From an uncultured virus (IMG/VR IMGVR_UViG_3300025865_000001) (lineage: Duplodnaviria; Heunggongvirae; Uroviricota; Caudoviricetes): 64,000 nt of DNA. The notes below the pieces were generated by a model. It was given only the letters and a program-made list of their open reading frames with translations. It did not search any database and was not told where the DNA came from. The position numbers were made by a program, and so were the translations under genes. Within the stretch, counting starts at the first letter, position 1. Every line of letters begins with the position of its first letter. The stretch lies in the IMG/VR virus record IMGVR_UViG_3300025865_000001; one strand, written 5' to 3'. Shown in pieces: positions 1 to 64,000 of the stretch.

Positions 1-890
1 CTATAGTTGTTCATAGATTCTGTTAAGTAATCGTATGGGTCAATTGAAATTGCCAGACGGGTTTTAATTTTACGGGTTTCAAGCATGGTTGCCAAATCAT
101 CAGAAAATTCTTTATTCTGTGTAAGCCCAGCAAGCAATTTGCTTAATTTAGTTCCATAAGTATATGCAGGATAGAATTCCGCTAATGTGGAATTATTATC
201 CATGCATTTATTTTCTAAGAACTCATTTGAGCTAAAGCAACGAAGCATATTAGAAAAAACAGGATAAGTCGTACAAAGGTCTCTGACTTTACTGTTCATA
301 TCGTCTTCTGTCATATCAATTTCAATGCTTTTTTCAATAACAAATTGTTTTCCAAACATGATATAAAAATCATATTTGGCTCGTGCCCAGATATCAAGAT
401 ACTTATCAAGAACATCTTGACTGATAGTGTCCATTTTGACTGCACTACTATTGCCAGCAATTACCATCAATTTCTTAAAACGCATTTTGTTGACTTTACC
501 AATCATCTCTTTGATGATAGCCTCATCTTGTACTGCGTTAACAATTGAAGTTTGTACAACTTCTTCCGATGGGAGTTGTGGTTCACGATTTACAAATTCA
601 AGCATATCAAGAGAAATGCCAACCGTTTTTTGTGGCATATCAATCGTCCAAATATTGTCTTCCTGACGACCAATACGAAGCATATCGTTTTCACTAATGA
701 TATGGATTGTGCCACATAGTGACTCCATATAACTATTAAGCCCAGAACGTACTTTTCCCTGCTTATAGTCTTCAAACAGTTCTGCCCACGCTCTGAATCG
801 AACTTCGTCTCCGACTTTGATTCCACCTAAGCGTTCTGGCAAGTATGACTCGTTGTTTTCTGTTTTAATCTCATATTCTGTATCTGGCAT
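1..890 (-). CDS. Hypothetical phage protein, partial (runs off left edge)
   Basis: Read by hand: ATG at 890 with AAGGAG RBS; frame MPDTEYEIK...ISIDPYDYLTES stays open to the window edge; upstream TTGCTT-17-TATAAT promoter at 930-958. Confidence 0.75.
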   Translation of the reverse strand, partial: MPDTEYEIKTENNESYLPERLGGIKVGDEVRFRAWAELFEDYKQGKVRSGLNSYMESLCGTIHIISENDMLRIGRQEDNIWTIDMPQKTVGISLDMLEFVNREPQLPSEEVVQTSIVNAVQDEAIIKEMIGKVNKMRFKKLMVIAGNSSAVKMDTISQDVLDKYLDIWARAKYDFYIMFGKQFVIEKSIEIDMTEDDMNSKVRDLCTTYPVFSNMLRCFSSNEFLENKCMDNNSTLAEFYPAYTYGTKLSKLLAGLTQNKEFSDDLATMLETRKIKTRLAISIDPYDYLTESMNNY

Positions 891-977
891 TTTTTACTCC
901 TTATTATAGTTGTTTTATTAGGTTAGAGCATTATAGCACATAGTTATTTTAAAAGCAAGGGTCAAAATTACTTTCTT

Positions 978-1538
978 TTATTGTTCAAATTGAACAAAGG
1001 CTTTTTTAATCCTATTATATGCAATTGAAATTCGTTCTGATTCCCATCCATACGTAGATGGCATGAGCATACAAAAATATGCCCCAGCAGGAAAGTTATC
1101 AGAAAACATAGTCATCCAAATAGGGGTATTTTTTTGATTAATTTTAAAGAATACCCGTCCAAATCCTGCTGTTGCTTTTTTAAATAGTTTACTATCAAAG
1201 GTAACCAGATTTTCAACAACCTGACTATATCCCTTCTCTGGTGCTCCATCAAAGAAAATTTTTGTATCAATAAAATTGACTATCATAGTTTCAAGTTGAA
1301 TCAAAGTTCTGCTAACAAACATGGGGTGATAAAATTCGTCGTTGCCATCTAATCCACTAATAGGGGAATTGAGTTTGGCATATACGATTACATGTTTGTC
1401 CGTAGCAATAAAAAAATCTCTGTTTTTGCTAATCCTAATTGCCCCCGTACTATCAGTTTTATCTGGCTCGATAATATTACCAAGCCAACGAAATAGGTTA
1501 TATACTTTTGTTTCTGGGTCTTTTAGTGTAACTATCAT
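978..1538 (-). CDS. Hypothetical protein
   Basis: 186-aa ORF with GAGG RBS; no confident family. Confidence 0.7.
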   Translation of the reverse strand: MIVTLKDPETKVYNLFRWLGNIIEPDKTDSTGAIRISKNRDFFIATDKHVIVYAKLNSPISGLDGNDEFYHPMFVSRTLIQLETMIVNFIDTKIFFDGAPEKGYSQVVENLVTFDSKLFKKATAGFGRVFFKINQKNTPIWMTMFSDNFPAGAYFCMLMPSTYGWESERISIAYNRIKKAFVQFEQ

Positions 1539-1620
1539 TATTCCTCTTTTTGGTTATATATGATTATATCAGTATATGATAAGAGTGTCAACCATTAAGT
1601 TAGCACTCTTATTGTTATTG

Positions 1621-2637
1621 TTATCGGTCAACAAATGCATATTCCTTGATTACATTCAATGCACGATTCATATTGTTATTGCGATTTCCAAACATTACGC
1701 TATATTCGATGGGTTTTTTGACCGTACCACCATAGTTTTCATATTCTACAACGGCATTCAATAAGCCAAATGCGGTATCATTAATTTTTGTTCCAGCACC
1801 AGCAAAAAGTGCGTAAGCCAAAGAGCGGTCACGCTCTGCTTCTTCTACTTTACTATCAATAACTTGTTGTTTGGACGCCACCAATTTCTTTGGATAATAT
1901 GCAGGAAGTTGGGCTGGCAAAGGATAAATTTCTGCCAAAAGCCCCTTTACCTCATTATCGGTAGTCAGCTTTTTGCTTTCAAGATTTAAAAATAAGCCTT
2001 TTACCATTGAAGCTTGTTCTTCTGCTTGCGTTTGTACGTGCTCAAGCCAAATTCCCAAGTTAATCTCAACCTTCTTGCTGTTATGGCGACCACTCCAAAC
2101 TCGACCCGTTCCAAGAGTTGCATCATTTTCTGAAATTGCTAATGCCAATGTATTTTCACATACTGTTCGGGTGGTTGCAAGGTGCAAGTTTGCACCATAT
2201 TTGCCGTCATATCCAACTGCCACCAAGCCATACATTTTAATCTCATCGCCCTTAATATCAATCAGGGGCAACTTCCAGGATAGAAAAAGTTTTTCTCCAT
2301 TGCCTAACATGCCCATAGTTTCTACGGGCTGATTCACGTTTTGGTCAAAAAGTTCGCAGATTGTCGACGGTTGTATGATGTTATAGTGTTGCGTGATATA
2401 GCCGAAACTGCGTTCAATGGGGTCATCATGCGTGGCAGTACGTACAATTGCAAAGTCGCCAGTTTCTGATACCGCTCCATTGAGTTCAACGATAAGAGGA
2501 CGTTTGACAAACTCATAACGCCCAACTAAATCTAAAACCTCATTGGCAGTCATGTCTTCTTGTGTTACAATGCCCAGCTTATGCCAAGCCTCTTCACGAT
2601 GTCCGTAAAATCTGTTCCCAAATAAATTGCTCGCCAT
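1621..2637 (-). CDS. DUF932 / TIGR03299-like phage-plasmid protein
   Basis: AWHKLG near the N-terminus and TTRTVCENTL motif typical of the family; start moved to MASN (AAAGGAG RBS). Confidence 0.8.
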   Translation of the reverse strand: MASNLFGNRFYGHREEAWHKLGIVTQEDMTANEVLDLVGRYEFVKRPLIVELNGAVSETGDFAIVRTATHDDPIERSFGYITQHYNIIQPSTICELFDQNVNQPVETMGMLGNGEKLFLSWKLPLIDIKGDEIKMYGLVAVGYDGKYGANLHLATTRTVCENTLALAISENDATLGTGRVWSGRHNSKKVEINLGIWLEHVQTQAEEQASMVKGLFLNLESKKLTTDNEVKGLLAEIYPLPAQLPAYYPKKLVASKQQVIDSKVEEAERDRSLAYALFAGAGTKINDTAFGLLNAVVEYENYGGTVKKPIEYSVMFGNRNNNMNRALNVIKEYAFVDR

Positions 2638-2683
2638 ATTATCTCCTTTGTGTGTTTCATATGTCATTTTATATTGTATAATT

Positions 2684-2712
2684 ATTATAGCCGATCACTA
2701 TCTGTTTGTCAA
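2684..2712 (-). promoter_or_regulatory. sigma70-type promoter
   Basis: TTGACA-17bp-TATAAT on the minus strand upstream of the DUF932 gene. Confidence 0.85.
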
Positions 2713-3035
2713 GGGGCAAAATCATAATCTTTTATTTCAATATTTTTTGGTTATTAATTTTGGTTACATATTCTGTTATCAACATATTTATATTATGATA
2801 CCATATATAATAATTAAATACAAGGAAATATATTAAAAGTGATCCTTAAATCTAGTTGCCAGCAATCCTAGAACTCCGTGTGTTATACGATTATATTATG
2901 ATTTTATATTATACCGTTTAAAACAAAAAGAGGAATTGAGTATTCCTCTTTCTGCTCATAAAATTTTTTGGTCGGCTTTGTGCCTGTTTGACTTTATTAG
3001 TTACCAATGCCGGTAACTCATTGTGTCGCACAAAT

Positions 3036-3404
3036 CTAATAAGGTAAAGTTTCCCCTGAATTTCTATTCTTACAAACCAAGCCGTCCGACCTGTAGACCC
3101 ACATCCAATTATTCTGGTTAGTATCGTAACCCAACCCAATTAGTATGGACTCTAAACTTGCATAATATTTTGAAAATAACTTTGTTGTCGCCTCCTTCAT
3201 CAATAGTAGGTCAAAAAGATACAATTTTGCGTATTCTTTAATATCTAAGCCACCTCCTTCTTCACATATGTGTTTATATGTTTGGTTTTGAACACCTTTT
3301 TCCTGATTTTCATCAGTAGTGTTATTACACTCGTCTTTGATATAGACGGGTTTAAGATTCCCGTCTTTGTTCAAAGTATAAGCCAGTACATATTTTACTC
3401 CCAA
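3036..3404 (-). CDS. Hypothetical protein
   Basis: 122-aa ORF overlapping the end of the peptidase gene. Confidence 0.6.
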   Translation of the reverse strand: MGVKYVLAYTLNKDGNLKPVYIKDECNNTTDENQEKGVQNQTYKHICEEGGGLDIKEYAKLYLFDLLLMKEATTKLFSKYYASLESILIGLGYDTNQNNWMWVYRSDGLVCKNRNSGETLPY

Positions 3405-4882
3405 TTTTGCCCCTCAACTGCATCAATAAAGTCTTCGCTATGCAGATAACTTTTAGGATTTTTTATTCTATCGTCATCTTTTAATAAATTGGCAGTACCG
3501 TTGTCATCGATGAAACCATCATCACAAGCCTTGTCAGCAAGTAACAATTCTGCAAGTCCCTCATCTTCGTCGGCTTCCCCAATGATGTCGCTGTAATGCG
3601 GTGCAACCCATGCATCTAAGTTTTCAATGATTTCAGTATAGATGGGCATATCTTCCTCATCAAAATAGTTCAAAATAAACATGGTGGGACTCATGTGCTC
3701 AACTTCTACATTAATAAATTGTCGAGCATCAGCGTCATAATAGTCAAAACCCGTAGCTTCTAAATCGTGATAAAAACTTTTTGGTAACTTATCTAATTTT
3801 AAACTATCCTCGGTTACTGATACTAATTCCCCAGCAATATCACGAACTTCTTGTTTGACAATTTCGTGGGCGTTATTACGGTAAATGATAATTGATTTAT
3901 CATCTGTTTTTCTAAATTCAACATCTAAAATTTCACCCGTATCTGCGTCTACCTTATCACCAACCCCCACGATTTTGCCCTGAGCACTTAGTGGAATTCT
4001 AAGATTATTGCCGTTAGAATCCTTCATAATTTCAGGCGTTTTTGGGTAGTTTGTAGCCAGTTCCGAAAGTGATACCCCTGTTGTTGAAGTCTCTGCATAA
4101 TCATCATCCCAGCCATAATTGCGTGAATAGCCAGAGTATTTACTCCATCTTGACGCATATGAATATGCTGGTTTGTCATAATTGAATTTATTGTTTTTAT
4201 AGGTTGCAAAAAAGTCAGTAAACATATTGACAACAACGCTCATCCAAGATGTTCGAGTCATGCAAGAATTTGTATGTTCGTATTTGTAGCCAGTACCAAA
4301 GTTGATCCCAGCGCAACCAAGATTATCAAGGTCGCAAATATCTGAAAAACTGCCAGTCTCAATTTTATAGTCCAAAGAGTTCAAAGCATTACGAATTTCT
4401 TTACTATCAAATTTATATAGAACGGCTGTTCCATAATCACGTCTATCAAGTTCAAAAATCCAATTATATTTCTTAGTGGTTGTAAAGTTTCTCGCTGTAG
4501 ACATCCCAATTTCTTCATCGGTTGTTAGCAAAATGTCGTACTTTAATCCATAATATGGAAGTACATCCATGAGAAAGAAAACACCCAAGCGATCATCAAG
4601 TCGAATTGACTCGATATAATTATCGTCAGCTCCTATTTTAGTCATTTTGGTAGGTACATAGTCTTTGGTGACTTTATCAGCCACCGTATCCATGTGCGCA
4701 ATACCCAAAATTTTTGCTCCTCTATCTATATAAAGGTATCCCTTGCCTGTTTGGAATTTGAAATCCCAGTATTTATTTGGTTCGCAATAAAGACTTTCTA
4801 CATCTGCGTCCAAAATTTTTTGTAATTTCTTCAAATTGAATTTCATGGTATCAGATACCTCCTCTCGTTTCAATTTTTTCAT
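3395..4882 (-). CDS. M28/M20-like zinc peptidase with acidic C-terminal extension
   Basis: Metal-ligand motifs AHMDTV, LDDRLG, TDEEIG, ELDRR, GSFSDI and YEHT in the expected order. Confidence 0.75.
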   Translation of the reverse strand: MKKLKREEVSDTMKFNLKKLQKILDADVESLYCEPNKYWDFKFQTGKGYLYIDRGAKILGIAHMDTVADKVTKDYVPTKMTKIGADDNYIESIRLDDRLGVFFLMDVLPYYGLKYDILLTTDEEIGMSTARNFTTTKKYNWIFELDRRDYGTAVLYKFDSKEIRNALNSLDYKIETGSFSDICDLDNLGCAGINFGTGYKYEHTNSCMTRTSWMSVVVNMFTDFFATYKNNKFNYDKPAYSYASRWSKYSGYSRNYGWDDDYAETSTTGVSLSELATNYPKTPEIMKDSNGNNLRIPLSAQGKIVGVGDKVDADTGEILDVEFRKTDDKSIIIYRNNAHEIVKQEVRDIAGELVSVTEDSLKLDKLPKSFYHDLEATGFDYYDADARQFINVEVEHMSPTMFILNYFDEEDMPIYTEIIENLDAWVAPHYSDIIGEADEDEGLAELLLADKACDDGFIDDNGTANLLKDDDRIKNPKSYLHSEDFIDAVEGQNWE

Positions 4883-4889
4883 CTAAATA

Positions 4890-4918
4890 ATTGTACCACA
4901 AAGCTGGTCGCTTGTCAA
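4890..4918 (-). promoter_or_regulatory. sigma70-type promoter, probably giving a leaderless mRNA
   Basis: TTGACA-17-TACAAT with TG extension; ATG is 7 nt after the -10 box and there is no SD. Confidence 0.7.
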
Positions 4919-5103
4919 GCCCCAAACCTTATCAGGTGGTAGTATTTAATTGGTTTTATTTCTATAATGGAGTATATCATATACAGGTATCGTTGTCAAG
5001 TCTTTCTATGGACAACATTATCAAATCCTGGAAATTGCTCCTTGCATTTTTTTATGATTATGATATAATATCATTATAACATTAAACAAGGAGTACGTAA
5101 ACC

Positions 5104-5904
5104 ATGAAAACTACTAAAAAAATTGTATCTTTAAAAGTAACTGGTGACTATCGAAGCCAGCCAACCAATCACAATGAACTTGAGGATTATCTTATTTTTG
5201 AGATTAAGAATAATTCAGCTACCGCAGTAAATACTATATTAAAGGATGGCACTCAATCCAGAAAACGCATTTTCATCGGTTCTAATCAGAATCGACTTGG
5301 AGAATTTACTGGCAAAAATAAAAAGCATGGACGATACTTTGATTTTTATAATACCGGCGAAATTGAGTCCATTGAATATCAAAAAATCGAATCTCAAAGA
5401 GATACGTTACTGAATGATTATACAAAATTTAAAAAAGCTTTTACGCAAAAATGTCATAAAAATCTTTGGGCAGAATTGCAAAATGATTATCAAAAACTTG
5501 ATGTAAATGATTTGGTAAGTTATGTAGAAAATTATCTTGCCACCAATAAAGCCTATCTATCAATATATGATGCCATTAGGCAATACGACAAAGATAGAGG
5601 TATCAATATTTATGTCAGTTCAGAATACAAAACGACCAGCATTAAATCTCATAAACCCTCTGGGCGCTTTGGGAATGATATTTCAAATTATAATGCTTGT
5701 ATTGCCAATATCAAAAAACACTTAGATAATAAGGAAGAGTTTCGTTATTTTTGGCAAGCTGATTATGATATTAGAGTTAGTGGCAAAGTTGGGGAAGATG
5801 GCAATTATCGTGCTTGGTTTTCAGCAGAATATAAAAACTGCGGAAATGGGCACTATTATCTGCTTATCAATGAGAACACCGCAATATTTGCAGAAGACGA
5901 CTAA
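5104..5904 (+). CDS. Hypothetical protein
   Basis: 266-aa ORF, AAGGAG RBS, upstream TTGCAT/TGnTATAAT promoter. Confidence 0.8.
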   Translation: MKTTKKIVSLKVTGDYRSQPTNHNELEDYLIFEIKNNSATAVNTILKDGTQSRKRIFIGSNQNRLGEFTGKNKKHGRYFDFYNTGEIESIEYQKIESQRDTLLNDYTKFKKAFTQKCHKNLWAELQNDYQKLDVNDLVSYVENYLATNKAYLSIYDAIRQYDKDRGINIYVSSEYKTTSIKSHKPSGRFGNDISNYNACIANIKKHLDNKEEFRYFWQADYDIRVSGKVGEDGNYRAWFSAEYKNCGNGHYYLLINENTAIFAEDD

Positions 5905-5919
5905 ACTGCTTGCCTATAG

Positions 5920-5950
5920 AAATGCGCTTGTAATAGGGCGCATTTTTTAT
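5920..5950 (+). terminator. Rho-independent terminator
   Basis: AATGCGCT..GGCGCATT hairpin followed by a T-run. Confidence 0.75.
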
Positions 5951-5955
5951 TTTAC

Positions 5956-5984
5956 TTGACTTTTTTATTCTACTATGATATAAT
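5956..5984 (+). promoter_or_regulatory. sigma70-type promoter
   Basis: TTGACT-17-TATAAT with TG extension. Confidence 0.8.
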
Positions 5985-6015
5985 CCTTTTATACGATAAA
6001 ACAAAGGAGTATAAA

Positions 6016-6363
6016 ATGAAGAATGGATTGTACCACAAAGATATATATATGCCAAAATTAAATGTTGCAGACAAAGACATACAGTTGGATTATACATATC
6101 ATGCAATTTATGCAAGTGAAACCGATAAGTATGAGAAAATTTCATTGCCCAGCAAAGTAAATGTATCTAAGGGAGAAATTATTGAGATCGAGATAGTTGA
6201 CAACAAACTTATTAAGCTTGTTGTTGGCGTGCCTTACAATTCAAAGTACAATCTCTTTCTGGTAATTGTACAGGATTGCGCAAGAGTCAAAACGGTCTGG
6301 CTAAACGAAATTAGTGATAAACACATCACGCTTGATCGAAGCAAATATATTTCAAGACCATAA
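6016..6363 (+). CDS. Hypothetical protein (faint DUF4258/RelE-like pattern)
   Basis: Start moved to MKNG (AAGGAG RBS); YTYHA...VKTVWLN pattern; family call is weak. Confidence 0.6.
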   Translation: MKNGLYHKDIYMPKLNVADKDIQLDYTYHAIYASETDKYEKISLPSKVNVSKGEIIEIEIVDNKLIKLVVGVPYNSKYNLFLVIVQDCARVKTVWLNEISDKHITLDRSKYISRP

Positions 6364-6379
6364 TTAAGGAGATAGTATA

Positions 6380-6526
6380 ATGGAACACTATATAATTATT
6401 AGATATGTTACTAGTTTAGGTGAACCTGGAAGTCTTGTCTTGAGTGATAGGAGTCAGGCTGAAATTAACGCAGTTATTCGAAACCTCATAACTTATTGGG
6501 GTGCTCAGAAAGCGGAGGTAGTATAA
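6380..6526 (+). CDS. Small hypothetical protein (48 aa)
   Basis: Read by hand: AAGGAG RBS, MEHYIII..., stop overlaps next ATG (TAATG). Confidence 0.6.
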   Translation: MEHYIIIRYVTSLGEPGSLVLSDRSQAEINAVIRNLITYWGAQKAEVV

Positions 6527-6825
6527 TGAAACAGTGTGAATTAGAACAAATTTTAGATGGTTTGACAATTGTCACACAGATTGTAAATGCTGAAGAAAAA
6601 CTTATAAAGGTGCAAGCCCAATTTGCTGACGAAAAGATAAAATCTAAACAGTACCTTGACAAAGCGCATATAAGATTTTTAGAATTACAGCGCATAAAAA
6701 CGATAGTTGAAGCACTGATTGATACGGGAAATGTGCTGGCTGATGAACACATGTCAGGTTTGCACAATGCGTTTGGAAATAAGTGGCACGACCTCGTTGA
6801 AGAATATCGGGTAATCAGAAAGTAG
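6526..6825 (+). CDS. Hypothetical protein
   Basis: GGAGG RBS, start MKQCE. Confidence 0.7.
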   Translation: MKQCELEQILDGLTIVTQIVNAEEKLIKVQAQFADEKIKSKQYLDKAHIRFLELQRIKTIVEALIDTGNVLADEHMSGLHNAFGNKWHDLVEEYRVIRK

Positions 6826-6835
6826 AGGTAATTTA

Positions 6836-7348
6836 ATGGCACAAAATAAACAAGAGATTTTTTCTTATGTACCCGCAGAAAAAACCGATGAAATTCCAAA
6901 CGAAATGCCAGCAATCAAAGATAACCCAAAAAATTCGGTTACATTTGACACTAACATGTTAACACCATCACAGTTGGCAATTCTTGGACATATCAATTAT
7001 GAGCGTAGACTCGCTCAAGCATTGGGAATACAGATAGGACAATCAGAAAGTAGAGAGAATAAAATGACATATCAATTAACAAGTCAAGACAAGCGCAGTA
7101 TCGTACAGACCGCAGAACATACATATCAAAACTTTTTTGAGGATGACAACATTAAGGGTGCAAAGCCCTTACCGACAGACCTTTACAATATAGCTGAAAA
7201 TGCTACTATTATTGAAGTTGAAAAAATGGATGCTTGGATAAGTGGTTCTGACGATGAACAAGGAGAGATTGAAATTTTGGTTAGGAATTACATTGACGGA
7301 ATCCTTACGGATTGGTTCGATATAATTCCTGATATGTTTGGAAACTAA
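6836..7348 (+). CDS. Hypothetical protein
   Basis: 170-aa ORF, GAGG RBS. Confidence 0.65.
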   Translation: MAQNKQEIFSYVPAEKTDEIPNEMPAIKDNPKNSVTFDTNMLTPSQLAILGHINYERRLAQALGIQIGQSESRENKMTYQLTSQDKRSIVQTAEHTYQNFFEDDNIKGAKPLPTDLYNIAENATIIEVEKMDAWISGSDDEQGEIEILVRNYIDGILTDWFDIIPDMFGN

Positions 7349-7361
7349 ACTATTAAAATGC

Positions 7362-7390
7362 TTGACTTGACTTTTATGTTGTGATATAAT
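7362..7390 (+). promoter_or_regulatory. sigma70-type promoter
   Basis: TTGACT-17-TATAAT with TG extension. Confidence 0.8.
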
Positions 7391-7421
7391 ATTATTATCA
7401 AATAAAAACAAGGAGATTGAA

Positions 7422-7616
7422 ATGACACGCAAACTAATGGAAGCACTCAGAAAAGCATTCATGTCAAACTATCAAGCAGGCGCGGGAACCTATATCGACC
7501 TCGAACACGCGCACGCGTTGGACACACTGATTAAGGCAGACATTCAAAACGAGATTAACAAGGCTGGCGAGACCCTTAACGAGAAGTACGTCCCTAAAAT
7601 GGCGTGGGAGGCTTAA
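7422..7616 (+). CDS. Hypothetical protein
   Basis: AAGGAG RBS, 64 aa. Confidence 0.7.
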   Translation: MTRKLMEALRKAFMSNYQAGAGTYIDLEHAHALDTLIKADIQNEINKAGETLNEKYVPKMAWEA

Positions 7617-7617
7617 A

Positions 7618-7836
7618 ATGCCAGCACATAATATTGAATTAACGGATGAAGATATTATAAAAGAGTTTAAAGACGCCTGTTTAACTTGTGAGATGGATAA
7701 GGATGACGGTGGAAGAGAACTTATCAATTTAGGAAATTGTTTAGACTCTAAATATACCATGCAATTAGGCTGGAAAATCCAGGACTTTCAGGGCAAGTTG
7801 CTCAAAAATGGGGAGGTCATTGCCACCTATATCTAA
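7618..7836 (+). CDS. Hypothetical protein
   Basis: GGAGG RBS, 72 aa, followed by a hairpin/T-run at about 7858-7888. Confidence 0.7.
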   Translation: MPAHNIELTDEDIIKEFKDACLTCEMDKDDGGRELINLGNCLDSKYTMQLGWKIQDFQGKLLKNGEVIATYI

Positions 7837-7956
7837 TTAATATTTCTATAGCTATTGAAGAGGTTAATATAACGTTAACCTCTTTTTAATTTGGATTTAA
7901 CACTCATCGACTATAATTATATTATTCAATCATATAAAATAAAACAAGGAGACGAC

Positions 7957-8655
7957 ATGTTACAATTTGTTATGAAGGGTAAAATCGCAAAATATTTTGA
8001 CTGGAATCAAAGGCAGGAATCACCTGAAATTTTTGATAATGCCTACAGCCACCAATTCATTTGCAAATTTTATGGTTGGAACGAAAAGTATTGTGGTTTC
8101 TATTCTTATGACCCAATCTTTAATAAGGTTGATACTATAAAATCCCAACCAGAAAAATGGATGAATGGCTTCGCCGTAAACTTTGCGGAGACTTTAGATT
8201 TTAATACTATTGCACCGCTTATTCATGTACGACCAGTGCTTAATCCTCTGGCAATGCGACCAGTGGAATCGGTTAGTAGTAAACACATTCGCCAATTGGA
8301 ATCATGGGCTAAAGTTACCAGAAAAGAAATTGGCGATTATGGGAGTCAAGCCATTGGAGCACTTGGTACTGATTTGTATGAAGGTGTAGCAGATACGATT
8401 GAGTATGATTTGACGAATGTAATGGAAGGTATGATTTTAAAAAGTATTGTAAAAGATGGCGGTAATAATATCGTAAGATTATATGATGCCATTCGACTTT
8501 ATACTTATTCATTTTTCAAATTAGATTTCAGTGATAATGCTCAGGCACTTTTGGATTTGTGGTACGACGGACTTGTACCTTCTTTTGACGGCATAACGTG
8601 GCGGTTACATAGTGGGTATGATGCTAAAATCGTCTACCGATGGATACCGGATTAA
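7957..8655 (+). CDS. Hypothetical protein
   Basis: Start moved to MLQFV (AAGGAG RBS). Confidence 0.75.
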   Translation: MLQFVMKGKIAKYFDWNQRQESPEIFDNAYSHQFICKFYGWNEKYCGFYSYDPIFNKVDTIKSQPEKWMNGFAVNFAETLDFNTIAPLIHVRPVLNPLAMRPVESVSSKHIRQLESWAKVTRKEIGDYGSQAIGALGTDLYEGVADTIEYDLTNVMEGMILKSIVKDGGNNIVRLYDAIRLYTYSFFKLDFSDNAQALLDLWYDGLVPSFDGITWRLHSGYDAKIVYRWIPD

Positions 8656-8732
8656 TAGCAAAACTCAAAACCTCTTGACTTTATTTGGTAATGTGATATA
8701 ATATTATTATCAAATAAAACAGGAGGTTTACT

Positions 8733-8948
8733 ATGACACACGATATAAAAACTGGCGATCTCTTTAAAAGTTCGACCAGCGGAGATAAGTACGAAGTTAT
8801 GAAAACAACCGATAAGACGGTTACACTTAGAAGTTTAGTCAATCCTTATTTCAGGGATTTTACCAAAAAAGTTAAATTCGGCTTTATGGATGAGGAATGG
8901 ATTGAGATTGACAAATACGATAGCCTACACAGGATAAAAGGAGACTAA
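8733..8948 (+). CDS. Hypothetical protein
   Basis: AGGAGG RBS; promoter TTGACT-16-TATAAT at 8675-8702. Confidence 0.7.
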   Translation: MTHDIKTGDLFKSSTSGDKYEVMKTTDKTVTLRSLVNPYFRDFTKKVKFGFMDEEWIEIDKYDSLHRIKGD

Positions 8949-8949
8949 A

Positions 8950-9255
8950 ATGGAAAACCCCATAGTTATTAACATTTTACAAAGAAATTTAGATATCAGA
9001 AAAAATCTCTCAGTATTATTTGACGAGACGACGGACTCACTGGAATACGGTTGGGGTCGCTGGCAAGACGAAAGAGAATATGAGGATATTAACGACTATG
9101 CCCAGCTATTTACGAAGGCAATCGAAAAGTCAGGATTTCAGCTTATCAAAATGACTAAGCGACCCTTTGGATTTATAGTTAAGCCTAAGCCCGAAGTCAC
9201 AATCCAATATTATTGCAATGGCAGAAATGCTGGTTATAAGCAAATAGATAAATAA
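8950..9255 (+). CDS. Hypothetical protein
   Basis: AAGGAG RBS, 101 aa. Confidence 0.75.
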   Translation: MENPIVINILQRNLDIRKNLSVLFDETTDSLEYGWGRWQDEREYEDINDYAQLFTKAIEKSGFQLIKMTKRPFGFIVKPKPEVTIQYYCNGRNAGYKQIDK

Positions 9256-9301
9256 AGTCGAACTGGTGCTGATGAGACAGGTTAAACAGGAGATAAATAA
9301 A

Positions 9302-9574
9302 ATGGAAAAATGTGGTAAAGATTTTTGGATAATGGATGAGGATACGAGTCTTCTTTATATAGCTGAGACTGGTGGTTATTACTTTTTATCAAGCGTTACG
9401 GGTAAAACAACCAAAGTTTACAAAAACATGAAAGAAGCAATAAATGACTACAACAACAAAAAACTTGTGTGGTTAAAATTGACAGACCCGTATACGCAAT
9501 ACGACCCCGATTGGGAAATAGAAGCCCTTTTAGATAAACTTGCTTATGAAACACAGGGAGATAACAATGGATAA
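9302..9574 (+). CDS. Hypothetical protein
   Basis: Start MEKCG, AGGAG RBS. Confidence 0.65.
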   Translation: MEKCGKDFWIMDEDTSLLYIAETGGYYFLSSVTGKTTKVYKNMKEAINDYNNKKLVWLKLTDPYTQYDPDWEIEALLDKLAYETQGDNNG

Positions 9575-9770
9575 GAAAATTTTGATGAAAATTGGACAAG
9601 CACTAAGAACCGCCGAAATAGCGGTTGAAGAAATGAAAAATGCCGTTCCATTTGATGAGAAAGACCCAGAGACGGTAGAATTTGCCGATGAATTAGCCAT
9701 CGTAGATGGCGCACTGGTTGATTTTGACCGTTACCTTTCAAGTTTTTCGTTACCAAAATATAAACAATAA
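9567..9770 (+). CDS. Hypothetical protein
   Basis: Start MDKKI, GGGAG RBS. Confidence 0.65.
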   Translation: MDKKILMKIGQALRTAEIAVEEMKNAVPFDEKDPETVEFADELAIVDGALVDFDRYLSSFSLPKYKQ

Positions 9771-9783
9771 AAAGGAGACTAAG

Positions 9784-9981
9784 ATGACTATACAAGAATT
9801 TTTAGATTGGATTGACGGATGTGGAATTATTTTCACAGATAAAGACCTCGTAGCAGAGGAATTGAGAGATTATGGCATATTACTAACTGATATGATTACC
9901 ATTTCTAAACCGAACGGAGAAATTCTATTAGGCGGAGCACAATTTCAAAAATGGTTAGACAATCAAGACGAAAGCTGTTAG
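9784..9981 (+). CDS. Hypothetical protein
   Basis: Start MTIQE, AAGGAG RBS. Confidence 0.65.
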   Translation: MTIQEFLDWIDGCGIIFTDKDLVAEELRDYGILLTDMITISKPNGEILLGGAQFQKWLDNQDESC

Positions 9982-9993
9982 GAGATAATTAAG

Positions 9994-10173
9994 ATGACAA
10001 AATATTGGGTAAGTATGGTTAAATATGCTGGCTTCTACGTGGAAGCCGATACTGAGGAAGAGGCTGAGGAAAAAGCCGAATATGTGCCAGAATCAGAATT
10101 TGAGTTCAGCGCGATGCAAGACGGTGGAGGGTGGGAAGTTTCATCTGTTACACCAGACTCAGAGATTGATTAG
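9994..10173 (+). CDS. Small acidic hypothetical protein (59 aa)
   Basis: Read by hand: AGGAG RBS, MTKYWV...VEADTEEEAEEKA. Confidence 0.65.
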   Translation: MTKYWVSMVKYAGFYVEADTEEEAEEKAEYVPESEFEFSAMQDGGGWEVSSVTPDSEID

Positions 10174-10177
10174 CCTC

Positions 10178-10206
10178 TTGACAAAATAAATCAAATCGAT
10201 TATAAT
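10178..10206 (+). promoter_or_regulatory. Consensus sigma70 promoter upstream of the RNA cluster
   Basis: TTGACA-17-TATAAT. Confidence 0.9.
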
Positions 10207-10300
10207 GTTTAAGTAGTTAGGAACGGGGAGGCAAGCATATAAGTTTGAGGTTGGCTCATTCCCCCCTTGCTGAAAAGTCCTAACTACCATTAAAAACTTT

Positions 10301-10383
10301 GTGTGGTTGCTGGAGTGGTTAATCAGCCCTCGCTGTAAACGAGGTGACTTCGGTCTTCGGAAGTTCGAATCTTTCACCGCACA
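10301..10383 (+). tRNA. tRNA-Tyr(GTA)
   Basis: Acceptor GTGTGGT/ACCGCAC, anticodon arm CCTCG-CTGTAAA-CGAGG, long variable arm, T arm GGAAG-TTCGAAT-CTTTC; no encoded CCA. Confidence 0.9.
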
Positions 10384-10387
10384 CAAA

Positions 10388-10797
10388 AGGGAAGTAGGCT
10401 GGCAACCGTAGGGTAATCCTGTAGGCAGGAGATGGTGGTGCAACTCCACGCTAGCTGAAACCCTTCCGTTTGACTTATAATTTTTGGGAGGTCGGGCTAA
10501 AACCCCATCCTTTAAAGAGTATCTCAACGAAACTTAGGCACATGACCATGAAACGTACTAAGCGGATTAATCCGTAAACGGCTAAATAAGCGTGTGGGCT
10601 TGCATAAATAAGTGTGATGGAGTTTCTGAGAAAGTTTCATAGGACAGTGGCTGAGGAGGCAAGCATAAACCAACAGCACTATACCTTAAGGTCGTCTGAT
10701 GAAATTAAAGAGATTTTGGCTGAGAAGCACACCAATTCGATGCCCCTGTTAATTCTCGGAGGCCGTTGACATCCTTCGAGAATTATAGGGGATTTTT
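10388..10797 (+). ncRNA. Putative structured non-coding RNA(s) including a tRNA-like cloverleaf
   Basis: GC-richer stretch without a credible ORF, with several hairpins; cloverleaf at 10397-10456; ends in a long terminator hairpin. Confidence 0.5.
10743..10797 (+). terminator. Long hairpin terminator
   Basis: CCCCTGTTAATTCTCGGAGG / CCTTCGAGAATTATAGGGG followed by ATTTTT. Confidence 0.75.
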
Positions 10798-10842
10798 GTA
10801 CCAAATTGTTACATTCAAAAAGGATAAACAAAGGAGTATACA

Positions 10843-11001
10843 ATGAATGTTAGAGATACCAAAGAGTACAAGGAAATGACACAAAGCCGGATGGGTCAGC
10901 TTACCTACATGGAAGCCGACTCAGAGGTAGAGCAATTGGCATTCTGGCAGTATATTGTAGACACCAGAGCCTACCAATGGTTTGTATATATATTCTTTTA
11001 A
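10843..11001 (+). CDS. Small hypothetical protein (52 aa)
   Basis: Read by hand: AAGGAG RBS, MNVRDTKE... Confidence 0.45.
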   Translation: MNVRDTKEYKEMTQSRMGQLTYMEADSEVEQLAFWQYIVDTRAYQWFVYIFF

Positions 11002-11124
11002 AGATACTGATTAAAGAATAAAGATTAAAGATTAAACTTGCAGGAGTATTTTTATTTGTTTTAACTTGCAATGTGTGATCTTTTATGTTATAATCTTTTT
11101 ATCAAACAATACAAGGAGATAGAA

Positions 11125-11442
11125 ATGAAAAACATTAATCCGAAAAATATGGGACTTAAGTCCTATAAGACCCAAATCAGCGTGGTTGGTAATAAGACCG
11201 AAATTCGTTATCAAGGCAACTTGATCGCCACATATGATAATCGATTTTTGACCATTGATAATTGTGGCTGGAAGTCCAAAACAACCAAAGAACGACTTAA
11301 TATAATTTTGGACTACTACAATATTGATTTTAGTATTATCCAACGTGATTGGAAATGGTATCTCATTAACGACAAAACCAAAACAGGAGAAAGGTTCTTT
11401 GGAACAGCTCGATTTTTAGATGGGAAATTGGTAAGCCCGTAA
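11125..11442 (+). CDS. Hypothetical phage protein
   Basis: AAGGAG RBS, promoter TTGCAA-17-TATAAT (11066-11094), GWKSKTTKERLN motif. Confidence 0.75.
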   Translation: MKNINPKNMGLKSYKTQISVVGNKTEIRYQGNLIATYDNRFLTIDNCGWKSKTTKERLNIILDYYNIDFSIIQRDWKWYLINDKTKTGERFFGTARFLDGKLVSP

Positions 11443-11446
11443 AATA

Positions 11447-11474
11447 GAAAATACCCGAAAGGGTATTTTTTTTT
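11447..11474 (+). terminator. Rho-independent terminator
   Basis: AAAATACCC-GAAA-GGGTATTTT followed by a T-run. Confidence 0.85.
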
Positions 11475-11479
11475 ATTAA

Positions 11480-11702
11480 ATATTTTTGGTTATTAAATAT
11501 TTGTGGTTATCAATTTTTTCTGGTTATTAATTTTGGTTATCAGTTTTTATGGTTATGAATATTTAGTTATCCAATAATCTTGGTTACAAAATATTTATGG
11601 TTAATAATTTTGGTTATGAAATATTTTTGGTTACAAATATAGATTTTTGGTTATCAAATATTTCTGGTTATATTTTTTTGGTTATAAATTTTTGGTTATG
11701 AA
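11480..11702. repeat. About 14 irregularly spaced T-rich TGGTTA(T/C) motifs
   Basis: Directly visible; 2-3 more copies at about 2745-2780. Confidence 0.85.
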
Positions 11703-11877
11703 AAACGATATAAAATTGCATACCTGACTGCAATTTTGGCTTAATTGCATATGCGTGCATATGTAATACACTTGATTTGAGATATATAATCATTATTTAA
11801 TACTTGACAATCATATAGGATTAGAGTATAATGATTGAAACATTGAGCACCATCACAACGATAAGGAACAACAAAAA

Positions 11878-12144
11878 ATGATTAATAGAATCTTACACTT
11901 TTCAGCCAAAAATTGTCCAACAAGTTGGGTGGTTGTCAAATGGCTTTTAACTGATAAGGCACTGAATAAGATGATGCGGAAATATCTGGAGAAAAACAGT
12001 TATCCATGTTATTATGATTTTTTGATGGACTACGAATTAGAGGGGATTTTAACACCAGATGACCAATTATTTGATGCAGCAGGAATTAACTTTGATGAAA
12101 TCGATGATATGTTTGAATCAATAAAAAGGATTTTACATCTATAA
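11878..12144 (+). CDS. Hypothetical protein
   Basis: 88 aa, own TTGACA-17-TATAAT promoter (11804-11832), AAGGA RBS. Confidence 0.65.
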   Translation: MINRILHFSAKNCPTSWVVVKWLLTDKALNKMMRKYLEKNSYPCYYDFLMDYELEGILTPDDQLFDAAGINFDEIDDMFESIKRILHL

Positions 12145-12571
12145 AATGCCCCTTTTATCTTGTTTTTTGCTCGTTTTGGGGCTTATTTCATGGATATTTG
12201 CTGGAATAAATAAATAACATTTAATTCAAAATAATACGTCTGGGCTAAGATTGCTGATGTATTTTTTTGTGCTAAATTATAATATGATTTGGATTTATAT
12301 ATTCTTATCTGTTTGGGCAAAAATTCCACGTGATCCAGAAATAATTTTGTGTTATAGCATTTATTTTAAGATAATCCAATTTTGCTTGGGTGTTATAGCG
12401 GATTCCTGTACAAATTTATTTGTTATATGCAAAGGTTCGTTGAATCCAGAACAGAACCGGTGTTATACGCGGAGTTCGATACTTTCACTGATGTTATATG
12501 AAACTTTTGGGAGTCCCTACAGCTTGCGGTGTTAAGTATACGTAATTCCTGATAATTGAAGTATACCACAT

Positions 12572-12736
12572 TGGCACGAATCTTGCAAGGTTTGGCACGA
12601 TTCTTGTACAACACGGGCCCGTGAAAAATTTTATATCATATATCTTATTTGGCACGATTCTTGCAACGATCTCAGATCTGAAATCCTGGCACGATTCTTG
12701 CAACGCAGCTGGCCGCCTGGTGGCACGATTCTTGCA
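12572..12736 (+). promoter_or_regulatory. Five direct repeats matching the sigma54 -24/-12 consensus
   Basis: TGGCACG-A(A/T)TC-TTG(C/T)A at 12572, 12593, 12650, 12687 and 12721; four are perfect. Confidence 0.7.
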
Positions 12737-12871
12737 ACCAACAGCCACCTGGGAAATAATTAATATATAAATAGTATTAATTCAATTAAGATAATAATTG
12801 TCATATATGAACCAGTCAGATAATATATCAATTAATATAAATTTAGTCGTGTATTAGGCCATACCAAGACA

Positions 12872-13195
12872 AATTAATTTTAATTATTATGATAATTATT
12901 AAACTTATTAAAAAAATCAGGATCAGGAAATTAATTTTAATTATTATTATAATTATTAATAATATTAAAAATATCAGATCCGTGATTAATTTTAATAATT
13001 ATGATATTTATTAATAATATTAAAAAATTTCAGGATCAGGAAATTAATTTTAATAATTATGATATTTATTAATAATATTAAAGTTTTAAAGCAGCCATTA
13101 TTTTAATTATTATAATATTTATTAAAAGAATGTAATTATTTTAGGATCAGATTATTTTAATTATTATTATATTTATTAATAATATTAAAATCTTG
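12872..13195. repeat. Six tandem ~55-bp extremely AT-rich units
   Basis: ATTAATTTTAATAATTATGATATTTATTAATAATATTAAAA-like core, often followed by a GATC-containing linker; partial copies near 13393 and 13497. Confidence 0.85.
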
Positions 13196-13546
13196 ATTCT
13201 CCATCGAGGAAGATTTATAAAATTATCAAATTTCAACGAGCAAATCGCCCAAATTCAATAAAATTTTACAATAATGAGTCGTTATATCACTTAACAGAGA
13301 ATCGCGATTTTAAGCCTATTTTAAGCCACCTGGAGGGTTTTAGCCTATTCTATCATTATAAGTAGACTAATTAAACCATTTAAAACCAATGTATTTTATA
13401 TTATTATGATATTTATTAAAATAATAATAGAAAAGTAGCCAGGGAGTATATATATCAATTAATATAAATTTAGTCATGTATCACCTGGACCGCAAATATT
13501 TTATATTATTATGATAATTATTAAATTAAGGCCTCCGCTGGAGGCT

Positions 13547-13646
13547 GAACACTGGTAAACCTCGAACACTGGTAAACCTCGAACACTGGTAAACCTCGAA
13601 CACTGGTAAACCTCGAACACTGGTAAACCTCGAACACTGGTAAACC
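13547..13646. repeat. Perfect 17-bp tandem repeat, about 5.9 copies
   Basis: GAACACTGGTAAACCTC x5 plus a 15-bp partial copy, no spacers. Confidence 0.95.
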
Positions 13647-13773
13647 GCTTAAAACCGTTAAAATATCAACGAGGAAAAAACATTATACAACGAGGGAAAA
13701 AGACCTTGACTCTGTTATAATTATGTATTGACGGAATCCTCCGCCAAACCGCTTCAAGAAAGGAAGCCAAAAA

Positions 13774-14037
13774 ATGAAAGCCCAAATGTTTGCAGTGAAA
13801 AATTTTATCAGTGAAGAAATTGTACCGATCCCCGTCGAGGCAAACCGCCGATCCTTCGGAATGCCCTCCACCGCAGAAACAACCCCGCTTGAAATAATCG
13901 AACCGCTTGAAGACCAGATGGTAATACTCTCCGCGGAACTTGAAAAATTATCTTCCCAATGGCAAATTTTAGACGCCAAACGCCACTATGAACTAATTAT
14001 GAACTTCAAATCCCACCTACTAAACCAGAACTATTAA
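13774..14037 (+). CDS. Hypothetical protein
   Basis: AAGGAAG RBS; extended -10 TGTTATAAT at 13713. Confidence 0.65.
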   Translation: MKAQMFAVKNFISEEIVPIPVEANRRSFGMPSTAETTPLEIIEPLEDQMVILSAELEKLSSQWQILDAKRHYELIMNFKSHLLNQNY

Positions 14038-14058
14038 ACCAGAAAAGAGACAAAAAAC

Positions 14059-14721
14059 ATGGAGAACCAAGCATTAAAGACGTTATCAAGTATCAAGGTT
14101 TGGAACATCGAGGTAAGCGATTATCAGGTAAGAATCGCCCTCTCCAATGCCACTAATATTTTAATCACCATGGAGGCAGAATGCTCCGAAGATTTGTATT
14201 TTAAGACCGACGACGATTTAAGACCAAGCGGTAAAGGAAGACTAATTGACATTGAACTAAGTGAAGGAAGCCGATCCTATAAAGACGAAGACGAAGACGA
14301 AGACGATTTTAATGAATCCAACCGAAATATTTTAGACTCCGCCTTCCTCCGAATAATCACCGACGAAGAGACGTTCACAATTTGCGCTTATAACGCCCAT
14401 AATGGATATTATGAAGGTTTTAAAATCCACTGCGCAATCGAACATTTGACGCTGGAGGCATGGAGGCAAATTAATGATCCAACCCCAGAAACCGCCGACC
14501 CCGACCAATTAACGCCAAGTGAAACCAGCCTATTAACCGAAGCTTGCTTAATGGCAAAAGAGATTACAAGAAACACATCAACCCCTACCATCCTTGAGAT
14601 TAAGACCAGTAAAGAAGATGGTTTAATATCAAAAATTTTAGTACACCCAAGCGAATCGGTTTTAGACCTTAATAATATCCAGCGCCACCAAAGACTCATG
14701 AAGTATTATGATGAAAGGTAA
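14059..14721 (+). CDS. Hypothetical acidic protein
   Basis: 220-aa ORF with YNAHNGYY motif. Confidence 0.7.
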   Translation: MENQALKTLSSIKVWNIEVSDYQVRIALSNATNILITMEAECSEDLYFKTDDDLRPSGKGRLIDIELSEGSRSYKDEDEDEDDFNESNRNILDSAFLRIITDEETFTICAYNAHNGYYEGFKIHCAIEHLTLEAWRQINDPTPETADPDQLTPSETSLLTEACLMAKEITRNTSTPTILEIKTSKEDGLISKILVHPSESVLDLNNIQRHQRLMKYYDER

Positions 14722-14725
14722 AAAC

Positions 14726-16243
14726 ATGGAAACCCAAATTTTGAAGACTCAGGAAATATCAGGAAAAACTGGAGCGTATAATTTTATCGAACCAGAGCCA
14801 ACCGTTGATTATTTGACCGAAAAAATTGTAATGGCAATCCGCGAAAGTATTTTAGACTCCGATGTATTGAACTATTATGCACTCCGAGACCTGATTAAAA
14901 TCACCGGAATCACCGATGAAGAAGGTAAACCCAAGTTCTTCAAGCGTTTGCAAAAAGCCTATAAAGCCTCCACTGGAAATAAGCTTCCAGAGGAATTTGG
15001 AGGAATCGTTGGAAACGCCTATAAACAAGCCACCACGAGAGTCACCGTCCCACTATGGTATCAAGTTGAGAACGATATCCAGAACATCGGAGGAGGCTTC
15101 GGCAATAATGGGAGCTGTTGGTTTGGCTATGATGCATGTTATTGTCACGCTCCAAGAATTTTAGAAGGAAGTGATGGAGTCGGAATCCTAATTTATAACA
15201 ATCAGCGCCAAGACCATGAAGACGGAATCGGAAGAATTTGGGGTGTAAACACTCCGGAAGGTATCGCTTATTTTAACCCGTATATTGACTTATACGGAAG
15301 CGGAATCAGCAGAAACAAAGTAGACGACATTAAATGGGAGATATTCCAAGACCTAATAGCAACCGAATTAATGAGTCTCAAAAAAACCGCAAGAGACGAA
15401 TATCAAAACCTTGACGGCAAAAAATTTGTGGTTATGGAAACCAACCTCGATGGGAGCCGTATATATGTAAACAATAATCGAGGAGCGATTATCACCGACA
15501 AGCCCGAAGAAGTATCAAGCTGTTATCACCCATTCGAAGACTCCGATTATTCATATCTCACTTGCCAGCAGTGCGGAAAAGATGTAGATGAAGATGAAGC
15601 CGTATATAATGAAGACGGAGAACCTTATTGCGAATCATGCTACGAAGAAATCTTCGAACACTGCGAACACTGCGAGACGGAGATAATTAAACGATATGCC
15701 AACCAGACTGAAGAAGGCTTCATTTGTGAAGATTGTACCAGCGAGCATTATACGCAATGCTCCGAATGCAATGTATTTTACAAGAATGAAGACATCGAAG
15801 AGACCTCCAGCGGAGAAGCCGTTTGTCCAACATGCCAAGAAAGATACTTCTATACATGCGAAGAATGCGGAGCAATTGAAAGAAACACGAAGGCTAATAT
15901 AATCCAACATGCCAACTATACAGACTCGGTTTGTGATGAATGCCTTGAAGAGTACACAACCGAAGAAGAAAAATTAACCTTAATAGCTGGAGTAATCTCC
16001 AAGATAATTGAAGACCAAAAGACCTCCAATTATAAAATGAATATCAGATTTGAAGGAAGCTTCCAGACAATTGACCGAAGCGGAAAATATTATAAAGACC
16101 AAGATATAACCGACATAATCGAAAACTGGAGAAGGAACAATCGAGAAGTAGAAGTTATCAGCATAACCAAAGGTTTTAAAATCATAACTGATAAATTTAT
16201 AAGAGACCCAAACTGGAGGCTAATAGAAGTTGAAGTAAACTAA
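14726..16243 (+). CDS. Hypothetical protein with tandem CxxC zinc-ribbon repeats
   Basis: About 8 CxxC pairs in the C-terminal half; start METQ (alternative 14708). Confidence 0.75.
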   Translation: METQILKTQEISGKTGAYNFIEPEPTVDYLTEKIVMAIRESILDSDVLNYYALRDLIKITGITDEEGKPKFFKRLQKAYKASTGNKLPEEFGGIVGNAYKQATTRVTVPLWYQVENDIQNIGGGFGNNGSCWFGYDACYCHAPRILEGSDGVGILIYNNQRQDHEDGIGRIWGVNTPEGIAYFNPYIDLYGSGISRNKVDDIKWEIFQDLIATELMSLKKTARDEYQNLDGKKFVVMETNLDGSRIYVNNNRGAIITDKPEEVSSCYHPFEDSDYSYLTCQQCGKDVDEDEAVYNEDGEPYCESCYEEIFEHCEHCETEIIKRYANQTEEGFICEDCTSEHYTQCSECNVFYKNEDIEETSSGEAVCPTCQERYFYTCEECGAIERNTKANIIQHANYTDSVCDECLEEYTTEEEKLTLIAGVISKIIEDQKTSNYKMNIRFEGSFQTIDRSGKYYKDQDITDIIENWRRNNREVEVISITKGFKIITDKFIRDPNWRLIEVEVN

Positions 16244-16261
16244 ACTTAAACCACTGTTATA

Positions 16262-16292
16262 CCAGCTGGAGGATTTTACCGCCTCCAGCTGT
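16262..16292 (+). terminator. Hairpin / probable terminator
   Basis: CAGCTGGAGG..CCTCCAGCTG inverted repeat just after the stop codon. Confidence 0.6.
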
Positions 16293-16795
16293 TATGCTTT
16301 AAAAAAGTGAGGCACCAGAGTCAGCGCGTTAAATTGTATTTTAGCTGATTAGAATTTTAAAACGCTTGAATTTTAACGCTTTAATCAGCCAACGAATTTT
16401 AACGAACCTTGCCAGCTTATACCGCCCCACCTTGCCATAATACTATATTATAGCAAGAAAAAACGCCAATACCCCCATTTTACACGCCAAAACCCACCAA
16501 AAAATCCGCGCCCAATAAAGCACATTTATTCACCCAATACCAATTTTTCAAATCCAAAACCCAATCAAAACTTTTTTTAATTTTTTTATCTTTTTTATCA
16601 TATTTATCATATAAACTACTTCCTTATTTTACACGAACTCTACTGATACCCTTTTGACACCATCCCCCACAAATCCCCACTTCTATACACTAATTTTCCA
16701 GGATATACCTTGCACCTTTCTTTAAGCATCCTAATCGCTTTTGTGATATAATAGCCATGTTTTCAACATGCAATCACATATTTTATTTTTACTAC

Positions 16796-16824
16796 TTGAC
16801 AACCCCTAAAATCTCTGCTATAAT
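16796..16824 (+). promoter_or_regulatory. Consensus sigma70 promoter for paralog array block 1
   Basis: TTGACA-17-TATAAT with TG extension. Confidence 0.9.
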
Positions 16825-16844
16825 CTACCCATAAGGATAGAATA

Positions 16845-17069
16845 ATGAGAAATGAAATTATAGAAAAAAATGAGACCGTCATAATGAAAGGTGCAGGTAC
16901 TACTATGACCAATAGCTATCGTGGAATGTATGCCCGTTTAATAGCACCATTCAGTTCTCAATTTGCAGGTGTAATAGATGGCAAACGTATTGTTTTTCAA
17001 ACATGGGAAATTCTGTTGAGCACCGGTGAGAAAACTCTTGCACGTATGATTACTACATGGTTGGATTAG
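16845..17069 (+). CDS. RNEILE-family small protein 1
   Basis: MRNEIIE...QTWE. Confidence 0.85.
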   Translation: MRNEIIEKNETVIMKGAGTTMTNSYRGMYARLIAPFSSQFAGVIDGKRIVFQTWEILLSTGEKTLARMITTWLD

Positions 17070-17070
17070 A

Positions 17071-17307
17071 ATGATAATACGAAACGAAATTCTAGAACCC
17101 AATCAAGTAATCTTTCTGAAATCTCCATATACCTGTACACCTTATAACAGGAATCATGCTGGAGAATGTGTAACCTTAATAGCCCCGCTTACTACTCGGA
17201 TAGACACCCTTGCTGATGGGTTAGCTCAAGTTCAAACCTGGGAAGTCAGATTGGCTAATGGAAGAGAAATTCTTGCCCGTTTGGTTCATTGGTTAGATAA
17301 GGACTAG
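17071..17307 (+). CDS. RNEILE-family small protein 2
   Basis: RNEILEPNQ...QTWE. Confidence 0.85.
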   Translation: MIIRNEILEPNQVIFLKSPYTCTPYNRNHAGECVTLIAPLTTRIDTLADGLAQVQTWEVRLANGREILARLVHWLDKD

Positions 17308-17535
17308 ATGAGAAATGAAATCATAGAGGCTAATCAATCTATCTTATTAAAAATTCCAATTACCAGCACATCATATAATAACGATGGACAATGTGTTATC
17401 TTAATAGCCCCATACAGTGCTATTATGTCAGATTTCTTACATGGTGAGCGAGTTCATATTCAGACATGGGAAGTACGACTACCTGATGGCAAGAAGACAA
17501 TTGCCCGAATAATAGATTGGTTAGGAAAGAGTTAG
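17308..17535 (+). CDS. RNEILE-family small protein 3
   Basis: MRNEIIEANQ...QTWE. Confidence 0.85.
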   Translation: MRNEIIEANQSILLKIPITSTSYNNDGQCVILIAPYSAIMSDFLHGERVHIQTWEVRLPDGKKTIARIIDWLGKS

Positions 17536-17536
17536 T

Positions 17537-17761
17537 ATGAGAAACGAATTATTTGAACCCAATGAAGTCATATTCCTTGAATATTTAAAAAATTCTGCAA
17601 CTTCATGTTTTGCTAATCAAACTGTTATCTTAAGAGAGTCAGTTAGTCCAATTGTTGCTGACAAATTGAATGGCAACCTTATCTTTCGTCAGGGATGGAT
17701 AGTAACACTTCCTGATGGTAAAATGGCTGGAGTTAGGCTTATCAAAGAAAGAACAGCATAG
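17537..17761 (+). CDS. RNEILE-family small protein 4
   Basis: MRNELFEPNE. Confidence 0.85.
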   Translation: MRNELFEPNEVIFLEYLKNSATSCFANQTVILRESVSPIVADKLNGNLIFRQGWIVTLPDGKMAGVRLIKERTA

Positions 17762-17765
17762 CACA

Positions 17766-17972
17766 GTGAGAAACGAAATATTTGAGCCGAATCAAACTGT
17801 TCTTGTAAAGATATTTTCAATCACGAATATCGTTCCAAGAAATGTTCACTCAGCAATACTCATAAAACCTATGAGAAATGTATGTCATAGTATCATTGGT
17901 AATTATCAAGATTGGAATATGCAATTAGATAATGGTATAATTACAATAATGAGAATGATAGTAGATAAATAA
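17766..17972 (+). CDS. RNEILE-family small protein 5
   Basis: GTG start, RNEIFEPNQ. Confidence 0.8.
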   Translation: MRNEIFEPNQTVLVKIFSITNIVPRNVHSAILIKPMRNVCHSIIGNYQDWNMQLDNGIITIMRMIVDK

Positions 17973-17974
17973 CA

Positions 17975-18238
17975 ATGCCAAATTGTCTCGATAAGAAAAG
18001 AAACGAAATTATAGCTCAAGGAGAATATTACCCGAACTTTGAACGTTATGGTATTCATAGCGATAAAATAATAAATCTTGTCAAATTGGAAAGGTTAGAC
18101 AGAGGTTCTCCGAGTACCTATAAATATGACAATTCAGATTTTGTCCATTACTCTTGGTGGCAAGTTATTTATTCAAATGGTTATAATGGTTCAATACCTG
18201 TTGTAGATATTATTGACATAGAAAGAATAGAGGACTGA
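17975..18238 (+). CDS. RNEILE-family small protein 6
   Basis: RNEIIAQGE. Confidence 0.8.
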   Translation: MPNCLDKKRNEIIAQGEYYPNFERYGIHSDKIINLVKLERLDRGSPSTYKYDNSDFVHYSWWQVIYSNGYNGSIPVVDIIDIERIED

Positions 18239-18239
18239 A

Positions 18240-18530
18240 ATGTTATACAATGAAATATGTGAGGTTGGACAACTGGTTGCTTTATTCGATAGTTCTATCT
18301 CTAACAGAGACTTCAAACGTCTTGTTCTATTAGTCAAACCAACAGGTGATACCTTTATGCATATATACAATGGTGATAATTATAAACTTCAAGAATGGCG
18401 GTATACTAATCCTGATGGTAGTACTGGACATACTTATCTTAGTTTGGGCAAAGTAAAACCACTACGTTTTGAATATGCGCCATCTGCTGCCCTTATGAGT
18501 GATTATACTTATGCATTTACATCAGCATAA
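18240..18530 (+). CDS. RNEILE-family small protein 7
   Basis: NEICEVGQ...LVLLVKP. Confidence 0.85.
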   Translation: MLYNEICEVGQLVALFDSSISNRDFKRLVLLVKPTGDTFMHIYNGDNYKLQEWRYTNPDGSTGHTYLSLGKVKPLRFEYAPSAALMSDYTYAFTSA

Positions 18531-18559
18531 TCATATTGAATTAATAAGGATTGATAACA

Positions 18560-18850
18560 ATGCAAAATGAAATATTCGAGTCTGGACAATATGTGCGTAT
18601 GTTTGCAGTTATTCTTACACAGCAGGAATTTGAACAAGTAGTTTTACTAGTTAGTCCAGATGCGCCCTCATATATACATCGTGCTTATCCAAACATATCT
18701 TATGATGTTCAAGTATGGAATTATAAGAATTTACATACTGGTAAAATGCACCACACATTATTCTGTTTAGGAAGACACCTTGATACTGTTCAAGTTCATG
18801 TCAATTCAAGTAATAGTTCAACATCTTACACCTTTCACTATCCTACCTAA
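18560..18850 (+). CDS. RNEILE-family small protein 8
   Basis: MQNEIFESGQ. Confidence 0.85.
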   Translation: MQNEIFESGQYVRMFAVILTQQEFEQVVLLVSPDAPSYIHRAYPNISYDVQVWNYKNLHTGKMHHTLFCLGRHLDTVQVHVNSSNSSTSYTFHYPT

Positions 18851-18876
18851 TCATATCGAATCGATAAGAGTCAAAT

Positions 18877-19176
18877 ATGCTTCATAATGAAATCTTAGAA
18901 TCTGGACAATACGTAAGTCTCTTTAATGATATTTTATTAGCAAAAGATTTTCAGAGACTCGTTCTCTTAGTAAAACCTGTAAGTACGGTTTTTATACATC
19001 ATTATGGTTCATTAGATTATCGTCTTCAAGAATGGTCATGTGATGAAGTACAACCTTATCACAGCAGATACTTTTTTTGTATAGGTCAAGTAGAACCAAC
19101 AATAGTATATACACCCCATATCACATATACAACGAACACTACTAATGTTCCTTTCACTTGGGACATTCGTGCTTAA
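18877..19176 (+). CDS. RNEILE-family small protein 9
   Basis: MLHNEILESGQ...LVLLVKP. Confidence 0.85.
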   Translation: MLHNEILESGQYVSLFNDILLAKDFQRLVLLVKPVSTVFIHHYGSLDYRLQEWSCDEVQPYHSRYFFCIGQVEPTIVYTPHITYTTNTTNVPFTWDIRA

Positions 19177-19734
19177 GCACCCAGAATCATTCCTCTGCCC
19201 AAAATCGGGCTTAAATTCTTATTCAACTATCACATTCGATAACTTATCTATGCATGATGTCAATCGTTTCTTTTAAGCCTGTTTTACAATCAGTAATTAT
19301 ATACCAAATTTTAGCTCGTATCGAATCATGTCAGCAACTGGTATTCTAAACTCCATATCAAAATCAATCCTCTGACTAAAATCAGCCTTAAATTCTTATA
19401 TATATAGTACATCTGAATAAGTACTCGTATTTATCTTTTGGTATTGAATTTAGTGCCATTTTAGGTTACTGAAAAATTATTGATTTGCTTTACCCCTTAA
19501 TGTTTAATCCGTTATCTTTTAATCCTTATTCTTTATGTTTATTTTTAATGTATACATAGATACTATGTTAAAGATAATCTTATCAGTTAGATACTATATC
19601 TTTTAATCCTTATTCTTTATTTTTTAATTCTTAATCTTTTAATTACTTATCTTTTAATCTTTAATCTTTATTCTTTAATCAGTATCTTTAAAAGAATATA
19701 TATACAAACAGCAATTTATCTGATTACAAACATC

Positions 19735-19762
19735 TTGACAAAGTAATAAAAAGGTGTATAAT
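19735..19762 (+). promoter_or_regulatory. sigma70 promoter for paralog array block 2
   Basis: TTGACA-16-TATAAT; ATG 9 nt after the -10 box. Confidence 0.8.
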
Positions 19763-19771
19763 CATTAGTAT

Positions 19772-20011
19772 ATGAAAAATTCTTTATGCAGAAACGAAAT
19801 TCTAGAACCTGGAGAAATTATAAACGCCTATCATACATTTGATTGGGGTGGTCAATTTCTTGGAATAGTTAAACTTGTAAGACTTTCTGACACTAATGGA
19901 TATGCTGGGCGTATATATCATACATGGAAAGTAATTCCTATGAATGATTATACTAGAGAAATGTATACGACAATATTGCCCGTTACCATTACGCCTATTA
20001 TAGATGATTGA
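19772..20011 (+). CDS. RNEILE-family small protein 10
   Basis: RNEILEPGEIINAY. Confidence 0.85.
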   Translation: MKNSLCRNEILEPGEIINAYHTFDWGGQFLGIVKLVRLSDTNGYAGRIYHTWKVIPMNDYTREMYTTILPVTITPIIDD

Positions 20012-20025
20012 GAATAGGAATAATA

Positions 20026-20256
20026 ATGCCACACTACTATAACTATCGCGAGGGTGTACGAAGAAATGAAATTTTTGAGGTTGGTCAAGTTGTATATACT
20101 TGCCAGGATAGTAGTCAGCGTTCTGCCAAATGTAAAACAATTCTTCTTATGGAAGTGTCAGAGGACTTTTGGTTTGGAAAAGATATAGATGGGGGATATG
20201 GGGTTACATGGCATCCTGATAAACTCAGTCCTATCATACCAATAATTGACACATAA
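20026..20256 (+). CDS. RNEILE-family small protein 11
   Basis: RNEIFEVGQ. Confidence 0.8.
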   Translation: MPHYYNYREGVRRNEIFEVGQVVYTCQDSSQRSAKCKTILLMEVSEDFWFGKDIDGGYGVTWHPDKLSPIIPIIDT

Positions 20257-20308
20257 GATTGTGAATGACAATGGCTAAAATAATACACTTACAAATGGAG
20301 GTATAATA

Positions 20309-20539
20309 ATGTCAAATACTTTATATAGAAATGAGATTTTAGTATCAGGCGAGATTATCAATGCCTATGCATATTTTGAATGGGATGGCAGATTCCTTGG
20401 AAGTGTTTGCCTAAAAGATAAGCGCTATGAGTCTGGGAATAAACAATCATGGATGGTAGATTACATAGATGGTATGCAGAATGCTACATACAAAACATCA
20501 ATACCAGCTCAAATAATACCAATTATAGATATAGGATAA
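20309..20539 (+). CDS. RNEILE-family small protein 12
   Basis: RNEILVSGEIINAY. Confidence 0.85.
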   Translation: MSNTLYRNEILVSGEIINAYAYFEWDGRFLGSVCLKDKRYESGNKQSWMVDYIDGMQNATYKTSIPAQIIPIIDIG

Positions 20540-20543
20540 TGCC

Positions 20544-20783
20544 ATGCCCTTTAGAGATATCAATACCAAAGTACAAAGGAATGAAATTCTAGCGGTTGGT
20601 GAATGCATTAATGCCTATGCTACTACTCATTGGAGTGGCAGATTGATTGGTAATATAAAATTATTACGTCGAGTTAATCCCACTGTTTATCAAGAAGAAT
20701 GGTGGGTTGAATACATTACGGGGCATGGAAGTCTTCGATATACTACGACTACACCAGAGTCAGTACCCACGATAGGCAGTTGA
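20544..20783 (+). CDS. RNEILE-family small protein 13
   Basis: RNEILAVGE; close paralog of member 15. Confidence 0.85.
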   Translation: MPFRDINTKVQRNEILAVGECINAYATTHWSGRLIGNIKLLRRVNPTVYQEEWWVEYITGHGSLRYTTTTPESVPTIGS

Positions 20784-20784
20784 A

Positions 20785-21012
20785 ATGCAAAAACAATTGA
20801 ACAATGAAATATTACAGTCTGGACAAATCGTTACACTTAATCGGAGCGAAATTAGAGATGTAGGAAATATGGGTTGCGGCATATTAAAAGATTACATTGG
20901 TAAACATAGCGGGAATATAGAAGTGTGGTCAATATGGTGGTCATTTAATGGTATGGAAAATGTTTTTGGATTTCTTTCACCTTCACCAATAGAACCCGTT
21001 AAACCAGAATAG
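20785..21012 (+). CDS. RNEILE-family small protein 14
   Basis: NNEILQSGQ...VWSIWWS; close to member 16. Confidence 0.85.
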   Translation: MQKQLNNEILQSGQIVTLNRSEIRDVGNMGCGILKDYIGKHSGNIEVWSIWWSFNGMENVFGFLSPSPIEPVKPE

Positions 21013-21022
21013 GAATATTATA

Positions 21023-21265
21023 ATGCCAGATGTCTTTACATATAACAAAACTTTACAACGAAATGAAATTCTAGCAGAAGGTGAATTGATTAATGCTTAT
21101 CATACTAGTCACTGGACAGGTAAATTGCTTGGAAATATAAAATTATTGCGACGTGTTAATAAATACGGTAATCAAGAAGATTGGCATGTTGAATACATCA
21201 CTGGTGATGGGAATACTACTTATCACACATCTACGCCTGAAACAATACCTAACATAGAGGGCTAG
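21023..21265 (+). CDS. RNEILE-family small protein 15
   Basis: RNEILAEGE. Confidence 0.85.
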   Translation: MPDVFTYNKTLQRNEILAEGELINAYHTSHWTGKLLGNIKLLRRVNKYGNQEDWHVEYITGDGNTTYHTSTPETIPNIEG

Positions 21266-21266
21266 A

Positions 21267-21503
21267 ATGCAAGAAACTTCTAACAACGAAATACTTGAAG
21301 TTGGACAAATCATTGTGGTATATCGAAATGATAATAATGTGAGATGTAAAAATAGTAGTAGTGATGGTTATGCCATATTGAGAAAGAAATTATATGAAAA
21401 TCACAATCGTCAGGTTTGGTCAATATGGTGGTCTACTATAAACGAAGAGACTTGCGCCAGTGTTGTTCAACCAAAACCATTGAAACCTATTCAACCAGAA
21501 TAA
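21267..21503 (+). CDS. RNEILE-family small protein 16
   Basis: NNEILEVGQ...VWSIWWS. Confidence 0.85.
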   Translation: MQETSNNEILEVGQIIVVYRNDNNVRCKNSSSDGYAILRKKLYENHNRQVWSIWWSTINEETCASVVQPKPLKPIQPE

Positions 21504-21513
21504 AAGTATCATC

Positions 21514-21738
21514 ATGAAACAGATAACATGCCGAAATGAAATTTTTGAAGAAGGACAAATTATACCTGTTCAAAAATACCGCGACTGGAGTGGTGGGGTT
21601 ATTCGGGTTATCAAACTGCTTAAGAAATATGAAGAACCAATGATCGTAGAATGTTGGATAGCAGAAGAATTGAGTTCTGGTCGGCATATGACCTGGCAAC
21701 CTTTTACGATATTTGCAGTTGATAAGATATATAACTGA
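21514..21738 (+). CDS. RNEILE-family small protein 17
   Basis: RNEIFEEGQ. Confidence 0.85.
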   Translation: MKQITCRNEIFEEGQIIPVQKYRDWSGGVIRVIKLLKKYEEPMIVECWIAEELSSGRHMTWQPFTIFAVDKIYN

Positions 21739-21751
21739 CACAAGGAGAAAA

Positions 21752-21991
21752 GTGAAAGAAGTTTTTCGAAACGAAATACTTGAAAGAGGACAAATAGTTC
21801 TTTTATATTATGCTATTAATTGGCAGGGAACTATTAGGGGTGTTGGTGAATTAGTAAGCACCGTTGAATGTGAAACTCGTCTAACAGAACTTTGGACTGT
21901 TAGTATTCAGGACGAAGACTTTATAAAATGGTCGATGCTCAATCCCAACATCTTGACAAAAGACTTGATGAGGCATATAATAAATGCATGA
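21752..21991 (+). CDS. RNEILE-family small protein 18
   Basis: GTG start after AAGGAG; RNEILERGQ. Confidence 0.85.
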   Translation: MKEVFRNEILERGQIVLLYYAINWQGTIRGVGELVSTVECETRLTELWTVSIQDEDFIKWSMLNPNILTKDLMRHIINA

Positions 21992-22218
21992 AAACAATAC
22001 GAAATGAAATCTTAGAGGCTGGACAGGAAGTTATTATGTACATGGACACCGATTGGCAAGGTAAAATCGGCGGTGTGGCGAGACTGATAAAACAGGTTGA
22101 TTACTCTGACCATAATACTGTGCGATGGGAGATTATTGCCAAGAATGTTATTCCACCAGTACCTCTATTAGTTAGAAATTGGTGGTTCGGTATCCTAGAT
22201 AGAACCCGATTGGATTGA
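21988..22218 (+). CDS. RNEILE-family small protein 19
   Basis: MKTIRNEILEAGQ. Confidence 0.85.
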   Translation: MKTIRNEILEAGQEVIMYMDTDWQGKIGGVARLIKQVDYSDHNTVRWEIIAKNVIPPVPLLVRNWWFGILDRTRLD

Positions 22219-22219
22219 A

Positions 22220-22453
22220 ATGACCTTTATCAGAAATGAAATTTTGGAAGTAGGACAGGAAGTCCTATTGTATACTAGGTCGCAATGGAGAGGGGAAATT
22301 AGGTGCATGGGTACGTTAGTATGCAAATTGGAAGGTGGCTCTGAAAGTCCATCTGAACTTTGGAGAATTATTCCAGCAGATAATGGGTGGTTACGCACAT
22401 GGTGGATAGGCAATCCCAATATGTATGATAAAGTATTGAGTAGTGAAATATGA
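22220..22453 (+). CDS. RNEILE-family small protein 20
   Basis: RNEILEVGQ. Confidence 0.85.
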   Translation: MTFIRNEILEVGQEVLLYTRSQWRGEIRCMGTLVCKLEGGSESPSELWRIIPADNGWLRTWWIGNPNMYDKVLSSEI

Positions 22454-22695
22454 GAAATGAAATTTTGGAAGCGGGGCAAGAGGTTATACTATATATATAT
22501 ACTAATTGGCGTGGTAGAATTAGGGGTACTGGAATACTGGTCAATAAACTAGAAACCTCTGGTCTTGGTTCAGAATTGTGGAGAATTACTGGTATTGATA
22601 ATATAGATACTGAACACTTTATAGCACGCGGAGATATTTGGTGGCTTGGAAAGGTTGATGGTTTGGATGAGAGCAATGTTAAAGCCAAGGAATGA
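22450..22695 (+). CDS. RNEILE-family small protein 21
   Basis: MRNEILEAGQ. Confidence 0.85.
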   Translation: MRNEILEAGQEVILYIYTNWRGRIRGTGILVNKLETSGLGSELWRITGIDNIDTEHFIARGDIWWLGKVDGLDESNVKAKE

Positions 22696-22912
22696 AATTT
22701 TAGAATCTGGACAAGAGGTTGTGCTCTATCATGATACTGCATGGGTAGGCGATATTCGATGTACTGGTGTATTAGTTAAAAAATTAATAGGTCACAGTAG
22801 TTGGGAGGAAGAGTGGGAAGTTATTCCAGACGATAGTTGTTGCTCAGAGACATGGTGGCTTGGGAGTATTCTTCCTATTCAAAAGGATAACAATGTTGCA
22901 ACCAAGGAATGA
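22676..22912 (+). CDS. RNEILE-family small protein 22
   Basis: MLKPRNEILESGQ. Confidence 0.85.
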   Translation: MLKPRNEILESGQEVVLYHDTAWVGDIRCTGVLVKKLIGHSSWEEEWEVIPDDSCCSETWWLGSILPIQKDNNVATKE

Positions 22913-23111
22913 AATATTAAAATCAGGTCAAGTAATATATATTGGTCTAGATGATAATCCATACTATATTAAATATCCCACAGTACGCCTTGCTGAGGTA
23001 CACCATTTAGATGGCTGGAAAGATGCTTGGGATGTGCAGGATGTCGATACAGGTCATTGGGTTAAATGGTATCCTGATAAGATAAAAGAAATCAAACCAA
23101 TTATAGATTAG
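22893..23111 (+). CDS. RNEILE-family small protein 23
   Basis: MLQPRNEILKSGQ...VHHLD. Confidence 0.85.
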   Translation: MLQPRNEILKSGQVIYIGLDDNPYYIKYPTVRLAEVHHLDGWKDAWDVQDVDTGHWVKWYPDKIKEIKPIID

Positions 23112-23119
23112 GATAACTA

Positions 23120-23350
23120 ATGGCAAATGCATACCGTAATGAAATTTTACAAATAGGTCAAGTGGTGTATCTTAGTCAAGATAAGACTCCAGATAGGTTC
23201 ATAAGAATTCCTACGGCACGTCTTATCAGTGTACATCATTTAGACCGCTATAAGGATTCTTGGAGTGTACAAGATGTTAGCACTGGTGACTTTATGACGT
23301 GGCATCCCAATAAGATAGCACCCATTGAACCCATAACTGACATAGAGTAA
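23120..23350 (+). CDS. RNEILE-family small protein 24
   Basis: RNEILQIGQ...VHHLD. Confidence 0.85.
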   Translation: MANAYRNEILQIGQVVYLSQDKTPDRFIRIPTARLISVHHLDRYKDSWSVQDVSTGDFMTWHPNKIAPIEPITDIE

Positions 23351-23353
23351 AAA

Positions 23354-23545
23354 ATGAGAAATGAAATTTTGCAAGCAGGAGAAATATGGATTTTCGAACA
23401 TGATAATATTTCAAGGATACATACTATCACCTTGGTTAAAAGAATAGCAGAGTTTAGTACAAACTTAAAAGATGTTTGGGAAGTCATACTGGAGAACGGG
23501 GAAGTAAGTTTATGTAATCTAGTTCATTGGCAACATGTGGTATAA
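23354..23545 (+). CDS. RNEILE-family small protein 25
   Basis: MRNEILQAGE. Confidence 0.85.
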   Translation: MRNEILQAGEIWIFEHDNISRIHTITLVKRIAEFSTNLKDVWEVILENGEVSLCNLVHWQHVV

Positions 23546-23562
23546 TTGATAAGGAGATGAGA

Positions 23563-23802
23563 ATGGCACAAAATGAACTCATAGAAGTTGGACAAATACT
23601 ACTGGTTAATCCAAACGGTTGCCACCTCAATCGCTATGCAACTCTGCTACGTAAAGTTGACCAAGTTGAATTTAAATCAAAGTTATTGCCCTATATGGAA
23701 CATTGGGAAGTGGAATTCGAGGATGGTACTAGACGGGTCACTGGAGTTTTTACATTCAGACATGACCCTTTAACTGGAGAGATATTAGATGACGATGCAT
23801 AA
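23563..23802 (+). CDS. RNEILE-family small protein 26
   Basis: MAQNELIEVGQ after AAGGAG. Confidence 0.8.
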   Translation: MAQNELIEVGQILLVNPNGCHLNRYATLLRKVDQVEFKSKLLPYMEHWEVEFEDGTRRVTGVFTFRHDPLTGEILDDDA

Positions 23803-24010
23803 CGAAATTTTAGAAGTTGGACAAACAATTCATCTAAGTGAAGCCTATCACTGGTATCAGGATTCATCGAATAATCTTATTTTGATTAGGATGGAGGTTC
23901 GTGGTTCATATTCAGAGGCTTGGCTATCGCAAGATAGTAATACCGGTAATAGATTTATGTGGTACGCAAATATCATAGAACCCACCGCGCCGATTAGGAT
24001 AAATACGTGA
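23789..24010 (+). CDS. RNEILE-family small protein 27
   Basis: MHNEILEVGQ. Confidence 0.85.
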   Translation: MTMHNEILEVGQTIHLSEAYHWYQDSSNNLILIRMEVRGSYSEAWLSQDSNTGNRFMWYANIIEPTAPIRINT

Positions 24011-24309
24011 AAGATATATATCGCAATGAAATATTAGAACCTGGGCAGATTGTTCCTCTATACTATGCTGGTTGGAGTGGGAAAATAAAATGCCATGCCA
24101 AACTTGTGAAATATATATCTGAAAAATCGGCTTGCAATTCTCAGGCATGGGTTGTAGCACTTAATAATGGAGAGGAAATTGCGTGGGATATAGTCAACCC
24201 AGATATGAGTACAAAATCCTTATTCAGAAAATATTCCAAATTTACCGTTGACTATACAAATCCCGCATACGATGGTATTTTTAGTTGGGTGATAAATGCT
24301 ACAACGTAA
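24007..24309 (+). CDS. RNEILE-family small protein 28
   Basis: RNEILEPGQ. Confidence 0.85.
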   Translation: MKDIYRNEILEPGQIVPLYYAGWSGKIKCHAKLVKYISEKSACNSQAWVVALNNGEEIAWDIVNPDMSTKSLFRKYSKFTVDYTNPAYDGIFSWVINATT

Positions 24310-24541
24310 CGAGATTTTAGAATCGGGTCAGATAACAATATTATATAGAAACGGATTTTGGGAGGGCGAGATGTGTGGTTACGCAACTCTAGATAAATTG
24401 TTCAATGCTTCACCAAGAACCGTAATTGAGACATGGATTGTTATTTTACCTGACGGGCAGAAAAGACAATGGTCTATGCACAACCCAGATAAAAAAGTGA
24501 GACAGAACAATGTTTGTGATGCTGCTTACGAACCGTTTTAG
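24296..24541 (+). CDS. RNEILE-family small protein 29 (ends DAAYEPF)
   Basis: RNEILESGQ. Confidence 0.85.
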   Translation: MLQRNEILESGQITILYRNGFWEGEMCGYATLDKLFNASPRTVIETWIVILPDGQKRQWSMHNPDKKVRQNNVCDAAYEPF

Positions 24542-24550
24542 GAGAGTCAT

Positions 24551-24769
24551 ATGATGCGTAATGAAATTTTAGAAACGGGGCAAATTGTTCTCTTATATAC
24601 TAATGGTAGTTGGTATGGCAAATCTAGCGGTGCGGGTACGTTGATTAAGCAATTATCTTGTGGCTCATATGGAGAGAACTGGCTGGTAGTATTACCAGAC
24701 GGAGACGAAACTACTTGGGGAATGGATGATACTAGTAAAGAAATCAATGAAGACGCAATTCCATTTTAG
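24551..24769 (+). CDS. RNEILE-family small protein 30 (ends EDAIPF)
   Basis: MRNEILETGQ. Confidence 0.85.
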   Translation: MMRNEILETGQIVLLYTNGSWYGKSSGAGTLIKQLSCGSYGENWLVVLPDGDETTWGMDDTSKEINEDAIPF

Positions 24770-24780
24770 GAGATAGTATA

Positions 24781-25020
24781 ATGCGTAATGAAATTTTAGA
24801 AATAGGACAGACAGTATTGTTATACTACAATGGCACATGGATGGGTAAATCACAGGGCTTGGGAACATTGACTGAATGTTATGGTGTAAATTCTTTTGAA
24901 GAACGGTGGACAGTAGTTCTTGAAGATGGTGAAGAAACTAGTTGGGCAATGCGCAGGACTGATAAAGAATGGATGACTGAGGAATGCCACCCCATTGTTG
25001 ACGACGAAATTCCATTTTAG
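24781..25020 (+). CDS. RNEILE-family small protein 31 (ends DDEIPF)
   Basis: MRNEILEIGQ. Confidence 0.85.
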   Translation: MRNEILEIGQTVLLYYNGTWMGKSQGLGTLTECYGVNSFEERWTVVLEDGEETSWAMRRTDKEWMTEECHPIVDDEIPF

Positions 25021-25029
25021 GAGAATCTT

Positions 25030-25248
25030 ATGATGCGTAATGAAATTTTAGAACCAGGGCAAATTGTAGTCTTATACTACAATGGCAGGTGGCATGGTGA
25101 TTCCGCTGGTACTGGTAGATTGATTAAAAAATTATCGAGCGATGCTTGGTCAATAGAGATAGATGTGGGCAATTTTATTACTTGGGGAATGGATGATACC
25201 AACGTAGAAATTGTTAAAAAAAATATTAAAGATGAAATTCCATTCTAA
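25030..25248 (+). CDS. RNEILE-family small protein 32 (ends KDEIPF)
   Basis: MRNEILEPGQ. Confidence 0.85.
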   Translation: MMRNEILEPGQIVVLYYNGRWHGDSAGTGRLIKKLSSDAWSIEIDVGNFITWGMDDTNVEIVKKNIKDEIPF

Positions 25249-25254
25249 GAGATA

Positions 25255-25467
25255 GTGATGCAAAGAAATGAAATTCTAGAGAATGGAGCCATGCTTTATG
25301 TGCATAGAAAACCTAGTTCCAAAATCTATGGATTTAGGCTAATTGAACGTTTAACATATATTAATCCGCAATTTACTGGCGAATTATGGAAATGCTATGA
25401 CGAAGAAAGTGGAAGAATGCGTAGCCAATCATTCTATACTTGTGAAAATATAGACAAAATTTTATAA
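25255..25467 (+). CDS. RNEILE-family small protein 33
   Basis: RNEILENGA. Confidence 0.8.
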   Translation: MMQRNEILENGAMLYVHRKPSSKIYGFRLIERLTYINPQFTGELWKCYDEESGRMRSQSFYTCENIDKIL

Positions 25468-25502
25468 TAAGTATGATAAATATCAAACAAATAACCAAAA
25501 AC

Positions 25503-25531
25503 TTGACAAAGTTGAACAAATGTGATATAAT
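25503..25531 (+). promoter_or_regulatory. Consensus sigma70 promoter for the RNA polymerase operon
   Basis: TTGACA-17-TATAAT with TG extension. Confidence 0.9.
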
Positions 25532-25590
25532 CTATATTGATGAAATACAATCATCAAATTAGTTAGAAAGAAGGTAACAAATAATGTTTT

Positions 25591-26163
25591 ATGACTCGTT
25601 CAAGACACTCCCACAATAGTGTGGGAAATAATCTAAATACTGCCGATGTTTTAGAGTCGCCCCGTATTTATAGGTCAGTTGATGATACTACTGGTATGCC
25701 AATAGATAAAGAAATTATTGTTGAATTGCTTGACCCAATGCAAGATGCGTGTACGTATAGAGTGAAAGTAAGTGGGGATAGCATCCGACGCATTGTCGGT
25801 AATTTTTATTTTGGTATTACAATAGATAAAAAATTAGGCGAGCTATTCCTAAAAATGTTGCAAGTTGTGACTGTGAGTCCACACAGCATTTTGATAAATG
25901 ACATGGATGAACTTGAGCATATTTATTATAGTTTCAAGGAATATCTTCACCATGTATGCTCGCCTTATATAATTCAAACCGTAGGAGAAGAGAGTTCAGA
26001 GCTTAATCCAATAAAAATGAAGCAATTATCCCCATTACCCAAAGAACTTATAGACGACTCACATACACTCGCACAAATTTTAGCAATTTTTGAATTAGCA
26101 CTTTTTAATAATTTCCAACTTTTATTTTATGGCTCTTTTATGACTGATAACGATTTAACTTAA
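25591..26163 (+). CDS. Hypothetical protein
   Basis: 190-aa ORF. Confidence 0.65.
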   Translation: MTRSRHSHNSVGNNLNTADVLESPRIYRSVDDTTGMPIDKEIIVELLDPMQDACTYRVKVSGDSIRRIVGNFYFGITIDKKLGELFLKMLQVVTVSPHSILINDMDELEHIYYSFKEYLHHVCSPYIIQTVGEESSELNPIKMKQLSPLPKELIDDSHTLAQILAIFELALFNNFQLLFYGSFMTDNDLT

Positions 26164-26507
26164 TGTCAAATTTAGTTAAATTAAAATTAAATATATCAAA
26201 TACCGACATGCTGTTGGCTGAAGAAGTTTTAAGTGCGGAAGATTTAGACACATTACTATTTGGGTGTACTGATTCCGAAGATACGCTCTTATCGCATCTG
26301 ATAAAAGTCATTTCTTTTGCGAGAGATTGTAAGAGGGGAATGAAATTCGTAGTCAGAGCTAATAAAAATTTGGAAAGAGAAGTAGTCAAGGCTTTTATTT
26401 ATTGTAAAGACAATGGGCGTGATATGCGCATAGGTGTTTTACAATTTTTTGATACTATTAACTGTTTTTTAGATAAAAAAATATATATTGTGGTGGAGGT
26501 AATGTAA
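26163..26507 (+). CDS. Hypothetical protein
   Basis: 114-aa ORF coupled by TAATG. Confidence 0.65.
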   Translation: MSNLVKLKLNISNTDMLLAEEVLSAEDLDTLLFGCTDSEDTLLSHLIKVISFARDCKRGMKFVVRANKNLEREVVKAFIYCKDNGRDMRIGVLQFFDTINCFLDKKIYIVVEVM

Positions 26508-26515
26508 TCAATAAG

Positions 26516-29317
26516 TTGCAGCAGTTTTACATAGTCAAAACCCACACTAAGAGATTAAAAAATTCCCAATACTCAATAAACTTTGATAATATAAATCACA
26601 TCAGGCGCAATGGTGAACTGGTTGCTATTGGCGAAAGCCAACTTCTGCGTTCTTTATTTAAACTTAAAGGTTTGGATGCCAGTTTGGACACTGTACGTCA
26701 AGCAGTTCAAGAGTTATCAAAAAGTAAACGGCAAAGAGCAAGTAATATTAATAGAATTGATTTGTTGCTCTTCGTTCCCGAAATCGTGTCAGTGGTGGTA
26801 GATAAAAAATCAGAGTATAGACATATTGCCAAGAATGGATTTTTGATTAATGGAAAAAAATATGTAAGGTTACTTTGTGGTGCTGGACATGCCCGCAGAA
26901 ATAGTGCCTTATTTATCCAGGAAGAATTTGAAAAACCTTTAAAAGAATTATTGAATAATGATAGGAACCCTGAAATACAAATAGCACCATCTAAATTCAA
27001 TGCTTATTTTGCACTGTGTTCTTCGGCTACATATCGGGTTTCCGAACCTGAATTTGCTGTAGTAAAAGATTGTGAAATAACCAGAGAAAACTGTGAGGTT
27101 GAACTTGTTGAAGAAATAGATAAGATTCCTAATCCTTATGCTGGTGACAAAGTATATCCTACAAAAATGGATTTGCCATTTAATTTGTTTGATGGCATGG
27201 GTCTTATTTCTCCTCGCCAAGCAAAACTATGGGCTGAGGAATTGGGTCTGGATTATATACCATCAACATTTATTATTCGTAATAACTTTATGAAGGGCAT
27301 GGTAGCGGTCTTTGATTTTCATATGTTTGCAACAGAGTTTGATCAGCGTTGGTTTGCTGATGTATGGGGCAATAAAGTAGATGTGCGCAACGTGGATATT
27401 ATTTTAAGCGAGTCCCAATTAAAAATGTGGAGTGCTTTTATTTCACATTCTGACTATGTTGATAAATGTCGTAAGAACGGTTGGGCATGGGGCGTCTCTC
27501 GTTTTGCTCCGCGCTATGACAGTGACCATATTTTTAGCAACTACCAGTTTTTACAAGTGGAAGATTATTCACAAGATGATATCGAACAATTGTGCCAACC
27601 CACAATTGACTTTTTAAGTGGTTCGATTGGGTCTGATGTAGATATTACGCGCTTGTATCTGATGGGTAAAGTAGCCAACCAATACTATGATTCGGAGATT
27701 GATGTTCTTGGAATGATTTCAGACCCTGTAACAAAAGCCATACTACTCCACGAAGAGATGGTTAAAGACCCCTATGTACAGTCTCATATTCTAAACTCGC
27801 TCAATAAGAAAATCAGAGAGTCTTACTTTGGCAATTTGATTGTTCCTGGAAATTATCAAACTATTGTTAGTGACCCCTATGCATTGTGTGAATATATTTT
27901 TGGGATGGACGTTAAAGGATTGTTGGGTGTGAACGAACATTACTCTACTTATTGGATTAATAAGAATGTATCAAAAGTTGCAGCGATGCGAGCACCTTTA
28001 ACATGGCGCTCAGAAGTTAATATTTTAAATTTTAATAAAGATGTTCTCAAGGAGACGTGGTACAAATACTTAGACAGTGGCGTTATTTATAACGTTCATG
28101 GATACGATTCTATGTTACAAGCTGATAGTGATTTTGATGGCGATTTGGTCATGACTACTAATAATGAACAAATTATTAAAAACGCATGTGGTGGTTTACC
28201 AGTTACATACACCAAAAATAAAACACCAAAAGAAATTATTGATGAAGATAAGTTGTTTGAATATGATGCAAAAGCTTTCGATACTCGAATTGGTTTTATC
28301 ACTAATTGTAGTACAACACTTTATGCTATGTTGGCAAACTATGAATCCGATTCTGTTCAAGGCGCAGAGATTACTAAGCGTCTTAAGATATGTAGGAAAG
28401 AACAGGGCAACCAAATTGATAAAGCTAAGGGTTTGGTCATTGCACCATTTCCAAAATATTGGACAAAATGGACTAGGATAAATCCTAATAATTCGCAATA
28501 TATTGACGAAATTGAACTAAATAATGAGATTTTAATTGATAAACGTCCATATTTTATGCGATATCTATATGGTCATTATAACCGTAGTTTTTTACAACAC
28601 AACAAAAATTTTGATAGATATTGCCAAGCTAACTTTGGAAAAGCATATGAAGAATCAATTGGTGGTTTTCCAGAGATGGAAGTTGTGACTGAAAAATATG
28701 AAAAGTACTCGCCACTCATTGATAATGACTGCACGATGAACAAAATTTGCCATTACATGGAGGAACAGATAAAACAAATACGTGTATCGTTGCCAGCTTC
28801 CATTGAAGACGGAAGTTTACACATCATGAAAGATTCAACCATACCTTTTGACACTGATAAGTATAAACAGATGGAAGAATTGTTTAGAAAATATCGTTCA
28901 GAACGTAGTCGCTTCAATAGGTTGCCGCCAGCGGGAGGGTCTGATGAAGGTAATCATTTATCACGATATAAAACTATTGAACAATATAATCGGGTCATTC
29001 GTTCCGAGGCTGCTTTGATTAGTGAAAATCAAGGTGAACTTGTCAACTTGGCTATTGCAATTTGTTATGAATTATATCCCTCTGATGGCAAAGCATTTGT
29101 TTGGTCAGTATTTGGGGATGCTTTGATTGATAACATCAAAACAAATGTAACCGCAGGAGGCAAGGAAAGTATTTCGGTTCCATTTATTACAACCAATCCG
29201 ACTGATGACGCAGATACGATTTTATATCTTGGTAAAACCTATGCAAATTACGAAGTTTCCATTGGAAAGGTAGATAACGAGTATGATTATATCGAATATC
29301 TTGGCAATGATTTTTAG
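26516..29317 (+). CDS. yonO: YonO-like single-subunit (two-barrel) DNA-dependent RNA polymerase
   Basis: FDGMG, R-x4-KG, RAP and catalytic DSDFDGD motifs, QIDKAK; 933 aa; sits directly before the HU/terminase late operon as in SPbeta. Confidence 0.88.
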   Translation: MQQFYIVKTHTKRLKNSQYSINFDNINHIRRNGELVAIGESQLLRSLFKLKGLDASLDTVRQAVQELSKSKRQRASNINRIDLLLFVPEIVSVVVDKKSEYRHIAKNGFLINGKKYVRLLCGAGHARRNSALFIQEEFEKPLKELLNNDRNPEIQIAPSKFNAYFALCSSATYRVSEPEFAVVKDCEITRENCEVELVEEIDKIPNPYAGDKVYPTKMDLPFNLFDGMGLISPRQAKLWAEELGLDYIPSTFIIRNNFMKGMVAVFDFHMFATEFDQRWFADVWGNKVDVRNVDIILSESQLKMWSAFISHSDYVDKCRKNGWAWGVSRFAPRYDSDHIFSNYQFLQVEDYSQDDIEQLCQPTIDFLSGSIGSDVDITRLYLMGKVANQYYDSEIDVLGMISDPVTKAILLHEEMVKDPYVQSHILNSLNKKIRESYFGNLIVPGNYQTIVSDPYALCEYIFGMDVKGLLGVNEHYSTYWINKNVSKVAAMRAPLTWRSEVNILNFNKDVLKETWYKYLDSGVIYNVHGYDSMLQADSDFDGDLVMTTNNEQIIKNACGGLPVTYTKNKTPKEIIDEDKLFEYDAKAFDTRIGFITNCSTTLYAMLANYESDSVQGAEITKRLKICRKEQGNQIDKAKGLVIAPFPKYWTKWTRINPNNSQYIDEIELNNEILIDKRPYFMRYLYGHYNRSFLQHNKNFDRYCQANFGKAYEESIGGFPEMEVVTEKYEKYSPLIDNDCTMNKICHYMEEQIKQIRVSLPASIEDGSLHIMKDSTIPFDTDKYKQMEELFRKYRSERSRFNRLPPAGGSDEGNHLSRYKTIEQYNRVIRSEAALISENQGELVNLAIAICYELYPSDGKAFVWSVFGDALIDNIKTNVTAGGKESISVPFITTNPTDDADTILYLGKTYANYEVSIGKVDNEYDYIEYLGNDF

Positions 29318-29324
29318 GTGGTAA

Positions 29325-30065
29325 ATGATTATTTTTGATGAAAAGACTTATGCCGAAAGATTATTGAATGGAAAAGCCAGATGGGTTGCTATTTCCCAAA
29401 GAGACCTAAATATATTGGGAAGGTATTTCAAATGGTTAAACATGAGTGCTACGGATATTCAATATCATCTCGTTGAGTATTGTAAAAAAGTTGACCCTAC
29501 CTTCAATGAAGTGGTCATGGGTGATAGAATTGAATATGCGGTGAAGAGCGGTATGACATATCCGCTCCGAATTAGCGAACCCATCCAGATAAGTCGTGGT
29601 GAAATGACTGCTATTAGAAGTCTGAATACTGTAAAGTTACAAAAGTTGTTGTTTGTATTACTGGCTATTTCAAAACACTTTAGTCGCAATGATAATGGTT
29701 TTTATTTTATGGGTACAGATACAGATTTATTTAGACTAGCTCGTTTGGGCAGTATGCGTAAGCATGAACGCATTGAGGCAATCTTTAACTTGAATAGCCA
29801 GAATTACATTCAGACTAATATGTTGGGCGCATATAAAGTGCTTATTGCAGAAGGACTCGATTTTCCTCCTGCTGACGTACAAGTAATTATTTATAATATT
29901 GAAAAAGCTATGGAATATTTTCCATGGCAATGTTCTGTATGTGGCAATGAGGTTTTAGGTAAGCCAAAACGTAGAGACATATGCGATAATTGTTATTCGC
30001 TAAAAAGGAGAGTTGACATAAGAAAGAATGTGCGAAAGACTAGGAAAATTAGTCAAAACATATAA
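29325..30065 (+). CDS. Hypothetical protein with C-terminal CxxC-CxxC and basic tail; possible RNAP partner
   Basis: CSVC...CDNC, K/R-rich end, adjacent to the RNAP gene. Confidence 0.7.
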   Translation: MIIFDEKTYAERLLNGKARWVAISQRDLNILGRYFKWLNMSATDIQYHLVEYCKKVDPTFNEVVMGDRIEYAVKSGMTYPLRISEPIQISRGEMTAIRSLNTVKLQKLLFVLLAISKHFSRNDNGFYFMGTDTDLFRLARLGSMRKHERIEAIFNLNSQNYIQTNMLGAYKVLIAEGLDFPPADVQVIIYNIEKAMEYFPWQCSVCGNEVLGKPKRRDICDNCYSLKRRVDIRKNVRKTRKISQNI

Positions 30066-30209
30066 TGTAATCAGATAAATACGTAGAACTTATATGAAGG
30101 TATATATTAGTAATTATTCAAATAAATAAAGATAGGCAACATCAGGCGACCCCCTGCCGATAAGTGGGGGACTGTAACATCAAAAATTTTAAAACACGAA
30201 AGGTTTAAG

Positions 30210-30518
30210 TTGGATAAAAAAGATTTAATCGCAACAATAGCACATCGTGCTGGTTTCACGCAAAGCGATACTAAGATATTGCTTGATACGATGGTAGAAA
30301 TTTTTCAAGAAGTGCTCGTAAATGGTGAAGAAGTTAAATACGTGGGATTCATGAAAGCCTACGTCACAGATATGGCTTCATACGAAGGATATGACCCGTT
30401 TTCTGAGAAGCGTATTCATATACCAGCAAGAAAACGTGTTGTGTTTCGCACTTCTAGAGTTATTGACCAAGCAGTAAACAAAGCGTTCGAAAATAAGGAA
30501 TTAGAAACAGATGAATGA
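30210..30518 (+). CDS. HU/IHF-family DNA-binding protein
   Basis: KKDLIATIA...GF...GYDP...IHIPARKRVVF pattern. Confidence 0.85.
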   Translation: MDKKDLIATIAHRAGFTQSDTKILLDTMVEIFQEVLVNGEEVKYVGFMKAYVTDMASYEGYDPFSEKRIHIPARKRVVFRTSRVIDQAVNKAFENKELETDE

Positions 30519-31830
30519 ATTTTTGCAAAAACTCACTGAGGCAGAAGGTTCACCTCAAGATAAGTTGTTTAAGTTTTTTGATAAGCACATTGGTGCTAAT
30601 AATTCCAAGAAGTACTGGTCAGGCATCTCCCTTTTAGCAAACAAATTGCTCAATGAAAGCCCGATTTTATCTCAAACAACTCCTCTTGATGAGGAGGAAA
30701 TAAGTTACAATGGGGATAACTCTCGCACTATTAAACGTGACATCGAAATGTCCGAAGAAGAAGCAAGCAGTCCAGTTTCTATTATGACCAAAATGGGTTT
30801 CAATCCCTTGTTGTGGCAAGTCCTCTTGTGCAAAGTAATCCGAGGGCGTTGGGGCGTTACGATGAAGCTGGTAAACTCCAAACTAGTCGATGGTAAAGTT
30901 GTTAAATCATCTACTCCAGAACAGCATACAAACTACAAGTACAGTGTGACTTTAACCGTTAAACCTCTGACTGATAAACTTACCGGTGAAGCTATCCAAG
31001 CCGTATTCTCAAATATCAAGATGCCGAAACTACCAGAATATACATATGATGATGGAAACAAATTACTAGAAATTCCTCTGCTCGATTTTCATTTAGGCAA
31101 GTTAGCTATTTCGGCAGAGACAGGTTTTGCCGCCTATGATATGCAAATTGCTGAGAAATTGTATAAAGATAGTATTATTGATATCTTATCTAAAGTTAAT
31201 GCCTATGGATTCGATGTTGAAGAGATTATATTTCCTGTTGGACAGGATTTTTTTCATATCGATACTCCAAGCGGAACAACCACTGGTGGTACACCTTTGG
31301 ATGTTTCTTCCAATTGGCAAAATGTTTTTGCCAAAGGCATGGAAATTTTAGTCTGGACTGTAGAAGCTTTGCGAGTCATAGCACCTATAAAAATTATGTA
31401 CGTAGCTGGAAATCATGATGAAATGCTATCGTATTGTGCTCTCGTAGGACTTTCACAAATATATAAAGATTGCAAAGATGTTGATGTCAATATCAGCCCA
31501 ACGGCTAGGAAGTATTTTAGCTATGGTAAATGTCTTGTGGGATACTCTCATGGACGCGAAGAAGGTCGGCGTATTGCCGGTATAATGCAAATTGAAGTTC
31601 CTGAACTATGGGGTGAATCCCAATTTAGGGAGTGGCACTTGGGCGACGTTCATCACGAAGAGTCTAAGGAAGACGGTGGCATAATATTCAGACGTATTAG
31701 CAGTATTAGTTCTCCCGACTCTTGGCACGCAAAAAAAGGATATGTGGGAACGCAACGACGCGCCAATGCTTTTGTATGGGATAAAGAAAATGGTTTAGAG
31801 ACCATCATTGTCAGTACCGTAAGAGAGTGA
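30511..31830 (+). CDS. Calcineurin-like metallophosphoesterase
   Basis: DFHLG, GQDFFH, GNHD, HG and GDVHH motifs. Confidence 0.85.
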   Translation: MNEFLQKLTEAEGSPQDKLFKFFDKHIGANNSKKYWSGISLLANKLLNESPILSQTTPLDEEEISYNGDNSRTIKRDIEMSEEEASSPVSIMTKMGFNPLLWQVLLCKVIRGRWGVTMKLVNSKLVDGKVVKSSTPEQHTNYKYSVTLTVKPLTDKLTGEAIQAVFSNIKMPKLPEYTYDDGNKLLEIPLLDFHLGKLAISAETGFAAYDMQIAEKLYKDSIIDILSKVNAYGFDVEEIIFPVGQDFFHIDTPSGTTTGGTPLDVSSNWQNVFAKGMEILVWTVEALRVIAPIKIMYVAGNHDEMLSYCALVGLSQIYKDCKDVDVNISPTARKYFSYGKCLVGYSHGREEGRRIAGIMQIEVPELWGESQFREWHLGDVHHEESKEDGGIIFRRISSISSPDSWHAKKGYVGTQRRANAFVWDKENGLETIIVSTVRE

Positions 31831-31910
31831 AAAAATGAAAACAACAATTATAGGGAGTGCGGTATTTTCACTCCCTAAATTGCTTTAAATAGCAATTTAG
31901 GAGGGATTAC

Positions 31911-32933
31911 ATGCGCATATCTCGAAGAATTCCCACCAAACAAACATTAGCAAACCCAAAGGATAAGGCATCTTTTGATTTGTTAACGAATGGAAGTTAT
32001 GGTTATTGTAGAAAATGCCAACAGGTAAAGCAAAGTGATTTATTTTTTAGTGCTGTTAATGTAGATATTGACAAAAATGGCAGAATGAGTATTTGCAAAG
32101 ACTGCATTTCTGAAATATTAAACAATAACTATACTACCACTAATCATAATATTTTCATAGCAATGTTAAATACATGCAAGACTGTTGATGTTTTATTTTC
32201 TCAAGTAGTTGTGGAACAAACTATGGCTGACCGCAGGGTGGATTTAGGTAAAGGATTGCCTAACACATTTTTTGGTATATATAAGGGAAAGTTATCTACT
32301 ACTTCTTTGAAAAATGGCATTAGTGGTGGCTCATTGGGCAATATGACGTTTATTGACCCTGGTGTTGAAACTAGAGTTATCTTAAACGATAATTCCGAAA
32401 TTAAGCATGATGTCAAAGAGTTTTGGGGAGAGAGTTACGCTCCAAAAGACTATGAATTTCTTGAAAGAGAATATTCTGAGTGGTTTCGAAGGCATGATGT
32501 TAGAACCAAAGAACAAGAACTTTTGTTCAAGTATATCTGTCAATTGCAGTTAGACTATAACCAAAAACGTGCTAGAGGAGAATCCGTTAGCGCTATTCTA
32601 AAAGATATTCAAAAAGCTATGGATATGGTTGGGGCTAGCCCTAATCGTATAAAAGAAAGTAGTACTGACAACTCGGTAAATACTTTCTCTGCATTTATTA
32701 AGAAGATTGAAGAAACAGAACCAGCAGAATATTACAAAGATAAAACACTCTTTAGTGACGTAGATAATATAGCTCAATATTGTGAAGATTATATTACACG
32801 ACCATTATTGAATTTTCTTGGACAAACTCCACCTAGTTTTTATGTAAAGGACGACGGCGAAGGAGGTCATGGCGGCGACTTGTTAGCAGAATTACAAGAA
32901 GACGACTCTGACAGCCTTCTGAATGGAGGCTAA
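31911..32933 (+). CDS. Zn-finger protein, probable terminase small subunit
   Basis: CRKC...CKDC; coupled to the large terminase gene. Confidence 0.6.
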   Translation: MRISRRIPTKQTLANPKDKASFDLLTNGSYGYCRKCQQVKQSDLFFSAVNVDIDKNGRMSICKDCISEILNNNYTTTNHNIFIAMLNTCKTVDVLFSQVVVEQTMADRRVDLGKGLPNTFFGIYKGKLSTTSLKNGISGGSLGNMTFIDPGVETRVILNDNSEIKHDVKEFWGESYAPKDYEFLEREYSEWFRRHDVRTKEQELLFKYICQLQLDYNQKRARGESVSAILKDIQKAMDMVGASPNRIKESSTDNSVNTFSAFIKKIEETEPAEYYKDKTLFSDVDNIAQYCEDYITRPLLNFLGQTPPSFYVKDDGEGGHGGDLLAELQEDDSDSLLNGG

Positions 32934-34729
32934 TGATAAAACCAAACAATCATAATATTCATCATTATGAACCTACCTCCATTAAAACCAGTTACAATCC
33001 AGGTTCCAGTATCAATGACGAGAAAACTGAACGGCTAAAACGTTGGATTACTTTCTATCGTAGAAATATACATCGTTTTATGCAGGATTATATGGGATTG
33101 ACTTTATACCCATATCAAATCTTAATAGTTTGGATGCTACAGCATAGTAGCACTTTTTATGCAGTGGCTTCTCGTGCAAGTGCTAAGTCGTGGCTGATTG
33201 CAGCTTATTCTATTGCTAGGGCTATTTTATATCCTGGAATTAAAGTAATTGTTTGTGCTAAAACACAAAAACAAGCTGGTATTATTATTAACGAAAAGGC
33301 TCGTGCTATGTATAGTGATTCCACTAATCTGCAACGAGAAATTAAGCGTTTTGGTGGTGCTAATAATAGTTTTGAAATTGAATTTTGGAATGGGTCGTAT
33401 ATTAAGGCGGTGACATCAGATGAATCATCAAGGGGAAATCGTGCAAATGATATTATTGTGGAAGAATCACGACTAGTACCAAAAGAAATTCTAGAGAGCA
33501 TTATAAAGCCGTTTTTTGAATTTCGCACACCGCCCTACCGAACTAAAGAGCCGTATAATACTGATGTCGATTATAGAGAAACAAATAATTTATCATATAT
33601 CACATCAGCATATAATACAAATGAACCGTGGTATGACGATGTAAAATCTGTTCTCAAAAGAATAATTCGGGGCGACTCGACAGCGCATTTTGTGGCGCTG
33701 GATTATCTTATATCAGTAAGGCATGGCATAAAAAGTAAACAAACACTTAAAAATGAGATGCTTAACAACAATAGAACTTCTGTTTTACAAGAATACTATA
33801 ATATGCCAACCACAACATCTTCTAAGGCTTTCTTTGATGCAACTTATTTTCATAGGGTTATAAACAAAGCCTTTTATCCGCAAAGGATGGCTACATTTAA
33901 TATTCGTAGGAATCCTTATCAGGTTGCCAAAGTGGAAAATGAACTTCGAATTGTTTCTGCTGATATCGCTACAAGAGCTGGAAAATCTAATGATTTAACT
34001 ATCCTCTCGTGCGTTCGCCTTATTCCTGGAAGACTAGGATATGATAGAGAATTGCTCCACATGGAAGCCCACAGTGGTGTTAGTACCACTAATCAGGCTC
34101 TACGTATTAAACAAATTTTCTTTGATTTTGAATCAGATTTTTTGGTACTTGATACTCAAAATATAGGACTTGGAGTATTCGAACAATTAGGCAAGGCAAT
34201 TACCGACGAAGAAAGAAACGTACCTTATCCTGCTTTCACACTGTGCAATTTAAATTTACTAGATTCCGCACAGCAAGAAGATTACCTTTCTCGTGTGACA
34301 TCTATTGGGGCTTTACCAGTTGTATTTCCCGTCATGGCAAGTGCTTCTCTAAACTCAAGAATCGCAAGTGAATTTAAGTCCGCGTTGCAAAACAAAAAGT
34401 GGGAATTTTTGATTCATCCTGTGGATGCGGAAAACTTCTTGGTTGGCAATCAGCCAGAATATCTTGCAAGCGCATTGGACAGCAATGTGGGTGTATTCTT
34501 TATGAATCCCTACGTTCAGACATCGGCTTTTATAGATGAATGTCTGAACCTAGATATGAGTATGAATAATGGACTCGTAAAACTAGAACGAAAAAATGGG
34601 CGTAAAGATAGGTATACAAGTGTCGCGTATGCTAACCTTTTAGCCGAGATACTTGACCGTGATTTAATTCGCGAGTCGAGTTACGAGAACGAATATAGTG
34701 AGTTATCGTCCTACTTGATAGTAGTTTAA
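32933..34729 (+). CDS. Terminase large subunit
   Basis: Walker A-like ASRASAKS, RGNRA..IIVEE Walker B, nuclease DIA...ND and KDRY. Confidence 0.9.
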   Translation: MIKPNNHNIHHYEPTSIKTSYNPGSSINDEKTERLKRWITFYRRNIHRFMQDYMGLTLYPYQILIVWMLQHSSTFYAVASRASAKSWLIAAYSIARAILYPGIKVIVCAKTQKQAGIIINEKARAMYSDSTNLQREIKRFGGANNSFEIEFWNGSYIKAVTSDESSRGNRANDIIVEESRLVPKEILESIIKPFFEFRTPPYRTKEPYNTDVDYRETNNLSYITSAYNTNEPWYDDVKSVLKRIIRGDSTAHFVALDYLISVRHGIKSKQTLKNEMLNNNRTSVLQEYYNMPTTTSSKAFFDATYFHRVINKAFYPQRMATFNIRRNPYQVAKVENELRIVSADIATRAGKSNDLTILSCVRLIPGRLGYDRELLHMEAHSGVSTTNQALRIKQIFFDFESDFLVLDTQNIGLGVFEQLGKAITDEERNVPYPAFTLCNLNLLDSAQQEDYLSRVTSIGALPVVFPVMASASLNSRIASEFKSALQNKKWEFLIHPVDAENFLVGNQPEYLASALDSNVGVFFMNPYVQTSAFIDECLNLDMSMNNGLVKLERKNGRKDRYTSVAYANLLAEILDRDLIRESSYENEYSELSSYLIVV

Positions 34730-34835
34730 TGGTAACAATGTAGCATCTAGGGTCTGCAGCCCGAAAAACATCCTCTGAATGTCTGTTGCTACATTCTACA
34801 AATTCAGAAACTTATGCAGAGATATGGAGTTTATT

Positions 34836-35522
34836 ATGACATGTGGAATTTATTGTTTTGAAAATTTACAAAATGGTAAAAAATATGTTGGGAAATCTGT
34901 AAATATTGAGAAAAGACATAGGGCGCACGAATATTGTCTTGATGCCAATAAACATACTAATCAATATTTGGCGGATTCTTGGATGAAATATGGAAAGGAA
35001 AATTTTTCCTTTTATATTATAGAAGAGTGCGACGAAAGTTTATTGTCTAAAAAAGAAATTTTTTATATTCTGAATATGCAAACTAGAGCTCCAAATGGAT
35101 TTAACTTTACGGATGGTGGAGAAGGAAAGTCTGGTGCAATTTGCTCGCAGGAAACTCGACAACAATTGTCAGAATCCCATCTTGACAAATATCCAAGCGA
35201 GGAATCTCGCAAAAAAATGTCCGTAAGTCAGAAGCAACGTTTTCTTGACCATCCCGAAAAGCATCCGCTTTTCGGAAAACATCATAGTGAAGAAACGTGT
35301 CAGAAAATGTCAGAAACTAAAATGGGTAAACATCACGGCGAAGAAACTAGGCAGAAAATGTCTGATAGTCGTAAACAATATCTCATCGACCATCCCGAAT
35401 CCAACAAGGGCGAAAAGAATCCGAACTTTGGCAATCACCATAGTGCCGAGGTTCGCCAAAAAATGTCGTTGAGTCATAAACAGTATTGCCTCGACCACCC
35501 AAGAAAGGAGAAAATCAATTGA
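34836..35522 (+). CDS. GIY-YIG homing endonuclease with NUMOD3 repeats
   Basis: GIYCF...YVGKS...R; HHSEETxQKMS repeats; start MTCG. Confidence 0.9.
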   Translation: MTCGIYCFENLQNGKKYVGKSVNIEKRHRAHEYCLDANKHTNQYLADSWMKYGKENFSFYIIEECDESLLSKKEIFYILNMQTRAPNGFNFTDGGEGKSGAICSQETRQQLSESHLDKYPSEESRKKMSVSQKQRFLDHPEKHPLFGKHHSEETCQKMSETKMGKHHGEETRQKMSDSRKQYLIDHPESNKGEKNPNFGNHHSAEVRQKMSLSHKQYCLDHPRKEKIN

Positions 35523-37075
35523 CCGAACAAAATTTAGAAAAAATTAATAATGATGTATCTCCTTCCGAAGAATTAAGTTCTGAGGCTGTGTGGGATATAT
35601 TAAAATTCGCAGAGGGCTACATGGGCTTAGGCAGTATCTTACAATCGCCAATAAACGCCAATCGTATGGACGGATTGGTAAATGGACTTACTGGCTTAGA
35701 TACGGCTTTACAAAGTTCCATAGATAATCCAGAACAACTAATTCTTTATGGGCACACATTAGAATTGCAATCCCAAATTTACCGGCAGTTGCTTTCCTAT
35801 GCCGGAAACATGTTGTCTTTCGATTTTACGTATGTGTCAAGTGCTCGTCACGGTAATACGGATTATTCTAGTAATTTTTATAAACATGACCTGGACGAAG
35901 TAAGAAATTTCTTTGACAGATTTGACTATAAGAAAGAGTTTACTAATGTAACTCGGCAACTTTTAAGAAATGAAGTCTTCTATTGCGTTCCTAGACTTGA
36001 TGGGGAAAAGATATTTTTACAAGAACTTCCAAGAGATTTTTGTCGCATTACAGGAAAAGGTGAGTACTGTTTTCGATTTGCGTTTAATTTTTCATATTTT
36101 GATGGTAGACCCGAATCACTTGTTGGTTTTCCAGCTTATTTTACAGAAACTTACGATGAAATTCAAGCGAATAAACCGACTAAAAGACGCAAATCATCTT
36201 CTGGTAAGTGGGTAGAAATTCCCGTCGATGTGGGATTTATGTTCAAACTGAGCATGGATACATTAAATCAAATTCCAATCTTTTCAGGACTTTTCAGGGA
36301 TTTAATTAATCAGAATCTCATGCGAAATTTACAGAAAAACAGCGATATGGCAGCAGCCCAAAAATTAGTAATTGGACAAGTGGGTAGGATAAAAGATTCA
36401 CAGGCAAAAACTGGAAATAATTTTGATACCGATGCCCGTTTACTTGGAAATTTTTTGGCATTCATGAAAAATGCTTTAGGCGATTCCGTGAAATTAGCTG
36501 CTCTTCCTCTCGAACAAGTACAACCTATCATATTTCCAGGCGACAAGGGTTTATATAAAGACTATTTAAAAACTACTTTGTCTTCAAGCGGTGTCAATTC
36601 AAACTTGATTTTTGCTGATTCGGAGAACAGACCCAATGCTATAGAGACTCAACTGTCTCTTAACGTAGATGAAGAAATGATGGCATCGTCTGTTTACCCA
36701 CAGGCAGAATCGTTTTTAGAAGTATTTGTAAATTTATTTACGAAAAAATACCAGTTTATTTTTAAGTTTGAGGGTACTGATTTTTTCACTAACAAAAAAC
36801 AACGCTTGGATTCCGTGGTGTCTCTCATGAACTACGGATTTTTATTGCCACAGAAGGTGGCGTCTGCGTTGAGCATGAATCCATTTGATTTTTACCGCCA
36901 GATAGACGAGGGCGTTGCCAGTGGTTTTGCCAGCAAACTTGCCCCGTTGATTAACAAAAGTCAAACCTCACAACAAGAATCTGGCAGACCAGTAATGGAT
37001 GACAGCGAATTGAGTGATTCCGGTGAGGAAACACGTGCATCTGGTGCTAATGTTACGAAAGGGGGTACACAATAA
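35519..37075 (+). CDS. Portal protein
   Basis: Size and position after terminase, C-terminal GRP motif; TTG start after AAGGAG (alternative 35486). Confidence 0.75.
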   Translation: MTEQNLEKINNDVSPSEELSSEAVWDILKFAEGYMGLGSILQSPINANRMDGLVNGLTGLDTALQSSIDNPEQLILYGHTLELQSQIYRQLLSYAGNMLSFDFTYVSSARHGNTDYSSNFYKHDLDEVRNFFDRFDYKKEFTNVTRQLLRNEVFYCVPRLDGEKIFLQELPRDFCRITGKGEYCFRFAFNFSYFDGRPESLVGFPAYFTETYDEIQANKPTKRRKSSSGKWVEIPVDVGFMFKLSMDTLNQIPIFSGLFRDLINQNLMRNLQKNSDMAAAQKLVIGQVGRIKDSQAKTGNNFDTDARLLGNFLAFMKNALGDSVKLAALPLEQVQPIIFPGDKGLYKDYLKTTLSSSGVNSNLIFADSENRPNAIETQLSLNVDEEMMASSVYPQAESFLEVFVNLFTKKYQFIFKFEGTDFFTNKKQRLDSVVSLMNYGFLLPQKVASALSMNPFDFYRQIDEGVASGFASKLAPLINKSQTSQQESGRPVMDDSELSDSGEETRASGANVTKGGTQ

Positions 37076-37309
37076 ATGTTTATTATAAACCCTGAAAATG
37101 TGCTGGATTTGAAAGCCTATAAATGCGATATTGAGACATCGGAGTATTTAATTTACAAAAAAGGGATGCCTCTTCTTGCTTTTAATTGGGAAGAAGATGG
37201 CAAGCCTTATTTGTTTGCTATTACAGAACAACTTACCGACGCCTTGAAAGAATACAGTGAGCAAAAAGCAAATAAAGCTAAAAAATCTAGAAAGGAGAAT
37301 ATTGTGTGA
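37076..37309 (+). CDS. Hypothetical protein
   Basis: 77 aa in head operon. Confidence 0.65.
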   Translation: MFIINPENVLDLKAYKCDIETSEYLIYKKGMPLLAFNWEEDGKPYLFAITEQLTDALKEYSEQKANKAKKSRKENIV

Positions 37310-38625
37310 GCAAAAAATTAAGTTTTGTAGCAACTGATGTACGTATTTCGCAAGAACGTAATGACGCCCAATTTGCTACTCTTTATGTCGATGCTTTTGC
37401 GTCAGGGCATAATAGAAATGATATTTATATTAGCGACGAAACACTTCAAAGAACTGCTTGGACTCTATTAGACAAGCCATTACTATGGGCTTATGATAAA
37501 CGAAGCAATGATGCGGGGTCACATGACAAAGCAGAAATTCCTTGCGGTTTTATACCTTCTAGTAATAACCTTACGTTTACCCGAACAGAAGATGGAAGAA
37601 CAATGCTAAGTGTCGTCGCAAAAGTATGGAAACATTATTCTGGTCTCCTTGTAGATTTCTTCAAACGAGACAATAGCCAAAAACCAGTATCTGTTGAAAT
37701 CGAAGTTTTGGATTCCAATTTGTTAGATGATGGGGTTTTGGAAATTACCGACTTTGCATATTCGGGAATTACTATTTTGGGTACAAAGATTATGCCAGCT
37801 ATTCCAGGAGCAAAAGCTCTTGTTTTAAATTTTGAACAAGCCACTTCTGAATATAACAAGGCTTATGAAATGGAAACCTCAAAAGTGCAAGGCGAGGGTA
37901 TAAAGGAATTTGTAGAAGAAGGTGACATTATTGTGGACATTGAACAGGTAGTACAAGAACAAGAACTTATCAATAAAGATGAACAGAAAACACCACCCAT
38001 TGAAGAGAAACCAATTGAAGTTATAGAACCAGAAGCGGAATTGAAAGAACCTATAGTAACCGTGGATGAACCAAAGGTGGAACTGGTAGAACCTATAGTA
38101 ATTGTAGAAGAACCAGAACCAGAGGCTATAGCGGATGTTAAATCAGATTTACTTATAGAACCACAATTACCATTTGTTGAAATTCGGGAATATTTTGATG
38201 GTGACACTGAATTTTCTGAAGTTATTGATTCTGGCGATAATGATAAGATTATAGGTTATCTTTTCAAAAAGTTAAAAGAAAAAGATACTGTTCTTGAAGA
38301 AACAAAATCTGAATTTGAACAAGTTAGTAAAGAAGCAATTAATCTTAATGAGTTTAAAGCTAAATTTGACGCTGATAAACTAGGGGATGAGATTAAAACG
38401 ACTCTTGGCTCTATTAAGGATGGCGTTTCGCAAGACGTTATTGATAAGTTGCTCGAATCATCTAAGGCTTATACCTTAGAGGATATCGAATTATGGAAAA
38501 ACGAAGCTATGGCAACTGCTTTTAGGGCTTCGTTGGTTAATAAACCACAAGTAAAGACCGACATTTCTGCTTCTCTCGTAGACACGCCAAAAGAGAAGAA
38601 GAGTGGCGACAAAATGCTTTGGTAA
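37306..38625 (+). CDS. Prohead protease/scaffold
   Basis: GHNRN, HD, SVEIEV, GITILG..PAIPGA followed by an acidic coiled region. Confidence 0.7.
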   Translation: MSKKLSFVATDVRISQERNDAQFATLYVDAFASGHNRNDIYISDETLQRTAWTLLDKPLLWAYDKRSNDAGSHDKAEIPCGFIPSSNNLTFTRTEDGRTMLSVVAKVWKHYSGLLVDFFKRDNSQKPVSVEIEVLDSNLLDDGVLEITDFAYSGITILGTKIMPAIPGAKALVLNFEQATSEYNKAYEMETSKVQGEGIKEFVEEGDIIVDIEQVVQEQELINKDEQKTPPIEEKPIEVIEPEAELKEPIVTVDEPKVELVEPIVIVEEPEPEAIADVKSDLLIEPQLPFVEIREYFDGDTEFSEVIDSGDNDKIIGYLFKKLKEKDTVLEETKSEFEQVSKEAINLNEFKAKFDADKLGDEIKTTLGSIKDGVSQDVIDKLLESSKAYTLEDIELWKNEAMATAFRASLVNKPQVKTDISASLVDTPKEKKSGDKMLW

Positions 38626-38658
38626 TTTTTATTCATTAATTATTTGGAGGTATTAAAT

Positions 38659-39195
38659 ATGGCACATGGATTTGTTGTACAGAGCAGAATGGCTGCTCTT
38701 AATATTGATTCTTTTAATCGCAACGCGATTAACAAGACCGTGGATTTGGATAATGGTTGGGTTGTGCGTCTCGACACACAGGCTGATGCTTATGCTAGCG
38801 GTCTTTATAATGAGGTTTGGACTGCTACTCAACCCGCTACTGGCACGTTGGGCGCACTCTGGCAAGTTCGTTCTCCAGAAGCTGTTTTAGTCAATGGTTT
38901 ATGGGACGGCGACCCTCGTGAGTTCTATAATCCAATGGACAAGGTTTTTGATGTAACTTATTTGCAACCTAAAGATGTTTTTGTTATGACTGCCGATGCG
39001 TTGGCTGGTACAATGGGTACTAATAAATGGATTATTGCTGTCAATGGCGCTTGGAAACTTACTTGGGCTGCGGCTCCTGTTGCAACTGCTTTTGGTGCTC
39101 GTCTTTTACAAGCAACCACCATTCCAGGTAGTGTAGGCGGAATTGTCGCATATAAGTTCGAAGTTGTCTACAATCCCGAAGACGCGATTGCATAA
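38659..39195 (+). CDS. Capsid decoration / head protein
   Basis: Between scaffold and major capsid gene; GGAGG RBS. Confidence 0.55.
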   Translation: MAHGFVVQSRMAALNIDSFNRNAINKTVDLDNGWVVRLDTQADAYASGLYNEVWTATQPATGTLGALWQVRSPEAVLVNGLWDGDPREFYNPMDKVFDVTYLQPKDVFVMTADALAGTMGTNKWIIAVNGAWKLTWAAAPVATAFGARLLQATTIPGSVGGIVAYKFEVVYNPEDAIA

Positions 39196-39209
39196 AGGAG
39201 AATAGACAT

Positions 39210-40301
39210 ATGAAACTACAGAATCACATTATTTCGTTTGCTGCAAATGACGAGCATACTCTTGCTCTGATTAATTCATTTAAGGATTATTACAATTCTT
39301 ATCTCAAAGAAAATGGCGTTGAAATTGACGTGAAAGATACCGTTAGTTTTGCTGAAAAAGAGCAAAAAATTAACGAAGCTATCCACGAAGAAATTGTCAA
39401 GCGCTCAAATCTGCCAGAAGGTACTTCCGTTGTCGATAAGGCTTCGAATCCTCTTGTGCAGTGGGCTACTTTTGCCATTATCACCAATCTAGTTGATTCA
39501 GTTATCCCAGAATCACTTTCTCGGTATATCGGTCTTTGGGCTGATGTACAGTATGGTGGATATGGGGACATCTTTGAATTCCGAAGAGGATTTGCTGGTG
39601 TACTAAAGGTTACTAAGGCTGGACGCGCACAGCGCCTATCCGAACTGCAACGCATCGTGAAACAGGGCGTCATTGTACGTCCAGAAAACCACATGCTCAC
39701 AATGGAAACCGACCTGTATCGTTTGATGCTTGGTTTGGATTCTGTTGCAGAAATGACTGCTATTGTGACTCGTTCTATGGCAGAAGCAATCGCTACTGAA
39801 GCTTTTTCATCTTTGGCAAATGCCGTTAGTGCGCTTCCTACAGATGCCACTTTGGGCTTAGTTGTGACTGGTTATACTCAAAAAGCTTTAATGAAGTTGA
39901 TTGGTAAAGTACAGGCTTATAACGGCGGCATGACTCCTTGGATTGTTGGCACTGCTGCCGCTCTCTCGGAAATTGTTCCTGTTGCTGCTTATGCTTCGAT
40001 TCCCGTGGATTCTCGATATTTTGCGCTTGGACACGTTACACAAGCGCTGGGTTCACCGGTGTTTGTGCTACCACAACTTGTTGGAAGCGAACTCTATACT
40101 ACGGCGCTTTCAGATTCTATTCTATACATTATGCCAGTATCTGGTAAACCTATTAAGGTTGCCGTTGGCGGCGAAATGCAATACGAAAGTGGCGCACAAG
40201 CTAATGCTAATCTTAAGAAAACTGTTACTATGCAAAAAGACTTTGGTGTTGCGGCAGTTACCGGTATGATATTTGGTGTTATGAATCTTACTGGTGTCTA
40301 A
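39210..40301 (+). CDS. Major capsid protein
   Basis: 363 aa, synteny, strong RBS, hairpin after stop. Confidence 0.75.
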   Translation: MKLQNHIISFAANDEHTLALINSFKDYYNSYLKENGVEIDVKDTVSFAEKEQKINEAIHEEIVKRSNLPEGTSVVDKASNPLVQWATFAIITNLVDSVIPESLSRYIGLWADVQYGGYGDIFEFRRGFAGVLKVTKAGRAQRLSELQRIVKQGVIVRPENHMLTMETDLYRLMLGLDSVAEMTAIVTRSMAEAIATEAFSSLANAVSALPTDATLGLVVTGYTQKALMKLIGKVQAYNGGMTPWIVGTAAALSEIVPVAAYASIPVDSRYFALGHVTQALGSPVFVLPQLVGSELYTTALSDSILYIMPVSGKPIKVAVGGEMQYESGAQANANLKKTVTMQKDFGVAAVTGMIFGVMNLTGV

Positions 40302-40310
40302 ACAACTATT

Positions 40311-40345
40311 TTCTGTGGGTTGGGGGTAAACCTCAGCCCACAGAA
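40311..40345 (+). terminator. Hairpin after capsid gene
   Basis: TTCTGTGGGTTG..CAGCCCACAGAA. Confidence 0.6.
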
Positions 40346-40378
40346 AGCATTATAAATAAGAGGAAAAAATAAAAAAAA

Positions 40379-41080
40379 ATGGCTACACAAACTAAACGGA
40401 AATCTCCTGTATCGGTGGTTGCAAAACCAACAGTCATTAAGCCAGCACCTAAGAAAGTGCTAACTCCTGATGTTGTTAAAGAACCAGAAGATGTCAAAGT
40501 AACTATTTCTGCTAATGAATACCAAAAACTCATATCTACTATGGCGACATTTATTGAAGGTCGTTCTAAAGAAGATGCAGATGGGGCAAGTGGCAAAATT
40601 AAGCAAGATGAATCTATTGAAGTAATTAGTCTTTCACCAATGGAGGTCAATGCCGTTGTTGGCGGAGACCGAATAGGTAGGGTTTATACTTTTCGTGGAT
40701 TCGGTACTTCGATGGTGATTCCCTACGGTGACCTCGTGAATCTCGTTCAAAATCAATTTCGTTTATTCGAACAAGGATACTTATATGTGAACGATGCTCG
40801 TTTTACTAAAATTCATGGATTAGAATCATTCATGAAGAATATCTTAACTAAAGACCAAATTGAAGCTGTTGTTTACGGTGATTTTCCAGAATATGCAGAC
40901 CTTTTTGAAAAGGCAACATCAGTACAGCGTGAGGCAATGTCTACCATGCTTATTGGTGAGCTTAATAAGGGTAGCAATATTGACTATAATAAAGTTAAAA
41001 GAATCTCTGACTTTGTTGGCTATGATTTAGGTGAACGTGCGCAACAGTCAAAAGATATGTTTGCAGAAATCAAAGAATAA
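40379..41080 (+). CDS. Virion morphogenesis protein (unknown role)
   Basis: Synteny after the capsid gene. Confidence 0.6.
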   Translation: MATQTKRKSPVSVVAKPTVIKPAPKKVLTPDVVKEPEDVKVTISANEYQKLISTMATFIEGRSKEDADGASGKIKQDESIEVISLSPMEVNAVVGGDRIGRVYTFRGFGTSMVIPYGDLVNLVQNQFRLFEQGYLYVNDARFTKIHGLESFMKNILTKDQIEAVVYGDFPEYADLFEKATSVQREAMSTMLIGELNKGSNIDYNKVKRISDFVGYDLGERAQQSKDMFAEIKE

Positions 41081-41107
41081 TAATGCTCAATTGAACAAGG
41101 AGGTCTG

Positions 41108-41560
41108 ATGACAAACATTTCTGAAATTGTTGACTTGTTCATGATGTTACAGACAGATTATAGACTAAAAAAGATTTTCGCAATGGGTGAAGCAGAATTA
41201 AACCTCTACCTAGAGCCTTGGGCTTTAATGTCGATGGTAATTCTAAATAACGTCAAGACCGAATCTTTAGTTTATGATACTGCAACACAGAATTTTAGTA
41301 CAACCCTTTCAGTCGAAGATAAAGTACTCCTTGCCCAATTAATGCTTCGCTACTGGCTCGAAAAAGAAGTTAATGACGTGCTGGCTTTTACTAATGTTTT
41401 ACATGACCATGATTTTACACAATTTAGCCAAGCTCAAAATTTAGATGCTCGAAGAACCTTATTGGGCATGAAAATAGAAGAGACGGATAAATTGCTTAAA
41501 CAGTATAGTTATTCTCATAATAACTGGACTGCATGGGCTGGCCAAAGTTTTGGGGGCTAA
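41108..41560 (+). CDS. Putative head-tail adaptor
   Basis: DF..FSQAQNL motif; synteny. Confidence 0.55.
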   Translation: MTNISEIVDLFMMLQTDYRLKKIFAMGEAELNLYLEPWALMSMVILNNVKTESLVYDTATQNFSTTLSVEDKVLLAQLMLRYWLEKEVNDVLAFTNVLHDHDFTQFSQAQNLDARRTLLGMKIEETDKLLKQYSYSHNNWTAWAGQSFGG

Positions 41561-41561
41561 C

Positions 41562-42842
41562 ATGCCATTTAAATACTTTATTCTAGATGACCATTTAGAC
41601 ACAACTAATGGTGAAATTCTACGTGAACAATTTCAAACCATTGTTGATGAGCAGTTTTTCAATGCGCCTGATATATTTACTATTGGTGAGCAAACAGAAA
41701 TTAGTTCAGACAATTATGAGGATATTCAGGTAAGAATTAACCGTGGTATTAGTGTTTATACAGGGCGAAATATGGGAGATGATTGGCGTTTGTTGATTTT
41801 TGATAATCCCAACCATTCAATCATTCTTGGAAGAAAATTTTTCTTCGATAATAATTATTGGTTAACATTTAATACAGATACTTATAGTCATACAGCAGTT
41901 TCATGTATGATTAAACGGTGTAATAACGTTTTGCGATGGCTTGATTTAAATGGTGTATTGCATACAGAGCCATGTATATTCGATACTCTTATTGCTCGTG
42001 CTAGCAATCAGATGAGCGCAGATGATTTGGTTAATGTTCAAGGCTATATTAACGTATATGCTCAACTAAATAATCAAACAAAATACATTAAAGAAAATCA
42101 ACGTTTCTTGGTTGGAAATGCAGAAAATAGGGTTGCCTATAAAATCTTTGGTAACGGTGTCAGAAACTTTATTAATGATATTACTTATGATGATAATTCC
42201 GCTGCGATGGTTATGTATACGCTCGGTGGGAGTAATGTAAATCATAGTACTGACGATATAGTTAATGGCATTGCTAATGCGTTTCAACTTGCATTTAGGC
42301 TTTCTGGACTGCCCGAATTGGTATCTGGAAAATCAAATACAACTTTCCAGTTACAACCGCAGTTATATAGAGAGCAAACTCCCATTGAAGGAAGAACATT
42401 TTTATATGTATCTTCTAATCCATTGGTAGCAAGTGTTGATGCTAACGGATTGGTTCAATTGTTAACGCCTGGCGTTTCCGATATAACGGTAATGTTTAGC
42501 GAAAATCATGATATTGAACAAATAATTCCATTAGAAGTATCGGATATTTCAAATGTGGCTACAATTATGATTACCCCAGAGCCAGGATATATTTTAGAAG
42601 GACAGATGCAAACCTATGATTGCCAACTATATATTAGTGGCATTTTAACATCTACGGATTTTGATTTTATCTTATCTGAAAATAACGCTGCGCCGGTTGG
42701 TAGTTTTACCATAGTCAATGTAGATAGCAATACTTTTACTGTTACTAATAATAAACATAGTGCTTATGATGACTTAAAAATCAATTGTATTAGTGGGTCA
42801 TATACTCGTGAGATTACTATCAGCTTGAGAGGTTGGTTCTAA
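41562..42842 (+). CDS. Putative head-closure protein with Ig-like domain
   Basis: CNNVLRW; SSNPLVASVDANGLV Big_2 pattern. Confidence 0.6.
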   Translation: MPFKYFILDDHLDTTNGEILREQFQTIVDEQFFNAPDIFTIGEQTEISSDNYEDIQVRINRGISVYTGRNMGDDWRLLIFDNPNHSIILGRKFFFDNNYWLTFNTDTYSHTAVSCMIKRCNNVLRWLDLNGVLHTEPCIFDTLIARASNQMSADDLVNVQGYINVYAQLNNQTKYIKENQRFLVGNAENRVAYKIFGNGVRNFINDITYDDNSAAMVMYTLGGSNVNHSTDDIVNGIANAFQLAFRLSGLPELVSGKSNTTFQLQPQLYREQTPIEGRTFLYVSSNPLVASVDANGLVQLLTPGVSDITVMFSENHDIEQIIPLEVSDISNVATIMITPEPGYILEGQMQTYDCQLYISGILTSTDFDFILSENNAAPVGSFTIVNVDSNTFTVTNNKHSAYDDLKINCISGSYTREITISLRGWF

Positions 42843-43399
42843 TGATTAAGAATCAAAAAGAAAGTTATAACCAATTTACTAATCTTCCAATCCTATCATA
42901 TAATTGTATTGCATATTTGATGCAAAATGACGATATTGTATGGAGATTGTTAAGTAATTCGAATGCGGATTGTCTTGATGAAAACAAGTACCCAAATTTA
43001 ACTCAACCACAAAAAGCCAATCTGGTTTATACTGGTGGAGATAATATAACAGATTATCGGGTCTTTTTAGATATTGGCATGGACGATGCCTGGAAAGAAG
43101 AGGCTTCTGTATTAAGAGTTAGCCCCGCTATTGTGACACCGGATACATACGTCTATGGAAAAGTTCATATGCTTTTTGAAGTCTATACGCATTTTAAGAT
43201 TAATCATTTGTCTAATAATGCTGCTAGGACAACAAGCATTATTCAAAGATTAATTTCTGTTTACAATGGTGCTGAAATACCAGGGCTTGGTAGGCTATTT
43301 TTTGATAAAAGAGCATCCCCATTATGTAAGGTAGTTGCTACTGGACGCATACCGTTTAAAGGCATGGGGCTTATGATGTGTAATTTCTTATTGGGATAG
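42842..43399 (+). CDS. Putative tail terminator/neck protein
   Basis: Synteny only. Confidence 0.5.
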   Translation: MIKNQKESYNQFTNLPILSYNCIAYLMQNDDIVWRLLSNSNADCLDENKYPNLTQPQKANLVYTGGDNITDYRVFLDIGMDDAWKEEASVLRVSPAIVTPDTYVYGKVHMLFEVYTHFKINHLSNNAARTTSIIQRLISVYNGAEIPGLGRLFFDKRASPLCKVVATGRIPFKGMGLMMCNFLLG

Positions 43400-43404
43400 C
43401 AACA

Positions 43405-44193
43405 ATGATATCAGAGAGTGTAAAGACTTTTTATGATAGCGAGAAAGATATTTGGGGAGAACCACAATCTTATAAGGGTATTAAGTTTTATCCCATTAAG
43501 GTCTATGAAACAGAAATAAAAAGACTGTTTTATCGCATTTTATGTACTCCTAAAAAACATTTGCAAGCAGTTGAATTTATAAAGATGAGTTATCTCAAAT
43601 TTATTCTTTTTGCTGGTACAACGGTGTTTAAGGCAGATAACAAAGATTTTGAAAAGGACTTTACTAATTTCTTTTCTTATATTACTAAGTGTCCAGATGT
43701 TTTTATTGAAAACAATGGAGTGAAACTTTTTTTAAGATTCGGTGACATAAGACTAACCGAAAGCGATTTTGACAATGTGCGAGAAATGATTATGATTCAA
43801 AACGGATTGTCTTTACGCTATGTAGAGGATTATGACCCTAGCTTAGAAGAAAAGCTAATGCAAATGATTAAGATGAATGGCGAAACCACTATGGAAGACC
43901 AAATATTTGTATTTGCATCATTGCTAAAAAAAACACTTCCAGAAATAAGGGATTATACGATGTTTCAGTTTAAACATCATTTATCTCGCCTAGATGCCCT
44001 TCAAGAATATAGTATGTATCGACCCCTGGAAGCTAGTGGGCAAATTAAATTGGATAATGGGGCTAAAATTCAAGGATATCATTCTCTCCCATTGCGCGAG
44101 GGTAGATATGACAGCATCCTAATCAGTAAGGATGCGTTTATAAAAAAGGCTGGCTTTTTGAAGGATTCTTCCGTACAACAAATGCACCAGTAA
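43405..44193 (+). CDS. Tail-module hypothetical protein
   Basis: 262 aa, synteny. Confidence 0.55.
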   Translation: MISESVKTFYDSEKDIWGEPQSYKGIKFYPIKVYETEIKRLFYRILCTPKKHLQAVEFIKMSYLKFILFAGTTVFKADNKDFEKDFTNFFSYITKCPDVFIENNGVKLFLRFGDIRLTESDFDNVREMIMIQNGLSLRYVEDYDPSLEEKLMQMIKMNGETTMEDQIFVFASLLKKTLPEIRDYTMFQFKHHLSRLDALQEYSMYRPLEASGQIKLDNGAKIQGYHSLPLREGRYDSILISKDAFIKKAGFLKDSSVQQMHQ

Positions 44194-44214
44194 AAATTTC
44201 AAAGGAGTTATTCT

Positions 44215-45249
44215 ATGAATACATTCATTGTTTCTGTTGGCGAAGTAATCCTTCGCAACATTGCAACTAAAGAAATCATTGCCATTGGTACTTCCGTGGT
44301 TGATTCTTCATTTGCGTTAACCTCTACTAAGACTGACGTTCGGGCTGGTAAAGGTAATAGTATTATTTTCTCATACGTTTCTGAACGTGCATTTAATGTA
44401 ACTATCAATCAGGCATCGTTTAATAAGGAAATTCTGGCACTTAATGCTGGTGGTCTTATTGAATCTGGTACGATTGAATATGTCCAAACCGATTGTATTG
44501 AACTTGATGTCGCTGGTACTGGTACTTTGACTAAGACCCCCACCGGTGACGTTGCAGTTATTTTGCCTAATAACATTAAGATATCCGTCGTCCCTGTTGG
44601 TGATGTGATTACTGTTCCTGATGGCGAAAGTAAGACGATTTATGCCGCATATACCACGTCTGCTGTTGGTGAAAGCCTTCTGATTTCTGATAATACTCCT
44701 CCTTCTACTGTAGATATGATTTATACTACGGAAGTACGGGATGAAACCAATGTTATCGTTGAAACCATGCAGATTCATGTTCCTAAACTTGCTCTTTCTG
44801 GCAACTATACTTTGACATTCAATGCTAATGGCATTGCAAACGAAGCAATTGAAGGTACTGCACTGTCTAGTAAAGAGGGTGGTTGTGGTCTTGGTGGCGG
44901 GTACTATGCCCGTGTTGCTTGGATTGCTGCTAGTGGTGCCTCTATTACGCCATACGGTTTGATTGCTGCAACTCCATCTGATTGGGAATTCTCTATTGCT
45001 CAAGGTTTGCCGTTAACAAAGCAAATTGAAGTGTTGGGCATTCCGAACGATGGTATTCGTGCCAATGCAAATGTTACGGCTGGTTGTACTTTTGCTATTG
45101 AAGTTGGCGGCGACGCGGATATTACCGTTAGTGCTGGCGGACTGGTAACTTGTGCTGCAACAGCTACGGCTGGTAATACAGCTACCGTTCTTGTAACGCA
45201 TACTGCTTCTACTTTAACTGACCGCTGCTTGTTCACCGTAGTGGCATAA
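44215..45249 (+). CDS. Major tail tube protein with C-terminal Ig-like domain
   Basis: DVRAGKGN motif, beta-rich, synteny. Confidence 0.7.
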   Translation: MNTFIVSVGEVILRNIATKEIIAIGTSVVDSSFALTSTKTDVRAGKGNSIIFSYVSERAFNVTINQASFNKEILALNAGGLIESGTIEYVQTDCIELDVAGTGTLTKTPTGDVAVILPNNIKISVVPVGDVITVPDGESKTIYAAYTTSAVGESLLISDNTPPSTVDMIYTTEVRDETNVIVETMQIHVPKLALSGNYTLTFNANGIANEAIEGTALSSKEGGCGLGGGYYARVAWIAASGASITPYGLIAATPSDWEFSIAQGLPLTKQIEVLGIPNDGIRANANVTAGCTFAIEVGGDADITVSAGGLVTCAATATAGNTATVLVTHTASTLTDRCLFTVVA

Positions 45250-45491
45250 TGCTTTGTCAAAATGGCAAACAACAAATTGCACCCAATGGGAGCGCCTTAT
45301 TTGTTTGTCAGAAGGGCGTATACATTGGTAAGCATTGCCCATTTGTAAAAGTATGTACTAAAATAATGGGTTATAAAATGGTTGACAAGATTTTTTGTAA
45401 TGATTTTATACCAAAATAATCTTTAAAAATAATCAATATGAATAGTGCGTAGCGATACGCACTATTTAACTTAATAGGATAAAAGGTAAAA

Positions 45492-46145
45492 ATGGATAAA
45501 GTTCAGTTATCTTTCAAAGAAGATGAACTTAATATGGTTGCTATCACTTATAAAGATAAGCAAGTTCTCATACAAAAGTATATGCCAGTAGGTATTCAGG
45601 CTATACTAATACACGATTATTGTGAACTCGGTAGCGATTCCACAATATTAACTGATAGTCGTATGATTAGAGCAGAGATAGGTCTAATGCTTGGTCTGCT
45701 TGACACAATGACTAACATTGATGTTAAATCAACAGAAAGTTATTCTTTCTCATTAGATACTATTGTGTCAGATGGCACTTATCAAAAAATTTTAGACAAA
45801 ATTGAAAATTTTGATATTTTCAGAGATACGCTTGATAAGAGTATTGATTTTGTATTGAGTGAAAAATATTATAACCGTTCACAAGGTTACTATTTTGATG
45901 TTTTAGTTGCTAAGGTTTCAAATTTTATTGATAAGATTTCAGAAATCGATTTAGATAAAGAAAGCATAACAAAATTAGTTAGTACCATTGGTGACGCACA
46001 ACGTGATTTTAAGGCAAAGTGGGAAGTTGTAGAAAAAGATAAGGATGTTGAAAACATTCTATCATTGCCTCAGCCATTGCCCGAAATAAGTTTAGATAAA
46101 GTTCCTTCAAAAAGAGTTCGAAAACCAAAGGTAAAAGCAGAGTAG
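45492..46145 (+). CDS. Hypothetical protein (possible tail assembly chaperone)
   Basis: Position after the tail tube gene. Confidence 0.55.
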   Translation: MDKVQLSFKEDELNMVAITYKDKQVLIQKYMPVGIQAILIHDYCELGSDSTILTDSRMIRAEIGLMLGLLDTMTNIDVKSTESYSFSLDTIVSDGTYQKILDKIENFDIFRDTLDKSIDFVLSEKYYNRSQGYYFDVLVAKVSNFIDKISEIDLDKESITKLVSTIGDAQRDFKAKWEVVEKDKDVENILSLPQPLPEISLDKVPSKRVRKPKVKAE

Positions 46146-46147
46146 AT

Positions 46148-46336
46148 ATGAATATAAAACCTAAGCATAGCGGGCGACCATGCCCAGAATGCAACAAATA
46201 TCTTTATTGGGTAATCGAAGAAAGAGAATTTGAAGGTAAAAATAAAAAATGCAGTTTTTTGGAATGTCTTAATTGTGGATATTCAGAAGATGACAAACAT
46301 AAGAGACCAAGAAGGCACAAAGTTTTGGAGGTATAA
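46148..46336 (+). CDS. Small Zn-ribbon protein
   Basis: CPEC...CLNCG. Confidence 0.6.
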   Translation: MNIKPKHSGRPCPECNKYLYWVIEEREFEGKNKKCSFLECLNCGYSEDDKHKRPRRHKVLEV

Positions 46337-46855
46337 ATGACTATATTTATGACTCCTCAACAGCTTGAAAAAGCAATGCAAGATGACCTAGCTATACTTA
46401 CCGCACGGGTCGCTGGGCATGTTAAGGATATTGTTGTAAATAATGTTGAAAAATATATTTATGAAGCAAATGACCCTTATATGTATAAACGTAAAGGAGA
46501 AGAGGGTGGATTTCTTGGAAGTTGGGAAATGAGATTTGAAGATTATTCCGCCGCAAGTGCTATTGATGTTTTAGTTTACAGCAATCCTAGTTCTATGATT
46601 TTGGAACCACCTTCGCACGGATTTAATCGTGGTCGTAAAGGCGGTGGCGTACTTGATAGGCGACCAATCATGGCTGAGATTATTGCAGAAGGAACGAACT
46701 GGGATTTCACTTCAGACGATGAAGATCGTATTGAATGGTGGAAAGAACCAAATCCTTATTTTGATAATGCTCTTATAGAAACCGATGAAAGTATAGATGA
46801 TTTAATTCAAATTGAATTGGTCAAATTAAATGGAATGAATTGGATGAAAGGTTAA
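46337..46855 (+). CDS. Putative tail completion (HK97 gp10-like) protein
   Basis: YKRKG..GFLGSW...PNPYF pattern. Confidence 0.5.
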   Translation: MTIFMTPQQLEKAMQDDLAILTARVAGHVKDIVVNNVEKYIYEANDPYMYKRKGEEGGFLGSWEMRFEDYSAASAIDVLVYSNPSSMILEPPSHGFNRGRKGGGVLDRRPIMAEIIAEGTNWDFTSDDEDRIEWWKEPNPYFDNALIETDESIDDLIQIELVKLNGMNWMKG

Positions 46856-46862
46856 TAGGATA

Positions 46863-47270
46863 ATGGAACAACTAGATTTTATGGAGTTTTTAAAGTGGAT
46901 GGTTGGTGGCGGTGCTGCCATTGCGGCCTCCTGGCTTTTAGAACGCGCTGTTTGGTATCAATCTAAAACAGTCGAAGCCAAACGATGGATTTTCTTTGGC
47001 ATTGTTGCTGTAATTTCTGTAATTAGTCATGCTACTTTTACATACGTGCCACCTGCAATTTTACTTCAAATTGCCCCTTGGTTCGCATTAGTAGCCAGTG
47101 CTTTTGTTAGTACCTTTCTCGGTACTGCTATGCATCGAGCCAGTACATCAAAACCACAAATTGTAGCCAACCAGGTTACCGTTGTTCAAAGTGATAGTGA
47201 TGGTAAAACAGATGGTGCTGGCGGAATTTATATTCAAGAAGATGACAAAAATCTTGGTATGAAGGGCTAA
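46863..47270 (+). CDS. Holin
   Basis: Three hydrophobic segments; immediately upstream of the endolysin. Confidence 0.7.
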   Translation: MEQLDFMEFLKWMVGGGAAIAASWLLERAVWYQSKTVEAKRWIFFGIVAVISVISHATFTYVPPAILLQIAPWFALVASAFVSTFLGTAMHRASTSKPQIVANQVTVVQSDSDGKTDGAGGIYIQEDDKNLGMKG

Positions 47271-47347
47271 TTTTTACATTTTTACATTAAAGAAGAGCAA
47301 TTAAAACATTGCTCTTCTTATTTTTTACCACCACAAGGAGGCATTAA

Positions 47348-49093
47348 GTGAGTGAAAGAGTTTTAGGTATTGATACAAGCTCTTGGAGCGGATTGTTTGA
47401 TTATAATAAGGCGGCAGCTAAAGGTGTCAAATTTGTCATTATGAAGGGCAGTGACGTTGGCTCTGATACTAATGCAGGATTTGTGGACAACCAACTGATG
47501 AATAGTTATGGAAATGCTAAGTCTGCTGGTTTAATAGTTGGCGCTTACCACTGGATGGATGCACGTAGAGATGGTAAATATCAAGCACAGTATTATTTAG
47601 ATAATGTGTATAAAAAACTAGAGTTTGACTTTATGCCAATTGTTGATTGGGAAGAAATGGAAGGTACTCCACAACAGCAAAAATATATTGATGAAACACG
47701 ATTTTGCCTAGATGAAATTGAAAAGGCAACTGGGCGCATTCCCATGATATATACTGCTAGGTGGTTTACTAATTACTTCTATAGCAGTGCTATGTCGTGG
47801 ATGAGCAGATATCCATTATGGGCGGCCTACTATTCAAACGTTGGTTCGCCACTTTTACCAACTGCCTGGAAAGATTATAAGATTTGGCAATATGCTTCCA
47901 ATGCATCATTTCCATATTATATGACATCTGGTGGAGATGGATTTGATTGGGGTGGTAGCAAACAAAGCGGACTCGATATGAACTGGTTTAATGGCAGTTA
48001 TCAAGATTTACTGGATTTCTGTAGTATAAAGCCTACTCCTCCGGTTGAAGAGCCACCTATTGTTGTAACTCAACCAAAGCCATATCAGGCACGGGTGATA
48101 ACGATTGCACCTAACCGCCTGTTTGTTCGTGATGCTCCTAACGGGGTCAAGTTGCCGGAATCGGAGTGGCTTGACTCTGGCGCAATTGTGGGTGTGTACG
48201 AAGTTTTAGGCGCTTGGTCGCGTATTGGTGTAAACAAATGGGTGTCATCGGAATGGATTGTTCGTATTGACATCGTGCCCGTTCCAGTGCCCGTGCCTGA
48301 AACGCCAGTTGTATTGTGGCGAGGCAAGGTGAACGGTAGCAACGGACTCTACGTGCGTAGCACGCCAGCCACAACAGGCAAAGTTTTACGTGGGTTGGTA
48401 TATGGCACGATAGTGGATGTGTACGAGGTTCAAGGCACTTGGGCGCGTATCAGCCCTACAAAGCAGGAATGGTGCTACATTGCACCAGATTGCATTATCA
48501 GAATAATAGACGTACCCGTTGTACCGCCCGTCATCGTCGTGCCATCTTTACCGCCTGCTTCCTCCTCGGCAATAGTCATTGACAACTTCCCCCGCTTCTC
48601 ACAACGAGACCCGCGTTGGGCGAGCGACAGACTCGGCACGTCAAGCAGTAGTTTCGGCGGCTGGGGTTGTCTAGTCACTGCTGCTGCCTCTATATTCAAG
48701 TTCTACGGGATTGATACTGATCCTGGACGCCTCAACAAATCGATGATAGGTTGGAATGGGTTCGATAATACGAACCTCTGGCGTTGGTGGACACCTGGCT
48801 TGTACCTGCCCGTTACTTGGGCACGTGAACCTTCTGGCACGACTGCACGTGGGCGAATCGACCTCGTAAAGACGCTGACAGGGCAAGGTATTCCTGCTAT
48901 TTTGTGTGTGGATTTCAATCTTGCGCTATCAGATTTGCAAAGCCACTTTGTCGTTGGTTTGGGCGTCACGGATGATAACGACGTGGTGATTATGGACACG
49001 TGGGATGGACAAATCAAAAATTTCAGTGCTAATTATGGGTCGCCACTCTGGGGAATTTGGAGAATCGACACATATACTCGTGATATAGCATAA
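47348..49093 (+). CDS. Modular endolysin: GH25 muramidase, two SH3-like domains, C39-like peptidase
   Basis: GIDTSSW, GAYHW, DWE, IWQY, LDMNWF; LxVR..P repeats; SQRDPRW..GC..T, HFVV, DTWDG. Confidence 0.85.
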   Translation: MSERVLGIDTSSWSGLFDYNKAAAKGVKFVIMKGSDVGSDTNAGFVDNQLMNSYGNAKSAGLIVGAYHWMDARRDGKYQAQYYLDNVYKKLEFDFMPIVDWEEMEGTPQQQKYIDETRFCLDEIEKATGRIPMIYTARWFTNYFYSSAMSWMSRYPLWAAYYSNVGSPLLPTAWKDYKIWQYASNASFPYYMTSGGDGFDWGGSKQSGLDMNWFNGSYQDLLDFCSIKPTPPVEEPPIVVTQPKPYQARVITIAPNRLFVRDAPNGVKLPESEWLDSGAIVGVYEVLGAWSRIGVNKWVSSEWIVRIDIVPVPVPVPETPVVLWRGKVNGSNGLYVRSTPATTGKVLRGLVYGTIVDVYEVQGTWARISPTKQEWCYIAPDCIIRIIDVPVVPPVIVVPSLPPASSSAIVIDNFPRFSQRDPRWASDRLGTSSSSFGGWGCLVTAAASIFKFYGIDTDPGRLNKSMIGWNGFDNTNLWRWWTPGLYLPVTWAREPSGTTARGRIDLVKTLTGQGIPAILCVDFNLALSDLQSHFVVGLGVTDDNDVVIMDTWDGQIKNFSANYGSPLWGIWRIDTYTRDIA

Positions 49094-49118
49094 TTTTATG
49101 TTGTATTGACAGAACTGC

Positions 49119-49147
49119 TTGACAAAAGATTTTAAATGTGTTATAAT
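49119..49147 (+). promoter_or_regulatory. sigma70 promoter upstream of the second GIY-YIG gene
   Basis: TTGACA-17-TATAAT with TG extension. Confidence 0.8.
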
Positions 49148-49238
49148 AAATAATGCCTAGGATAGCGTTGCAACGTGAAAGCGGACTTCCTAACCGTTTC
49201 CTAGGCAATAATATTGGGAATTGCTATTGGAGGCAAAA

Positions 49239-49865
49239 GTGATTACAAAAATTTGTGGAATATACAAAATTCTGAATATTATTACTAAAGATTATTATCT
49301 TGGAAGTGCGTGCAATATTTGTATACGGTGGGGGCAACATCGCCGTGAATTACGTAAAAACCTACGTGGGAACACGCATTTTCAAAATGCGTGGAATAGA
49401 TATGGTGAACAGGCATTTGAGTTTAGCATTATACTATTATGCGATAGAGAGCACAAGTTATATTTTGAGGATGGGTTTTTAAAATTGTTCAATCCTGCAT
49501 ATAATATCGCAACAGACGCCAGCGCACCAATGCAAGGACGGAACCACTCGGAAGAAACTCGCGCAAGGATGTCGGTAGCGCGACTAGGCACACATCCCAC
49601 AGATGAAACTCGCGCAAAAATGAGCGTTTCAAGTAAGGGCAATACGAGTTGTCTTGGTCATAAACAAACAGAAGAAACTCGTGCGCAAATTAGCAGAACG
49701 AAAAAAGGTACTGTGATGTCCGATGAAGCTTGCGCAAATATGAGCACCGCAAAAATGGGTAATACGCATTGCATTGGTTATAAACACACGGCCAAATCTC
49801 GCGCAAAACAAAGTGAGACCATGAAAAAGCGTTGGGCGTTCAAGCGAGAGGCTCAAACTGCTTGA
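49239..49865 (+). CDS. GIY-YIG homing endonuclease with NUMOD3 repeats
   Basis: GIYKI...YLGSA...RW..H; HSEETRARMS repeats; GTG start after GGAGG. Confidence 0.9.
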   Translation: MITKICGIYKILNIITKDYYLGSACNICIRWGQHRRELRKNLRGNTHFQNAWNRYGEQAFEFSIILLCDREHKLYFEDGFLKLFNPAYNIATDASAPMQGRNHSEETRARMSVARLGTHPTDETRAKMSVSSKGNTSCLGHKQTEETRAQISRTKKGTVMSDEACANMSTAKMGNTHCIGYKHTAKSRAKQSETMKKRWAFKREAQTA

Positions 49866-49933
49866 GTACGTACCTATACTAATTGAACAATGGGAGGCTA
49901 TAGTGATATAGTCTTTTTTTTATTAAGGACATT

Positions 49934-50392
49934 ATGGCAAAAACGAAAGTAAAGCAAGGCGAAATTATCAAGTTAATTATTGACGGCGATACTTTAGTAA
50001 AATATAATAAATATTATTTTGCGAAATATCCAAGGCGCAGAGTTGCGCCTATCCTGATTCCCACGCACCCATCAATTAATAAGTGGTTTATCATGAAGCG
50101 ACCCGCTATGAATCATCTAAAGGAACAATGGAAAATTTTCATAATGTGGGTAATAGAGAATGAAGGATTGTCTGGGTTGAAAATTCAGAGTTGCACGATG
50201 GAATTTGTTTCGTTTTTCCGCACCCGAATTCGAGTTGATTGTGACAATACGACCCCCAAATTTATTTTAGACGGGTTCGTTCTAAGCGGTCTAATTGTCG
50301 ATGACGATTACCTTCACCTACAATCATTAACTCTGCGCTGCGCCTATGACAAACTTCGCCCCCGCACAGAAATTTTAATTCATATCTTGTAA
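49934..50392 (+). CDS. RusA-like Holliday junction resolvase
   Basis: RVDCDN..PKFILDG..SGLIVDDD acidic motif. Confidence 0.8.
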   Translation: MAKTKVKQGEIIKLIIDGDTLVKYNKYYFAKYPRRRVAPILIPTHPSINKWFIMKRPAMNHLKEQWKIFIMWVIENEGLSGLKIQSCTMEFVSFFRTRIRVDCDNTTPKFILDGFVLSGLIVDDDYLHLQSLTLRCAYDKLRPRTEILIHIL

Positions 50393-50409
50393 GCACGTGG
50401 AGGTTTGAT

Positions 50410-51408
50410 GTGTCAGAAAACGTTTATAACAAAATCTACAATGCCGAAGATTGGGGCTTTGTCCTACCTGAAAATAAAAAAATCTTGGAAGATTTTCTAG
50501 TTGAACTACGCCAAAATCGACGTGCTAAAGGAACTATATATCAATATACGAATGACTTAAGAATATTTTTAATTTTTATCTATAAAAGACTTGGCAATCG
50601 CAATATTCTCACTCTAAATAAAAGAGATTTGAAACAGTTTTCACTCTGGCTGACAGAGGAACTCAATGTTTCTGTGGCAAGACATAATAGGTTATTATCA
50701 TCCATGCGCTCGTTGTTCAATTATTGTGAAGAAGATGATGAACGCGATTATACTAATGATGTAGCTAGAAAAATTAAAGGTCTTGCTGGAGAATCAGTAA
50801 GAGAAATTCATTTTCTTTCTGATGCACAAGTTTTAAAAGTCGAAGAATTACTTATTAAACGAGAACAATATCAATTAGCCACACTGTTTATGTTGGCTTA
50901 TGATTCTGCTGGTAGAAGGAACGAACTAGCGCAAGTCACCAAGGATAGTTTTTACAACGATAAGAATAGCCTCACTAATAAGGTTATTGGTAAAAGGCGT
51001 AAATCGTTTAGCCTTGCTTATTTTCAGGAAACAAAACGTTGTGCAAAGTTATGGCTTGAACAACGTGGCGAAGATGAATTTAAGAACATGTGGGTATATA
51101 AAAAAGGGGATAAACTTTATCCTGTGAATAGCGCGAAAATCTACACCATGTTCATGCAAATCAAAGACGTGTTGACAGAACTCGAAGGTAAGGAAACGCA
51201 ATTTAACGTCCATTCCATGAGACATTCTACCTTACAGAACATGAGCGATGGTTCACATTATATTTGTAGAATTTTAAATTTAGGCAAATTAGATTTGCAA
51301 GTTTTAAAAACTATTGCCAACCACGAAAAAATTGACACAACTGAAGGATATCTCAAAGAAGATAGACTTTCGGTTTTAGATGCGGTTTTTGGTATTAGAA
51401 ATCAATAA
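50410..51408 (+). CDS. Tyrosine recombinase (XerC/D-like)
   Basis: GRRNEL, HSMRH and H..IDTTEGY catalytic residues. Confidence 0.9.
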   Translation: MSENVYNKIYNAEDWGFVLPENKKILEDFLVELRQNRRAKGTIYQYTNDLRIFLIFIYKRLGNRNILTLNKRDLKQFSLWLTEELNVSVARHNRLLSSMRSLFNYCEEDDERDYTNDVARKIKGLAGESVREIHFLSDAQVLKVEELLIKREQYQLATLFMLAYDSAGRRNELAQVTKDSFYNDKNSLTNKVIGKRRKSFSLAYFQETKRCAKLWLEQRGEDEFKNMWVYKKGDKLYPVNSAKIYTMFMQIKDVLTELEGKETQFNVHSMRHSTLQNMSDGSHYICRILNLGKLDLQVLKTIANHEKIDTTEGYLKEDRLSVLDAVFGIRNQ

Positions 51409-51446
51409 CACTTAAAAGCTAGTCTTTTAAGGAAGGAGGACTGTGG

Positions 51447-54400
51447 ATGGCAGAAAATAAATATACCATACTTATCTCTGGGGTATTAGACCCAAAAATA
51501 AATGAAGCAGTACAGCGTAGTTTAAACGCAATCAAAACTCTTAGTATCAAAGTAACTAATGTCACTATTGACCCCGCTGCAATAGCAACTTTAAAAAATA
51601 GTATTACTACAGCACTTAATTCGGCTTCTGCTGGGGCACTAAAAATGCCTACCGGCGTAGGCGTGGGTGTTGATATTGATTCTACTTCAACCGTGGCTAA
51701 ATATGAGAATATTGTTAGACTAGTTAATGAAGCCACACAAGGGGCACAAGCTAGAATTCGTGTTGAGGAAAATGCCAATGGTGTAGCAACTAGGGTTGTT
51801 GCCACATATAATGATTTGAATAATGTTCTTAAAACTATTAGTTGGACATTTGATGAACAGAACAACATGCAAAAAACAGGTACGACATATGTTACAGATA
51901 ATGTCGCAAAACAAAAAGAACATCTAAAAATTATTCAACAGACAGTAAATGCTGCCGACCAACTTCGAAAGGCAATAAAGGGTTTAAATCCACTAAGTGC
52001 CGAAGTGATACAAGGTAAGGCTCTAATTAGTGATATGGTTGGAACTGCGAATCTTTATGAAGACCAAGTAACAAAACCTAATGGTCAAGTACTAGATGCT
52101 GAACAAATCACAGTATTAAAAGATTTTCAAAAGCAAGCCGATATATCACGAGAATCCGCAGTTTCATTTCGCAAAGAAGTTGCAGGACAACAAACACTCA
52201 TAAACAGAGCAGTAAGGCTTGCTGGTAATCTTCAAGCAGACATGAGTACCCGCTCTCCTGGAATTCCACAAGTTCAAGAAGCTACAAGACAACAAATAGC
52301 CTTAACAGCCTCCGCTACAGGATATCAAAAGGTGCTTGATGATGGATTGAAACTTAATAACGAAGAGGTAAAAGGATTACGGATAAAGATTGCCGAAACA
52401 GAACATGCTAAGGCAGCCGTTGGTTCTTTAGGTAAAGATACTGAAAGTTTTTCACAACAAATTGGCATAGCCATTAAAAGAACAATTGAATGGTCACTTG
52501 CTATGGGTCTGGTTTATGGTGCTATGAATCAGGTTAAAAAGGGTATTGCGTTTATCAATGACTTAGACGCATCACTAACAAGTATTCAACTCGTTACTGG
52601 ACAAACAACAGAAGAAGTTAGAGCATTGGGAATGCAATATAATGTTACCGCTAAAGAACTTGGCAGTACCACAGAAGCAATTGCAAAAGGTAGTTTGGAA
52701 TTCATTCGGCAAGGTAAAACAATTGAGGAAACTAATACGCTGATTAAAGTATCTACGATGCAAGCCAAACTTGCAAATATGGATGCTGCTCAATCAACTG
52801 AATATATAACCTCCATTATGAATGGTTTCAAATTAGAAGCTACCGATATGATGGGAGTATTGGATAAACTTGTTGCATTAGACAACAGTTATGCTACAAG
52901 TGTTGCCGAAATTGCAACTGCTATGCAACGGTCATCTGCATCGGCAAATTTGGCGGGTGTTAGTCTAGATGAGTTGGCAAGTTATATTACAATAGTAAGT
53001 TCGGTATCAAGACAAAGTGCGGAAAGTATCGGAGAATCCTTTAAAACTATATTTGCTCGTATGCAAGCGGTAAAAGTAGGCGCTAATATTGACGAAGAAG
53101 GCGAGGATATTTCTAATGTTGAAAAGGTTCTTCGTAAATATGACATCACGCTTCGAGAATCAACCGGAGAATTTAGAGATTTAAGTGACGTACTAGACGA
53201 AATTGCTGGAAGATGGCAAACGTTCGGAAGCGTTTCACAGTCAGAAATAGCTTCAACTATTGCTGGTGTTAGACAACGTGAACGTTTATTGGTACTCTTT
53301 GGTAACTATAATAAAGTTCTAGAAGCACAAAATATTGCTCTTGATGCAAGCGGACTTGCACAAGAACGTTATGGGTTATATCTCGATTCCGTAGCAGGTA
53401 AACAACAAGCATTTAAAGCTACTTGGGAATCCTTCTGGCTTGAAACACTGAACAGTAATGCTACAAAAACCCTGTATGATTTAGGCTCTTGGATACTTAG
53501 AATTGGTGTATCGTTAGGTGGCTTAATGCCTATTTTAACGGGGCTTATTGGGTTAGTAACGTTATTCAATGCGCATAAATTCGCATTAGAAATTATTGGT
53601 ATTGCTTCAAACATATCTAAATTGAAGGGTATCATGCTGGGAGTTACTACAGCCATTGAAGGTATGACGACTGCATCTATTACTATGACCGGCGTAATGG
53701 GTTGGATAGGACTAATCGCTGTAATTGGTACTGCTATTTATCAATTAGCTAAATATGTGGACTATGTTCAGAGTGCTGCTCAAGAACAAGATAAATTTAA
53801 TAAATCCGCACAGGAATTTCAAAATGCGACATCTGACTACGCTAAAACAGCAGAAAATTATGATTCATTACGAAAACTTTTATTCGATTATGATGAGTTA
53901 AAAAATAAAGTTCATCTGACTGCCGAAGAAAGTCAAAAATATCTTGATATTCAAAAACAGATTAAAGATATTCTTCCTGACATTGCTGGAAGTTATGATG
54001 ATGCTGGTAAATTTATGCTTTCTAGTAAACTAACCAGTGAAGATATATTAGCAATACAAAAACAAATAACAGATGAGCAAAGAACACAATATTATTTAGC
54101 TAGAGATAAGAATATTGAAGATTTAAAAACCCTGATTGAGGCAAAAAAGCGAGAGACTGGTCTTTATCGTGGTGAAAAAGATTATGCAACTCAAAAAACA
54201 GAACTCGATGCTGAGATAGCAAGTTATAAAGAATTACAAGCACTAGCCAAAGATGCTGGTGATATGGGTGGAGTAGGACTATATGAACGAGCAATAAATA
54301 CTGCTAATGAGGCGCTTGCTAAATTAAAAGAGGTTGGGGAAGGCTTCAAAGGTGATGCTGATTGGCAACTTTTAACCTCTCAACTAAGAGAGGCAGAAGC

Positions 54401-56699
54401 TAAGCTAAAACTTCTAACTGCTGGGGATAACATGCAAGAACAAGCATATCCTTCGATGCTTGGAATACAAGTAGATGCACTTATTCCTAAACTTGAAACC
54501 TTAGCCGATGTATTTAAGATAATTGGCGATAGTCTTTCTGGTGATGATGCTCTTGCATTTAATACTTTATCAACTCAATTATTAGCCCTCAATAAGTCGT
54601 TTGAAGAGGGCGAGATGTCAGCATCAAGTTACTTTGATATACTAGAAGAAAAAGTACAAAATGCTGACTTAGTTAGTATGTTTGATGATAACACAGAAGC
54701 CGCTCAAAAATTCTTTACGGCGCTTTTTAGTGAAGGTGCTTCGGCTATCGATGCTCTTAATCAAGAGTTCCAAAACGGTGATATTTCAGTTACGGATTAT
54801 CTTGATGGGCTAACTGGCTCGAAAGATATGCTAGATGGTTTATACAATTCTCTCATAGAAAATAAGGATGCATACGGATTAAACCAAGAAGCGGTAGATG
54901 GGTTGACATCGAGTTATAACGATGCCACAAGTGCTATGCAAGCTGCTTCTCAAGAACTTGCAAATATGGGCGATACTGCCGATTTGTTACAACAGGGTTA
55001 CGATTCTGTATTGTCTGGTGATATGTTTGCTCAGTTCAATGCCGGTGCAGAAACCGCACTTGCATACTTCCAAAAGCTTTCAGAAGCTGCATGGGCATAT
55101 GCTCAAAATAGTGGATTTGCTTTTAAGGATAGTGCTGGCAATGCTCTAAAAAGCGCAGAGGATATATATAAATATGTAACGGGTGGCGTAGGTAATTTTA
55201 GTAATTTTGCTACTCAAATGACAGAACGAGTAAGTCTGGGTGTTAAACAACAAAACGAAGCTATTCGTAAAGCTATGGTGGCTCTTGGTACGGTAATTGG
55301 CAGTTTTAAGGTTGACTTTAAAGTTACTACTAACGGTATGAGTACACTCAACATCCCGATACCTAGTTTATTGCAAGGTGTATTTAAAACCAGTAGTTTT
55401 CCAATTAATATTCCTAACTTTTCTTTAAATGCTAGTTCTTCAATGGGAACAGAAGTTGGTAATGCTCTTGGTGCTGTTTTTGATGCATTCCAACCTCCTG
55501 CTGGATATACGCCTCCTCCAATGGATAATTCCATTTGGTCTCAAGGTAATGATTCAAGTGCTCCCTCAACCCCTAGTAGTAGCGGTAGTGGTACTAGTGC
55601 AGAAGATAAAGCTAGAAATGAAGCAGAAAAGTCATATCAAGACTTATTAAAAATGACTATTTCAATGCTCAAAGATAGAGCAAATCAAGCTAAAAAAGCA
55701 TTAAAAGAAGAACTAGATGCTTATACAAAACTTATCAAGGCTAAAAAAGATGAACTTGATTTACAAGTAGAAGAACGCAAGAATAAGAAGGATATCGAAG
55801 AACGTGTTTCTGCGGTAGACCAACTTGAAGCTGAATTGGCTCAAATCCAATTTGATACTTCCGAAGAGGGCGTTGCAAGACGACTAGAGCTAGAACAAGA
55901 ATTAGCAGATGCAAAAACAGCATTAGAAGATGAGCAATTTACTCAAAGTATTGATTCGCAAAAGGCAGCCTTAGACCAAAATTTGCAAGACTATCAAGAT
56001 ATGATGGACTTGAAAATGGTCGTGCTTGATGATTACCTTTCACAAGAAGGTGCAATCACACAAGAAGCAATGGCGCTCATACAGGGGCGTACTGGCGAAT
56101 TCTATGACCAACTTATGCAATGGAATATGACTTATGGTTCAGGTGTTGCTAACGATGTGGTTAATGCCTGGGCTGGTGCTATTACATGGATTGAAACTTT
56201 TGGTATGAAGGGCGCTGCAGCGGTTGCTAATTTTGCTGGCTCCGCTTCTACCTCAATTGCTGGTATTGATGGACAAATTGCAGAAGCTCAACGACAGGCT
56301 GCCATATTGGCCGCACAAATGGCAAGTCTTTTGTCTTCTGGTGTTGGTGGCGGTTCATTTCTTAATTATGGATTTGCAACACCAGAAACCCATCATAGTG
56401 GTGGAATTGTTGGTGGTATACCACAAATGCCAGAACAGGAAGTGCTAGCCAAACTATTAAAGGGTGAGGTGGTAGCGTCTTCAGAAGATGCTTATAATTT
56501 TGTACACAGAACACTTCCAAACATCGTGGCTGGTTCTGGTTTTGGCAATGGCGGTATTAATATCAATCTCACTATTCCCGTAAATGGGAATCTTGATAAG
56601 ACTGTTCTGCCAGACATTAAAAAGGCTATTGCGGATTTTGCAATGGAAATAAGACAAGATGCTGGTCTTAGAGGTAACACAAATTTAAATGCACTTTAA
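51447..56699 (+). CDS. Tape measure protein (TP901-type core)
   Basis: 1750 aa, helical, IGESFKTIFAR and AGVRQ motifs, HSGG near the C-terminus. Confidence 0.9.
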   Translation: MAENKYTILISGVLDPKINEAVQRSLNAIKTLSIKVTNVTIDPAAIATLKNSITTALNSASAGALKMPTGVGVGVDIDSTSTVAKYENIVRLVNEATQGAQARIRVEENANGVATRVVATYNDLNNVLKTISWTFDEQNNMQKTGTTYVTDNVAKQKEHLKIIQQTVNAADQLRKAIKGLNPLSAEVIQGKALISDMVGTANLYEDQVTKPNGQVLDAEQITVLKDFQKQADISRESAVSFRKEVAGQQTLINRAVRLAGNLQADMSTRSPGIPQVQEATRQQIALTASATGYQKVLDDGLKLNNEEVKGLRIKIAETEHAKAAVGSLGKDTESFSQQIGIAIKRTIEWSLAMGLVYGAMNQVKKGIAFINDLDASLTSIQLVTGQTTEEVRALGMQYNVTAKELGSTTEAIAKGSLEFIRQGKTIEETNTLIKVSTMQAKLANMDAAQSTEYITSIMNGFKLEATDMMGVLDKLVALDNSYATSVAEIATAMQRSSASANLAGVSLDELASYITIVSSVSRQSAESIGESFKTIFARMQAVKVGANIDEEGEDISNVEKVLRKYDITLRESTGEFRDLSDVLDEIAGRWQTFGSVSQSEIASTIAGVRQRERLLVLFGNYNKVLEAQNIALDASGLAQERYGLYLDSVAGKQQAFKATWESFWLETLNSNATKTLYDLGSWILRIGVSLGGLMPILTGLIGLVTLFNAHKFALEIIGIASNISKLKGIMLGVTTAIEGMTTASITMTGVMGWIGLIAVIGTAIYQLAKYVDYVQSAAQEQDKFNKSAQEFQNATSDYAKTAENYDSLRKLLFDYDELKNKVHLTAEESQKYLDIQKQIKDILPDIAGSYDDAGKFMLSSKLTSEDILAIQKQITDEQRTQYYLARDKNIEDLKTLIEAKKRETGLYRGEKDYATQKTELDAEIASYKELQALAKDAGDMGGVGLYERAINTANEALAKLKEVGEGFKGDADWQLLTSQLREAEAKLKLLTAGDNMQEQAYPSMLGIQVDALIPKLETLADVFKIIGDSLSGDDALAFNTLSTQLLALNKSFEEGEMSASSYFDILEEKVQNADLVSMFDDNTEAAQKFFTALFSEGASAIDALNQEFQNGDISVTDYLDGLTGSKDMLDGLYNSLIENKDAYGLNQEAVDGLTSSYNDATSAMQAASQELANMGDTADLLQQGYDSVLSGDMFAQFNAGAETALAYFQKLSEAAWAYAQNSGFAFKDSAGNALKSAEDIYKYVTGGVGNFSNFATQMTERVSLGVKQQNEAIRKAMVALGTVIGSFKVDFKVTTNGMSTLNIPIPSLLQGVFKTSSFPINIPNFSLNASSSMGTEVGNALGAVFDAFQPPAGYTPPPMDNSIWSQGNDSSAPSTPSSSGSGTSAEDKARNEAEKSYQDLLKMTISMLKDRANQAKKALKEELDAYTKLIKAKKDELDLQVEERKNKKDIEERVSAVDQLEAELAQIQFDTSEEGVARRLELEQELADAKTALEDEQFTQSIDSQKAALDQNLQDYQDMMDLKMVVLDDYLSQEGAITQEAMALIQGRTGEFYDQLMQWNMTYGSGVANDVVNAWAGAITWIETFGMKGAAAVANFAGSASTSIAGIDGQIAEAQRQAAILAAQMASLLSSGVGGGSFLNYGFATPETHHSGGIVGGIPQMPEQEVLAKLLKGEVVASSEDAYNFVHRTLPNIVAGSGFGNGGININLTIPVNGNLDKTVLPDIKKAIADFAMEIRQDAGLRGNTNLNAL

Positions 56700-56744
56700 T
56701 GAGATAAGGGCGGGGAAACCTGCTCTTATAATATAAGGAGGGCT

Positions 56745-57539
56745 ATGGCTTTTTATGGATTATGTTATATTTATGATGATATCCCCTCTGAACAATATGG
56801 ACTACAAATTATAAATTTGGAAACAGGATTACAAGAAGGTAATGCTGGTGGGGCTTCAAATATTATTGAAGATTATCAAATTCATAGGAATAAGGCTTAT
56901 TTTTATAAGACAGTACATAATATTCCTCTTGAATTTGATTTTACGGTAGGTTCAGGTGAGAGTAAAGGGGCTGTTGATAGAGATATTATCAATCGGTGGA
57001 TGTTAAGCCGTTCTGGGTATAAAAAATTACAAATAGTTCAAGATGATATGATTGATGTATATTACAATGTTATTTTCCAGGAGGCCGCTCCCCTTTATGC
57101 TGGCAATCTTATGTATGCCATAAGATATTCTGCGCACTGTGATTCCGGATTTGGTTGGACATTTCCAAAGACCGTATCGGTTACTGGTGGAACCGGTATT
57201 ATAAACAGAACACTATCACCCATTATTAATGATGGTGCGGCAGACGGGTATGTGTATCCAACATTAACTTTTACCATGAACAGTTTAGGTGGTACTGTTG
57301 CTATTACAAATATTTCTGATAGTTCAAGGGTTTTAATTATCACTGGACTCCTTTCTAGTGAGACCATTACTATTGACAATGATAATCGCATTATTACTTC
57401 TAGTATGGGGAGATTATCAATTGATAAGTTCAATGGAAACTGGTTTAGATTAATAGGTGGTATAAATTCTATTAATATCAATGGTGCTATAACAAATTTG
57501 TCAATGACTTATGAATTGACGCGGAAAATGGGAGTGTAA
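56745..57539 (+). CDS. Distal tail protein
   Basis: Follows the tape measure gene; W.RLIGGIN motif. Confidence 0.75.
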   Translation: MAFYGLCYIYDDIPSEQYGLQIINLETGLQEGNAGGASNIIEDYQIHRNKAYFYKTVHNIPLEFDFTVGSGESKGAVDRDIINRWMLSRSGYKKLQIVQDDMIDVYYNVIFQEAAPLYAGNLMYAIRYSAHCDSGFGWTFPKTVSVTGGTGIINRTLSPIINDGAADGYVYPTLTFTMNSLGGTVAITNISDSSRVLIITGLLSSETITIDNDNRIITSSMGRLSIDKFNGNWFRLIGGINSININGAITNLSMTYELTRKMGV

Positions 57540-57543
57540 TAAC

Positions 57544-60504
57544 ATGATACAGAAATTTGATACTTTGTTACAATATGAAATCCCAGATTATATTCTTTGC
57601 AATCCAGACGGAAGTAAACTATATAATCTTTCTGGAATCTATAACCGAGAAATTGGCTTACGCTTTAATGCAATTTCTACCATCAAGTTTACCGCTCAAA
57701 AGGTGCTTGATGGAGTTGATGCACCATATTATGATAAACTCGTTGGAAAACGAAGAATTTTTATAGATAATATTGGCGTTTTTATTATTACTAGTGTTGT
57801 AGAAACAAGTGATGGTGCAAATATCTCTAAAGATGTAGTGGCAAAATCTCTTGAATTTGAACTTTCATATAAAAAGATACTTTCATTAGAGGGAACTTGG
57901 CAATTCTATAACCCACTAGATACTACCATTAGTCTAATACATAAGATTATGTCTTATATTCCAAACTGGACAATTGGTACAATTGATGCTTCACTCATGA
58001 CTATGTTTAGAACATTCAATGAAAAAGATACTAGTGTTTATGCTTTATTGATGAGTGAGGTATCACAGGCTTATCAATGCGTATTTAGTTTTGATACTTT
58101 CAATCACAAGATTAGTGTGGCTAGTATTGACAATGCTGTTCAACGAACAGACATATTTTTATCTTATGGTAATTTATTAAAAAACACAAGTATTGATGAA
58201 AATTCAGACCAGATTGTAACTGCACTAAATGTATATGGTAAAGATGATTTGAGTATTAATCAAGTCAATCCGCTTGGGAGTGATACGATTTATAACTTTA
58301 GTTATTTTAAAAATAGTGCCTGGATGTCGCAAGGGCTTATTGATGCAATAAATGCTTGGGACATAAAGGTGGCTAGTTATGTAGTTACTTATGCGACACA
58401 GTTGACAGAATATATGACTCAACAACAGAGTATGAACGTTCTGAAAACTGCCCCTGCCGTATATTTTGACGCAGATAAAAAATTAATTAACCCAACTACT
58501 TCTGGCTTGTCTGCTTTGGAAACCAATTTAGCGAATAAGAGAAATCTATTAAAAATTCAAATTGACATGGGTAATACTGATGTCACGGTTTACCAAGATG
58601 CAGTTGCCTTAGCAGAGCAGTATGTGAATAGCAAAAATACGGCAATCGCAGCATTGCAACAACTTATGAATGCCAAGTTATCTCAACTTACTCAAATTAA
58701 TGATGAGGTCAAATTAGAAAGTAATTTTACTGTAGCACAATTATCAGAACTTAGCAACTTTATTTTTGCTGGTAGTTACGATAATAGAAATTTTCTCCAA
58801 ACAGAAAATATGAGTCTTACACAAATCCAGGATATGGCAATGGATTTATATGAACAAGGTAAAGTCATATCCAATAAAGTATGCTATCCACGAATAGAAT
58901 TTTCCCTAGATATCCATAACTTTATATTCTTAGAATATTTTAAACCATTTACAGACCAATTACAACTCGGCAGTTCAATTACTGTTGATATGGACGAAGA
59001 TGATGGGTTAATGTTTGCTCCTATCGTACTTGGGTTTGACTATAATTATGACGACCCAGAAAAGTTTAAATTCTTATTGAGTAATCGAATGCGCTTAGCT
59101 AATTCGGAAATTGAATTAGCGGATATTAGTAGCGATTCTGACAGGACGGTATCGGCAGTTAAATATACTGCTGGTGAATGGGGAAGTTGGACTGATGACG
59201 GTGAAAATACTGTTAACGGGTTTATTGAAGAGGCTTTAAACGCTTCACTTGATTCTCTCCTGTCTAGCGATAATCAGGAACTTACATTTACTAATGCTGG
59301 ATTGATTGGAAAACAAAAAACTGGTGATACGTATTCTCCACGACAGATTTGGCTTACAAGTAACCAATTGGCATTTACCAGAGATAATTGGGCACATGTA
59401 AATCTTGCTTTGGGAAATATTACGGTTGGTGGTCAATCTGTTTATGGTATTGTAGCAGATGCCGTTATAGGCAAACTGATTGTTGGCAACTCTTTGACCA
59501 TAGAGAACAATAATAAAACATTTACCGTTGATGGTACTGGTGTAAAACTTGTAAATGCTGATTTTGTATCAACAAGCACTACGACTAATGCCAAAATTAC
59601 AATTAGCCCAACTAATCCGTTGTTAGTACAAAAAAAAGATGCTGGCAATTGGATTAACCAATTTTCTGTTGACCAAAGCGGCAACATTACAATGATTGGC
59701 AACATTACGGCAACCAGTGGTACATTTACTGGTACTGTAAAGGCTACGTCTGGCAACATTGGCACTTGGACTATCGATGCTGCTGGCTTGACATATAATA
59801 ATGGCACTATGTATCTTAAGCCATCAGGTGTAAAACTTGGTGGAATGACGTATGTGGAAGCAACTGGCAAAACCACTTTTACTGGAGAACTCGTTGGTGC
59901 TAGCGGAACTTTTAGTGGAACTGTAAGTGCTGCAAATCTATTGGGAACAGTGCAGTGGAGTCAAATTGTTAATGTACCCATACCAGCTTCGCAGATTAAT
60001 GGTGGTAGCGGATATAGTTTAGGTGGATTTACTTTAGGCAGCTTGGCTCCTACCAGAATTGGTGCTGGGCGGTGGGATTTTGGAACTGGAAGTCTCGGTA
60101 GTACCGGTGGTGCTGGTGGTTCTTTAATATTTAATACTGCCGGTATGCTTGAAGCCTCTGGTGGCTCTATGGCTCTTGTAGGATTTGGTATAGGCATAGA
60201 TGCAAAGGGTGGTAATATCACCCTATATTCTAATGGTGTATATAGATATCCTGCCAGTTTTGCTAATTCAGTTTTATTTGTTGGTGACGGTGATGGCAGA
60301 TATGCTGCAATCACACATTATCATACTAGCACATATGCACCACTTACACATTATCATACTGGTTATGCATCAACTACCCATTATCATACCCAATATGCTA
60401 CTGGCAGTGGTGTCGGAGGATATGTTTATGTTGTATCTGCTGGTGGAGATGCAAAACGTTTAGATTTTACTAATGGTGTACTTACCAATATTTATGATTA
60501 CTAG
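57544..60504 (+). CDS. Tail-associated hub/spike protein
   Basis: 986 aa after distal tail; VNPLG, Gly-rich beta C-terminus with HYHT repeats. Confidence 0.75.
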   Translation: MIQKFDTLLQYEIPDYILCNPDGSKLYNLSGIYNREIGLRFNAISTIKFTAQKVLDGVDAPYYDKLVGKRRIFIDNIGVFIITSVVETSDGANISKDVVAKSLEFELSYKKILSLEGTWQFYNPLDTTISLIHKIMSYIPNWTIGTIDASLMTMFRTFNEKDTSVYALLMSEVSQAYQCVFSFDTFNHKISVASIDNAVQRTDIFLSYGNLLKNTSIDENSDQIVTALNVYGKDDLSINQVNPLGSDTIYNFSYFKNSAWMSQGLIDAINAWDIKVASYVVTYATQLTEYMTQQQSMNVLKTAPAVYFDADKKLINPTTSGLSALETNLANKRNLLKIQIDMGNTDVTVYQDAVALAEQYVNSKNTAIAALQQLMNAKLSQLTQINDEVKLESNFTVAQLSELSNFIFAGSYDNRNFLQTENMSLTQIQDMAMDLYEQGKVISNKVCYPRIEFSLDIHNFIFLEYFKPFTDQLQLGSSITVDMDEDDGLMFAPIVLGFDYNYDDPEKFKFLLSNRMRLANSEIELADISSDSDRTVSAVKYTAGEWGSWTDDGENTVNGFIEEALNASLDSLLSSDNQELTFTNAGLIGKQKTGDTYSPRQIWLTSNQLAFTRDNWAHVNLALGNITVGGQSVYGIVADAVIGKLIVGNSLTIENNNKTFTVDGTGVKLVNADFVSTSTTTNAKITISPTNPLLVQKKDAGNWINQFSVDQSGNITMIGNITATSGTFTGTVKATSGNIGTWTIDAAGLTYNNGTMYLKPSGVKLGGMTYVEATGKTTFTGELVGASGTFSGTVSAANLLGTVQWSQIVNVPIPASQINGGSGYSLGGFTLGSLAPTRIGAGRWDFGTGSLGSTGGAGGSLIFNTAGMLEASGGSMALVGFGIGIDAKGGNITLYSNGVYRYPASFANSVLFVGDGDGRYAAITHYHTSTYAPLTHYHTGYASTTHYHTQYATGSGVGGYVYVVSAGGDAKRLDFTNGVLTNIYDY

Positions 60505-60518
60505 GGAGTATAATAAAA

Positions 60519-60851
60519 ATGGAATTTCAAAAATCAGTTAATAATAAGCCAGATATTGCAAATGAAGACAACCTTCAAATTGGTACAGTCGATATTACTG
60601 GCAATCCACTCATCCTACATACAAAAGGGGGTAATATTATACTGGACTATGGCAATGGTGGCATATACAGGACGCCCGCCGTATTCGAGAATTCAGTCTT
60701 GTTTGTTGGTGACGGTGATGGCAGATATGCTTTAAAGGCGCATAAGCACAACGGAATTAACGGAACGTTTGATGTCGCAAAACAAGGCGGGGGGGGATAC
60801 AAACTTACTTTCATCGACGGTATTCTTACCGATTCGGCAGTGAATAGCTAA
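60519..60851 (+). CDS. Small protein paralogous to the spike C-terminus
   Basis: Shares NSVLFVGDGDGRYA and F..G.LT with the upstream gene. Confidence 0.7.
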   Translation: MEFQKSVNNKPDIANEDNLQIGTVDITGNPLILHTKGGNIILDYGNGGIYRTPAVFENSVLFVGDGDGRYALKAHKHNGINGTFDVAKQGGGGYKLTFIDGILTDSAVNS

Positions 60852-60871
60852 AACAGATAGGATGAAATAAA

Positions 60872-61093
60872 ATGCAATTTTATAAAATCAATGAGCAATG
60901 TTTGCAAAATCTACAAAAAATTGTAGGATTTTTGAGTGAAATTGAAGTAAAAGGTAAGAGTGTTCCTTATCTCTATATGGCTGGGCTAACTTTGGAATCT
61001 ACTCTTGAGCAAATTGGCAAAGATAACCAAGAAGAGCAAAAAGAGGAAATTCCAAAAGAAAATAAGGAGGTATTGGTGAATGACAACATGTGA
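60872..61093 (+). CDS. Hypothetical protein
   Basis: 73 aa. Confidence 0.6.
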   Translation: MQFYKINEQCLQNLQKIVGFLSEIEVKGKSVPYLYMAGLTLESTLEQIGKDNQEEQKEEIPKENKEVLVNDNM

Positions 61094-61448
61094 ATTAAGT
61101 GACACCAATGTTTTCAACGTAGACCCAATGGCATTTATTGCTGGCAGTTATCAGGAACTTCGTTTCCACATGTATGAAGATGATATGACTTCGCCTCTTC
61201 CGCTAACTGGCGCAACAAATATTGAATTAAGGGTTAGCTTATTTGGACAACCGGATTGGGTTGTTCTTACAAAAGTCGGAAGCAATGAAAATATTGACCC
61301 ATATAACATAGCTGTTATAAAGTTAACAACTAATGATACTTCTGCATTAAGCGGTAAATATATGTATCAATTAATTTTAACGGATATCAATAATGTGCTT
61401 TATATACCAGCGCAGGGTATCATGACTATATTAACACAAATTCAATAA
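61080..61448 (+). CDS. BppU-N-like baseplate protein
   Basis: PLPLTG...DTSALSGKY.YQ..L.D pattern. Confidence 0.55.
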   Translation: MTTCELSDTNVFNVDPMAFIAGSYQELRFHMYEDDMTSPLPLTGATNIELRVSLFGQPDWVVLTKVGSNENIDPYNIAVIKLTTNDTSALSGKYMYQLILTDINNVLYIPAQGIMTILTQIQ

Positions 61449-61459
61449 GGAGTATACAA

Positions 61460-61867
61460 ATGATTACTATTACCGCAGCAAATGCAGTACTAAATTTACT
61501 TTTAGGTGGGACGAATCTTAGTGTTCCATCAACATATTATGTAGGGTTATCAACTACGGCACTAACTAGCAACGGAACGGGATACACAGAACCTTCTGGA
61601 AATGGATATACTAGAGTTGGTGTCGCTAATAATAAGTCTAATTTTTCTTCTGCAACTAACGCCGCATTAACAAATTTATCGCAAATTACTTTTCCTGAAA
61701 CAACACCGGCTGGTTGGGGAACGATAACTTATGCTTTCTTAGCTGATTCTGCAAGTGCAGGAACTATATGGTATTACGAAGCCCTAACTACTTCACGTAT
61801 AATTCAGGCTAATGCTACCTTTATTTTTGTTGCCAATGCTCTTACATTTAAAATGATTAATACTTAA
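61460..61867 (+). CDS. Minor tail protein
   Basis: YVGLST..EPSGNGYTRV..ITFP..WGTIT motif common in siphovirus minor tail proteins. Confidence 0.7.
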   Translation: MITITAANAVLNLLLGGTNLSVPSTYYVGLSTTALTSNGTGYTEPSGNGYTRVGVANNKSNFSSATNAALTNLSQITFPETTPAGWGTITYAFLADSASAGTIWYYEALTTSRIIQANATFIFVANALTFKMINT

Positions 61868-61879
61868 TAAGGAGGTTAT

Positions 61880-62401
61880 ATGGCATCCAGTACCCGTAAC
61901 ATGTGGGTATATCTAAAAAAAATATGGCATTTTAATGCAAGTGCCGACGGCTTTCCTCCTGTCTATACTACATTCATGAGTATAAAAATACCATTTTCAA
62001 TTGAGGCTTTTGAATCTCTTGAAGAAAGAGTTCGTTCTTTAGATGTAAACATTGGATTTAAAGACCGTGTTGAAAATGGATTGGCTAAGTTGTTGGAGAT
62101 GATACGCCTTGATATGCCCATTCGCCATATTAGTATAATTACTAAAGTTACAGAAGTATTAAGGTATCTTGCTAATAATATTAATATACAAAGAGTATCA
62201 ATGGAGATGCTGGCTAAACTTACAGAGAAAGTATCGACGACAATCAATCTTTATTCTATTCGTATGAATGTTGATGGTTTTTCTGCCTTATGGCGTAAGG
62301 TTAAGGAATGGGACGACAATTTTACAGTTACACCAACCGTGTCTTATTATATGACAGATTGGGATAGTAGTACTTTTTCACAATTAGATATTATAGGATG
62401 A
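61880..62401 (+). CDS. Hypothetical tail-region protein
   Basis: AGGAGG RBS, 173 aa. Confidence 0.6.
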   Translation: MASSTRNMWVYLKKIWHFNASADGFPPVYTTFMSIKIPFSIEAFESLEERVRSLDVNIGFKDRVENGLAKLLEMIRLDMPIRHISIITKVTEVLRYLANNINIQRVSMEMLAKLTEKVSTTINLYSIRMNVDGFSALWRKVKEWDDNFTVTPTVSYYMTDWDSSTFSQLDIIG

Positions 62402-62440
62402 TAATATGATATATGCTTTTATTTATAGAAAGGAGTCATG

Positions 62441-64000
62441 ATGAGTACAACTCCTCATTTATCTTTAAATGTTTATGAAGCGGCAGATAATCCCTTAGTA
62501 AAAACTTGGCGTGATGATTTATCGCTAAATTCTGCCGGTTCTTCATTAGTAAAAATTGATACCTGGGCGGGACAAACAGAAACTCGACTTGGCGACCTAG
62601 AGGAATCTCGAAAAACTTTTAGAATTATTGCGACTTCTGCTGTCCAGGATAACTATACTGCAACCTCTGCTGAACTAGTCTCTTTAGTTGCCGGAATACA
62701 ATTACAATTCTCGGCAGACCAAGTTAACATCGGTGGTTCTACACTTAATATTAATTCTCTGGGTTCTAAAACGATACGTAAGATAAATAACCTTGGAACA
62801 ACGGTTGACCTTGAACTAAATGATATTATACCCAATAGAATGTATACATTTGAATATGATGGTACTATCTGGATTTTAAGGTCTGGGTTTACTGGTTCTC
62901 AAATTGTTATTAATGGTACGGTTGGAAATATTATTTCAATTGATGCTGAGAACAATCCAGCCGACTCTAATATTGCTATTGTTGGTGGAAAAATTACGTC
63001 TGCTGGTATTGCGTTGGGAAGTGGGATTGTTGATGATGGCACTGGTAATATTATGTTGTCTGATACGGGTGTTGCAGCAGGAACTTATGTTGGATTAACT
63101 GTAGATGGCAAGGGTAGGATTACAGAAGTCGCCACGCCTAACCCATCACCTACAGGAAATGAAATACTAATTTCAACCGATGGCGCATTATCATGGGATG
63201 CACAAGCCCCAGACAGTGCAAAACTTGGAGGTCAATTACCAGCATATTATTTATCAACCACTGCAAAGGCTGCCGATTCTGATAAACTCAATGGGCAATT
63301 AGCAAGTTATTACCTAACAACAACGGGCAAAGCTGCCGATGCTGATAAATTAGATAATTTGGATAGTGCCGATTTTTGGAAAAAAACAGACAATGTGACT
63401 GCTGACAAGGTGGATGATGCACACGCTTCCGCCACTCCTGCTGCTGCCACTATCCCCATTGCAGATGCGGGTGGCAAACTGGCGGTTGGATGGTTGCCTC
63501 TATGGCCAAATCGAAATATTATTATCAATGGTGGTTTTACCATCAATCAGCGTGGTCGTCTCTCTGGTACCGCTCTTGCCGTCGGAGTCTATGGGCACGA
63601 TAGATGGAAAGGTGGGTCGGCACAATACGCTGGTGACTATACTTTTACTCAACTTGCCAGCCCAACAGTAATAACATTTGTTGATGCAAACAGGTCTTTA
63701 ATTCAAGTGATAGAAGATAAGAATGTTTACGGTGGAACTTATATTCTATCATGGATAGGTACGGCGCAAGGAAGATATGCCGTCAACAGCGCCACGCCTG
63801 CTGGGGCTTACGCCGCCAGTCCAATTGTGATAACCGGACAAAATCCTGGTACTGTCATGTCAGTAGAGTTTAAGGGAGGGACACTTGGCGAAGTGCAACT
63901 TGAACTTGGTACAGTAAAAACAGCATTTGAGTTTAGACCGTTTCAGCAAGAATTAGCGCTGTGCCAGAGATATTGTCCATTCTGGACTTTGGCAGGAGAC
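62441..64000 (+). CDS. Tail fibre / receptor-binding protein, partial (runs off right edge)
   Basis: Read by hand: MSTTPHLSL...; AADSDKLNGQLASYY-type repeats, RNIIINGGF..NQRG, QLELG...ELALCQRY. Confidence 0.8.
   Translation, partial: MSTTPHLSLNVYEAADNPLVKTWRDDLSLNSAGSSLVKIDTWAGQTETRLGDLEESRKTFRIIATSAVQDNYTATSAELVSLVAGIQLQFSADQVNIGGSTLNINSLGSKTIRKINNLGTTVDLELNDIIPNRMYTFEYDGTIWILRSGFTGSQIVINGTVGNIISIDAENNPADSNIAIVGGKITSAGIALGSGIVDDGTGNIMLSDTGVAAGTYVGLTVDGKGRITEVATPNPSPTGNEILISTDGALSWDAQAPDSAKLGGQLPAYYLSTTAKAADSDKLNGQLASYYLTTTGKAADADKLDNLDSADFWKKTDNVTADKVDDAHASATPAAATIPIADAGGKLAVGWLPLWPNRNIIINGGFTINQRGRLSGTALAVGVYGHDRWKGGSAQYAGDYTFTQLASPTVITFVDANRSLIQVIEDKNVYGGTYILSWIGTAQGRYAVNSATPAGAYAASPIVITGQNPGTVMSVEFKGGTLGEVQLELGTVKTAFEFRPFQQELALCQRYCPFWTLAGD

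What the first reader, a model, noticed from the sequence alone, without database searches (positions are those of the whole stretch)
12572..12736. Five tandem sigma54 (-24/-12) consensus sites in a non-coding phage region
Seen: TGGCACG-N4-TTGCA four times and TGGCACG-N4-TTGTA once, same orientation, within 165 bp, with no credible ORF for about 1 kb downstream and no enhancer-binding protein gene in the window. Established: this is the RpoN promoter consensus, and RpoN holoenzyme binds it as a stable closed complex until activated. Inference: a DNA decoy for sigma54 holoenzyme, a roadblock or anchor during DNA entry or replication, or a sensor of host state. It could equally be a site for a phage protein that happens to match.
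Basis: partly seen in the sequence, partly recalled or inferred. Interest (0 to 1): 0.78.

Follow-up and report, generated by a model that had tools for sequence, protein, structure and literature searches.

The report
Conserved sigma-54 site array in phage
A soil phage carries five perfect docking sites for its host's sigma-54 RNA polymerase in a gene-free control region; a related phage keeps them and many unrelated phages have similar arrays, but their purpose is still unknown.

Summary
Five co-oriented TGGCACG-N4-TTG(C/T)A sites lie at 12572-12736 (0 expected by chance). They sit in a 1.63-kb ORF-free hub (12145-13773) of a ~122.5-kb siphovirus from peat and soil that encodes a YonO-like RNA polymerase.

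They are very probably real sigma-54 sites, not a look-alike operator:
- The 19-mers are 86% alike, while their flanks are 15-27% alike.
- A relative, G412 (proteins 45-90% identical), keeps three sites at the syntenic place with 37/36-bp spacing. One has different inner bases but intact GG/GC.
- 117 IMG/VR stretches in 66 sequence families (one of them this phage) carry arrays of 2-12 such sites with variable inner bases.

No enhancer-binding protein or sigma-54 gene was found in this phage or in 19 other array-bearing records.

Function is unresolved. My best reading (0.4) is a loading pad of activator-gated tandem promoters firing rightward into an 86%-AT repeat block. Rivals are a non-transcribing sigma-54 sink or roadblock, and an origin component. 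The flanking operons have their own consensus sigmaA promoters.

The host is unknown, so its rpoN status is untested. Five literature searches found no description of such arrays.

The parts
12572..12587 (+). sigma-54 site 1, TGGCACGAATCTTGCA
   Evidence: exact match. It has no counterpart in relative G412.
12593..12608 (+). sigma-54 site 2, TGGCACGATTCTTGTA (-12 element TTGT, the weakest copy). It starts 21 bp after site 1 and is followed by the 12-bp palindrome CACGGGCCCGTG (12612-12623).
12650..12665 (+). sigma-54 site 3, TGGCACGATTCTTGCA(ACG). It aligns with G412 site 1.
12687..12702 (+). sigma-54 site 4, TGGCACGATTCTTGCA(ACG). It aligns with G412 site 2, which has inner bases GGAAC. The 37-bp unit 12650-12686 is present one extra time in contigs of runs X5 and X7.
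12721..12736 (+). sigma-54 site 5, TGGCACGATTCTTGCA(ACC). It aligns with G412 site 3 (aGGCACGATTCTTGCAACC). By the usual rule its start site would fall near 12746-12748.
12145..13773 (.). ORF-free multi-array hub that contains the sites
12349..12538 (+). Six co-oriented (G)TGTTATA-type motifs, 30-41 bp apart, directly upstream of the sigma-54 sites. G412 has four CTGTTAAAATA motifs at the matching place.
12757..13204 (+). Block of 86% A+T with six ~55-bp units, each holding a 33-nt quasi-palindrome. Two more copies lie at 13392-13424 and 13497-13529. Run X3 lacks one unit.
13547..13646 (+). 5.9 exact tandem copies of the 17-mer GAACACTGGTAAACCTC (iteron-like). Run X5 lacks four units. G412 has five copies of an unrelated 13-mer at the matching place.
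13713..13721 (+). Extended -10 promoter-like TGTTATAAT, 53 bp upstream of the first downstream gene (13774)
11464..11703 (+). Neighbouring array of ~15 units of ~17 bp around TGGTTAT. Besides the sigma-54 array, it is the only hub DNA that aligns with G412.

Best explanation
The five motifs are genuine recognition sites for the host's sigma-54 RNA polymerase holoenzyme. Selection keeps them as one module of a conserved, gene-free, multi-array control hub of this phage.

The mechanism is inferred. After the DNA enters the cell, holoenzyme docks on the array as stable closed complexes. Because the phage encodes no activator, firing depends on a host enhancer-binding ATPase. The array therefore acts as a poised, host-state-gated battery of tandem promoters, a loading pad that points rightward. 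Transcripts would run into the 86%-AT repeat block and on toward the long module of small early-type genes. Several sites in tandem raise the chance that a scarce holoenzyme is captured.

Shown: the motif, its non-random occurrence, its conservation in a relative against unalignable flanks, the absence of a phage activator, and the co-orientation with downstream genes.

Inferred: that holoenzyme binds, that the sites fire, and what the transcript does (leader, non-coding RNA, or activation of an adjacent origin-like AT-rich region).
For: - Perfect consensus five times, with 0 expected.
- The 19-mers are 86% identical pairwise, against 15-27% for their flanks. The sites are therefore maintained, not recently duplicated.
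- Relative G412 shares 72 ORFs at 45-90% identity. It has three sites at the syntenic position with 37/36-bp spacing. Between the two hubs only this array (77% over 107 nt, E 7e-16) and the TGGTTA array align. One G412 site has changed inner bases but keeps GG/GC.
- All sites in both phages point the same way as every downstream gene.
- Both phages carry 4-6 TGTTA(W)A motifs just upstream. In G412 these read as the good extended -10 TGTTAAAAT, which suggests a promoter battery.
- A distant YonO-like provirus (G410) has two identical sites 44 bp apart, followed by a Shine-Dalgarno sequence and a 335-aa gene. That is a classical promoter layout.
- In other phages the distance from the last site to the next same-strand ORF of >=50 aa has a median of 158 bp (51 of 65 family representatives had such an ORF in the held flank).
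- The only published precedent found for a sigma-54-like phage promoter is phage YuA (passage in PMC10914365).
Against: - The flanking operons do not need the array. A perfect TTGACA-17-TATAAT lies at 11804, an extended -10 at 13713, and six more perfect sigmaA promoters lie on the + strand.
- The nearest downstream gene is 1038 bp away. That is at the upper tail of the distances.
- A 21-bp spacing in this array, and a 25-28-bp mode in other arrays, look too tight for several polymerases to fire in series. The size of the footprint is recalled, not tested.
- Across other phages the arrays are not significantly co-oriented with the next sizeable gene: 30 of 50 and 16 of 25 to 23 of 42, all p>0.2. 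One contig (L040) has face-to-face overlapping sites repeated three times.
- No activator gene and no recognisable activator binding site were found.
- A third relative (G008:C1, YonO 63-64% identical) has no site in 67 kb that include the syntenic interval. 0 of 38 more distant YonO-encoding records has an array. The element is therefore dispensable.
- The host is unknown, so rpoN is unverified.
Confidence: 0.4

Rival explanations
1. Binding-only array. The sites capture sigma-54 holoenzyme (or free sigma-54) as closed complexes that never fire. As phage DNA replicates, the array acts as a sink that lowers host sigma-54-dependent responses, or as a protein roadblock or insulator between two early transcription units.
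For: - No phage activator, and none over the curated cut-off in 0 of 19 other array-bearing records.
- The flanking operons have their own perfect sigmaA promoters.
- Dense spacing here (21-57 bp), and a 25-28-bp mode with examples at 18 bp elsewhere.
- Face-to-face sites in L040.
- No significant orientation bias relative to genes.
- Copy number varies in the population: an extra 37-bp unit in runs X5 and X7. This is expected if dosage matters.
- Perfect DnaA boxes cluster beside the arrays in 5 of 65 families: 18 within 47.8 kb near arrays against 1 in 188 kb away from them. This fits hubs that gather sites for several host proteins.
- A decoy role has been suggested for non-promoter sigma-54 sites in E. 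coli (passage in PMC4591121).
Against: - In both relatives the sites are strictly co-oriented with the downstream genes, which a pure sink does not require.
- G410 shows a standard promoter-gene layout.
- Overlapping sites add no capacity for holoenzyme.
- No benefit of lowering sigma-54 activity is known for this unidentified host.
- The array is absent from relative G008:C1.
Confidence: 0.27
2. Origin component. The hub is the phage's replication origin or another cis-acting replication or partition centre. The sigma-54 array supplies polymerase binding or transcription next to an AT-rich unwinding region, as promoters do at some phage origins.
For: - The hub has iteron-like exact tandem 17-mers, an 86%-AT 450-bp block right after the array, and several other repeat families.
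- G412 keeps this architecture with different iterons.
- 38 of 65 other array loci show further 9-mers in three or more copies nearby (no shuffle control). The only one shared between families is the DnaA box.
- Recalled, not tested: the T7 primary origin has tandem promoters plus an AT-rich stretch, and T4 oriF/oriG have a promoter plus an unwinding element.
Against: - No DnaA box with <=1 mismatch in 12100-13800.
- The replication genes lie about 45 kb away on the other arm.
- No initiator-like gene is adjacent. The 87-, 220- and 511-aa neighbours have no such family.
- The cumulative GC-skew minimum is at window 5276, not at the hub.
- Other arrays show no general AT-richness downstream (44 representatives, p=0.09 against the locus mean).
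Confidence: 0.15
3. Operator look-alike. A phage-encoded dimeric DNA-binding protein recognises the quasi-palindrome GCAnGAnTCnTGC inside the 16-mer, and the likeness to the sigma-54 consensus is incidental.
For: - The inner bases are nearly fixed within this phage (ATTC four times, AATC once).
- The 13-nt core matches its own reverse complement at 10 of 13 positions (read directly from the sequence).
- The conserved unit extends three bases beyond the consensus (AAC).
Against: - G412 site 2 changes the inner bases (GGAAC) and weakens the palindrome, but keeps TGGCACG and TTGCA exactly.
- 66 sequence families over GC 0.29-0.64 keep GG/GC with free inner bases.
- No protein family is shared by the neighbourhoods of more than 3 of the 66 families.
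Confidence: 0.08
4. Promoters for the phage's own YonO-like single-subunit RNA polymerase (26516-29317).
For: - The phage encodes such an enzyme (PF05183, 1e-13).
- The promoter of SPbeta YonO is undefined (passage in PMC5467207).
- Two other array-bearing records (G410, G412) also encode one.
Against: - 17 of 19 other array-bearing records lack PF05183, including all 8 that are at least 90% complete.
- 0 of 38 other YonO-encoding records has an array.
- Relative G008:C1 (YonO 63-64% identical) has no site.
- SPbeta itself has none.
Confidence: 0.03

Closest known systems
Canonical enhancer-dependent sigma-54 (RpoN/SigL) -24/-12 promoters of bacteria
   Same: The recognition sequence is identical (TGGCACG-N4-TTGCA) with exact GG-N10-GC spacing. 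A logo of 435 phage-array sites shows the usual flanking preferences.
   Different: Here there are five sites within 165 bp, on a phage, with no activator gene, no recognisable upstream activator site, and no gene within 1 kb. Bacterial promoters of this class are, as recalled, single sites paired with a dedicated activator. The Clostridiales consensus quoted in PMC6615313 (passage) is TTGGCATNNNNNTTGCT, slightly different at two positions.
Sigma-54-like promoter of Pseudomonas phage YuA
   Same: A phage reported to use host sigma-54 as well as sigma-70 for transcription (passage in PMC10914365 citing Ceyssens 2008).
   Different: The YuA record AM749441 has no match even to the loose pattern TGGYAY-N5-TTGC. 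It is a single weak site and not a consensus array.
Non-promoter (intragenic) sigma-54 binding sites of E. coli
   Same: Holoenzyme bound in an inactive state at sites without an obvious transcript. A decoy role has been discussed (abstract and passage of PMC4591121).
   Different: Those are scattered single chromosomal sites, mostly inside genes. This is a dense intergenic array on a virus, conserved between two phages.
Tandem host-polymerase promoters at phage control regions and origins (T7 A1-A3; T7 primary origin with two promoters and an AT-rich stretch), recalled and not tested
   Same: Several co-oriented promoters packed in a non-coding region, followed here by an AT-rich block.
   Different: Those use sigma-70 or phage polymerase promoters spaced about 100 bp apart, which fire without an ATPase activator.
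Titration loci and iteron hubs for host proteins (E. coli datA, P1 oriR with DnaA boxes and iterons), recalled and not tested
   Same: Arrays of high-affinity sites for a host DNA-binding protein in a non-coding hub. In 5 of 65 other phage families, DnaA-box clusters sit beside the sigma-54 arrays.
   Different: No such locus is known for a sigma factor. This window has no DnaA box in the hub.

Membership tests
sigma-54 -24/-12 promoter | GG and GC dinucleotides exactly 10 bp apart within TGGCAC-N5-TTGC(A/T) | tested here: met
   Five of five sites. One has TTGT instead of TTGC.
sigma-54 -24/-12 promoter | Conservation of the GG/GC elements with freedom in the inner bases among relatives | tested here: met
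   G412 has three syntenic sites, one with different inner bases. Unrelated arrays have variable inner bases.
sigma-54 -24/-12 promoter | The host encodes sigma-54 (rpoN/sigL) | not testable with these tools
   The host is unknown: peat and soil metagenomes only. The MAG that holds relative G008:C1 has an rpoN, but its GC (0.41-0.53) differs from the phage contig (0.35), so the link is weak.
sigma-54 -24/-12 promoter | A cognate enhancer-binding AAA+ activator with upstream binding sites | tested here: inconclusive
   No PF00158 in the phage. A host activator cannot be examined. The six TGTTATA motifs 40-230 bp upstream are candidates only.
sigma-54 -24/-12 promoter | Transcription start about 12 nt downstream of the GC, with a transcribed product | not testable with these tools
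   No RNA run holds the region. No gene lies within 1038 bp.
iteron-type replication origin | Tandem iterons plus an AT-rich unwinding region | tested here: met
   5.9 exact copies of a 17-mer, and an 86%-AT block.
iteron-type replication origin | Host DnaA boxes and/or an adjacent initiator gene | tested here: not met
   No DnaA box with <=1 mismatch in 12100-13800. The neighbouring genes have no initiator family.
YonO-type phage RNA polymerase promoter | The motif co-occurs with the polymerase across relatives | tested here: not met
DNA decoy / titration array | Multiple high-affinity sites without transcriptional output, and a dosage effect on the titrated factor | not testable with these tools
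   Multiplicity and copy-number variation are seen. Output and titration need experiments.

The most novel reading that the evidence does not exclude
Arrays of consensus sigma-54 sites are a widespread, undescribed class of phage cis element. There are 66 sequence families in IMG/VR (65 besides this phage) with 2-12 sites each, no phage activator, and often other host-factor site arrays such as DnaA boxes alongside. Phages would use them to capture the host's sigma-54 polymerase as inert closed complexes. The purpose would be either to drain the factor and blunt sigma-54-dependent host responses, or to tie a phage decision (early transcription or origin firing) to the activity of host enhancer-binding ATPases.
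Probability: 0.3. Interest if true: 0.85.

Novelty: new variant of a known kind. Interest (0 to 1): 0.74.

Why it matters
Sigma-54 is the one bacterial sigma factor whose holoenzyme sits on DNA without firing until an ATPase acts on it. Phages are not known to exploit this property. The only precedent found is one weak sigma-54-like promoter in phage YuA. A conserved five-site array here, and similar arrays in 65 other viral sequence families, point to a recurrent phage strategy aimed at this factor. It could be a host-state sensor, a strong gated promoter battery, or a sigma-factor sponge. The element is short, portable and directly testable by gel shifts, footprinting, in vitro transcription with a constitutive activator domain, and titration assays. 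It could also serve as a tool for titrating or recruiting sigma-54 polymerase.

Tried and rejected
- **DNA similarity to cultured phages:** none for the hub nor for the largest other array family.
- **Rfam on 9000-26000:** only the tRNA.
- **RNA evidence:** no RNA holder listed.
- **Reads laid:** contigs only. 88 differences were not shown, so I cannot say that variant strains carry no changes inside the sites. One X7 piece (12491-12686) has a single difference, at 12505.
- **Close relatives through flanking proteins:** the 511-aa and 220-aa genes found only the phage itself in viral and metagenome contigs. The protein search gave two 50% relatives on short contigs that I could not fetch.
- **Host identification:** the endolysin scan of genome contigs returned a related phage contig binned in a MAG with mismatched GC. 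No host call was made.
- **Bacterial control:** the tandem pattern was not found in 401 genomes of one phylum. Given the unknown size of IMG/VR, this does not show phage specificity.
- **Half-turn phasing of spacings:** Rayleigh R is 0.30 (n=155) and 0.27 (n=123, unique per family). The uniform null, run at n=123, has a 95th percentile of 0.19 and a 99.9th of 0.28. This is suggestive only, and the search window biased the spacings.
- **AT-rich DNA downstream of arrays in general:** not supported.
- **A shared neighbouring protein family** (a hidden activator): none in more than 3 of 66 families. Terminase large subunits recur, but without a consistent arrangement.
- **Downstream ORFs of other arrays:** 45 of 49 have no Pfam family.
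- **The 511-aa neighbour:** only unnamed viral clusters.
- **IHF site or -35/-10 promoter inside the array:** none on the + strand.
The window's own assembly and the 124-kb metagenome contig are not held.

Full report
**Observation.** The window holds exactly five matches to TGGCACG-N4-TTG(C/T)A. All are on the + strand, at 12572, 12593, 12650, 12687 and 12721. None of 100 dinucleotide-preserving shuffles produced any match. Four sites end in TTGCA and one in TTGTA. Start-to-start spacings are 21, 57, 37 and 34 bp. The sites lie in a 1.63-kb stretch (12145-13773) without a credible gene. The mechanical ORFs that overlap it have no PHROG family (0 of 7 tested). The next gene with a ribosome-binding site starts at 13774.

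**The organism.**
- Two IMG/VR records (G002, G001) are 100% identical to the window parts they were matched against and overlap at their far ends, giving a circular map of 122,508 bp.
- One arm, on the - strand, carries replication and nucleotide-metabolism genes: PolIII alpha, primase-helicase, ribonucleotide reductase with an intein, RtcB, RNA ligase, three DNA methylases and a tyrosine recombinase.
- The other arm, from window 5104 on the + strand, carries small unknown genes, a YonO-like RdRP-fold RNA polymerase (26516-29317, PF05183) and siphovirus structural genes.
- The portal is about 30% identical to those of large Firmicutes siphoviruses.
- The DNA is found only in peat and soil metagenome runs.
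- Nine perfect TTGACA-N16-18-TATAAT promoters, all co-oriented with the local genes, show heavy use of the host's primary sigma factor.

**The hub.** The sigma-54 sites are one of several arrays laid end to end:
1. About 15 TGGTTAT units (11464-11703).
2. A small gene (11878-12144).
3. Six TGTTATA motifs (12349-12538).
4. The five sigma-54 sites.
5. An 86%-AT block of ~55-bp units, each with a 33-nt quasi-palindrome (12757-13204, plus two later copies).
6. 5.9 exact 17-bp tandem repeats (13547-13646).
7. An extended -10 (TGTTATAAT, 13713), then the first gene.

Contigs of other runs show that array sizes vary in nature. Runs X5 and X7 carry one extra 37-bp unit, which is a sixth sigma-54 site. 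Run X3 lacks one AT-rich unit, and X5 lacks four 17-mers.

**Sigma-54 site or look-alike?** Three lines of evidence favour real sigma-54 sites.
- *Within the array:* the 19-mers are 86% identical pairwise, while 15-nt flanks are 15-27% identical. The sites are maintained in unrelated linkers.
- *In a relative:* G412 (104,987 bp, 72 shared ORFs at 45-90% identity, polymerase 62%) breaks at both contig ends inside the same hub.
  - In window orientation it reads: TGGTTA array, four CTGTTAAAATA motifs, then three sigma-54 sites 37 and 36 bp apart.
  - At the other contig end it has five copies of an unrelated 13-mer, a TTGACA-17-TATAAT promoter, and the homologue of the 511-aa gene.
  - Only the TGGTTA array and the sigma-54 array align between the two hubs (77% over 107 nt, E 7e-16).
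  - Window sites 3-5 pair with the three G412 sites. The middle one has inner bases GGAAC instead of GATTC, with TGGCACG and TTGCAACG intact.
- *In unrelated viruses:* a scan of IMG/VR for two perfect sites 21-51 bp apart found 117 stretches. They fall into 66 DNA-similarity families, one of which is this phage. GC is 0.29-0.64 and arrays hold 2-12 sites. Their inner bases and linkers vary freely, while GG/GC stay fixed.

A phage-specific operator would not be expected to behave this way.

The idea that these are promoters of the YonO-like polymerase fails on several counts:
- 17 of 19 other array-bearing records lack that enzyme.
- 0 of 38 other YonO-encoding records has an array.
- SPbeta has no site.
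- Relative G008:C1 has none in 67 kb that include the syntenic interval.

**What the phage does not bring.** PF00158 (the activator ATPase) is absent from this phage at E<=1. It is over the curated cut-off in 0 of 19 other array-bearing records. Three have sub-threshold generic AAA matches. The sigma-54 DNA-binding domain is over cut-off in 0 of 21 records. Any activity therefore relies on host proteins, and the host is unidentified. The MAG that contains G008:C1 has rpoN, but its composition differs from the phage contig.

**Function.**
- *For gated tandem promoters:* the sites are strictly co-oriented with downstream genes in both relatives. Promoter-like TGTTA(W)A motifs sit just upstream. 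The distant provirus G410 has a classical pair-SD-gene layout. In other phages the median distance to the next same-strand ORF is 158 bp.
- *Against, and for a binding-only array:* the neighbouring operons have their own consensus promoters, and the nearest gene is 1038 bp away. Spacing is tight (21 bp here; mode 25-28 bp and down to 18 bp elsewhere). One contig has face-to-face sites. Arrays are not significantly co-oriented with the next sizeable gene (30 of 50; 16 of 25 to 23 of 42).
- *For an origin-type hub:* the hub has iterons and an AT-rich block. In 5 of 65 other families, perfect DnaA boxes cluster beside the arrays (18 in 47.8 kb near arrays against 1 in 188 kb away).
- *Against an origin-type hub:* this hub has no DnaA box, no adjacent initiator gene, and no support from GC skew.

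I therefore commit only moderately (0.4) to a poised promoter battery or loading pad. A sink or roadblock gets 0.27 and an origin component 0.15.

**Distribution.** The element is accessory. It is present in this phage and G412, and as a pair in G410. It is absent from G008:C1, where the interval between the left arm and the polymerase gene is only about 5 kb and holds a different 24-bp palindromic repeat. It is also absent from 38 more distant YonO-encoding records.

**Literature.** Five full-text searches found no description of sigma-54 site arrays in phages. What I read:
- Passages on YuA (PMC10914365). Its genome has no consensus site.
- Passages on a putative sigma-54-like protein in Pectobacterium phage Q19 (PMC7693777).
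- Passages on the undefined YonO promoter (PMC5467207).
- Passages on the SPBRE/MrpR operator of SPbeta (PMC10516654).
- A passage on the decoy idea for E. coli intragenic sites (PMC4591121).
- A passage giving the Clostridiales consensus (PMC6615313).

No supplements were opened.

**Verdict.** The sigma-54 identity is well supported by comparative evidence. The element is conserved in one relative and echoed in many unrelated phages. Its mechanism remains open between gated promoter battery, sigma-factor sink and origin module.

Noticed in passing
window 11464-11703: Array of about 15 units of ~17 bp around TGGTTAT (10 exact copies; 28 in the window against 15 expected). Besides the sigma-54 array, it is the only hub DNA that aligns with relative G412. 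The binding partner is unknown.
   Followed up: partly
window 12349-12538; L282 161-327 (- strand): Six co-oriented TGTTATA motifs directly upstream of the sigma-54 sites. G412 has four CTGTTAAAATA motifs at the same place. These read as extended -10 elements there, but lack the final T here.
   Followed up: partly
window 12757-13204, 13392-13424, 13497-13529: Eight AT-rich 33-nt quasi-palindromes on a ~55-bp period in an 86%-AT block, bracketed by two copies of a 32-nt repeat (12822-12854, 13449-13481). Copy number varies between metagenome runs.
   Followed up: partly
window 13547-13646; other end of G412 (L287): 5.9 exact 17-bp tandem repeats just upstream of the first gene. G412 has five copies of an unrelated 13-mer at the equivalent place, as expected for iterons that co-evolve with a phage protein. 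A GC hairpin at 13531-13545 reads as a terminator for the - strand.
   Followed up: partly
window 26516-29317: 933-aa YonO-like single-subunit RNA polymerase (PF05183, 1e-13; phrog_8308, 2e-106), 62-64% identical in two relatives. It lies upstream of the structural genes, as in SPbeta.
   Followed up: partly
window 16845-25467: About 34 consecutive + strand ORFs of 63-100 aa (34 tested), none with a credible Pfam family (one 16-bit match far below its cut-off). The stretch holds internal paralogous repeats (20525-21314, 24533-25280). It looks like a host-takeover module and is largely missing from relative G008:C1.
   Followed up: partly
window 10178, 11804, 16796, 19735, 21953, 25503, 49119 (+); 2712, 1591 (-): Nine perfect 12-of-12 TTGACA-N16-18-TATAAT promoters, all co-oriented with the local genes.
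   Followed up: yes
window 10980-11036 and 19653-19709: An exact 57-bp inverted repeat rich in TTAAAGA-type units, in two different intergenic regions 8.6 kb apart.
   Followed up: no
outside the window: L130 6920-7996, 10271-10858, 12867-13895; L131 1987-3126; L130 18355-19278: The phage encodes a short adenylosuccinate-synthetase homologue. It is closest to archaeal-type PurA (4e-63) and more distant from PurZ (2e-13). It also encodes an HD-domain protein, a GMP-reductase/IMPDH-like protein, RtcB and an RNA ligase. Whether the DNA carries a modified purine was not resolved.
   Followed up: partly
L040 / G007:C1 16890-17008: Three 43-bp tandem units, each with two sigma-54 sites face to face and 1 bp apart. 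This arrangement is hard to reconcile with productive transcription.
   Followed up: partly
loci L209, L214, L187, L234, L256: Clusters of 2-6 perfect DnaA boxes within 400 bp of sigma-54 arrays in five unrelated viral sequence families (18 boxes in 47.8 kb near arrays against 1 in 188 kb away).
   Followed up: partly
window 34779-35522; 49221-49865: GIY-YIG-type homing endonuclease genes inserted between terminase and portal and elsewhere. They have paralogues on the other arm, and the ribonucleotide reductase carries an intein with a LAGLIDADG domain.
   Followed up: no
G410:C1 8013-8168 and 95627-95782: Two copies of a 315-aa ORF in a distant YonO-encoding provirus give a sub-threshold match (18 bits, E 1.5e-4) to the RpoN-box part of the sigma-54 DNA-binding domain.
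   Followed up: no
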